Of a stretch of 39,167 nucleotides of DNA, positions 1 to 39,167 are shown one piece after another (the first letter of the stretch is position 1; every line of letters starts with the position of its first letter). This stretch comes from Candidatus Nanoarchaeia archaeon (GTDB taxonomy: Archaea > Nanobdellota > Nanobdellia > Woesearchaeales > ARS49), in NCBI GenBank assembly GCA_041484255.1, contig JBGPHE010000003.1:1-39167 (forward strand), read 5' to 3'. Position numbers and translations under genes: made by a program. Below the pieces are notes generated by a model. It ran no database searches. It saw nothing but the letters and a program-made list of their open reading frames with translations, and had not been told where the DNA came from.

Positions 1-1
1 C

Positions 2-268
2 ACGCTCAATATCTGCGGACAGACGTCGCTCACGCAGCTCGCGGCGATTCTCAAGCGCTGCAGTCTTATTTTGTGCCCTGATTCAGGCACGATGCACATC
101 GCGCGCGCCATGAACACGCCCTTGATCGGCCTGTTCACCGTGGAAAACGCGCGAGAATGGGGCTACAATGAAGGAAACTTCAGGCACATCAAGAAATTCG
201 GCAAAGAAGCGATCACGGTCGAGGACGTTCTCGACAAAATCAAGCAGTTGAAAGTCCTGCCTTCTTAA
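2..268 (+). CDS. Glycosyltransferase family 9 (heptosyltransferase-like), C-terminal part; 5' end outside window
   Basis: Frame open from base 2: TLNICGQTSLTQLAAILKRCSLILCPDSGTMHIARAMNTPLIGLF matches the GT9 motif G.TSL..LAA.....L....DSG.MH.A.A...P..GLF. Confidence 0.85.
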   Translation, partial: TLNICGQTSLTQLAAILKRCSLILCPDSGTMHIARAMNTPLIGLFTVENAREWGYNEGNFRHIKKFGKEAITVEDVLDKIKQLKVLPS

Positions 269-1025
269 GAAAGACATACCAGTACAGAAAAAAGTTGTAC
301 AGCGCGAGCTGCAATGCGATGCTGATGTCTGATTTTCTGAAAATCGTCAGGTGTAACACATAATAGTACCCGCAATAGAGCACGAACCAGAGCGGCGCCT
401 TGAGCATATACCACAATGCAGGCTTGGTTGCAACTTTTTTCTTGATTAATTGGTCAGCGTGGATCTTGACGATGCGCATCGTCTTGGTGAAGAACACCTT
501 GAGCGTGCACCGATCGCCGTCCTGCAGGTGGATGAGTTTGTAATCCGTGTGCACGGTCTCGCCCCGAACATGAATCATCTCGTTCGGCAGGCCGCGGAAG
601 CCGTCCAATGCCTTTTTGCGGAACAGAATCGTCTTTTGCACGCGGGAAAAGAACCCTTTGGTCAAATTCGTATCGCCGTACTTGACTGGCCAGAGGAAGC
701 TGTACGCGTTCACATCGGGATTCGCAATCAGTTTCCTGATGTTTTTCTGCAGTCGCGGCGTCAAACGCTCGTCTTGGTCAATCCAGAGAATCCAGTCGCC
801 GCTGGCCTTCGAGAAAGTAAACAGCCGGTGCGGCTCTGCTTCGCCGACATACGGGCGAACGTACACTTTGTCGGTGTATTCGCGGCAGATTTCGAGCGTG
901 CGGTCGCGGCACGGGCCGTCGTGCACGATGACGATGTCATCGACGACGCCTTTGATGCTGTCGAGGCAGTCGCGGATGAGCTTTTCGCCGTTCCACACGA
1001 CAAGGCACGCGGAAAGCTTAGACAT
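240..1025 (-). CDS. Glycosyltransferase family 2
   Basis: MSKLSACLVVWNGEKLIRDCLDSI, IVIVHDGPCRDRT and WILWIDQDE (DxD); start moved to ATG 1025, 22 nt after TTTAAATA. Confidence 0.9.
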   Translation of the reverse strand: MSKLSACLVVWNGEKLIRDCLDSIKGVVDDIVIVHDGPCRDRTLEICREYTDKVYVRPYVGEAEPHRLFTFSKASGDWILWIDQDERLTPRLQKNIRKLIANPDVNAYSFLWPVKYGDTNLTKGFFSRVQKTILFRKKALDGFRGLPNEMIHVRGETVHTDYKLIHLQDGDRCTLKVFFTKTMRIVKIHADQLIKKKVATKPALWYMLKAPLWFVLYCGYYYVLHLTIFRKSDISIALQLALYNFFLYWYVFLKKAGLSTA

Positions 1026-1047
1026 ACGCGAAAAACCGAGAATCGCA

Positions 1048-1088
1048 TATTTAAAGATTGTGGATGCCCTGCTCGGAAGCTTTATAAG
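1048..1088. promoter_or_regulatory. Divergent archaeal TATA boxes: TTTAAATA (- strand, 1055-1048) and TTTATAAG (+ strand, 1081-1088)
   Basis: AT-rich boxes in GC-rich DNA, each exactly 22 nt from the ATG it faces (1025 and 1111). Confidence 0.75.
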
Positions 1089-1110
1089 TGAACCAAAGCT
1101 CGCCAAATGC

Positions 1111-3024
1111 ATGGATACCGTCGTATTTGTGCACGGCAAACTGCCTCAGGGAGCAGTGCCGCAGGGCAAGGACGTACAAGTGATTGCGCTGGACATTACC
1201 GCCTCGCTCGCGCTTACCGCGGCGAACATCCCGCACAAGACCGCGGACAAGTATCCCGTTCCCGACAGCAACAAGCGCGCGGTGGACTTTCTCAACGAAT
1301 GGTCTGCCAAGCCCGTGCTGGACAACTTCACCATCAAGGACTTGCTCGCGCACGATGGATTTTCATTCTGGTGGTGCATGGAGCAGTGGCTCTACTACAG
1401 CTTCCTCTACCGCGATCCGCTGAACAAGATTATCGAGGCCATTGACGTCGTGCAGACCGTCCTCAAGACCGAGCGGCCGAAGAATGTGACCTACGTCAAT
1501 GATGGCACGCTGTTCAGCCGCGTCATTCCGATGCTCGCAAGTAACGCAAAGCTCCAGCCGATCGCGCGCACACGGCCGATGCAGGAGCGCTTCAAGGAAG
1601 CTATCCGTCCGTGGGGCATTCAGGAGTTTTTCCGCTGGCACATCCGCGCGCGCAGGCTCATCTGGACATTGCAGCGACCGCGCCACCGTTTGCAGGCGCA
1701 CAAAGGCAAGCACGTGCTCGCGGTCTGCGCGTATCATTGGCGCATGGTCGAGCACCCGTCGCTCGCCAAGCCGATGCTGGGCGACCCGTACATCACGCCG
1801 ATCGTCGACCAGCTGAAAGGCGACGCGATCACGTACGTGGACGGCACGCAGCGCGAATATGTCGGCTTTGACGCGCTCAAGCGCAAGGCAAAGTCAGATC
1901 AACGTCACGTGTTGCTCGAGCAGTATGTCTCGGGCGACGAAGCGCGCGAGGCAACGCGCGCCATCAAGAAGCTCAGGCACACGGCAAAGCAATTGGAGCG
2001 CTCGCCGGAGTTCAAATCATCCTGGATGCTGGACGGCATCGACCTCTGGCCGCTCATCGCGCCGCAGTTCCGCTGCTATTTCGCGCGCCGGCTCGAAGGC
2101 CACCTGCTTGATTACGTCAGCGTCAAGGCATTGCTCACGCACGAGCAGCCGAACCTTGTGATTTACCCGTGCGAGGGCGGCGACCTCGCGTACATATTCT
2201 ACAAGCTTTCAGCAGAGCGCCGCATTCCGAGCGTCGGCATCCAGCACGGCACGATGAGCTACAGCCCGCTGACCGTGCACGCCAAGGACGAGATGTGCTC
2301 AGGCAAGCCGCAGTGCCTGCCGCGCCCGACAAAACTGCTCGTGTACGGCCCGTACTATCGCGATTATCTTGTCGAGCACGGCGATTATCCCAAGGACGAA
2401 CTTGCAGTCATCGGCAATCTGCGTTACGACAATTACGGCGGCACGCAGAAGCTTGTAAAAAAAGAAATGACCAAGAAATATGGATTTGACGGTACCAAGC
2501 CCATCATCCTGTACGCAACTCAGGTGATGCCGACGCCGAAGGAAGGCGAGGAGATCACGCGGGCAGTCTTCCGAGCGGCCAAGGAGCTTGACCTGCCCCT
2601 CATCGTAAAGCAGCACCCGGGCGAGCCCAGCGACGCGTTCTATCACACGCTTGCCCAGGAGATGGGCATGAGCCCGCCCATCATCAAGCATACGTCGACG
2701 TTAGAACTCATCACTGCAACCGATGTGATGATCGGCTCAGAATCGACGCTGAACTATGAGGCAATGATTCTAGGCAAGCCCATCATCATCTTGAATTTCG
2801 GCGGAGGGCGCAAGGACTGGATGAGCTTTGCCCAGGACGGAGCAGCGCTTGGCGTGTACCATCCTGAAGATGTTGTTCCCGCGCTGAAGAAGGCATTGTA
2901 CGATCCGCGTGTCCGCGCAGAACTCGAAGAGGGCATGCGTGTGCTTTTCGCGGCGCACTGCTACCGGGCAGATGGCAAGGCTGCGGAGCGCGCGGTGCAT
3001 ATTATCAAGGAGCTGCTCGAATGA
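1111..3024 (+). CDS. GT-B-fold surface-polysaccharide protein (TagF/SpsB/UDP-GlcNAc 2-epimerase-like C-terminus); candidate nonulosonate transferase
   Basis: SVGIQHG, LLVYG, IGNLRYD, IVKQHPGE and STLNYEAMILGKP motifs; true start ATG 1111 (the 616 extension is antisense to the GT2 gene). Confidence 0.7.
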   Translation: MDTVVFVHGKLPQGAVPQGKDVQVIALDITASLALTAANIPHKTADKYPVPDSNKRAVDFLNEWSAKPVLDNFTIKDLLAHDGFSFWWCMEQWLYYSFLYRDPLNKIIEAIDVVQTVLKTERPKNVTYVNDGTLFSRVIPMLASNAKLQPIARTRPMQERFKEAIRPWGIQEFFRWHIRARRLIWTLQRPRHRLQAHKGKHVLAVCAYHWRMVEHPSLAKPMLGDPYITPIVDQLKGDAITYVDGTQREYVGFDALKRKAKSDQRHVLLEQYVSGDEAREATRAIKKLRHTAKQLERSPEFKSSWMLDGIDLWPLIAPQFRCYFARRLEGHLLDYVSVKALLTHEQPNLVIYPCEGGDLAYIFYKLSAERRIPSVGIQHGTMSYSPLTVHAKDEMCSGKPQCLPRPTKLLVYGPYYRDYLVEHGDYPKDELAVIGNLRYDNYGGTQKLVKKEMTKKYGFDGTKPIILYATQVMPTPKEGEEITRAVFRAAKELDLPLIVKQHPGEPSDAFYHTLAQEMGMSPPIIKHTSTLELITATDVMIGSESTLNYEAMILGKPIIILNFGGGRKDWMSFAQDGAALGVYHPEDVVPALKKALYDPRVRAELEEGMRVLFAAHCYRADGKAAERAVHIIKELLE

Positions 3025-3977
3025 CCTCGCCCTGCCTTATTTGCGGTTCGCGCGACAAGCGCTTCATGTTCATCGCCGTCGACCGCTTGCACGCATTGCC
3101 TGGCTCGTTCCGCGTGATACGGTGCAGGAAGTGCGGCGCATTGATGCTAGACCCGCAGCCGAGCATGAAGGACATTGGCAGGTATTACCCGTCCGAGTAT
3201 CACGCGTATGCACAGTACAATCCGGGAACGAAGAAAGAGCGCTTCGCGATCTCGATGTACAAGCTGTTTTTCAAGCCCGGCGGCAATCTGCTGAAGAAAC
3301 TGCTGTTCCTGCCGTTCAAGCACCTGCTGCGCGGCACGCACATCGTTCAGGGAGGCAGAATCCTTGATGTCGGCTGCGGAAGCGGCGCGTTCCTGTACAA
3401 GATGCAGAGCGCGGGAATGGAGGCGTTCGGCGTCGAGCTTTCCTCCGACGGCGCGCGCGAAGCGCAGCGCCTCGGCTTGAAAGTCAAGTGCGGCACGCTG
3501 GAACAGCAGAAATATCCTTCAAACTACTTCGACGTCATCACGCTGAATCACGTGTTCGAACACGTACCGAGCCCGATGCGCACGCTGCGCGAGTTGAAGC
3601 GCATTTTGAAGCCCGAAGGCAGGATTATCATCGCTGTTCCGAACGCGCGCTCGCTGGCGTGCAAGCTGTTCGGCCGCTATTGGGCGTCGCTGGATGCTCC
3701 GCGGCACTTGAGCATCCCGACGCCGCGCGCGATGCGCATCGCGGCAGAGAATGCAGGGCTTGATGTTAAGAAAGTCCGCTTTATTTCCTTCCCGTTCCAG
3801 TTCCAGGCAAGTCTGGCGTACGTGTTCCATCCTGGCGCACGTGTTCCGCTGGACAAGACCTGGCTCGGCGAGAGCAGACTTGCATACTGGCTGCTCTTCC
3901 CGCTTGTCTATCTGGTCGACTTTTTGAGAATCGGCGACGTCATAGAAGTGACGATGCGCTCGAGGGAGAAGGTATGA
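3021..3977 (+). CDS. Class I SAM-dependent methyltransferase with N-terminal CxxC...CxxC Zn site
   Basis: CLICG...CRKCG, ILDVGCGSG, FDVITLNHVFEH, DAPRHL; ATGA overlap with upstream gene. Confidence 0.9.
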   Translation: MTSPCLICGSRDKRFMFIAVDRLHALPGSFRVIRCRKCGALMLDPQPSMKDIGRYYPSEYHAYAQYNPGTKKERFAISMYKLFFKPGGNLLKKLLFLPFKHLLRGTHIVQGGRILDVGCGSGAFLYKMQSAGMEAFGVELSSDGAREAQRLGLKVKCGTLEQQKYPSNYFDVITLNHVFEHVPSPMRTLRELKRILKPEGRIIIAVPNARSLACKLFGRYWASLDAPRHLSIPTPRAMRIAAENAGLDVKKVRFISFPFQFQASLAYVFHPGARVPLDKTWLGESRLAYWLLFPLVYLVDFLRIGDVIEVTMRSREKV

Positions 3978-5695
3978 TCCGTCCGCGCATTGTCGCAATT
4001 GTGCAGGCGCGCATGACGTCCACGCGCCTGCCGGGAAAGCCCCTGCTCAAGATAGGCAAGAAATCACTGCTGCAGATGATGCTAGACCGTATCCCGAAGA
4101 GCGCGACGCTCTCCGACGTCATCGTCGCGACCTCGACGCTGCCGGAAAGCGACGAAATCGAAGGAGAATGCAGGCGACTGGGCGTGCGGTGCTTCCGCGG
4201 CTCGGAGAACGATGTCCTTTCGCGGTTTGTCGCTGTCGCGCGCAAGACAAACGCAGACCACATTGTGCGCATCTGTGGCGATGAGCCGTTCGTCGACCCG
4301 GTGATCATCGACGGCGTTGTCCGCAGCCATCTCGCGTCGCGCGCAGACTACACTTCCACGGCGCTCGAACGGACTTTCCCCAAGGGTGCAGATGTGGAAG
4401 TGATGACGCGGCGGGCGCTGCTGACGGTGGACGCCGCTGCGCAGACCGCACAGGAACGCGAGCACGTCACGCTCAAGCTCGTGAACAGCAGGGCGTTCAC
4501 AAAGAACAGCGTTGCCGCGTCGCCGTTGTTACGCATGCCTGAGCTCAACCTCTGCATCGACACCGCGCAAGACCTGCGCTTCATCCGGAAGGTGCAGGAG
4601 GGCGTGGGATACGATGCATCGACAAAGGACATCGTCGCGTTCTTCAGGCAGCACAAGGATATCAGGCGCAGGCCGCTCACAGTGTTCCGCGCAGACGGCG
4701 GCTGGAGGCGAGGCATGGGGCATATCTCCACCGGGCTCGCGCTCTGCCAGCGCCTGAAGAAGGGAGGCATGGACGTGCTGTTTCTCGTCCGCGGAGAGCC
4801 TGAAGTCATCCGAACGATTGAGGCGGCAGGATATCCCGTGCAGCGACTGGACGGAAGCGCCCGTCGCGAGACCAAGGACGTGCTTGCCGTGCTCAATCAC
4901 TTGCGGCCGGAGCTGTATGTCACGGACTTGCTTTCCGTTCCGCAGGATTATGCGCCTGAACTCCGCGCCATGGGCATCAAGACCCTGTCCATCGACGTGC
5001 TCGGAACGACGAAGTTCACGCCTGACGTCATAGTGAACCGCTCGCTCGCGCCTGAACGCATCAGTAAGTACAGCCGCTCAGGCAGCACGAAACACTTCCT
5101 CGGTCCGCAGCATGCCATTCTCGGAGAAGCGTTTGCGCACGCGCATCGCAAAAAGAAACACATTCGTTTCCCGCCAAAGAATATCGTGCTCACGTTCGGC
5201 GGCAGCGATCCGAAGAACCTCACGGTCAAGGCGCTGAAGGCAATCGAGCGCGTGCCCGGCGATTTCACCGTTACGGTGGTTATCGGCGCGGCGTATAAGC
5301 ACCAGCAGCAGCTCGAGCACATGCTCGCAGGCATGACCAAGCGCGTGCGCGTGCTCAGAAATATTGCAAACATGGCAGAAGTGCTGCACGCCGCAGACGC
5401 AGCAATCAGCGCAGGGGGCTACACGCTGCACGAGCTCGCATGCACCGGCACGCCCGCGCTAGTGATGAGTTTGGAACCTGGGCAGCGCGTGAACGCCAAG
5501 GAATTCACCGGCTATGAAACCATTGTTGACGCAGGCTGGGGTCCGGATATAACCGTTGAGAAGCTCACCGAATCTATCAAGAAGTTCCTCGGCGACCGAG
5601 CCGCGCTGCTGCGGATGAGCAAGAACGGCAAGAAGCTCGTGGACGGCAAGGGATTGGAGCGCGTGCTGGCAGTCATCCGCAGCTTACTTCGCTGA
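3974..5695 (+). CDS. Fusion of SpsF/PseF-like cytidylyltransferase and SpsG/PseG-like nucleotide-sugar hydrolase
   Basis: N-half: AIVQARMTSTRLPGK, FRGSENDVLSRF, REHVT, DTAQD. C-half: FRADGG..RGMGH, LTFGGSDP, AISAGG.TLHELAC.GTP, VDGKG..RV. Confidence 0.9.
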   Translation: MIRPRIVAIVQARMTSTRLPGKPLLKIGKKSLLQMMLDRIPKSATLSDVIVATSTLPESDEIEGECRRLGVRCFRGSENDVLSRFVAVARKTNADHIVRICGDEPFVDPVIIDGVVRSHLASRADYTSTALERTFPKGADVEVMTRRALLTVDAAAQTAQEREHVTLKLVNSRAFTKNSVAASPLLRMPELNLCIDTAQDLRFIRKVQEGVGYDASTKDIVAFFRQHKDIRRRPLTVFRADGGWRRGMGHISTGLALCQRLKKGGMDVLFLVRGEPEVIRTIEAAGYPVQRLDGSARRETKDVLAVLNHLRPELYVTDLLSVPQDYAPELRAMGIKTLSIDVLGTTKFTPDVIVNRSLAPERISKYSRSGSTKHFLGPQHAILGEAFAHAHRKKKHIRFPPKNIVLTFGGSDPKNLTVKALKAIERVPGDFTVTVVIGAAYKHQQQLEHMLAGMTKRVRVLRNIANMAEVLHAADAAISAGGYTLHELACTGTPALVMSLEPGQRVNAKEFTGYETIVDAGWGPDITVEKLTESIKKFLGDRAALLRMSKNGKKLVDGKGLERVLAVIRSLLR

Positions 5696-6673
5696 GAGCT
5701 CGCGAACCATTCTCGCTGCCGCGCGCTGGTGCACCGGATCCAGGTAATCTGTTTCCCGGTATTCGGGAATGACATACGGGATATTCGCGGGAATGATCGC
5801 CTCTTTCATCACGCGAGCGACATCGATGATGCCATCGGCTCCTGCGTGGCCCTCATTCTCGTGCTCGAGTGCAAATCCCGCCTGGGCGTTCGCGAACTGG
5901 AGCGAGCCGATGCGGTCTGCGTTGCTCTTTATTTCCAGGATGATCTGGTCAGTAATCGCGGTCCGGAGGTCGTGCTGCTTCGCGAGGCGGTAGCCGGTCG
6001 CGATATCCTCCTCGACCGCAGGGAAATACATCCTGCCGCGCTTTGTCTCCACAAACCAGCCGCAGTTGTCCTGCTTCGCCTGGCTCCACGTGTAGAGCGT
6101 CTCTGCAAGGTGGACGATGTCCAGCGCGAGCGGGATGTTGGTGTCGGCGAAATCGCTCATGCGCGCTGAAACGGTACGCGCATACAGCTTTTCCTCCTGG
6201 TCGTATGCAGCGGCGATCGGCGTGCCGTTCTCCATCTGGATGGGAACGTTCGATGAACGCTGCAAAAGCGAGTAGTGATTGGCCATGGCTTCAAGATCGG
6301 ACTCGTAATCGCTTCTGAACGGCGTGTTCGGATGCGCAGGGCTGCCGCAATACTGGTACTGGAAATAGACCTCTGCATTGGTTTTTGCGGTGAGCTCATG
6401 AGCGAGCTCGATGCAGCGCGCAAGGAACTCTCTGCTGAAATGAGCGATGGTCGAGTCAGGAGAGAGTGGGTAGACTGGCATACCGTCGACCGAGTCAGGA
6501 GCCTCAAGCCCTACCACGGGATACTCTTGGGCAGTCTCCCGCAGCGCGGCCTTGGTCAAGGAAATATCCTTGAAATCGTTGCCCAGCAGCAGTATCTCGA
6601 TGCCGTCGCATTTCAACTGCCTGCGTGCGGCGATTTGCCCGGGATGAAGGATGCTTTTCGCGAGGAGCTTCAT
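5684..6673 (-). CDS. Hypothetical protein, probable xylose-isomerase/AP-endonuclease-2-like TIM barrel
   Basis: GIEI, QMENG, LALDIVHL, DGIID and VIPE resemble the metal-binding motifs of this fold; own TATA (CTTAAAAA 6702-6695). Confidence 0.5.
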   Translation of the reverse strand: MKLLAKSILHPGQIAARRQLKCDGIEILLLGNDFKDISLTKAALRETAQEYPVVGLEAPDSVDGMPVYPLSPDSTIAHFSREFLARCIELAHELTAKTNAEVYFQYQYCGSPAHPNTPFRSDYESDLEAMANHYSLLQRSSNVPIQMENGTPIAAAYDQEEKLYARTVSARMSDFADTNIPLALDIVHLAETLYTWSQAKQDNCGWFVETKRGRMYFPAVEEDIATGYRLAKQHDLRTAITDQIILEIKSNADRIGSLQFANAQAGFALEHENEGHAGADGIIDVARVMKEAIIPANIPYVIPEYRETDYLDPVHQRAAARMVRELSAK

Positions 6674-6697
6674 GGGAAAGGTATCGTCGGGGCGTTT

Positions 6698-7576
6698 TTA
6701 AGCTTTGGGGAAACGCAAGGCATAGTCCTCGAGCGCGGTCTTCAAGTCGTACGCTGCCTGGAAGCCGAGCTCGCGCGCAGCTTTTGAAGAGTCCAATGAC
6801 AGGGACACGCCCGTGTCAGGGACGTTTTTACCAGCGACGGATATCTTGCCCTTGCCAAAAGTGTCCGCGATGAGCTCGGCAAGCTGTTTCATGGTTACTG
6901 GTTCGCTTGAGCCGATGTTGTACGCGCCAGATGCGTGCGATTCGAGCGCCAGAAGGTGGGCGGTGACGATGTCCTTGACATAGACAAATTCCTGCTGGCG
7001 CGAGCCGTCGCCGAAATAGTTGAGATTTTCGCCTACGCGGGCCTGCTTGATAAAGATAGGCAGCACGGACACCGCCTTTTGACCGTGGCCAAAGGGCGAG
7101 GCATAGCGGAAGATGACTGCGCGCAGCTCGGACTGGTCCGCAGACTGCCTGATGAGCGCTTCCGCCGCGAGCTTGCTCTTGCCGTAGTTCGTGTTGGGCT
7201 GCAGCGGGTGCTGCTCGGTGATGGGCAAGAACTGCGGCTTGCCGTACACCGCAGTGGATGAGCTGTGGATGAGCGTCTTCACCTTATTCGTTGCGCAATA
7301 CGCGAGGATGTTGCGCGTTCCGTCGACATTGACACGCGCACACTGCGCCGCATCCTCGCCGATGTAGGCGGAGAAATTGATGACGATGTCGATGTTCTTG
7401 GGAAGCGCGCCGAATTGCTCAGGCGCAGTGATGTCCAGCGAGACATACATCGCTCCCGCAACTTTGTTGACCGCGTTGTGAAAAGTCGCAGTAACCGCGT
7501 GCTTGCGCGCGAGCAGTTCGGGAATGAGATAATCGCTCATGAAGCTGCCGGCGCCGATGATAAGTATGCTGCTCAC
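6698..7576 (-). CDS. NAD-dependent epimerase/dehydratase (extended SDR)
   Basis: ILIIGAGSFM, SSSTAVYG, YGKSK, EFVYVKD; GTG start at 7576 with GGAGGA upstream and GTGA overlap with the HAD gene. Confidence 0.88.
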   Translation of the reverse strand: MSSILIIGAGSFMSDYLIPELLARKHAVTATFHNAVNKVAGAMYVSLDITAPEQFGALPKNIDIVINFSAYIGEDAAQCARVNVDGTRNILAYCATNKVKTLIHSSSTAVYGKPQFLPITEQHPLQPNTNYGKSKLAAEALIRQSADQSELRAVIFRYASPFGHGQKAVSVLPIFIKQARVGENLNYFGDGSRQQEFVYVKDIVTAHLLALESHASGAYNIGSSEPVTMKQLAELIADTFGKGKISVAGKNVPDTGVSLSLDSSKAARELGFQAAYDLKTALEDYALRFPKA

Positions 7577-8181
7577 AAGATCTCCTCCAACGAGCGGATG
7601 AGCATTGCGCTCATCGCGCGCTGGTCTTTGTACGCGCTCGCGAAGCAATACGTTGTCACGGGCAGCCGCTGCATGTGCCTCAATTCCTCGACATCATCGC
7701 TCACAAAGACGACTTTGTCTGAGGGATGCTGCTGCAGCAGCGCTGCGAGCAGCACGTGCTTTTCGTCGGAGGTGTGGACTTCATCGATGAACATCCTGAT
7801 GCCGAGCAGGTCCAAGATCCGCTCGGTCAGCCGCGCCTCTTTTTTCGTGATGACGATGACGGTCTGCTGCCGCGACTTGATAATGCTGAGCGCCGCCTTA
7901 ACCCCTTTGTTGAGCACGGCGTGCTTCCAGATGGGCACGTCATTGAGAAGCGCGCGGCGCTCTTCCAGCAACGGCCCAATGGGGTCACGGACAATCTGCC
8001 GGAAGATGTCTTCTGCGAGCAGGCCTTTCTGACGGAGCGCGAGCAGCTTCTGCCCGGTGAGCAGCGGCAGGTGATGTTTCGCGAGAACAGTGTTGAACAC
8101 TTCCAGGTCGACGCTCTGGTTCGTAATCAGTGTATCGTCAAAGTCAAAGACATACAGCGTTCTGGTCGCGGGTTCAGACAT
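7573..8181 (-). CDS. HAD-superfamily hydrolase (phosphatase)
   Basis: YVFDFDDTL motif I, VIT motif II, K, VFVSDD motif IV; start at ATG 8181. Confidence 0.82.
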   Translation of the reverse strand: MSEPATRTLYVFDFDDTLITNQSVDLEVFNTVLAKHHLPLLTGQKLLALRQKGLLAEDIFRQIVRDPIGPLLEERRALLNDVPIWKHAVLNKGVKAALSIIKSRQQTVIVITKKEARLTERILDLLGIRMFIDEVHTSDEKHVLLAALLQQHPSDKVVFVSDDVEELRHMQRLPVTTYCFASAYKDQRAMSAMLIRSLEEIL

Positions 8182-9202
8182 AGTCGTGGATTCTGCCGGA
8201 GTGCGAGACCGGCCTGCCCTGCGTGAGCTTCTCGACCTCTGCGAGGTCGACCGAGACTTCCTGAAAGCAGCGTAAAACAGCGGTGTTGTACTGGATCTTC
8301 GGCGATTCCACTTTCCTGCCGAGGTAGAACTCGTCGATTGCCATATCGAGTTCATTGGCGCCCAGACCGGCGCGGGCAGGCGAGGAGCCGGAGAAGCGCG
8401 GGTTGATTTCGAACGCGTACGGCTTGCCGTCGACGAGCCGCGATTGGATGTTGATGGAGCCGACGGTCTTCAGCGTCCTGGCAATCGCGACGGCGTTCTG
8501 CGTGACTTCAGGATACTCCTTGCAGGTCATGATGCCGGAAGCGCCTGCGATGAGCGTGCGCTTGAACGTGATTGCGCTGATGAGCCTGCCGTCCTTGCCG
8601 AAGAGCACGCCGGTAGTGTATTCCTCTTCCGGACTGCCGACATAGCGCTGGATAATCGGCTTCATGCCTTTCGCGGCGTAGAAATGCAGATAAACCTTGA
8701 GCTCCTCTTCGTTTTCGATTTTGAACGCGTGTTTGGAGCCGCCGCCGAAACGGTCTTTGATGAACAGCGGGAATGCCAGGTTCTGGGGATCGTCGGGGAT
8801 GTACGACTCGGGGCAGTCGAAGCCGTGCTTCTTGAGGTACAGATACGTCTCCCACTTGTCGCGGCAGATGTTCACCGTCTCCTTGGGGTGCGCAAGCACG
8901 AAGACATGCTTGTCAATCTGGTCAATCGCGTTGGAGATGACCTCCATCTCCTTGTCCGAGCCGGGCAGGAGCACATCGACCTTTTCGTCGCGGATAATCC
9001 TGTTGATGGCGGGAATGTAGCCCGTATCGGTCGCGCGTGGCACCTGGTAGCCTGCGTCCACGCGGTACGACAGCGCGGACAACGCCTGCATATCGCAGCC
9101 GACAATGCGGTATTTTCCTTTGACGAGCTTCAGCGCTTTGACAAGCCCTTCGCCGGTGCCGCAGCTGCCGATGCCGGTGACCAGGACGATGATCGTGTTC
9201 AT
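8174..9202 (-). CDS. ATP-grasp domain protein (carbamoyl-phosphate-synthase-like stand-alone ligase)
   Basis: CRDKWETY, FPLFIKDRFGGGS, IIQRYV..EEYT, INIQ, FEINPRFSG. Confidence 0.9.
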   Translation of the reverse strand: MNTIIVLVTGIGSCGTGEGLVKALKLVKGKYRIVGCDMQALSALSYRVDAGYQVPRATDTGYIPAINRIIRDEKVDVLLPGSDKEMEVISNAIDQIDKHVFVLAHPKETVNICRDKWETYLYLKKHGFDCPESYIPDDPQNLAFPLFIKDRFGGGSKHAFKIENEEELKVYLHFYAAKGMKPIIQRYVGSPEEEYTTGVLFGKDGRLISAITFKRTLIAGASGIMTCKEYPEVTQNAVAIARTLKTVGSINIQSRLVDGKPYAFEINPRFSGSSPARAGLGANELDMAIDEFYLGRKVESPKIQYNTAVLRCFQEVSVDLAEVEKLTQGRPVSHSGRIHDYV

Positions 9203-10323
9203 GGGGTCTCCTCTGCTTTCTCAACGCGCTCCCAGGTGATTGGCTCTTCGGGCTTGATGTCATGGCAGGCGCAATATCCGCTGACGAGCGCAAAATAATG
9301 CTTCGGCTCAAGGCCTTCCCGCACTTCGCCGGGCCTGAGCACGGCAAGATTTGCAGGCGTCAGGCGTTCGCCTTTCCTGATGGGCGCGACTGCAAAGATG
9401 CGGCGCTGCGTGAACGAGCGTAGGTAGCGCTCGTGTTCGCTCACGGTTTTCTGCGCAGAACCAAGAATCTCATCCCTGACCGCCACCTGCCTGCCTGCGG
9501 CGATGTTCTTTTCTGCAGCGCGGATGTCTGCGACCATCTGCTTCAGCTCCTGTGGCTCGAGCGCGAAGAAGTGGTCCGGGCCCTCCATCTTCTTGCCGAG
9601 CGTGATATGCTTCTCAATAATTTTGGCGCCTTTGACGATTGCAGTGACCGGAGCCGCAGATGGCTCTGCAGTGTGGTCAGAATAGCCGATGACTGTGTCG
9701 GGAAATTCCATGCGCAGAGTATTGAGTACGTTCATGTTGACGATGTCCAGCGGCACCGGGTATTTGATGACGCAGTGCAGGATGGCGACCTTGTCGGTGT
9801 GTCTGCGCACGGCAGCATACGCGTCTCTGATCTCTTCCAAGGTCGCGCCGCCGGTCGAGAGAATGACTGGCTTGCCTTTGCGAGCGACGTGTTCGAGCAA
9901 CGGCAGGTGCGTGATCTCTGGCGATGGTATCTTAAAGAGCCCGATTCCGCGCTGTTCCAAGGCGTCTGCGGAATCCTCGTCACATGCGCTCGAAAAAAAG
10001 ATGACGCCCTTCTGTTCCGCGTACTGTTTGAGCTCAGGAATCCATTCCAGCGGCATTTCCATGGTCTTGACCTTGTCGCGAATGGTATACGTGTAGGTAT
10101 TCGCGGCGTCTTGCCAGGTCACCTTGCCGGCGGCATGCGGATACATCCTGTCTGCGACAAAAGTCTGGAACTTGACGGCATCACAGCCCGCATCGGCTGC
10201 AGCATCAATGAGCTTCTTCGCAAGCTCGAGCTTGCCATTGTGGTTAATACCGATTTCCGCAATGATAAAGCAAGGGCTATCTGCGCCTATCGTTCGCGTT
10301 CCGACCTTGAATGCTGCGTTCAT
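9199..10323 (-). CDS. N-acetylneuraminate/nonulosonate synthase (NeuB/SpsE/PseI family) with C-terminal SAF domain
   Basis: FIIAEIGINHNG, DAVKFQTF, KIPSPEITHLPLL, IGYSDHT, IEKHITL, GPDH; C-terminal IRKGERLT..NLAVLRPG. Confidence 0.95.
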   Translation of the reverse strand: MNAAFKVGTRTIGADSPCFIIAEIGINHNGKLELAKKLIDAAADAGCDAVKFQTFVADRMYPHAAGKVTWQDAANTYTYTIRDKVKTMEMPLEWIPELKQYAEQKGVIFFSSACDEDSADALEQRGIGLFKIPSPEITHLPLLEHVARKGKPVILSTGGATLEEIRDAYAAVRRHTDKVAILHCVIKYPVPLDIVNMNVLNTLRMEFPDTVIGYSDHTAEPSAAPVTAIVKGAKIIEKHITLGKKMEGPDHFFALEPQELKQMVADIRAAEKNIAAGRQVAVRDEILGSAQKTVSEHERYLRSFTQRRIFAVAPIRKGERLTPANLAVLRPGEVREGLEPKHYFALVSGYCACHDIKPEEPITWERVEKAEETP

Positions 10324-11477
10324 TTCTTGAGCGCTTCCTTGAGCGCATCCACGACATAGCGGACATCGCTCTCCGTCATCCCGGGATACAGCGGGATGGA
10401 GAGCTCGCGGTCAAACAAGTATTCCGTGTTCGGGAAGTCGCCTTTCGTGTACCTGTACGTCTTCTGGTAGTAGGGATGCAAATGCAGGGGGATGAAATGC
10501 ACGCTCGTTCCGACATTGAGCTCGCGCAGCTTGGCAATCACTGCGTCGCGCGAGACTCCTGCGGCGTTCCAGTCCACCTGAAGCGGGTATAAATGGTATG
10601 TGTGGCGCGTGTACGCGTGCGATACCGGCGTCGTCACGTGCGGCACGCCTTTGAGCAGCGCGTCGTACAGCGTGGCGAGCTCGCGCCGTTTTGCAATGAA
10701 CGACTCGAGCTTCTTGAGCTGTTCGACGCCGAGCGTGCCCTGGATATTGTCCATGTTGTATTTGTAGCCGAGCTCGATAATCTCGTAATACCACGTTCCC
10801 TTGTTGGTGTAGCGGTTGAACGCGTCCTTGTCCACACCGAAATATGCGAAGCGGCGGAGCTTCTTGCCGAGCTCCTCGTTGTTCGTGACCATCATGCCGC
10901 CTTCGCCGGTCGTCATGTTCTTGGTCGCGTAGAAGCTGAACACGGTGACATCGCCGAAGTTTCCGATTTTCTTGCCTTTGTACTCGGTGCCAACGGCGTG
11001 CGCGGCGTCCTCAATCACGGCAAGCTTGTGTTTTTTAGCGATAGCCATGATCGCATCCATGTCGCACGCATGGCCTGCGAAGTGCACCGGGATGATCGCT
11101 TTGGTTCGGGGCGTGATTGCCGTTTCTATTGCCTTCGGATCAATGTTAAACGTGTCCTTCTCGACGTCCACAAGCACGGGCTTGGCGCCGAGCCACGCCA
11201 CGACATGCGCGGTCGCGGCAAAGGTATACGCGGGAACGATGACTTCGTCTCCTGCGCCGATGCCGAGCGCGGCGAGCGCGACGTGCATGCCGCCGGTGCA
11301 GGACGTGAGACCGATAGCTGTTTTGCAGCCCGTGTACCCCTGCATGTTCTGCTCGAACTCCTTGACCTTTGGCCCGGTAGTGAGCCAGCCTGACTTGAGG
11401 ACGTCGGTGACCGCGTTAATCTCCTCTGGCCCAATCATTGGCTTTGCGATAAGCAGGAAGTCGGCGCGCTTCTGCAT
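10320..11477 (-). CDS. DegT/DnrJ/EryC1/StrS PLP aminotransferase (SpsC/PseC-like)
   Basis: SGWLTTGPKV, AIIPVHFAG, IEDAAHA, FSFYATKNMTTGEGG, GYKYNM; start at ATG 11477. Confidence 0.95.
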   Translation of the reverse strand: MQKRADFLLIAKPMIGPEEINAVTDVLKSGWLTTGPKVKEFEQNMQGYTGCKTAIGLTSCTGGMHVALAALGIGAGDEVIVPAYTFAATAHVVAWLGAKPVLVDVEKDTFNIDPKAIETAITPRTKAIIPVHFAGHACDMDAIMAIAKKHKLAVIEDAAHAVGTEYKGKKIGNFGDVTVFSFYATKNMTTGEGGMMVTNNEELGKKLRRFAYFGVDKDAFNRYTNKGTWYYEIIELGYKYNMDNIQGTLGVEQLKKLESFIAKRRELATLYDALLKGVPHVTTPVSHAYTRHTYHLYPLQVDWNAAGVSRDAVIAKLRELNVGTSVHFIPLHLHPYYQKTYRYTKGDFPNTEYLFDRELSIPLYPGMTESDVRYVVDALKEALKK

Positions 11478-11479
11478 GC

Positions 11480-12421
11480 TCAGTACCTCTCCGGATGCGC
11501 GGCAATCTCTTTCGCGACCATCGCGAGCCCGTCTTCGACCTTCACGTGAGCGGTGAAGCCGAGGAGTTTTTCGGCTTTGGTCGTGTCTGCCTTGCGCTTG
11601 GTAACGAGCACTTCGCGCGGCACGAAGACCGGCTTGATGTCCTTGCCCAGCGACTTGATAATGATGTCCGCGAGCTGCGCAATCGTGGTCGAGACTCCGG
11701 TGCCCACGTTGTACGCCTGGTTCACGTGCTGCGTCTTCATCGCGCAAATATTCGCCCGGACGACGTCCGAAACATGCGTGAAGTCCATGGACTGATCGCC
11801 CTTGCCGTCGATGCTCGGCGGCTGGTTGGCCATGATGCGCTTGATGAAGTTCGTGACCACGGTCGTGTAATACGCGTGCGCCGCCTGGCGCGCGCCGTAC
11901 ACGTTGAAGTAGCGCAGCGCTACCCACTGCAGCCCCTTCTTCTGCAAGTGCTGGAGCAGGTGCTCGCAGTACAGCTTTGCCGCACCGTACGGCTCTGCAG
12001 GGTAAAGCTGGTCGTCCTCGTGCATCGGCATCTTGCGCGGCTCGCCGTAGACGCTCGACGACGAGGAGAAGATGACGCGCTTTACCTTATGCAGCAGCGC
12101 CGAGATGAACACGTTGTACGAGCCCTTGATATCAATGTCAATGCACTCATCCGGCGACTTCGCGCTCTGGAAGATGTGGATGGCCGCGGTGTGGAAGACG
12201 TAGTCCACGCCCTGCATCGCCTCGTCGACGATGTCGCGGGAGCGGATGTCGCCCTCGATGAACTTGACCTTGCCCTGGTCGATCAAGGGCTTGATGCTGG
12301 CGAGCTTGCCCTTGTTGAGCGTGTCCAGAACGACAACTTCGTCGAACTTCTCTTCGTTGACCAATGCCTCGACAATGTGGCTGCCAATAAACCCTGCTCC
12401 TCCGGTTACGAGTGCTTTCAT
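11480..12421 (-). CDS. NAD-dependent epimerase/dehydratase (extended SDR)
   Basis: LVTGGAGFIGSH, SSSSSVYG, YGAAK, LRYFNVYG, DFTHVSD. Confidence 0.93.
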   Translation of the reverse strand: MKALVTGGAGFIGSHIVEALVNEEKFDEVVVLDTLNKGKLASIKPLIDQGKVKFIEGDIRSRDIVDEAMQGVDYVFHTAAIHIFQSAKSPDECIDIDIKGSYNVFISALLHKVKRVIFSSSSSVYGEPRKMPMHEDDQLYPAEPYGAAKLYCEHLLQHLQKKGLQWVALRYFNVYGARQAAHAYYTTVVTNFIKRIMANQPPSIDGKGDQSMDFTHVSDVVRANICAMKTQHVNQAYNVGTGVSTTIAQLADIIIKSLGKDIKPVFVPREVLVTKRKADTTKAEKLLGFTAHVKVEDGLAMVAKEIAAHPERY

Positions 12422-13281
12422 GAGAGTTCTCCTCCTTCATTCTTCATTGCGATAAGCATGTCATTGAACGTCGTCAGCGGGAAGTCGATGAGCGTGTTGA
12501 GCTTGTCCGCGTTCAGGCTGCTGTTCTTGGGAATGTTCAGGTTGGCGCACGGGGCAATGCCATATGCTTTGGTGACGCCGAACACGCGCTCGATGCGCTT
12601 GGCCATCTCCGCATAGCTCAGGGATTCACGTGAAGACACGTGAATGATGCCGCGGCAGTCGCGCTCGATGAACGCGCGCACGACCTTGCCGATGTCATTG
12701 ACAAAGGTTGGCGAGCGGAACGCATCCTTGAAGACAGTCATGCGCTGAGTCGACTTCAGGAAGGTCGTGACGAAGTTGTCATGGTCGTCTTTGTCCTTGG
12801 GCCCGAGCACGATGGAACAGCGAATGATGATGAAGTCAGGATACGCCTGCACGAACTTCTCGCCTTCAAGCTTGCTTCTGCCGTAATCGTTGACCGGATT
12901 GGGCACGTCGGTTTCCGCGTAATTCCCTGTTTTGCCGTCGAATACCTGGCTGCTGGAGAAGAAGATGACTTTCGGGGAAAGTTGCAGCTCGGTGAGCGCG
13001 CTGACCACGTTCGAAACGCCGGAGACATTGACGCGCTGGAGCTGTTCCTGAGGCGCGCTCGTGCTCGAGACTGCCGCGACCAGGATGATGACCTCGGGCT
13101 TGATTTGCTGCAGCAGCGCCTTGACCGCGCGCTTGTCCGCGATGTCGAGCTGTTCCTGCCGGTGCAGAGCAGGGTTTTTCTTTTCGTGATACGTGCCGAC
13201 GAGAGCGCATGCCCCGTGCAGCGCGCGGGCAACGGATTTGCCGATGAACGAGTTTGCACCGATGAGGAGGACGGTCTTCAT
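12418..13281 (-). CDS. RmlD-like SDR (dTDP-4-dehydrorhamnose reductase family)
   Basis: LIGANSFIG, SSSQVFDG..GNYAETD.PNPVNDYGRSKLEGE, RSPTFV.D; ATGA overlap with nadE. Confidence 0.88.
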   Translation of the reverse strand: MKTVLLIGANSFIGKSVARALHGACALVGTYHEKKNPALHRQEQLDIADKRAVKALLQQIKPEVIILVAAVSSTSAPQEQLQRVNVSGVSNVVSALTELQLSPKVIFFSSSQVFDGKTGNYAETDVPNPVNDYGRSKLEGEKFVQAYPDFIIIRCSIVLGPKDKDDHDNFVTTFLKSTQRMTVFKDAFRSPTFVNDIGKVVRAFIERDCRGIIHVSSRESLSYAEMAKRIERVFGVTKAYGIAPCANLNIPKNSSLNADKLNTLIDFPLTTFNDMLIAMKNEGGELS

Positions 13282-14876
13282 TGCTTCCACCGGTTTGTGA
13301 TCGGGAACCTTCTTCCCGAGCCGAACGCTTTTGAGGTCACGCGCAGGCCGAGCGCGGCTTGCGCGCGCTTGTATTCGTTGCTGCGCACGAGCTTCGCGAC
13401 ATGCGCCACAGTCGCCGGGTCGTGGCCCTTGCCAATGATGGCATTCGTGTCTAAGTTCTGGTCGACGAACAGCTCGAGGATGGGGTCGAGGATATCGTAC
13501 TCGGGCAGGCTGTCCGAATCCTTCTGGTTCGGACGTAATTCTGCGGACGGCGCCTTGTCGATGGTGCTTTCAGGAATGATAGTTCTGCCGCGCTGCGAGT
13601 TATACCAGCGCGCGAGCGCATAGACCTTCACCTTCGGCAAGTCAGATATGACTGCGAGCCCGCCGCACATGTCACCGTAGAGCGTGCAGTAGCCGCACGC
13701 GAGCTCGCTCTTGTTGCCGGTGGAGAGGACGAGATGGCCGAACTTGTTGGATATCGCCATGAGGATGGCGCCGCGGATGCGCGCCTGCAGGTTTTCTTCA
13801 GCGACATTGGGCTGCGCGCCGCTGAAGATGCCTGACAGCGTGGAAAGGTAAGCGGCGAAGACTTGCTCAATGGGGACGGTCTTGATATCGATGCCGAGGT
13901 TCTTCGCGAGCGCGACCGCGTCGTCGACGCTGCCAGCTGACGAGAACCTGCTGGGCATGGTGATGCCGAGCACGTTCTCCTTGCCCAATGCCTCTGCCGC
14001 GAGCACGGCAACGAGCGCAGAGTCGATGCCGCCGCTCAGCCCGATGACCGCCTTGGTGAACCCGTTCTTGCGGAAGTAGTCGCGGATGCCGAGCACGAGC
14101 GCCTTGAAGATATGCTCGGTGTCGTTGATCGCGCCATTGGTACGCGGCTGCTGCGCCGCGATATCGATGGTAAACAGCCCTTCCTCGAAGCTCGGCGCCT
14201 CAAAGAGTTTGGCGCCTGTCGCGCTGAAGAAGTAGCTGTGGCCGTCAAAAAGCAGATCGTCCTGGCCGCCGATGAGGTTGCAGTACGCAATGGCGACTTT
14301 GTTTTTTGCCGCGCGGGCGCTGAGGACGTTCTGCTCGCGGATGCGCTCCTTGCCTTCGGCATATGGCGAGGCAGAGATGTTCACGACCAGCTGCGCGCCC
14401 TTCCGGGCGAGCTCTTCGACCGGCCCGTCAAGCCAGACATCCTCGCAGATCGTGACGCCGACGTTTGTACCCGCAATGGCAAAAAGCCGCGCGTCGCGCG
14501 CAGGAGCGAAATACCGCTTCTCATCAAAAACGTCGTAGTTCGGCAAATGCATCTTGTGCTGCACGCCAAGCAGTTTCCGGTCCTGCACGACCGCTGCGGC
14601 ATTGAAGAGCGCGTCATCCGTGCGGTCGACAAAGCCGATGACTGCCGTGATGCCAGTGGTATGCGGAAGGATGTCCTGCAGCGCCGCGAGGTTCGCATCG
14701 ATGAATTTCTTCTGCAACAGCAGATCCTTGGGCGGGTAGCCAACCAGGACAAGCTCGGGAAACACCACGAGTTCGGCGCCCTGCGTGCGCGCGTCCTGCA
14801 ACGCAGCAATAACCTTGGATGCATTGCCTGCAATGTCCCCCACGGTCGGATTGAGCTGCGCAAAACAGAGCTTCAT
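13278..14876 (-). CDS. nadE: Glutamine-dependent NAD+ synthetase (nitrilase domain plus synthetase domain)
   Basis: VFPEL, K.HLPNYDVFDEKRYF, TICEDVW (E-K-C triad); GLSGGIDSA, ENLQARIRG, STGNKSE, TLYGD, PSAELRPNQKD, EYKRAQ. Confidence 0.93.
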   Translation of the reverse strand: MKLCFAQLNPTVGDIAGNASKVIAALQDARTQGAELVVFPELVLVGYPPKDLLLQKKFIDANLAALQDILPHTTGITAVIGFVDRTDDALFNAAAVVQDRKLLGVQHKMHLPNYDVFDEKRYFAPARDARLFAIAGTNVGVTICEDVWLDGPVEELARKGAQLVVNISASPYAEGKERIREQNVLSARAAKNKVAIAYCNLIGGQDDLLFDGHSYFFSATGAKLFEAPSFEEGLFTIDIAAQQPRTNGAINDTEHIFKALVLGIRDYFRKNGFTKAVIGLSGGIDSALVAVLAAEALGKENVLGITMPSRFSSAGSVDDAVALAKNLGIDIKTVPIEQVFAAYLSTLSGIFSGAQPNVAEENLQARIRGAILMAISNKFGHLVLSTGNKSELACGYCTLYGDMCGGLAVISDLPKVKVYALARWYNSQRGRTIIPESTIDKAPSAELRPNQKDSDSLPEYDILDPILELFVDQNLDTNAIIGKGHDPATVAHVAKLVRSNEYKRAQAALGLRVTSKAFGSGRRFPITNRWKQ

Positions 14877-16207
14877 GCACGCTCCAGCCAGCAGGCGTCG
14901 CCTGCCTGGTGGTATTCCATCTGGCTCGGGAACGGCAAGTCTGCCCAGACGCCCATGTTGTCCATCAGCAATTTGCAGTTCGCCAGATTGTCCACAATCA
15001 GTTTCTTGCCGACGGAACGGTACTGCATGTGGCCTGCGACGAGGAGCACGGCGTCGAATTCCTTGAGGTCTGTGGGGAACTCGAATGTCGGAACGCCAAG
15101 GATTTGCTTGATCTCCTCATTCGTATAATAGGGGTCGTTGACTTTCACGTTCACGCCGGCCTCTTTGAGGCCCTTGACAATGGCGAGTGCTGGGCTGAGC
15201 ACGTGCACTTTCAGGTCGGGCGCGTACGCGATACCGAGCACGGCGACGTTCTTGACCTTGCGCTTGAGCAAGCTCGCAACCACGCGTTCGGGCTGCGAAA
15301 AGTCAGTCTTCAACGACGCCTGCAAAATGGTGAGCTCCTCAGGATGCTTGGCGCCCTCGAGCACGTACTGTGGCGCGAGCGGGATGCAGTAGCCGCCGGT
15401 GCCGAAGGACGGGTGATACGTTCCCATATTCCACTTTGTGCCCGCCTGCTTGAGAATTTCAGTCATGTCCAAGTCAGGATACGCCAGCGAAAGCTGGTTG
15501 GCCAGCGTGATCTCCACCTGGCGGTAGGCGTTCTCGATGCTCTTCACAATGGCTGCGTGCTTGTGGTCCTTTGCCTGGTAGACAGTCTTACACACGATGC
15601 CAATCACCTCTGCGGTGAGCTTGGTTGTCTCGGGCGTGCTTCCGCCCACGACGCGCGGCAGGGTCTCGAGCGTTTTGTCCGGGCTCACGAACCAGTCGCG
15701 GCGCGGCGCCACTGCAAGCAGGATGTCCTTGCCCACAGTGACGCCGTTCTTTTCAAACAACGGGATGACAATCGCGTCGACCGCGGTCGGCGTGAGCGTG
15801 CTCTCGATGATGACCAATGGCGGGTGGTCGAGCTTCAGGTTCTTGAAGCCTGACAGCTTGACCACAACGTCCTTGAGGTATTCAAAATACGGCTTGCCGT
15901 GCCGTTCGGTCGGGATGGAAATCAAGTGCACGGCGACCTTGGGATCAATGAGCTTCTTCCAGTCCGTGGTCGCGTCCAGCAATCCGGACTGCGCAAGAAG
16001 TTTCGTGTCAAACGCGAGCCAGTATTCAAGATTGGGAATTTCAGGCTTGCCCTTTTGGACATCCTTGACACGGCTCTCGCTGATATCCGTGCCCAGGCAG
16101 TGCACGCCTGCCTTTGCAAAGTATGCCATCGATGAGAATCCGATGAAGCCAATGCCCCAGTTTCCGATGATTTTGTCGCCGTTCAGCAGCTGTTGTTTCA
16201 GGTTCAT
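14873..16207 (-). CDS. Nucleotide-sugar 6-dehydrogenase (UDP-glucose/GDP-mannose dehydrogenase family; WecC/WbpA-like, divergent)
   Basis: GIGFIG, IESTL.P, KSIENAYR, GTGGYCIP (catalytic Cys), LGIAY, DPY. Confidence 0.88.
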   Translation of the reverse strand: MNLKQQLLNGDKIIGNWGIGFIGFSSMAYFAKAGVHCLGTDISESRVKDVQKGKPEIPNLEYWLAFDTKLLAQSGLLDATTDWKKLIDPKVAVHLISIPTERHGKPYFEYLKDVVVKLSGFKNLKLDHPPLVIIESTLTPTAVDAIVIPLFEKNGVTVGKDILLAVAPRRDWFVSPDKTLETLPRVVGGSTPETTKLTAEVIGIVCKTVYQAKDHKHAAIVKSIENAYRQVEITLANQLSLAYPDLDMTEILKQAGTKWNMGTYHPSFGTGGYCIPLAPQYVLEGAKHPEELTILQASLKTDFSQPERVVASLLKRKVKNVAVLGIAYAPDLKVHVLSPALAIVKGLKEAGVNVKVNDPYYTNEEIKQILGVPTFEFPTDLKEFDAVLLVAGHMQYRSVGKKLIVDNLANCKLLMDNMGVWADLPFPSQMEYHQAGDACWLERA

Positions 16208-16345
16208 GATGTCTTCCCCCCTACGTTAGTATGGCCCACTGCCCGCAAGCCCTTTATTAATTTTATGGACGTGTGCGCGCTTTTTATGAAGAGTGCGTTT
16301 CAGGGAAAGGTATAAAAAGGCCAGACGCCTTTCTGCAGGCTTGAG

Positions 16346-16549
16346 ATGACGCGCACCAAAAGCTCCGACGATAATGTGGTGTATTCTATCTGCCCTCACT
16401 GCAAGAACGTCCGCAAGAAGGTGAATGGCAAGTTCACCATTATCAAACGGGGCATCGAAAGGAACGGACTTGCGCGCTTTTTTTGCCTGCAATGTAAGAG
16501 CTGGTATAACGGGCGGACCGGCAATGCAATGCAGTGGTATGCGCGCTAA
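16346..16549 (+). CDS. Small Zn-ribbon protein resembling the IS1 (InsA)/IS1595 transposase zinc ribbon, stand-alone
   Basis: CPHC...IIKRG..RNG.ARFFCLQC...Y..RTG; TATAAAAA at 16311-16318; no DDE ORF follows. Confidence 0.65.
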   Translation: MTRTKSSDDNVVYSICPHCKNVRKKVNGKFTIIKRGIERNGLARFFCLQCKSWYNGRTGNAMQWYAR

Positions 16550-16573
16550 AAAGCAGACGTTTTCTGAAGAATA

Positions 16574-17761
16574 TCAGCAACCGAGCATCTGATACGCGAG
16601 CTTCGCGACGTTCTCGGTCGCCTTGCCGCTCACGGCAAACGGCTTGAACGCGCTCTTCTGCAGCAGTGCATCCTGCATGCTGCCGAGCAAGTACTCCTTG
16701 CGGTCGACGCATCGCACGACGCCGAGGTCAGAAAACGGCGCGGCATAATTAGTCTTGCCCGGCAGGCGTCTCATCTGCAAACTTACCGCAGGCTTGTCCA
16801 GCATCGCCGCCTCGGCGAGCAGCGAGCTTGTCGGACTGCAGAACATATCCGACGCGAGAATGTACTGGTGCGCGGGATTATCCAATGACTTTTCCAGATC
16901 AGAATGCCGCGGGTTTTCCGAGTTGAACAGGACGGTGTGCACGCCAAGCGACTGTGCTCGCGCGACATGCGCATCATACCGGTCAGGCCAGTCCTTGCGC
17001 TCGCGCGGGTGCATGCGGATGAACAATTGCGGCACGGGATTCAGCGCGGCGAGCGCCGGAATGAGCTCATCGAGCACGGTGCGGTCGGTGAAGCCGAGGA
17101 ATTTGTCCGTGGTCTGGCCGAAGTCTGGCTCGAGCCAGCTGGTCGCGTAGAAGACTGCGGGCTTTCCCTGCTCAAGACCCAGCGTTGCGCGGATGCGCAC
17201 CTGGTCGTTGTCCGTGAACATCGCGCGCCGCTGGGCAATGCTGTCGTGTGCAGGATTGCCAGTCTCAACCAACCGCCGCTGCAATTCATCCGGCATGCCG
17301 TCATCGACGAATCCATTACGGGCGTACTGATCCATGATCGCGATCTTCGTGGGCAGATAACACCAGCGCTTATCGGTGTCAGTATTGTGGAATCGGATGC
17401 CGTAGTTCATCCAGGCGTCGAGCACGGAAATCGTGGGAATCCCGAGCGTGTTCGCGGCAGCCACGACCTGCTTGTCCCAGACGTGCGCCTCGTCGTGCTT
17501 CTCTTCCTTCGCGGCGGTGCCGGTGATGACGAGCGCGGGCTTGACCGCGCCGAGCACCCATTGCGCAGTCTCATACGAAGGCCGCGCATACGCCTGCTCA
17601 AGAACGGTGTGCGGTTCCTTCTGCCAAGCAGGGCTCACGACATCGTAGGCGATTGCGGTGAAGTCTGCTTTGCGGTCCCTGCGGAACGCCTCGAACAACG
17701 GAAACAGCGCATTGCCCCCTCCGCAGTGGCCGGCGGTCAACAAGATGGTGGGTTTGCTCAT
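16574..17761 (-). CDS. GT-B-fold polysaccharide-biosynthesis protein (TagF/SpsB-like)
   Basis: GGGNA, LDAWMNY..RF, ETGNPAHD, IRMHPRE, SSLLAEAAMLDKP; start ATG 17761, 22 nt after CATATAAG. Confidence 0.65.
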   Translation of the reverse strand: MSKPTILLTAGHCGGGNALFPLFEAFRRDRKADFTAIAYDVVSPAWQKEPHTVLEQAYARPSYETAQWVLGAVKPALVITGTAAKEEKHDEAHVWDKQVVAAANTLGIPTISVLDAWMNYGIRFHNTDTDKRWCYLPTKIAIMDQYARNGFVDDGMPDELQRRLVETGNPAHDSIAQRRAMFTDNDQVRIRATLGLEQGKPAVFYATSWLEPDFGQTTDKFLGFTDRTVLDELIPALAALNPVPQLFIRMHPRERKDWPDRYDAHVARAQSLGVHTVLFNSENPRHSDLEKSLDNPAHQYILASDMFCSPTSSLLAEAAMLDKPAVSLQMRRLPGKTNYAAPFSDLGVVRCVDRKEYLLGSMQDALLQKSAFKPFAVSGKATENVAKLAYQMLGC

Positions 17762-17806
17762 GTTCAGACGCACAAGAATGCGCCTTATATGGCTTCGGCA
17801 CAAATG

Positions 17807-17821
17807 CATAAACTTTATAAG
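17807..17821 (+). promoter_or_regulatory. BRE/TATA element CATAAACTTTATAAG (copy 1)
   Basis: Identical 15-mer recurs at 18754-18768; lies upstream of ATG 17851. Confidence 0.7.
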
Positions 17822-17850
17822 CCGTCCACAAGCAGTCCGCACTGAAGATT

Positions 17851-18738
17851 ATGGCACAAGACACGTATCTTGACTTTCCGTGCGACCTATGCGGAAGCAC
17901 GGACGGCTACGAAGTGCCGCACGTCCGCGAATACACCGGCGGCCAGCTGGTGCACATTTGCAAGAAGTGCGGGCTCATCCACGCGAAGAAGCGTCGCTCT
18001 GCCGAGCGCATCGCCGAGGTCTGGAACACCGAACTGTTCGGCGACCCGAATGTGCTTACGCAGCGCAGCTATTCTGCGCGCAATCCGCACGTCAAGTCGC
18101 GTATGGTCTACATCGCGGAGTTCATCAACAAGCAGGTGGGGCTCAAGGGCAAGAAGGTGTGCGACATCGGCGCGGGCGAAGGACAATTCTTCGAGCTCAT
18201 CAAACCGATGGGTGCGGAGGTCTTCGGCGTCGAGCCGTCGCCTCAAAACTGCGCCTTGCTTGCGCAATCAGGTTTCCCGTACTTCCAAGGCACCATCGAG
18301 CAGTATGCCGAGCATCGAAAGAAGACCGGCGACGCATCCTTGTTCGATGTCGCCACCATGATGTTCACGGTGGAATGCACGCAGAAGCCGCTCGTGATGA
18401 TGCAGGTCGCGCACGGCCTCCTCAAGGACGGCGGCCACATTGCGGTTCATATGGGCAGCCGCATCCTTGTCCCGTTCAAGAAGCCCGTGCAGTGCTTCTT
18501 CAGTCATTGCCCGGTGGATACCCACCCCGTGCACCTCAGCTTCAACACGCTCAAAGGCCTGCTCGCGGTCGCGGGTTTCGAGGTCGCGCATGTCAACCCG
18601 TATGTGGAGAACGACAACCTCTGCGTGATCGCCAAGAAGATGCCCAAGGGAAGCAAGATCGAATGGCAGGGCGATGATTACTTGAAAGTCGCGGATTTCT
18701 TCGAGCGCTGGCACAAAGAAAGCTTGCACTACCGCTGA
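17851..18738 (+). CDS. Class I SAM-dependent methyltransferase with N-terminal Zn site
   Basis: CDLCG...CKKCG, VCDIGAGEG, GVEPS. Confidence 0.87.
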   Translation: MAQDTYLDFPCDLCGSTDGYEVPHVREYTGGQLVHICKKCGLIHAKKRRSAERIAEVWNTELFGDPNVLTQRSYSARNPHVKSRMVYIAEFINKQVGLKGKKVCDIGAGEGQFFELIKPMGAEVFGVEPSPQNCALLAQSGFPYFQGTIEQYAEHRKKTGDASLFDVATMMFTVECTQKPLVMMQVAHGLLKDGGHIAVHMGSRILVPFKKPVQCFFSHCPVDTHPVHLSFNTLKGLLAVAGFEVAHVNPYVENDNLCVIAKKMPKGSKIEWQGDDYLKVADFFERWHKESLHYR

Positions 18739-18753
18739 CGGTGACGCACCGTC

Positions 18754-18768
18754 CATAAACTTTATAAG
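18754..18768 (+). promoter_or_regulatory. BRE/TATA element CATAAACTTTATAAG (copy 2)
   Basis: TTTATAAG ends 22 nt before ATG 18791. Confidence 0.72.
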
Positions 18769-18790
18769 GCAACTGCGTGGTATTCTCCGT

Positions 18791-19900
18791 ATGCAATATT
18801 GCAAAAAATGCCTGATGCCGAACTCGCGACCGCGTGTGGTGTTCGACGCTGCGGGTGTCTGCAATGCGTGCCGCCACGCGGAAAACAAGCATCAGCACAT
18901 AGACTGGGATGCGCGGCGCGAGGAGTTTCTCAAGCTCATTGCGCCGTACAAGTCCAAGGACAACAGGTGGGACTGCATCGTGCCATGGAGCGGCGGCAAG
19001 GACAGCAGCTCCATCGCGTACAAGCTCAAGTTCGAATTTGGCATGAACCCCTTGTTGGTCACGTTCTCGCCGCAGCTGCCCACCGACATCGGCAACTGGA
19101 ACCGCGAGCAGATGATCCAGCTCGGCTTTGACCACATCTTCTTCCGGCCCGACCAGAAAGTGCACCGCGCCCTGTCGCGGCGCTTCTTCATCGAACGCGG
19201 CAACCAGAAGGTGCCGTGGGATGCGGGCGTGAATGCGATTCCCGTCCAGGTTGCCGTGAAGTTCGGCATCCCGCTCGTGTTCTACGCCGAACACGGCGAG
19301 AGCGAGTACGGGGGCAAGGTGCTGAGCCCGGAACACCAGAAGATGCGCGACTTCACCGAAGTGCTGGAGAACCAGGTCGGCGACGACGCGCGCAACTGGG
19401 TGGACAGCACGATCGCGCTCAAGGACCTAAACCCGTATATCTATCCCGACCTCGATGCGGTCAAGCGCGTGGGCGTCAAGGCGATGTACTTCGGCTACTT
19501 CTTCAAATGGAGCATGTTCAACAATTACGAGTTCCTCAAGACCAAGATCGACTTCAAGACGCACCCCGCGGGCCGCACGCCGGGCACGTTCACGAACTTC
19601 GACAGTTTGGACGACAAGTCCGACAACCTCTATTATTACATGCAGTACGTCAAGTTCGGCTTCGGTAGGGCGGTCCGCGACGTCTCGCGCCTCATCCAGA
19701 ACAACCAGATGACGCGCGAAGAAGGGCTTGGGATTGCGCGGCAGTACGACGGCGAATTCTGCGACGAGCACCTGCAGGACATGTTGGACTACCTCAGACT
19801 GACGCGTCAGGAGTTTACCGAGATCGTAGACAAGCACCGCAATCCTGAAATCTGGGTGCAGAAAGGCAAACAGTGGAGTCTCAAGCACCCTCTGCAATGA
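18791..19900 (+). CDS. N-acetyl sugar amidotransferase (WbuX/PseA family)
   Basis: YCKKC.MPNSRP...GVCNAC, DCIVPWSGGKDSS (PP-loop), YVKFGFGRA, MTREEG. Confidence 0.93.
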   Translation: MQYCKKCLMPNSRPRVVFDAAGVCNACRHAENKHQHIDWDARREEFLKLIAPYKSKDNRWDCIVPWSGGKDSSSIAYKLKFEFGMNPLLVTFSPQLPTDIGNWNREQMIQLGFDHIFFRPDQKVHRALSRRFFIERGNQKVPWDAGVNAIPVQVAVKFGIPLVFYAEHGESEYGGKVLSPEHQKMRDFTEVLENQVGDDARNWVDSTIALKDLNPYIYPDLDAVKRVGVKAMYFGYFFKWSMFNNYEFLKTKIDFKTHPAGRTPGTFTNFDSLDDKSDNLYYYMQYVKFGFGRAVRDVSRLIQNNQMTREEGLGIARQYDGEFCDEHLQDMLDYLRLTRQEFTEIVDKHRNPEIWVQKGKQWSLKHPLQ

Positions 19901-20511
19901 TTGTCGTCATCGATTACGGACTCGGCAACATCCACTCAGTCATCGGCGCAGTCGAAAAACTTGGCCATACAGCAATCGCGTCCAGCACAATCGAAGACAT
20001 GCAGAAGGCCGACAAGCTGATTCTTCCCGGTGTCGGCGCATTCGGCGACGGCATGGCCAACCTGAAGAAGCTCGGGCTGATTGAGCCGTTGACCAAGCTC
20101 GTGGTCGAGGGCAAAAAGCCCATCTTGGGCATCTGCCTGGGCTGCCAATTGCTATGCAACGACAGCGAGGAGTTCGGCAAGCACCAAGGACTTGGCTGGA
20201 TCAACGCCTCGGTCAAGCGGCTGCAGCCCGGCGACAAGAATCTCCGCGTGCCGCACGTCGGCTGGGACGGCCTCGCGCAGGTCAAGCAAAGCCCGCTCTT
20301 CAATGACGTTCCCGCAGACGCCTTGTTCTACTACACGCACAGCTACGCGCCCTACTGCAACGACTCTGCGCTCGCGCTCGGGCAGTGCGACTACGGCGGC
20401 GCCTTTGACGCGGTCGTCAGGAAGGACAACATCTACGGAACGCAGTTCCATCCGGAAAAAAGCCAGAAGCATGGCCTCCAGTTGCTCAAGAATTTCCTCG
20501 AAAAATGCTGA
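19897..20511 (+). CDS. HisH-like class I glutaminase (WbuY-type)
   Basis: IDYGLGN, LPGVGAF, LGICLG, PHVGW, QFHPEKS; ATGA overlap with the amidotransferase gene. Confidence 0.92.
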   Translation: MIVVIDYGLGNIHSVIGAVEKLGHTAIASSTIEDMQKADKLILPGVGAFGDGMANLKKLGLIEPLTKLVVEGKKPILGICLGCQLLCNDSEEFGKHQGLGWINASVKRLQPGDKNLRVPHVGWDGLAQVKQSPLFNDVPADALFYYTHSYAPYCNDSALALGQCDYGGAFDAVVRKDNIYGTQFHPEKSQKHGLQLLKNFLEKC

Positions 20512-21251
20512 AAAAAAGACTCATCACCGTGCTGACGTTCAACGACGGAGTCCTGTTCCGCACGCGGGACTTCAAGCCCGACTACCGCTATACGCTGAGC
20601 TTTGTGGACGCGTGGAGCGTGGACGAGATCGCCCTGCTGAACGTGACGCGGCCGCGCGGTGCGGGCCAGGCGCGCTTTGAGGAGGTCGTCCAGCAGTTCG
20701 CGCGCAAGTGCTTTGTCCCGCTCGCGGCCGGCGGCAACATCCGCACGATCGAGGACGTCACGCGGCTGCTCAGAATCGGCGCGGACAAGGTCATCATCAA
20801 CACGGAAGCCATCGCGCGGCCGGAATTCATCACCGAGATTGCGCAGCAGTTCGGCGCGCAATGCGCAGTCGTGTGCATCGACGCCAAGAAGAAGCCCGAC
20901 GGCGGCTACGAGGTGTACACAGAGTTCGGAAGCAAGCCGACCGGCATGGATCCGGTCAGCTGGGCGAAGAAGGCGGCTTCGTTAGGTGCCGGCGAGATCA
21001 TCATCCAGTCCATCGACCGCGACGGCACGCTGGAGGGCTATGACAACGAGCTGAACAGGATGGTCGCGGACGCCGTGCGCATTCCGGTGACCGTATGCGG
21101 CGGGGCAGGCGCCTGGCCGCATTTCGTGGACGGGTTCGAGAAGGGCCACGCATCGGCGGTCTGCACGACCAACATCTACCATTTCACCGAGACCAGCATC
21201 ACGAGCGCAAAAACTTTCCTGAAGAATGCGGGCATCGACGTCCGCGTCTAA
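20505..21251 (+). CDS. HisF-like cyclase-fold protein (WbuZ-type)
   Basis: MLKKRLI, PLAAGGNIR, GADKVIINT, GAGEI..SIDRDGT..GYD; lacks the canonical HisF CLD motif. Confidence 0.9.
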   Translation: MLKKRLITVLTFNDGVLFRTRDFKPDYRYTLSFVDAWSVDEIALLNVTRPRGAGQARFEEVVQQFARKCFVPLAAGGNIRTIEDVTRLLRIGADKVIINTEAIARPEFITEIAQQFGAQCAVVCIDAKKKPDGGYEVYTEFGSKPTGMDPVSWAKKAASLGAGEIIIQSIDRDGTLEGYDNELNRMVADAVRIPVTVCGGAGAWPHFVDGFEKGHASAVCTTNIYHFTETSITSAKTFLKNAGIDVRV

Positions 21252-22723
21252 CCGAACCACGCCGGCAGCCTGAGCAGGCTCTTTGCGACGCCGAACTCCT
21301 TCTTGTCGAATACGCGGAACAACAGCACAAGGACGCCGTAGAGCGCCGCGCCCGTTGCGATGGTGAGCAACTTGGTCCAGAAGACGTGCGGCGTGATGAA
21401 CAGGAGCGCGCCCGCCATGAGCATCCCTGCGAGGAGTATGCGGAAGAAGCGGATGAATCCGAAATCGACCGCGATGTCCTTGCGCACGTTCCAGAGGAGG
21501 AGCAGGAAGACGAGCGCGAAGCTGATGACGGTCGCCCAGGCCGCCCCGATGACGCCGATGCGCGGGATGAGCACGAAGTTCAGGACGGTATTGAGGACGC
21601 CGCCGCACAGGTAGACGCCTGCGAGCAGGCCGGTCCGCGCGCGCAGGAGCAGCATCTGGTTGAGCAGGTAGTTGAGCGCGGCGAACGGAATGAAGAAGGC
21701 AAGCACGGGGATGATGCTGGCTGCGGGAAGATACGCCTGGCCTGACACCAGCGTGATGATCTCATTGCGCATAACGATGAACCCGAAAAAGCTGGGGACG
21801 AGGACGAGGAGCGTGTATTTGACAGCCATATTGAAGAACGTGTGGTGTTCCCTGCGCCGGTTCCACGCCTCGGCGAGATACGGGTAGAGCGTGATGGGAA
21901 GCACAATGCTTACATTGAGCGCGACGCCGAGCAGCGAATACGCAAGGCTGTACTGCGCGACCTGCTCCTTGCCGAGGAAGTAGTTGATGACATATCGGTC
22001 GCCGATCTCCATCGCCCACGAGCTCACGGTCATCGCGAGCAGGGGCAGCCCAAAAATCAGCGCGTGCCGGATACAGCGCGCCTGGAAGCCCATGCGCAAA
22101 AACCGGAGGAGGTCGCGCCAGAGCATGCCGGAGCCGATGAGCCCTGTCATGGCGATGCCGAGAAAATAGATGACCATGACCGTACGCAGCGTGAGCGCGT
22201 GCACGCCGAGCACCCAGATGCCGAGCGCGGCGATCCAGAACACCTGCTGGAAGGTGGTGAAGAGGTTGTAGAGCACGATGCGCTTCTGCGCGAACAGGTA
22301 AGCGTGGAACAGCCGCAAGAGGCTCGCGATGAGGATGATGCCGACCGCGAGGAGGAACTCGGGAAGCATACCCTGCAGGCGCAGCAGGCCCAGCGCGAGC
22401 GAGCGCACCGGAGGAATGAGCAGCAGCAAGACGAGCGCGAACACGAGAAGTACTTGCAGGAAGAACAGCGTGAAGAACACGCCAATGCGGTGTCGCTTCT
22501 CCGTGCCCGGCAGTTTGACTTGGAGATAGTCCGTGAAGCCGATGTTCAGCAGCACGGCTCCCACGCTGATGGTAACCTGCAGCAGCGTGAAGACACCGTA
22601 GTCCGCGACCGGAAGAAAGCGGGTGAGCAGCACGACAAGCAGGGGATTGGCGAGAAACACCAGGAAGAACGAAAGATAGGACACGCCGATATTGCGGCCG
22701 ATGGTAACGTATCGTTTCATCAT
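21248..22723 (-). CDS. Wzx/MOP-family polysaccharide flippase
   Basis: About 14 hydrophobic segments; LTRFL..ADYG, DRYVI..FLG...V..YSLAY, NFVLIPRIGVIGAAWAT. Confidence 0.9.
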   Translation of the reverse strand: MMKRYVTIGRNIGVSYLSFFLVFLANPLLVVLLTRFLPVADYGVFTLLQVTISVGAVLLNIGFTDYLQVKLPGTEKRHRIGVFFTLFFLQVLLVFALVLLLLIPPVRSLALGLLRLQGMLPEFLLAVGIILIASLLRLFHAYLFAQKRIVLYNLFTTFQQVFWIAALGIWVLGVHALTLRTVMVIYFLGIAMTGLIGSGMLWRDLLRFLRMGFQARCIRHALIFGLPLLAMTVSSWAMEIGDRYVINYFLGKEQVAQYSLAYSLLGVALNVSIVLPITLYPYLAEAWNRRREHHTFFNMAVKYTLLVLVPSFFGFIVMRNEIITLVSGQAYLPAASIIPVLAFFIPFAALNYLLNQMLLLRARTGLLAGVYLCGGVLNTVLNFVLIPRIGVIGAAWATVISFALVFLLLLWNVRKDIAVDFGFIRFFRILLAGMLMAGALLFITPHVFWTKLLTIATGAALYGVLVLLFRVFDKKEFGVAKSLLRLPAWFG

Positions 22724-22743
22724 GCATCCTGCGGTCGGAAGCG

Positions 22744-22785
22744 CATTTAAACGTTTCGGAACAGTACGACCATAAAGTTTAAAAG
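22744..22785. promoter_or_regulatory. Divergent TATA boxes: TTTAAATG (- strand, 22751-22744) and TTTAAAAG (+ strand, 22778-22785)
   Basis: 20-23 nt from the flippase and GT-C start codons; CATAAAG precedes the + strand box. Confidence 0.7.
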
Positions 22786-22807
22786 TGCAGGCGCGCGGGA
22801 ATAACCC

Positions 22808-24562
22808 GTGGAATCATCTCAGTACGGAGAGGGTGCAACGCAGAAGAACCGATTGGCGCGCATTCCGTTTCAAATCAAGGCTGCGGCGCTCGTCCTGCTC
22901 ATCTATCTGGGCATCGCGTTCTCGTTGTACGCGAAGCTGAAGCATTTGCCTGGACCGTATTATGGCGGCGATTTGTACTCGCACCACGGCTTCGCGCTGA
23001 ATTATATCACGAATGGCTTTTGGACCGACCCGTTCTTCGTTCATAATTACGCATTTTACCCGTGGCTGGGCAATTACCTCTTTATCGCGTTGCACGGGGT
23101 GACGGGAATGAGCCTGATGAACGCGGAAATATATGTGGGTCTGCTCACGGTGACGCTCTCGGCCGTCGCATATTACTTCCTTGGCTGGCAGCTCTTCAAA
23201 AATCACACGTGGGCGTTTGTCTTTTTCCTGCTTTCGCTGGTGACGCGCGGCATTCCTGACGGCGCCCCGAATCTCGTGCCGTGGATGATCACAATTCCGT
23301 TCTGGTTTGCGTTCTGGCTGCGCGCGGAGGAAACGCACGCGACGCGCGACAAGGTGCTTGCGGGCGTCTTTATGGGTTGCACGGCACTGGCGCACGTCGC
23401 GTATTTCCTTGCGGCGATGGCGGTGTTTGGCTTGACCATTGTCGTGGAGACGATACGCCTGCGAAAATGGAAGGACGCGATCAAGACCTATGTTCCGATG
23501 CTCGCGGTCGGCTTTGTCGTCTCGTTGCTCTTTTACGGCCCGATTCTCGTGCGCTATCACGCGAAAACACTGAACCCGCTGTTTGACTACAACGGCCCGG
23601 ACATCAGCACGCTCGGCATCGGCTGGATGTTCACGACGCTGTATCATTACACGTTCGACACGTCGACGCTTGCGACGACAATCCTGAGCGTGCTGACCGT
23701 GCTCGGCCTGCTCGTGTGCGCGATGAACTGGGGCAAGAAGACCGCGCGGTATGCGCTCGTGTGGTATGTCGCTGGTGCGCTTGCGCCGGTGCACCACTTG
23801 ATTACGCGCCCATTGCTCGGCAAGGGCGTCCTGCCGGGCCACTTGTGGGGCATCGAATTCTCGTTGCTTATTTTTGCAGTATATGGTATGCGCACGGTCG
23901 CGCAGTATGCTGAGAAGAAGTGGCCCCAAGCGAACGCGCAGCGCGTCATTATTGCAGGCGTGCTCATCCTGTCCGCGTCCCTGTACTCCGCCCAGTATGA
24001 GAACTACAACAACAATCCGTGGACGCAGTTCGGCGAGCGGCTGGACCCGACCACGCAGGCGTGGCTGTCTGCCGGCGACTGGATGCGCGCGCACACGAAC
24101 ATCAATGACGTCGTGCTGAGCGGCGACGAGACCTGCTTCGCGATGAACGGCGTTTCCGGCAGGAAGTGCGTGTTCGTGCGCAGGACGCACGCGAATTACT
24201 TTGTGGACGTCGAGCAGCGCTACGCGGACGGCATCGTGATGCTGTACGGCAACGACAGCGCGCTGACCAAAAAGCTGCTGAACGACTACCAGGTCGACTA
24301 CGTGATGGTCGACGCGTACATGAAACAGTTCCCGATCCTGGTAGATGCAAAATTCGAGAACTATTTAACACAAAACAATGTAAGCTTCTCAAAGGTGAGA
24401 GAACGCAAAGATCCTGCGACGCCCAACGCTGCAGTCTTCGACATGCTCAGCGTCTCTGTTCAGCCGCTGAACAAGGAGTTGGAGTCGAGGCTCAGCGAGG
24501 TCGCGCACTTTGACGTGGGCAACCAGCCATACATCAGGTTATTCCGCAATGGGCCCCAATAA
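22808..24562 (+). CDS. Polytopic membrane protein, probable GT-C glycosyltransferase with C-terminal extracellular domain
   Basis: About 11-13 TM segments; acidic first loop (GGDLY..H, YPW); C-terminal WMRAHT..NDVVLS...GRK.V and LL.DYQVDYV recall AglB/STT3-type domains, but there is no WWDYG. Confidence 0.65.
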   Translation: MESSQYGEGATQKNRLARIPFQIKAAALVLLIYLGIAFSLYAKLKHLPGPYYGGDLYSHHGFALNYITNGFWTDPFFVHNYAFYPWLGNYLFIALHGVTGMSLMNAEIYVGLLTVTLSAVAYYFLGWQLFKNHTWAFVFFLLSLVTRGIPDGAPNLVPWMITIPFWFAFWLRAEETHATRDKVLAGVFMGCTALAHVAYFLAAMAVFGLTIVVETIRLRKWKDAIKTYVPMLAVGFVVSLLFYGPILVRYHAKTLNPLFDYNGPDISTLGIGWMFTTLYHYTFDTSTLATTILSVLTVLGLLVCAMNWGKKTARYALVWYVAGALAPVHHLITRPLLGKGVLPGHLWGIEFSLLIFAVYGMRTVAQYAEKKWPQANAQRVIIAGVLILSASLYSAQYENYNNNPWTQFGERLDPTTQAWLSAGDWMRAHTNINDVVLSGDETCFAMNGVSGRKCVFVRRTHANYFVDVEQRYADGIVMLYGNDSALTKKLLNDYQVDYVMVDAYMKQFPILVDAKFENYLTQNNVSFSKVRERKDPATPNAAVFDMLSVSVQPLNKELESRLSEVAHFDVGNQPYIRLFRNGPQ

Positions 24563-24598
24563 AAATCTTTATATAGAGCACTCGGGGAATTGACGAAC

Positions 24599-25468
24599 AT
24601 GCGCAAACAAAAGTTCGAGCACAATGTATGCAACTTGTGCGGGGCCGACGACACGATCACGCTGTATGTCACGAAAGGCAAGTCTAAATTTTCGTACCCT
24701 CACCCGCTCCCCTATGTGAAATGCACCCAGTGCGGGCTGGTGTACACGAACCCACGGCCGCCAAAGGAAATCATCGAGGAGCAATATGAATCAGAGCACT
24801 ACCGCGACCAGCTGCCCAAGGATGCTGCCCGCTATCTGCGCAAAATCCTGACCAACAGCGTCAACCGTCTCGTGTTCGTGGAAAAGTACAAAAAAGGTTC
24901 GCGCCTGCTCGATGTGGGGTGCGCGCAAGGCAATTTCATCTCGGTTGCGCGGCTCAAAGGATGGGATACGTATGGCGTTGAGGTTTCCAAGAAGTTCTCG
25001 AGCATCGCGAAGGACTTGTTTAAGCTTAACGTGTTCACCGGAACGCTTGAAGACCAGACGTTCGAGCCGGAATTCTTCGATGTTATTACTTGCTTCGACG
25101 TGATCGAGCACCTGCGCGACCCTTTCGCATACTTGAAGCATTGCCACGCGCTGCTGAAGAAAGGGGGCATCTTCCTGGCGGAAACCTGCAATGTGCGCTC
25201 CCTTCATCAACTGGTGCTCGGCAAGCGATGGCAGTCGGATCCGTCTCAACACTTGTACCTTTTCACCCCGAAGACCTTACGCAAGATAGCGGAAAAGGCA
25301 GGGTTCTCGGTCATCACGATCAACCATCGCACCGGCTGGGAATCGATCTTTGCAAAGACGGATATTAATGAAGGCCCTTTCCGCTATATCACAAGCTTAG
25401 CGTTCCGCATCGCATCCCGGCTGCTCAGAAAGGAAGCGATGATCGTGCTGGTCGCGGTGAAAAAGTAA
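24599..25468 (+). CDS. Class I SAM-dependent methyltransferase with N-terminal Zn site
   Basis: CNLCG...CTQCG.VYTNPRP, LLDVGCAQG, FDVITCFDVIEH, HLYLFT; TTTATATA at 24568-24575. Confidence 0.9.
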   Translation: MRKQKFEHNVCNLCGADDTITLYVTKGKSKFSYPHPLPYVKCTQCGLVYTNPRPPKEIIEEQYESEHYRDQLPKDAARYLRKILTNSVNRLVFVEKYKKGSRLLDVGCAQGNFISVARLKGWDTYGVEVSKKFSSIAKDLFKLNVFTGTLEDQTFEPEFFDVITCFDVIEHLRDPFAYLKHCHALLKKGGIFLAETCNVRSLHQLVLGKRWQSDPSQHLYLFTPKTLRKIAEKAGFSVITINHRTGWESIFAKTDINEGPFRYITSLAFRIASRLLRKEAMIVLVAVKK

Positions 25469-25507
25469 GAAGATTTAAAAGAAGCCCGCAGTGTTCTCGT
25501 CGTGAAG

Positions 25508-26554
25508 ATGGCGCAGAAACAACTCACATTCCTGATCACCGGCGGCGCCGGCTTTCTCGGCCACAATCTCGCGCGCTACTTGCTTGCCAAAGGGCAGAAA
25601 GTGCGCACGGTAGATCTCGGTCCGTTTGACTATCCTGAAATCAAGGGCGTCCAGCACTTCCAGGGCGACATCCGCAACAAGGACGTCTTGCGCCGCGCCG
25701 CAGCAGGCGTCGATGTTATCGTCCACTGCGCCGCGGGCTTGCCGCTGTGGAAGCCGCAGGAAATCAAGTCCGTGAACATCAACGGCACCAAAACAGTGCT
25801 TGAGGTCGCGCACGAGCTCGGCATCGAGCGCGTCATTCACATTTCTTCGACTGCAGTGTACGGCATTCCTGACCATCACCCGCTCGTTGAAGGTGACAAG
25901 CTGCAGGGCGTCGGTCCGTATGGCTACAGCAAGGTTGTCGCGGAGAAAGTCTGCGAATCCTACCGCAAAGTCATGTGCGTTCCGATGCTTCGCCCGAAGT
26001 CATTCATCGGCGCGGGCCGTTTGGGCGTGTTTGACGTGCTGTTCGACTGGATCCGGCGCGGCAAGAACATCCCAATCGTCGGCTGGGGCAACAATCTTTA
26101 CCAATTATTGCACGTTGAGGACTTGAACCAGGCAATCTGGCTCGTCTCGACCGCTCCCGCGAAGATTGCGAACGACACGTTCAATATCGGCGCGGAAAAG
26201 TTCGGCACGATGAAGAAGGACTATCAAGCCTTGCTGAATTATGCGGGCTTCCACAAGCGCGTCATCGGCACGTCGCCGTTCCTCGTCATCAATGCGCTCC
26301 GCGTGCTTGAATTCTTCAAGCTCTCGCCGTTGTACAAGTGGGTGTATGAGACTGCGGACAAGGATTCGTTCGTTTCCATCGAGAAGGCGAAGAAAGTGCT
26401 CGGCTTCAGGCCGAAGTACAGCAATGTAGATGCGCTCATTGACAGCTATAAGTGGTATGTGCAGCACTACAAGGAATATCAGGGCAAGTCAGGCGTCACG
26501 CACCGCGTTCCGTGGAAGCAGGGCGCACTCGTGATTATTCGCGCGTTCTTTTAA
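25508..26554 (+). CDS. NAD-dependent epimerase/dehydratase (3-beta-HSD-like extended SDR)
   Basis: LITGGAGFLG, HISSTAVYG, YGYSK; start at ATG 25508 or GTG 25502. Confidence 0.9.
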   Translation: MAQKQLTFLITGGAGFLGHNLARYLLAKGQKVRTVDLGPFDYPEIKGVQHFQGDIRNKDVLRRAAAGVDVIVHCAAGLPLWKPQEIKSVNINGTKTVLEVAHELGIERVIHISSTAVYGIPDHHPLVEGDKLQGVGPYGYSKVVAEKVCESYRKVMCVPMLRPKSFIGAGRLGVFDVLFDWIRRGKNIPIVGWGNNLYQLLHVEDLNQAIWLVSTAPAKIANDTFNIGAEKFGTMKKDYQALLNYAGFHKRVIGTSPFLVINALRVLEFFKLSPLYKWVYETADKDSFVSIEKAKKVLGFRPKYSNVDALIDSYKWYVQHYKEYQGKSGVTHRVPWKQGALVIIRAFF

Positions 26555-27483
26555 TGCGGAGAAACCATTTCTTTTGCGTACTTTGAATAAGGACTGTGCC
26601 ACGTCTTGTGAATAGCTTCCTTGAACGGCGTGTATTTCACGCCGAACTCTGCTGACCAGTTCTCGACGGGGAATTCGTCGCCGGCGACCAGCGCCTGCAT
26701 TTGTTCGGGTGTGAAGACGGTTTTGCGCGTGATGAACGAGTACACGCGGAGCATCAGCGCGAAAACAGGCAGCGGAAGCGGAAGAAAGACACGCTTCCAG
26801 CCGCGCGTTGTGCAAATAATCTTGAGCATGTCGATGTACGGTATCTTTTCGTGGCCGATAATGTTCCAAATCTTGTTTTCGGGCTTGCGTTTCGTCAAAG
26901 CAACAATGACATTGCACATGTCGTTGACATACAGCGGCTGACGCAAGTACTTTCCCGAGCCAGGAACAGGAACAATCGGTATTTTTTCCATAAAGCGCGT
27001 AATCCAGCCCAAATGCTTGGCGTCAAAGCAGCCGTACATGAGCGGCGGGCGCAGAATCGTGTGCGGAACGCGGCTTTTCACCACAAGTTCTTCGCCTGCG
27101 CGCTTGGTGCGCGTGTATTCGTCCTTCGCGACGGAAATAACGACCGATGAGCTCAGGTGAATGAGATTCTTGACCTTGTTTTTCTCGCACACGGCAAGAA
27201 TGTTCTTGACGCCCTGCACGTTGCTCTGCACGAACGGTCCGGCAGACGCTGCGGCAATCTGCGCGTGCAACTGAACGACGCAGTCTGCGCCCTTGAACGC
27301 GTCTTCCCACGAGCCGTGCGTGCTGACATCAGCAGTGATGCACTGAACAGAAGGATTGAGCTGCTGCAACAAGCGGATATTTCTGTTTCTATCAATAGCG
27401 GTAACACGGTAGCCTTGCTTCACCAGCAGCGGAACGAGATTCTGGCCGACAAGTCCTGCTGCGCCGGTCACAATAACCTTCAT
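26551..27483 (-). CDS. NAD-dependent epimerase/reductase (atypical SDR)
   Basis: VTGAAGLVG, HLSSSVV, YTRTK, LRPPLMYG, PGSGKYLRQPLYV.D. Confidence 0.88.
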   Translation of the reverse strand: MKVIVTGAAGLVGQNLVPLLVKQGYRVTAIDRNRNIRLLQQLNPSVQCITADVSTHGSWEDAFKGADCVVQLHAQIAAASAGPFVQSNVQGVKNILAVCEKNKVKNLIHLSSSVVISVAKDEYTRTKRAGEELVVKSRVPHTILRPPLMYGCFDAKHLGWITRFMEKIPIVPVPGSGKYLRQPLYVNDMCNVIVALTKRKPENKIWNIIGHEKIPYIDMLKIICTTRGWKRVFLPLPLPVFALMLRVYSFITRKTVFTPEQMQALVAGDEFPVENWSAEFGVKYTPFKEAIHKTWHSPYSKYAKEMVSPH

Positions 27484-28751
27484 GCAAGGTCCTCGAGAAT
27501 GTACTGCGCGACTTTCTCGCCGCTTTCCAATGCGACGTCCATGTTGCGGATCTTCGGGAACGTGACTTGGATGCCTGCGTTGTAGAATCCCTGCACCGGC
27601 GTGCGATACGACGGAGCGTACTTGCCGTAGTCCTTGTCATAGACAGGCTCAGCATACTTGTCGCGGAACACGAACGCCCACTTGACGTCCATCGTCGGGA
27701 AATACTTCTTCAGCGCGCCCAAGTACAAATCTTTGATCTCGTCGTCGGGCTTGGGCAGGTCTTCGATCGAGCCGCCGTAGCGGATGACCCAGGAAACCTT
27801 GCTTTTGTACTTGTCGACCAGCACGGAATGCTGATACAAGATGTGAATGCGCTCGCCTAGGAAGTTGACCCAGTAGTTTTCCGCATCCAGGAAGTCTTTG
27901 GTGCCGAACAGCACGCCGACAACGGGCGTGTAGCGCAATTTCTTGATGTTCTTGACGTATTCGTCAGGCAATCCCTTGGCAAAGTGAATGAATTCAGGAA
28001 CGGGAATGGTGTTGATGAGCGCGTCAAACACTTCGGTGTGCTCTTTGCCGCCGACCGTGTACGTGATGACCTTCTTTTGTAAATCAAGCGAGTTGATTGT
28101 CGCTTTCATGCTGATTTTGCATCCCTTGCGGACGACGTCTTGCTGGAGTCCATCGATCATTCCCTGGATGCCCTTCATCGGATACGTGAACAGGTCGTTG
28201 AATTCGCGTTCTTTCATGCGCCACGCGAACTGTTTCATCGAAATCTGGCTCAACGGGATGTTGAATTTGTTCCTGCCGTACAATTGGTAATACATTTTCT
28301 GCGTCACAGACTTGCCGCAGGCCTTGTTCAGGTACGTTTCCGCGTCCAAATCGTCCGGAAGCTTGCTCGGATCCATGAAATAGGAGACATAGATGCCGAA
28401 AAGCCCGAAGCGGACCTTCTCGATGAAGTTGAGATAGCTGAATTTCAAGAACTTCCACGGCTTGTTGATGTTGTAGACCTTGTCTTTGAGCGCGACGGCG
28501 AGATTGATACGCTTCCATTCGTTGTTGCCCATCAAATCGTAGCGCTTGAGGTATTCAAGCGTCTTCTTGTTCGTGCGGACGATGTGGTGGTTGAACCGCG
28601 GGATGAGCTCGCCTTCGACTTCGAAGCTGCTCGCCAGTCCGCCCATGAACGGCGCTTTCTCGAGAATAGTAATCTCTGCCTTACCTGAGTCCAGCAGTTT
28701 GTCTGCTGCGGTTAATCCTGCAAGACCGCCCCCTAAAATGATGACGCGCAT
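27480..28751 (-). CDS. FAD-dependent oxidoreductase (amine-oxidase/HemY-like family)
   Basis: ILGGGLAGLTAA, LEK....GGLA, RFNHHI, RNMDVALESG; ATGA overlap with the SDR gene. Confidence 0.88.
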   Translation of the reverse strand: MRVIILGGGLAGLTAADKLLDSGKAEITILEKAPFMGGLASSFEVEGELIPRFNHHIVRTNKKTLEYLKRYDLMGNNEWKRINLAVALKDKVYNINKPWKFLKFSYLNFIEKVRFGLFGIYVSYFMDPSKLPDDLDAETYLNKACGKSVTQKMYYQLYGRNKFNIPLSQISMKQFAWRMKEREFNDLFTYPMKGIQGMIDGLQQDVVRKGCKISMKATINSLDLQKKVITYTVGGKEHTEVFDALINTIPVPEFIHFAKGLPDEYVKNIKKLRYTPVVGVLFGTKDFLDAENYWVNFLGERIHILYQHSVLVDKYKSKVSWVIRYGGSIEDLPKPDDEIKDLYLGALKKYFPTMDVKWAFVFRDKYAEPVYDKDYGKYAPSYRTPVQGFYNAGIQVTFPKIRNMDVALESGEKVAQYILEDLA

Positions 28752-28773
28752 GCTGTTTTACACAGAGGAACTG

Positions 28774-28808
28774 TTTATAAAGATATCGTCAAGAGCAAAG
28801 TTTAATAA
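28774..28808. promoter_or_regulatory. Divergent TATA boxes: TTTATAAA (28774-28781) and TTTAATAA (28801-28808)
   Basis: 22 and 23 nt from ATGs 28751 (-) and 28832 (+). Confidence 0.72.
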
Positions 28809-28831
28809 ATCGCCCCGAAGTCGCATTCTTT

Positions 28832-29692
28832 ATGGGAATTGCCGATTACGTCAAAGTTCTGCGCCCGCAGCAGTGGTACAAGAACCTGCTTGTGTTTTTG
28901 CCGTTGATTTTCGTGGGCAAAGTGATGGACTGGCCGCTGGTCTGGATCACGTTCCTCGGCTTTGTCAGCCTCTGCTTGTGTTCCTCGTTCAACTACATCA
29001 TCAATGACATCGTTGACCAGAAGAAGGACCGCGTGCACCCAGAAAAGCGCACGCGCCCGATTGCATCAGGAAAAATTGCAGTTCCTGCCGCGCTCGTGCT
29101 TGCATTCGTGCTGCTCGCGCTCGGCCTGCGTCTCGCGTACGTGCTTGACAAGGAGTTCATCTACGCGGTCGCGTTTCTGGTCGTGTTGACGCAGGTGTAT
29201 TCGTTCTTCCTGAAGAAAATCGCGTTCGCGGACATCATCACGGTCGCGATTAACTTTGTCGTCCGTGCAGGAGCCGGAGCGTTCCTGCTGAATGCAGTCA
29301 TCTCGCCTTGGCTCGTGCTGTGCACGTTCTTCTTCGCATTGTTCCTGCTTGCTGCAAAGCGCTATGCTGACTTGCTCTTCCTGGGCAAGAACGCGGCAAG
29401 CCACAAGGAAACGTTCAAAGTCTACACCAAAGAGGTCGCGAACGCGCTGATGATTATCGCGACCGCATTGCTTATCGCGATGTACAGCGCGTATTCATTG
29501 CTCGGCGAGCACCGCTGGCTCGCGTTTTCGCTTCCGTTCGCGTTGTTCGTCATCTTCCGCTACTTTTCGTTGACGTATGCAGGCTCGCCCATCGCGCGCC
29601 ACCCGGACAAGGCGTTCAGGGACGTGCAAATGGTCATCGGCATGCTCTTGTGGGCGCTCTCGGTATTCGCGGCGATTTACCTGCACCGCTAA
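28832..29692 (+). CDS. UbiA-family polyprenyl-phosphate 5-phosphoribosyltransferase (DPPR synthase-like)
   Basis: LRPQQWYKNLLVF, YIINDIVD..KDR.HPEKR.RPIASG, YSFFLK, F.VRA.AG, KRY: signature of the DPPR-synthase subfamily. Confidence 0.88.
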   Translation: MGIADYVKVLRPQQWYKNLLVFLPLIFVGKVMDWPLVWITFLGFVSLCLCSSFNYIINDIVDQKKDRVHPEKRTRPIASGKIAVPAALVLAFVLLALGLRLAYVLDKEFIYAVAFLVVLTQVYSFFLKKIAFADIITVAINFVVRAGAGAFLLNAVISPWLVLCTFFFALFLLAAKRYADLLFLGKNAASHKETFKVYTKEVANALMIIATALLIAMYSAYSLLGEHRWLAFSLPFALFVIFRYFSLTYAGSPIARHPDKAFRDVQMVIGMLLWALSVFAAIYLHR

Positions 29693-29699
29693 CGCAAGC

Positions 29700-29707
29700 T
29701 TTATAAA
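29700..29707 (+). promoter_or_regulatory. TATA box of the 5S rRNA gene (TTTATAAA)
   Basis: About 20 nt upstream of the 5S helix I. Confidence 0.72.
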
Positions 29708-29726
29708 CACCCTTCGGTGATTTCTC

Positions 29727-29840
29727 GTTGGACGGTCAAAGGGGCTGGGTTCCACCCGATCTCATTCGAACTCGGCAGTTAAACCAGCCTCCGTATCCGA
29801 CGGTACTGCGTTACGCGGGAAATCGGGTAAGCTGTCCACC
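29727..29840 (+). rRNA. rrf: 5S ribosomal RNA (archaeal type, shortened, about 112-114 nt)
   Basis: Helix I TGGACGGT/GCTGTCCA; CCCGATCTCATTCGAACTCGGCAGTTAA (helix III/loop C); GGTACTG...CGGGAAA; exact ends approximate. Confidence 0.92.
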
Positions 29841-29854
29841 TTTATTTTTCTCTT
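29841..29854 (+). terminator. Oligo-T archaeal terminator after 5S rRNA
   Basis: TTTATTTTTCTCTT immediately after helix I. Confidence 0.6.
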
Positions 29855-29899
29855 GCTTGTGTCAAAACCTATAAGTAGCTGTTGCGCGGCCATAATCGC

Positions 29900-30154
29900 A
29901 TGCATGGCTACTATGGATGCGGCGGAGAATCGTCGCGTGAGCTCTTTATGCGCGTGAATCATCTTGAAGAATTAATCGAGCAGTCGGCAAAGCCGCGAAA
30001 GCAAGCGCCAAGCGCTCAACCCGTTGTGTACGAGAAGCCTGCGGAAGAAACGGTGCAGGAAATAACTCCTTCGCTCAACTATGGCGGGCGTGTCTTAGAG
30101 AAAAGCAAGCCGGTCGATGAGAATTCTACGATCACTAATGTTCTGCCCGAATGA
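29900..30154 (+). CDS. Small hypothetical protein (84 aa)
   Basis: ATG 29900 is 24 nt after CCTATAAG; fills the gap; no recognised motif. Confidence 0.45.
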   Translation: MHGYYGCGGESSRELFMRVNHLEELIEQSAKPRKQAPSAQPVVYEKPAEETVQEITPSLNYGGRVLEKSKPVDENSTITNVLPE

Positions 30155-30902
30155 CGTCTCTCTTCGTGATTGCGAGATAGACGACTGTTGCTAAAATGGC
30201 GACAAGGAAGATTCCGCTGGTGATGGTCGCGCCCAGCCCGAGACCGCCTGCGTCAGAAGCTTGCGACAAATAGTCGCCCAACGACGCGCCCAAAGGACGC
30301 GTCAGGATGTACGCAATCCAGAACGCGAGAACGCCGTTCAGCTTGAAGCGCAGGTGGGCAACGGCAACGAGTGCGATCAATGCGCCGAAGATGAGCAGCG
30401 ACGGCAGATAGCCAAGCTCGAACTGCTCCGCAACAAGGTCTCCTGCCGCGGTGCCTAATGCAAAGGTAAACAGGATGGCAAGCCAATAGAATGCCTCTCG
30501 GCGCCGAGTAAAGATGGTATGGATGGACAGCGTCCGTTCTTTGATATACCACACGGTGAACGTCGCCGCTAAGGCGACAGCGAAGATGAGGGTCGTCAAT
30601 TCCAGAGGCACGCCCAAGTTATCAGTAAGATTGTCTGTGAGCAGCGTGCCGAAAATGCTGATCAGAACCACGGCGAGCCAATAGATTCCGGGCTTGTATT
30701 TCTTTGACTTGAATTGGAAGAAAAGCACAACGGCCAGGAGCGCGCCCATGACATAGCTTGTGTTGGTCAGGCCCAGACTGAGCGTCTCGTTCAGGAAGTC
30801 CGCAAAGGTCTCGCCTACCGTCGTACACAGGATTTTAATGGTCCAGAAGAACAAGGTGACTTCAGGGACTTTGTTCAAGAGTTGTCTGCCAACATCGCGC
30901 AT
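30135..30902 (-). CDS. COG4705/DUF347-repeat membrane protein
   Basis: NKVPEVTLFFW.IKILCTTVGETFAD, RREAFYWLAILFTFALGTAAGD, FWIAYILTRPLGASLGD. Confidence 0.9.
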   Translation of the reverse strand: MRDVGRQLLNKVPEVTLFFWTIKILCTTVGETFADFLNETLSLGLTNTSYVMGALLAVVLFFQFKSKKYKPGIYWLAVVLISIFGTLLTDNLTDNLGVPLELTTLIFAVALAATFTVWYIKERTLSIHTIFTRRREAFYWLAILFTFALGTAAGDLVAEQFELGYLPSLLIFGALIALVAVAHLRFKLNGVLAFWIAYILTRPLGASLGDYLSQASDAGGLGLGATITSGIFLVAILATVVYLAITKRDVIRAEH

Positions 30903-30949
30903 GCTTCACAGCGCACATCATCCCATTATAAACTTTGTGAACGATGTCC

Positions 30950-32026
30950 TTAGAATTCCACAGTCGCGTCGCCGGTGGCTTCGTTCAGTTCCTTGATCTG
31001 CTTGAACTTGGCCTTGACGTCTTTCCAGCTCAGCGTTTTCTTCGCTTCGACAATGTCGGTCAATAACTGGTTGACTTCCTGGTAGTGTTCGTACAGCCAT
31101 TCGCCTTTCTTGTGCTCCTCGACCGCTTTCTGCTCAAGTTCGTGCAAACGCTTGTGCTGCATCACAATCATTGTCTCAATTCGCTGCAGTTCTTTCTTCA
31201 CAGGAGTCAGTTTCTGCTCTTTGATGGCTTCCGCAGGCATGGCGAACATTCTATCGAGCGCGGCGCCGAATTTGTCGATGTTCTCGCGCTTCTTGTTTGC
31301 GTAACAATCAAAGAGTATTGGCACGGCATCGATGACGATGCTTTCGTCGGAGATGATTTGCGGCCGGAGAGGCTGCGCAAGGAGGAGTTTGAGGATGGAC
31401 AGCAGCTCGCTGGCCTGCTCAGGTGCTGTTTTGTCGGTCGCGGGAACGCCTGCGCGGACGCAAAGCTCTTCGGCAAGCACTTTTCCCAGGCCGAATTGCA
31501 CGGCAAGCGTCTTCGACACGTTCTCGGTGGATTGCGCGAACCGCAGGGCAAAGTCGTGCTCGCTCATGTGGAACGTGTCAGGCGTATCGGGAAGCTGATA
31601 GGGCTTGCCGCGAGTAACTCTGCTATTCAGCGCGAGCGCGGTAATCACGACATTTTCGCCGTCGGTCAGCACGACATTACCGCGGCCGAAGAGCTCCAGA
31701 TAGAGCACGAAGTGCGTGTCAGAACGGTTGACGTGCAGCGCGAGAATTCTTTCAGAGCACACTTGCTCGAGCTTGATGACTTTGCTGTTGCCGATGAGTT
31801 TGCGCAATTGCGCGGCAAAGGGGTGGATCTGGTCTGGCGTCGGAGGGCGCTCGATGGGCGTCCAGGCCTTTCCCGGAGCCGCCTGCAGCAGCACTTTGTT
31901 CCCAAAGGTCAGCAGCACGCCGCGGTCTTCGAGGATGTAAATCTTGTCAAGGCGTTCATTGACTAAGGTTTGCAGTTCGAGGACAAGAAAGTGCAGGTCA
32001 AACGAGGTAATTTCGGTTTTTGTCAT
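30950..32026 (-). CDS. NFACT/RqcH-family protein: NFACT-N, HhH and coiled coil only
   Basis: SFDL..LV.EL..L...LDKIY, FAAQLRK, ERI, LELFGRGNVVL.D, GLG...AEELC.RAG, GEWLYEHY. Confidence 0.82.
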   Translation of the reverse strand: MTKTEITSFDLHFLVLELQTLVNERLDKIYILEDRGVLLTFGNKVLLQAAPGKAWTPIERPPTPDQIHPFAAQLRKLIGNSKVIKLEQVCSERILALHVNRSDTHFVLYLELFGRGNVVLTDGENVVITALALNSRVTRGKPYQLPDTPDTFHMSEHDFALRFAQSTENVSKTLAVQFGLGKVLAEELCVRAGVPATDKTAPEQASELLSILKLLLAQPLRPQIISDESIVIDAVPILFDCYANKKRENIDKFGAALDRMFAMPAEAIKEQKLTPVKKELQRIETMIVMQHKRLHELEQKAVEEHKKGEWLYEHYQEVNQLLTDIVEAKKTLSWKDVKAKFKQIKELNEATGDATVEF

Positions 32027-32386
32027 TTAGTGCATTGCGCGGCCCATGCCGATGAGCGCGACGCCGATGATGATACACCCAATACCGACCCACTTGTATT
32101 TATTCATTTTCTCTCCCAAGTACTTGACCGAGAGTGCGCACGCCCAGATATAGGACAGCGCGGTGATAGGGTACAGGACTGAAAGCTCGCCGTACTTGAG
32201 CCCGATCACGAAAAACACGGCGGAAATGCCGAAAAACGCGCAGCCGAGCAGCGCGTTGTAGTTCTTGATGAGCTTGCGCGGGTTCAGCGAGAACGTCGCC
32301 GCTCCTTTCTTCATGAAAATAGGCCCGAGCGCGGAAATGAGCGTAGCAAACGCGACGATGCCGATGGCAAACGTTGAGGTAGTCAC
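32027..32386 (-). CDS. Small 4-TM SMR/EamA-like (ArnE/ArnF-like) membrane protein
   Basis: GELSVLYPITALSYIW, YLGE.MN..KWVGI..II.GV. Confidence 0.85.
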   Translation of the reverse strand: MTTSTFAIGIVAFATLISALGPIFMKKGAATFSLNPRKLIKNYNALLGCAFFGISAVFFVIGLKYGELSVLYPITALSYIWACALSVKYLGEKMNKYKWVGIGCIIIGVALIGMGRAMH

Positions 32387-32745
32387 GGCGTCACCACTTG
32401 CGTATGCTTGTGCGCGCCTTTGCTGAGCACAATAACACCAAAGATAATCACAATCATTCCATAAATTTTCAGCGAATTCAGCGATTCACCGAGATAATAG
32501 TGCGCAAGGATGCTCACCCAGACGTAATTGGTCGCGTACATCGGGAACAGCACGGAAACTTCGCCGGTCTTGAACGAGTGGATGAGGATAAACGCCGCGA
32601 CAATGTGGAACGAGAACCCGATCAGCAGCGGCCAGTTGGTAAAAATCACCGGCAGCGACTTTGCGCCGATCTTCCAGAACAATTGGCCGAGAGACGTTAC
32701 AATCGTGCAGAAAATCACCAGACAGACGTCGGCGAACTTGGTCAT
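32383..32745 (-). CDS. Small 4-TM SMR/EamA-like (ArnE/ArnF-like) membrane protein
   Basis: GQLFWK, GEVSVLFPMYATNYVW, YLGESL. Confidence 0.85.
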   Translation of the reverse strand: MTKFADVCLVIFCTIVTSLGQLFWKIGAKSLPVIFTNWPLLIGFSFHIVAAFILIHSFKTGEVSVLFPMYATNYVWVSILAHYYLGESLNSLKIYGMIVIIFGVIVLSKGAHKHTQVVTP

Positions 32746-34488
32746 TTATTCCTTGTCCTCGTAGAGAATCTGGACCATTGCCGCGTACGCGGGGCGCGTG
32801 ATGAACACGCCGATGCTGACGCCGATGATGTTCGTGAGCGCGAATCCCTTGAGCAGGCCTGCGCCCGCAAACAGTAGGGGCAGCATGGCGACGACTTCAG
32901 TCATGTAGCCGCTGAAGATGATGAAGAATGCGCTCTTGAGGCGGTCTTTCCAGTTCAGCGTGGTTTCCTTGTTGCCGCTGAGCGTTTCGCCCGTGATGAC
33001 GATCTGGTCGTTCACGCCGGTGCCGACCGAGACAATCAGTCCCGCGATGGCCGCGAGGTCGAGGTTCCAGCCGAACAATGCGTACAAACCGAGCACGAGC
33101 GTGACTTCGAGCAGGCTGGTCAGGATCATGGGCACGGCGAGCTTGATTTTGCGGTAGACTGACAGGAGAATCGCGAGAATGACTGCAGCTGCAATGATCG
33201 CGGCAGTCCAGGCGTTCCTGATGAATTCCGCGCCCAGGGTGGGCGAAATGGTGTCGATGCGGACGATGTCAAGCTTGACCGGCAACGAACCCGTGACGAG
33301 CACGGTCTGCAGGCGCTTCATGTCTTCGAGCGAAGCGCGCATTGCTTCTTCGCGCGAGACGCCCGCGCCGGAGCCGGTAATCGCGATATCGGTCACCGGC
33401 CTGCCGCGGAGGTCGTCTGCGATGTTCAATGACTCGACTTCCTGGTCGTCGAGGTAAAGCGTGAGGGGCAGGCTGAGGTAGCCGCCGCCGTTCTTGGTAA
33501 TAATACTCAATCCCTTGGTGAGCGTGGCCTGGCGCTGGGCCGCTTCGGGTGATGTGGAGATGCTAAACTGGTAACCGCATGCCCAGCCTCCGGTGGCGGT
33601 GCCGCAGCCTCTGCGCGGGTCGATGCCGGAGCATTCTGCGGTGCGGCAGACGTACGTGATGTCCTGTCCGCCGCGGAAGACCGTGTCGTTGCCGATCTTG
33701 GCTTCGAACTTGCCCTGGCGCGCGAGCAAGTCCTTGACTTCTTCTTCGGTCGCGCCGGCGATTTCAACGAGGATGAAACGGTTGGGCTCGCCCAGGAATG
33801 ACGGCTTGTCCTGCACGGTTGTGACGACGATGTCGCTGAGGCCGTAGACATTGAGCCGCTGCTTGAGCGAGTCGACCATGATGTTGAGCGTGTCTGCCGT
33901 GACCGTTTCGGCGGGCTTCAGGAGCACACGGGTGCCGCCCTGCAAATCAAGTCCCTTGCGGAGATTGGTCGTGGGAGCGTTGTCCACCTTCAGTCCGAGG
34001 TCTTCGGCGCCGAGCGGCTTGCGCGCGGTCTGCGCAACGGACATGGTCTTTTCAAAAGTCTTGTTGACGAGTGTTACCGTGCCGTTGACGGTCTGGTTGA
34101 CCTCTTGGGTCACGTTGACCAGTTCGTCCTTGGTCGTGTTGAGCTCGATGATTTGGTACGCTTGCTTGACCGTGAGCTTGTACTGGCCTTTGGTCGTCTT
34201 GATTTGCACTGTCTGATTGACGCGCAGGTCTTTGACGAAATTGTAGTAATCAAGCGCGCTCGTGATGGGCTTGTTGTTCATGCTGGTGATGACTTCTTTG
34301 CTGAGCGGCGTCGCGGTCGGCGTGGGGTTTGCGATGCCCACGAGCGCGGCAGAGCTGTTCTTGACGACGCTCTTGATGACTGCGCCCTGGTTCCACGGCG
34401 TGGGCCTGATGGCGAACAGCATGAAGAGGACGCACACAAGCAGGATGATGACGCGCCAGTTGGTGAACAGCTTGCGGACTTTACCCAT
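32746..34488 (-). CDS. secD: Protein translocase subunit SecD (archaeal type, with PDZ-like insertion)
   Basis: GLDLQGGT, RLNVYGL, GSLPV, ISPTLG, LDLAAIAG...GTGVNDQI, LKGFA; start at ATG 34488 or GTG 34497. Confidence 0.93.
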   Translation of the reverse strand: MGKVRKLFTNWRVIILLVCVLFMLFAIRPTPWNQGAVIKSVVKNSSAALVGIANPTPTATPLSKEVITSMNNKPITSALDYYNFVKDLRVNQTVQIKTTKGQYKLTVKQAYQIIELNTTKDELVNVTQEVNQTVNGTVTLVNKTFEKTMSVAQTARKPLGAEDLGLKVDNAPTTNLRKGLDLQGGTRVLLKPAETVTADTLNIMVDSLKQRLNVYGLSDIVVTTVQDKPSFLGEPNRFILVEIAGATEEEVKDLLARQGKFEAKIGNDTVFRGGQDITYVCRTAECSGIDPRRGCGTATGGWACGYQFSISTSPEAAQRQATLTKGLSIITKNGGGYLSLPLTLYLDDQEVESLNIADDLRGRPVTDIAITGSGAGVSREEAMRASLEDMKRLQTVLVTGSLPVKLDIVRIDTISPTLGAEFIRNAWTAAIIAAAVILAILLSVYRKIKLAVPMILTSLLEVTLVLGLYALFGWNLDLAAIAGLIVSVGTGVNDQIVITGETLSGNKETTLNWKDRLKSAFFIIFSGYMTEVVAMLPLLFAGAGLLKGFALTNIIGVSIGVFITRPAYAAMVQILYEDKE

Positions 34489-35383
34489 GGTGTTCACCGT
34501 GCTTTGCCGCCTTGCGCTCGAGGTACCAGCGCAGGATGCCTGCGTTCTGGAGCCAGGTGTAGATGATGTCGAAAATCATGCCGATGGAGATGATGAGCAT
34601 AATCTGCTTGACGACGTCGGACTGCACGACGATGTGGCCGACGGTCGTGGCCGCAAAGGACGTGAGCGACATCAGGAGTCCGGTCTGCATGGTGCCCGTC
34701 ATGCGCTGGAAGACCGTGCCGGTCTTTCCGCGCAGCACTTTCGTGGTGAGCAGGATGTCCGTGTCCACCGAGTAGCCGATGAGCATGAGCAGCGCGGCAA
34801 CGCCTGCGGTGGAGAGCTTGATGCCGAGCAGGTCGATGACGGCGAGCACGCTGATGATGTCGGAGATTGCGCACAGGATGATGTAGAAGCTGGGCATCGG
34901 CACGCGGAACGTGATGAAGACGACGATGCTCATGAAGAGGAATGCGACGGCGATGGCGATGAGGGTTTGGCGGTAGAAGCTTTCGCCGAGCGAGGAGCCC
35001 ATGACTTCGCTGGAGAACGTGCCGGGCTGCATGCTGAAGCCGTGCTCCTTGAGCGCGCCGATAAGCTCGTCTTCGGTGACGTCAGAAGCTTCGATGATGA
35101 TGCCTTTCATCTGGCCGGCTTCGGTGAAGCTGCGGACGCTGACGTCGGCATGCGGGAAACGCAAGAGCATCGCGGTCTGGATTTCGTCCACGTTCGCTTG
35201 CGCGGTCGGGATGGTCATCGTGAGGCCGCCCTTGAGCGAGACGCCCTTGGAGACGAACTCTCCGGTGACTGCCTTGTGATGGAACAGGACGCCGATGCAC
35301 GCGAAAAGGAGCACGAAGCTAAGGATAAGAAGCAGTTTGTACTGCTTGTCGTAGATGTTCAGTAAAAATGACTTTATTCCCAC
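34481..35383 (-). CDS. secF: Protein translocase subunit SecF
   Basis: GVSLKGG, GSSLGESF, AALLMLIGYSVDTDILLT; AGGTGA SD before GTG. Confidence 0.93.
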   Translation of the reverse strand: MGIKSFLLNIYDKQYKLLLILSFVLLFACIGVLFHHKAVTGEFVSKGVSLKGGLTMTIPTAQANVDEIQTAMLLRFPHADVSVRSFTEAGQMKGIIIEASDVTEDELIGALKEHGFSMQPGTFSSEVMGSSLGESFYRQTLIAIAVAFLFMSIVVFITFRVPMPSFYIILCAISDIISVLAVIDLLGIKLSTAGVAALLMLIGYSVDTDILLTTKVLRGKTGTVFQRMTGTMQTGLLMSLTSFAATTVGHIVVQSDVVKQIMLIISIGMIFDIIYTWLQNAGILRWYLERKAAKHGEHHG

Positions 35384-35416
35384 ACAATCACCTTACGACG
35401 TGAAGAACGCGGTGCT

Positions 35417-35451
35417 TTTTTAAATCTTGCGCAAGACGCGCGTTGCGCAAG
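35417..35451 (-). promoter_or_regulatory. secF TATA (TTTAAAAA 35424-35417) abutted by two TTGCGCAA palindromes
   Basis: TTGCGCAA at 35427-35434 and 35443-35450; CTTGCGCAA/TTGCGCAAG inverted repeat. Confidence 0.5.
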
Positions 35452-35468
35452 GCTCGCTGAACCGCTGT

Positions 35469-37085
35469 TCAGCGCTGCTTTTGACTTTGCGCGAGCGCAG
35501 CCTTGATGAAGCCGTAAAACAGCGGGTTTGGCTTCTCCAATCGTGACGTAAGCTCGTTGTGCGCCTGTGTCGCCATGAAGAACGGGTGTCCGGGCAGTTC
35601 GATGAACTCGACGAGGCGGCCGTTCTCGGACATGCCTGAGAGCCGCATGCCGTTCACGCGGAGCCGATCATGATAATCAGGGTTGACTTCGAAGCGGTGG
35701 CGGTGGCGTTCCCATGCTTCGGGTGAGTTATATAGTTGTGCGACCTGGCTATTCTTCTCCAACAGAGCCTTGTACGCTCCCAAACGCATCGTGCCGCCCA
35801 TATTCGTGACGGTTTTCTGCTCGGGCATGATGTCGATGACCGGGTGAGGCGTGGTCGGCTCGTTTTCCGTGGTGTTTGCGCCGTTGAGCTTGCAGACGTT
35901 GCGCGCGAACTCGATGACGGCGAGCTGCAGGCCGTAGCAGATGCCCAGATACGGCACTCCGCGCTCGCGCGCTTCCTTGATGACGCTCATTTTTCCTTCG
36001 ACTCCTCGCGAACCGAAGCCGCCGGGCACGAGCATGCCATGCACGCCTTCCAATGCCTGCGCGGGAGAGATCTTGCCCTCCTCGACGTCGGTTGTTTCAA
36101 TCCAGCGGACATTGACCTTGGTATCGTGATGCGCGCCGGCGTGCGTGAACGCCTCGATGATGCTCGCGTACGAGTCCTTGAGCGCGGTGTACTTGCCGCA
36201 GATGGCGATGGTGACTTCGTGCTTGGGATTTTGGATGCGCTGCACGAGCGCTTCCCATTCCTTGATGTCGGGCGCGTGGCTGAGCTTGAGCTTGTCGTTG
36301 AGGATGTCGACCATGCCGTCCTTGAGGAACATCAACGGAATTTCGTAGATGCTGTCGACGTCCCTGCCGCTGATGATGTGCGAGGGCTCGATGTCGCAGA
36401 ACATCGCGAGTTTTTCTTTTGCGCTCGGGGGCAGTGCGTCCTTGCTGCGGCAGATGATGATGTCAGGCGTGATGCCTTTCTCGCGCAGCAGCGCGACATC
36501 GCGCTGGGCGGTCTTGGTCTTGGGCTCGCCGACGGAGTGTAAGAACGGGACATACGTGAGGTGCACGTACGCGATATTGTCCTGGCCGACGTCTTTCTTG
36601 AGCTGGCGCGCGGCCTCGACAAACCAGCTGTTCTCGATGTCGCCGAGCGTGCCGCCGATTTCCATCAGCACGAGGTCGGGCTGCTCCTGCTTGACGAGCG
36701 TGAAGATCCAGTCCTTGATTTCGTTGATGACGTGCGGGAAAATCTGGATGGTCTTGCCCAGATACTCCCCTTTGCGCTCCTTGGAGATGACGCGGTTGAA
36801 GATTTTGCCCGAGGTGAGGTTCCAACTGGACTTGCACTGCACGCCGAGGAAGCGCTCGTAGTGACCGAAGTCCATGTCGACTTCGCCGCCGTCGTTCAGG
36901 ACGAAGACTTCGCCGTGCTCGACCGGGTTCATCGTGCCCGGGTCGACGTTCAAATACCCGTCGCACTTGATGGGAAGAATCTTGGTTCCATTCTTCAATA
37001 ATCGTCCGAGAGAAGCCGTCGCGGTGCCTTTGCCCAAACCGGAGAGCACTCCGCCCGTAACCACGACGAATTTTGTTTGGTGCAC
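35469..37085 (-). CDS. pyrG: CTP synthase
   Basis: VVTGGVLSGLGKG, DGYLNVDPGTMNP.EHGEVFV, KTKTAQ, VPGGFG.RG.EG, LGICYG, ERHRHR; GTG start at 37085. Confidence 0.97.
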   Translation of the reverse strand: MHQTKFVVVTGGVLSGLGKGTATASLGRLLKNGTKILPIKCDGYLNVDPGTMNPVEHGEVFVLNDGGEVDMDFGHYERFLGVQCKSSWNLTSGKIFNRVISKERKGEYLGKTIQIFPHVINEIKDWIFTLVKQEQPDLVLMEIGGTLGDIENSWFVEAARQLKKDVGQDNIAYVHLTYVPFLHSVGEPKTKTAQRDVALLREKGITPDIIICRSKDALPPSAKEKLAMFCDIEPSHIISGRDVDSIYEIPLMFLKDGMVDILNDKLKLSHAPDIKEWEALVQRIQNPKHEVTIAICGKYTALKDSYASIIEAFTHAGAHHDTKVNVRWIETTDVEEGKISPAQALEGVHGMLVPGGFGSRGVEGKMSVIKEARERGVPYLGICYGLQLAVIEFARNVCKLNGANTTENEPTTPHPVIDIMPEQKTVTNMGGTMRLGAYKALLEKNSQVAQLYNSPEAWERHRHRFEVNPDYHDRLRVNGMRLSGMSENGRLVEFIELPGHPFFMATQAHNELTSRLEKPNPLFYGFIKAALAQSQKQR

Positions 37086-37137
37086 AGCTACGTAGTTTCG
37101 TGGGAGTTTAAATGTTTTTAGAGACTGGAAACTACGG

Positions 37138-37683
37138 TTAGAAAAATGCGTTCCAGAGACCCTGATACACCTTGAGTCCGTCAAATCCTGGGATGGGTAG
37201 CATGTTGAAGATGAACAGGAAGCCGTTGATGCGCTGCGTCATGTGCCAGAAGAACAGCCAGCGCCGCGAACGTGTTGCGTTTTGCGTCGTGACGTACTTC
37301 GCGACAAGATACAGCACGCCGTTGAGCGCGGGACCGGCGAACGCGACGAGCGCGGACTGCAGCGGTAGGAGCGACGCGGGAATTTCGACATAGCCGGGCA
37401 CGAAAAATATGATGGGCGAGTGCACGAGCTTGAGCACGATGCCGATGACGAGGAATGTGTACGCCGCGTGGAATGTCGCCTGCGCGCCGAACAGTATTGC
37501 GGTGAACTTGTGCGCGAGCTCGTGGAAGATCAGCGCAGGAGCGGTCACGAGGCACGCGAGCCAGAGCTGTTTCCAGTCAAAGCCGTACGTCTGCCGCGGC
37601 AGTCGCAGGAAGTCCATGAAGATATAGCCGACCGCGACGGTCATGATGAGGATGTCGAGCAGTTCGCGGAGCGTGATGAGCAT
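37138..37683 (-). CDS. Site-2 protease (peptidase M50) family Zn metalloprotease
   Basis: HELAH, AFAGP..N, FNMLPIPGFDG; start ATG 37683, about 22 nt after a TATA box. Confidence 0.9.
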   Translation of the reverse strand: MLITLRELLDILIMTVAVGYIFMDFLRLPRQTYGFDWKQLWLACLVTAPALIFHELAHKFTAILFGAQATFHAAYTFLVIGIVLKLVHSPIIFFVPGYVEIPASLLPLQSALVAFAGPALNGVLYLVAKYVTTQNATRSRRWLFFWHMTQRINGFLFIFNMLPIPGFDGLKVYQGLWNAFF

Positions 37684-37720
37684 GGAATCCAAGGAAGAAT
37701 GTCGATTTATAATTGTTTCT

Positions 37721-37756
37721 GAGAGAAAAATTGCGCTGCCTCGGATCGAGGCAGCG
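37721..37756 (-). terminator. Hairpin plus T-tract terminator after the basic micro-gene
   Basis: Perfect 10-bp stem CGCTGCCTCG-ATC-CGAGGCAGCG (37734-37756), then CAATTTTTCTCTC on the - strand. Confidence 0.75.
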
Positions 37757-37765
37757 GGTAAATGA

Positions 37766-37828
37766 TTATCTCTTTGAGCGCTTCTTCTTTGATGAGCGCT
37801 TCTTGCTCTTGCGTTTCTTGGCTGCCAT
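37766..37828 (-). CDS. 20-aa highly basic peptide MAAKKRKSKKRSSKKKRSKR
   Basis: ATG...TAA read directly; GAGGTG SD 5 nt upstream (37839-37834); TATA CTTATATA (37881-37874); hairpin terminator downstream. Confidence 0.75.
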   Translation of the reverse strand: MAAKKRKSKKRSSKKKRSKR

Positions 37829-37862
37829 AAGCACACCTCTTTTTTTCTGTTTTGATGATGTA

Positions 37863-37890
37863 CGCGCTGCGAGTATATAAGCGTAGCGCG
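37863..37890 (-). promoter_or_regulatory. TATA box of the micro-gene enclosed in an imperfect inverted repeat
   Basis: CGCGCTGCG-AGTATATAAG-CGTAGCGCG (8 of 9 complementary). Confidence 0.5.
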
Positions 37891-37891
37891 G

Positions 37892-38848
37892 CTACACGAG
37901 CATGCGGGCTTTGAGCTGCTGGTCGATGGCGAAGACCGCGTCAGTAAAGTTCTCGCGCGTGATGCTTGGGAACCCGGCGAGCCTCGCTCCTGCGGCGTAC
38001 GCGTGCCCTCCGCCGCCCAAGAGCCGCGCAATATCCGCGAGGTTCAATGCGCAATCGTCTCGGCGCCGGAAGCTGACGCGTCCGTTGCGGTAGAGAACGA
38101 CAGAAACGTCAACGCCGGTGTGCTTGTCCAGGATGTGCTGCCCCGCATCGGCAGTAGAAAGCAGCGCCGGCGCAAGCGTGAAGCCGAAGCGCGTGTTCAT
38201 CACGTTCTTCACGACCAAATGCTTGATGATGTCCTGCAATGCCGCTGCTTTCTTGACGAGGTAGTCTTTGCGCACCTGCTCGAACTGGTCGCTCCAGAGC
38301 ACGCCGCGCGCGAGCGAAGCGATTAATTCTTTGAGGTCAAAGCCTGACGCGATGAGGTCGGCGAGCTGTTCGGATCGCTTGTCGTTGCGTTCCCAGAACG
38401 TGATGTCGTGCGCGATGCGCGCGAGGTCCTGCGCGACGACATCGTTCGGCAGGAAGCGCTGCTGCGCGAGCTCGGCGGCGCATTTCTTCTGCGCGGGAAG
38501 CGTTCCGCCCTGCAAAGGCCCGGACAAATCCATGGTGTGCGCGGTGCGCTTCAGGAGCGCGAGCGTTTCCGCGTCGTACGCGTGGTGGCTGTTCCAGTAC
38601 GCGATGCGGTTGCGCACCGTGATCGCGCTAAGCCGCTGGGAAAAAGCAGAAAGGCTGTCCGGAAGGAAGTCGACGATGAACACCAGGTCGCCGGACAGCG
38701 CAGACATCGCCGTGAACTGCTCCTGCGCGTTCTCGAAGTCGATGAGCCCGCCGAGCTTGATGTCTTTCTCTTGCAGGCGCGCCGAGCGGAACAGGATGGC
38801 GGCAGCCGCGATTCCGTCGAGCTGCGGAGAACAGTAGACGACGTGCAT
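37892..38848 (-). CDS. DHH/DHHA1-family phosphoesterase-like protein, degenerate active site
   Basis: LDGIAAAA, FIVDF, WNSHH (in place of DHH), KCAAEL, SFR, GGGGHAYAAG. Confidence 0.8.
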   Translation of the reverse strand: MHVVYCSPQLDGIAAAAILFRSARLQEKDIKLGGLIDFENAQEQFTAMSALSGDLVFIVDFLPDSLSAFSQRLSAITVRNRIAYWNSHHAYDAETLALLKRTAHTMDLSGPLQGGTLPAQKKCAAELAQQRFLPNDVVAQDLARIAHDITFWERNDKRSEQLADLIASGFDLKELIASLARGVLWSDQFEQVRKDYLVKKAAALQDIIKHLVVKNVMNTRFGFTLAPALLSTADAGQHILDKHTGVDVSVVLYRNGRVSFRRRDDCALNLADIARLLGGGGHAYAAGARLAGFPSITRENFTDAVFAIDQQLKARMLV

Positions 38849-38879
38849 ACGCGAATTGAGGCGTTTGCCGTATATAAAT

Positions 38880-39167
38880 TTACGGCATAATGCGGTAGAA
38901 ATGGTACAGCACGCGGTCCACTGCCTTGATGAGGTCGAGTTCCTGGCCCTGCAGGGTGAGGCAGTTACCCATCAGCCGCGCTTTGGTCTCGTTCGACGTA
39001 TGCAGGTAGATGACTGCCTTGTCGTCCGCGCAGGTCACGATGGGGTGTCCGTCGCACGCGCCGGATAGGTTCTTGGTGCACGCCGACTGGATTTGCGCGC
39101 CCAGGCCGCGCACGAGGTTGAGCCCGAGCTCGCCCACGGCGACGCCGAGATACTTGAAGTTGGTTCC
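38880..39167 (-). CDS. Hypothetical Cys-containing protein, C-terminal part; 5' end outside window
   Basis: Frame open to window end (GTNFKYLGVAVGELG...); four Cys; ends AVDRVLYHFYRIMP. Confidence 0.7.
   Translation of the reverse strand, partial: GTNFKYLGVAVGELGLNLVRGLGAQIQSACTKNLSGACDGHPIVTCADDKAVIYLHTSNETKARLMGNCLTLQGQELDLIKAVDRVLYHFYRIMP

Follow-up and report, generated by a model that had tools for sequence, protein, structure and literature searches.

A standalone polybasic micro-gene with a conserved 3' hairpin in Woesearchaeales

The window analysed here, a stretch of 39,167 nucleotides, is contig C3 of the genome (G000) of a DPANN archaeon, as the initial annotation had supposed; the genome comprises 1,002,371 bases in 112 contigs and is estimated to be 92% complete. 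On its minus strand lies a standalone monocistronic micro-gene of 20 codons, equipped with its own promoter, Shine-Dalgarno (SD) motif and terminator and missed by gene callers (Table 1). Related units, each with a short polybasic open reading frame (ORF) followed by a hairpin, are found in several families of the order Woesearchaeales. The reading frame is maintained by selection at the protein level, and the micro-ORF is in all probability translated. What the product does is a more tentative matter: we lean towards an independent micro-gene that makes a charge-driven polycation binding DNA or RNA, with a hairpin that would terminate and stabilise the mRNA, a view that is the likeliest of those considered although its odds are slightly below even.

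Table 1. The micro-gene unit and its neighbours, in window positions
Feature	Position	Strand	Remarks
TATA box TTATATA	37874..37880	-	from sequence; ~46 nt 5' of the ATG
Shine-Dalgarno AGAGGTG	37834..37840	-	from sequence; 5-nt spacer to the start codon
Micro-ORF, 20 codons + TAA	37766..37828	-	ATG 37828-37826, TAA 37768-37766; encodes MAAKKRKSKKRSSKKKRSKR
Hairpin CGCTGCCTCG-ATC-CGAGGCAGCG	37734..37756	-	perfect 10-bp stem, 3-nt loop, conserved CUGCC/GGCAG core
T5 run, archaeal termination signal	37726..37730	-	3 nt past the stem; a T-run also lies 3' of the hairpin in aligned units
Second TATA box TTATAAA, for the M50 gene	37706..37712	-	22 nt 5' of the M50 ATG, leaderless type
Peptidase M50 gene, 181 aa, downstream neighbour	37138..37683	-	Pfam PF02163, E = 7.8e-10; context, outside the unit
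DHHA1-domain (DHH/RecJ-like) gene, upstream neighbour	37892..38848	-	Pfam PF02272, E = 7.4e-07; context, outside the unit

The initial annotation had described a lysine- and arginine-rich ORF of 20 residues with a TATA box, a GAGGTG SD and a 10-bp hairpin followed by a T-tract, and every one of these elements is present on the minus strand. It had also placed the ORF between DHH and M50 orthologues, in agreement with the Pfam-identified DHHA1 and M50 genes that flank the unit. The peptide, MAAKKRKSKKRSSKKKRSKR, consists of 9 lysines, 4 arginines, 4 serines and 2 alanines besides its initiator methionine; it has no acidic and no hydrophobic residues, and a net charge of +13. Judging from the distance between TATA box and start codon, the leader is about 20 nt long. 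Nine bases separate the stop codon from the hairpin, and CAATTTTT comes right after it. A further TATA box lies past the T-run and ahead of the M50 start, so the M50 gene has its own promoter of the leaderless type. CTP synthase comes after M50, which puts pyrG two genes downstream of the micro-gene. An antisense ORF of 55 codons (37713-37880, plus strand) was considered and set aside as the phenylalanine- and leucine-rich complement of the lysine codons, devoid of signals of its own.

Within its genome the micro-ORF stands out in composition. It has the highest lysine fraction of all 5467 ATG-initiated ORFs of 12-60 codons in G000, and it is one of only 11 among them in which lysine and arginine make up at least half of the residues. 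The earlier claim that a strong SD is atypical of this genome is roughly right, given that a 6-mer SD precedes 53 of the 1226 ORFs of at least 150 codons, an ORF set that is a noisy proxy for genes. The hairpin is just as distinctive: its fold has a free energy of -19.5 kcal/mol (z = -5.4; none of 200 shuffles as good), it ranks first among 32 terminator-like sites in a scan of window positions 20000-39167, and in all 1.0 Mb of the genome only three perfect stems of at least 9 bp, this one included, have T5 after them.

The initial annotation had singled out the DHH-M50 site of related genomes as the place where lysine- and arginine-rich micro-ORFs with SD and terminator might recur, and there they are. 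A synteny survey, in which the M50 protein was searched in 41 related genomes, returned 30 loci, and at nine of these such a micro-ORF, 17-34 codons long, sits immediately 5' of M50. The M50 proteins of these nine loci are about 45-61% identical to that of the window. GAGGTG is located 5-9 nt before the start codon in all nine, with no SD requirement imposed on the search, and all nine likewise have, farther 5', a box of the TTTAAATA or TTTATATA type in the position of the window's TATA box. Of the 77 genomes in the family (f1), 16 matched a pattern built from the hairpin and T5, each at exactly one site, and the reversed control pattern matched none; leaving out the unpublished genomes G015, G366, G367 and G368 the family count is 12 of 73. 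These figures are to be read as combining 25 genomes surveyed by synteny with a remainder surveyed by hairpin pattern alone, so that carriers with a diverged hairpin, such as G020, may be missed. In all 16 family units an SD-led polybasic ORF of 10-57 codons precedes the hairpin and an M50 gene follows it; in the family units a ATTATAAA-type box is likewise kept in the stretch from the hairpin to the M50 start, and the DHHA1 gene is also found upstream in four of the six other family loci tested. Pattern matches that did not qualify include one in the family genome G331, where the combination of KK-stop and hairpin belongs to the C-terminus of a longer protein, and two fetched from G001 that are not pure polybasic micro-ORFs, one of them being a 16-codon polybasic ORF that ends in a Cys motif.

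Beyond this family, a relaxed hairpin pattern matched 58 of 401 genomes of the order, compared with 8 matches in 6 genomes for the control. Among the 29 new loci returned, eight have an SD-led polybasic ORF that ends 11-25 nt before the hairpin: four in family f93, three of which start with GTG, three in f11 (31, 45 and 63 codons) and one in f88. The f88 unit has 6 codons only, and its product, MAKKKK in G111, is the shortest form seen. At a ninth locus, in G142, the ORF is doubtful and contains glutamates. A class-wide search for the KK-stop and hairpin pattern added one f93 unit of 48 codons with a GTG start; its five matches in other orders all fall within ordinary genes. Across the order, a pattern of SD and start lacked specificity, matching 146 of 301 genomes, since numerous genes begin with MAKK. 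Among the genomes sampled, the unit with the CUGCC/GGCAG hairpin is thus seen in Woesearchaeales only. The neighbours change with the family, from DHHA1 and M50 in f1 to endonuclease III in f88 and f11, and to a 400-aa protein without assignment plus a TPR protein or a ZIP transporter in f93. It follows that the unit is autonomous and no appendage of M50.

An open frame is by itself weak evidence of coding in purine-rich DNA, which has few stop codons, and the case for translation comes from the comparison of frames. In the frame set by SD and start codon, 579 codons from 24 units contain neither an acidic residue nor a stop, whereas the +1 frame of the same units has 42 Asp or Glu codons and 23 stops and the +2 frame 162 and 30, respectively. 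With published genomes alone the acidic counts are 0 of 485 in frame 0 versus 42 and 133 of 465 in the other two. The 24 units start with ATG (21) or GTG (3) and end with TAA (22) or TAG (2), and the stop always closes the basic tract, 6-25 nt before the hairpin. All 24 have GAGGTG upstream of the start codon at a distance of 5-9 nt, a figure that is partly so by construction as the motif was required by unit extraction. In the copy from G000, a genome of 57% GC, arginine is encoded by CGC three times and serine by TCA three times, so that basic charge has been kept where purine richness has not. The order of AAA and AAG codons furthermore avoids long A-runs: the longest runs sum to 141, compared with 196 +/- 8.6 expected, and none of 2000 synonymous shuffles was as low (116 versus 147.7 +/- 7.0 in published genomes alone). 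As the units stem from related genomes, their counts do not represent independent events; the pattern nonetheless holds uniformly in four families.

The hairpin is conserved in its own right. The consensus fold of 25 aligned units has eight pairs, of which the five basal CUGCC/GGCAG pairs are invariant and the remaining three, one below the core and two proximal to the loop, covary (U-A, U-G or C-G; C-G, A-U or U-G). The invariance of the core is partly circular, given that most units, including all outside family f1, were found with a hairpin pattern; a CTGCCT(C/T)...G(A/G)GGCAG stem with a T-run is present, however, in eight of the nine units found by synteny alone. A ACCTTTCA block 5' of the hairpin and a TTCTCATTCTC block 3' of it are also kept at the DNA level across genera, synteny-found units included. 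Oligo-T alone suffices for transcription termination in archaea, and the conserved stem is superfluous for a plain terminator. That its sequence is nevertheless conserved suggests an extra role, be it in stabilising the mRNA or as a recognition site, and the conserved core suggests recognition by some factor too. At the gathering score Rfam matched only 5S rRNA in the whole window and left the micro-gene unmatched; between 37650 and 37920, the best matches at E <= 10 reached 18-20 bits, where the gathering scores are 50-70. One of the weak matches, to PyrG_leader (20 bits, gathering score 65), overlaps the hairpin, pyrG being two genes downstream; it was treated as chance.

What is encoded varies greatly. 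The 20 units from published genomes comprise 272 Lys, 69 Ala, 59 Arg, 28 Val, 23 Ser, 16 Thr, 8 Pro, 7 Gly, 2 Leu and 1 Ile, and no Asp or Glu. Long forms are built of KKKxV-type repeats of 4-5 residues, and the only sequence conserved among carriers is the M-A-(A)-K-K start. Lengths range from 6 to 63 codons overall and from 10 to 57 at the orthologous DHH-M50 site, and such a range at a single site fits a non-specific electrostatic role. The gene also comes and goes. In its genus three of eight genomes are carriers. G002 has a decayed copy in which the hairpin remains, the SD is gone and the frame now encodes Glu, Gln and Val. G004 is devoid of about 300 nt that extend from the micro-gene promoter to the M50 promoter, with flanks almost identical to those of the carrier G005; the M50 branch lengths of this pair are 0.008 and 0.047. 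Mapped onto a low-resolution tree of M50, carrier status takes eight changes, at least four of them forced by well-supported branches. The micro-gene is, in other words, dispensable on short time scales. Contigs of four DNA runs contain no difference and no indel within the micro-ORF, which says little given that M50 is just as invariant in them; in one run, positions 37758 and 37760, which fall between the stop codon and the hairpin, are substituted. All 24 runs listed for window positions 37100-38900 are DNA, mostly sediment metagenomes, with no RNA run among them, and the high expression suggested by the initial annotation is a prediction. Carriers and non-carriers have histone genes about equally often (12 of 16 and 46 of 61, respectively), which gives no hint of the peptide standing in for an absent chromatin protein.

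Searches of sequence families place the peptide nowhere. For the G000 peptide, Pfam yielded no family at E <= 10, NCBIfam nothing and phmmer against PDB sequences no match at E <= 10; a homologue search with a 45-aa form scored 610 candidates, none at E <= 0.001. The sole Pfam match of eight longer orthologues links a 57-aa form to HC2 (E = 0.87; 10.1 bits versus a cut-off of 40), and in a protein atlas a 63-aa form falls into unnamed clusters, the nearest named being HC2 at a 15% share, with a pLDDT of 0.52. Neither likeness to HC2, the closest neighbour in composition, comes anywhere near significance. Exact look-up of ten such peptides, the G000 eL41/eS32 included, in a collection of 15 billion proteins found none. 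As far as listings and abstract openings reveal, the literature yielded no description of such genes, and no paper on protamine-like proteins of the archaeal nucleoid was found. The possibility that the micro-gene is eL41/eS32 itself was discarded on the grounds of no PDB or Pfam match and of an orthologue that sits elsewhere, which bears out the earlier remark that the peptide does not match eL41. The orthologue is a 36-codon ORF on contig C7 (G000:C7:6553-6663, minus strand), residues 1-33 of which align with archaeal eL41/eS32 chains (6sw9_0, E = 2.8e-5). This ORF itself has no Pfam or NCBIfam match, and a genome search with PF05162 (Ribosomal_L41) is correspondingly insensitive, finding nothing in G000 despite the presence of eL41.

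Four other explanations deserve to be weighed against a charge-driven polycation, and two of them question whether the peptide matters at all. If the unit were a small non-coding RNA, its A/G-rich body and hairpin would be functional and the ORF incidental. The DNA-level conservation of the hairpin core and of its ACCTTTCA and TTCTCATTCTC flanks across genera is what such an RNA would predict, and purine-rich tracts that lack stops in any frame make an open frame poor proof of coding. Yet only a single frame is free of acidic codons and stops, the units retain ATG or GVN-type start contexts and the SD spacing, the basic tract always closes with the in-frame stop, arginine codons have switched from AGA to CGC in a manner that preserves charge and not purine content, and no Rfam family reaches its gathering score; an RNA of this kind is very improbable, the least credible of the readings considered here. 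Somewhat better, if still quite unlikely, is the notion of a weakly selected or selfish low-complexity ORF, for instance what is left of a once longer lysine-repeat (H1-like) gene shrinking by slippage, with little present function here. Its patchy occurrence (16 of 77 genomes in the family, 3 of 8 in the genus), the decayed copy in G002, the clean deletion in G004 and the extreme length variation, down to 6 codons, all speak for it. They have to be set against signals and frame that are intact in 24 of 24 units from four families, a codon order that avoids slippery A-runs, and a basic character that survived the shift to 57% GC. The ORF is also identical in three sediment metagenome assemblies in which DHH is polymorphic, a weak argument as M50 is equally invariant.

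The other two accept translation and differ on its purpose. A lineage-specific ribosome- or RNP-bound micro-protein would fill a pocket in rRNA in the manner of eL41/eS32, bS22, bL37 or Thx, to which the peptide is alike in size, charge, strong SD and stand-alone expression unit; the 36-codon eL41 of this genome is likewise without a Pfam or NCBIfam match. Known ribosomal micro-proteins keep their length and sequence, whereas this one spans 6-63 codons with nothing kept past M-A-(A)-K-K; the eL41/eS32 slot is already occupied by the C7 ORF, and the gene is patchy within one genus and has been deleted cleanly and recently. In its favour, excerpts of two papers relate that tiny polybasic ribosomal proteins went overlooked for years (PMC10081302, PMC10085706). 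The ribosome-bound, eL41-like role proposed in the initial annotation has lost ground through the length range, the low complexity and the clean loss in G004, and we regard it as unlikely, albeit less so than the other three alternatives. A cis-acting leader peptide or attenuator, finally, would have translation of the lysine-rich ORF control the terminator and hence read-through into the co-oriented gene. The architecture is suggestive: the stop lies 6-25 nt before the hairpin, in or near the footprint of a terminating ribosome, the ORF is rich in lysine codons, a co-oriented gene is found downstream in every context seen, and a duplex of about -10 kcal/mol is possible between the SD region (GAGG-UG-CAG) and the 5' arm CUGCCUC. 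However, the local hairpin, at -19.5 kcal/mol, is much the more stable structure, and cognate duplexes between SD and arm are no better than non-cognate ones (-9.93 versus -9.45 kcal/mol). The downstream genes moreover differ (M50, endonuclease III, TPR, ZIP) and none is related to lysine, those of the M50 family each have their own TATA box past the T-run, ORF length and stop-to-hairpin spacing vary widely, and archaeal termination can do with oligo-T. Attenuation is a poor prospect, on a par with the weakly selected ORF.

The accessory polycation fits a patchy, length-variable, low-complexity gene that can be lost better than a protein fixed in a ribosomal pocket. Under this model, the TATA promoter would give rise to a transcript of approximately 120-130 nt, made up of a leader of some 20 nt, the strong SD, the 20-codon ORF, the GC-rich hairpin and the oligo-T terminator. 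The ORF would be translated into an intrinsically disordered polycation of charge +13 that acts on polyanions through charge only, its candidate target being either RNA or genomic DNA, which it would compact or neutralise in the nucleoid much as histone H1 tails or protamines do. The peptide would be a non-essential accessory factor of tunable length, and the 3' hairpin probably terminates and stabilises a very short mRNA. The likeness to an H1 tail or protamine, put forward in the initial annotation, appears to be the best available reading: it accommodates length variation, low complexity and loss more readily than an eL41 analogue, and it is drawn from composition and evolutionary behaviour. 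Apart from the lack of a family or structure match and the even distribution of histone genes, two observations sit uneasily with it. Forms of 6 codons, such as MAKKKK in G111, are hard to credit as useful polycations, and the conserved stem is not accounted for by the polycation model. A bolder version would treat the units as an undescribed class in Woesearchaeales, in which oligolysine polycations are encoded by dedicated mini-transcripts and serve as a length-tunable 'encoded polyamine or protamine' that neutralises or compacts DNA or RNA in ultra-small cells, and in which the CUGCC/GGCAG hairpin lets the peptide or a partner monitor its own abundance, with feedback on the stability or translation of the mRNA. 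Taken as a whole this scheme is speculative and, on balance, unlikely.

Standard gene callers do not see genes of fewer than 30 codons, and the cell biology of DPANN archaea is almost unknown. The micro-gene, whose promoter, SD and terminator signals could hardly be plainer, would add a new and very simple component to their chromatin or RNA biology. With a peptide that is trivial to synthesise, it also allows a direct test of the extent to which charge by itself can be what a gene provides. A question of a different kind comes from the hairpin, namely why a terminator keeps its sequence across families.

Several known systems bear comparison with the unit. Leader peptides of the trpL/hisL type share with it a short ORF rich in one amino acid, a hairpin and T-run just after it and a co-oriented gene downstream; they differ in that the comparison of cognate and non-cognate pairings lends no support to an antiterminator in the micro-gene unit and that its downstream genes have their own promoters, are unrelated to lysine and depend on the family. 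The ribosomal proteins eL41/eS32, bS22, bL37 and Thx are similar in having 20-40 residues, more than 50% of them lysine or arginine, and in being often unannotated, whereas the micro-gene is conserved neither in length nor in sequence and is lost in close relatives. Protamines, which are arginine-rich and eukaryotic, are comparable as very short, extremely basic and fold-less proteins with a presumed role in charge neutralisation; the micro-gene peptide is dominated by lysine (9 Lys, 4 Arg), some orthologues are without arginine, and there is no homology. The remaining comparison is with the C-terminal tails of histone H1 and with chlamydial Hc2/HctB (PF07382, HC2). Hc2 is well over 100 residues long, compared with 20 for the G000 peptide, the micro-gene units score below the profile cut-off (the G000 peptide matches no family), and DNA binding of the peptide is a prediction; to our knowledge, a sequence-conserved 3' hairpin is not a feature of H1-like or Hc2 genes. 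What these proteins have in common with the micro-gene peptides is a lysine-rich, disordered chain with Ala, Ser, Thr, Val and Pro spacers, free of acidic residues and made of short tandem repeats that expand and contract.

The micro-gene, a 20-codon polybasic ORF that lies between a gene for a DHHA1-domain protein (DHH) and an M50 peptidase gene, has been altered or removed in close relatives. The copy of the unit in one of these (locus L010) is decayed: the ATGGCA start and the CTGCCTTGCGAGGGCAG hairpin are retained, the SD is lost, and E, Q and V codons have entered the reading frame, which continues into the M50 gene. Two further relatives, G004 and G005 (loci L006 and L007, respectively), have nearly identical flanks, and G004 is devoid of about 300 nt relative to G005, reaching from the micro-gene promoter to the M50 promoter, so that M50 in G004 is preceded by a single TATA box. 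This absence is a clean and recent deletion. At the G005 locus (L007/L094), the leader region upstream of the micro-ORF contains an additional AAAGAGGCAG block and a GTCGAC-TTCG-GTCGAC hairpin, both 5' of the real SD, and a second long hairpin follows the terminator, ahead of the M50 promoter.

The source genome, G000, encodes an eL41/eS32 orthologue elsewhere, which has its own TATA-like box and is recognised by neither Pfam nor NCBIfam. It also encodes a second polybasic micro-ORF with the TATA-like sequence GATTATATCC upstream and a cysteine after the basic tract. The Woesearchaeales contain several polybasic micro-ORFs, SD-led and 10-40 codons long, that end in a cysteine or a cysteine cluster, with C-termini such as ...KKCSCC, ...GCCGCC, ...CGCCCGHC, ...AICTYC and ...TCRWC; in L039 and L040 a pure oligolysine ORF is followed in tandem by a Cys-ending polybasic ORF.

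Coordinates of ORFs, loci and RNA genes in the source genome and its relatives
Feature	Location	Strand	Remarks
eL41/eS32 orthologue, 36-codon ORF	G000:C7:6553-6663, outside the window	-	E = 2.8e-5 to archaeal eL41/eS32 chains
Second polybasic micro-ORF of G000, 19 codons	G000:C105:151-210, outside the window	-	MRRKMKRKKNKKKKCGGQS
Decayed copy of the unit	L010 (G002), between DHH and M50 genes		
5S rRNA gene	window 29728-29840	+	Rfam scan, 67 bits
Cys-ending polybasic micro-ORFs	L033, L040, L041, L050, L053 (order relatives), L154 (G001:C12)		

Besides the 5S rRNA gene, the Rfam scan of the whole 39-kb window detected no 16S or 23S rRNA, and a tRNA scan of the same stretch found no tRNA. A weak PyrG_leader match (37724-37799, minus strand; 20 bits against a gathering score of 65) overlaps the terminator-like hairpin, and pyrG, the CTP synthase gene, is located two genes downstream; the match was judged to be due to chance.

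The histone-fold domain PF00808 has no match across the whole G000 genome and is present in all seven other genomes of the genus; the lack of a match is probably an assembly gap, the G000 genome being 92% complete. Within the same order, a relative (G246:C40, locus L032) encodes a 159-codon protein with the N-terminus MAAKKK and AKKA/PKKA repeats, which is a full-size H1-like lysine-repeat protein.
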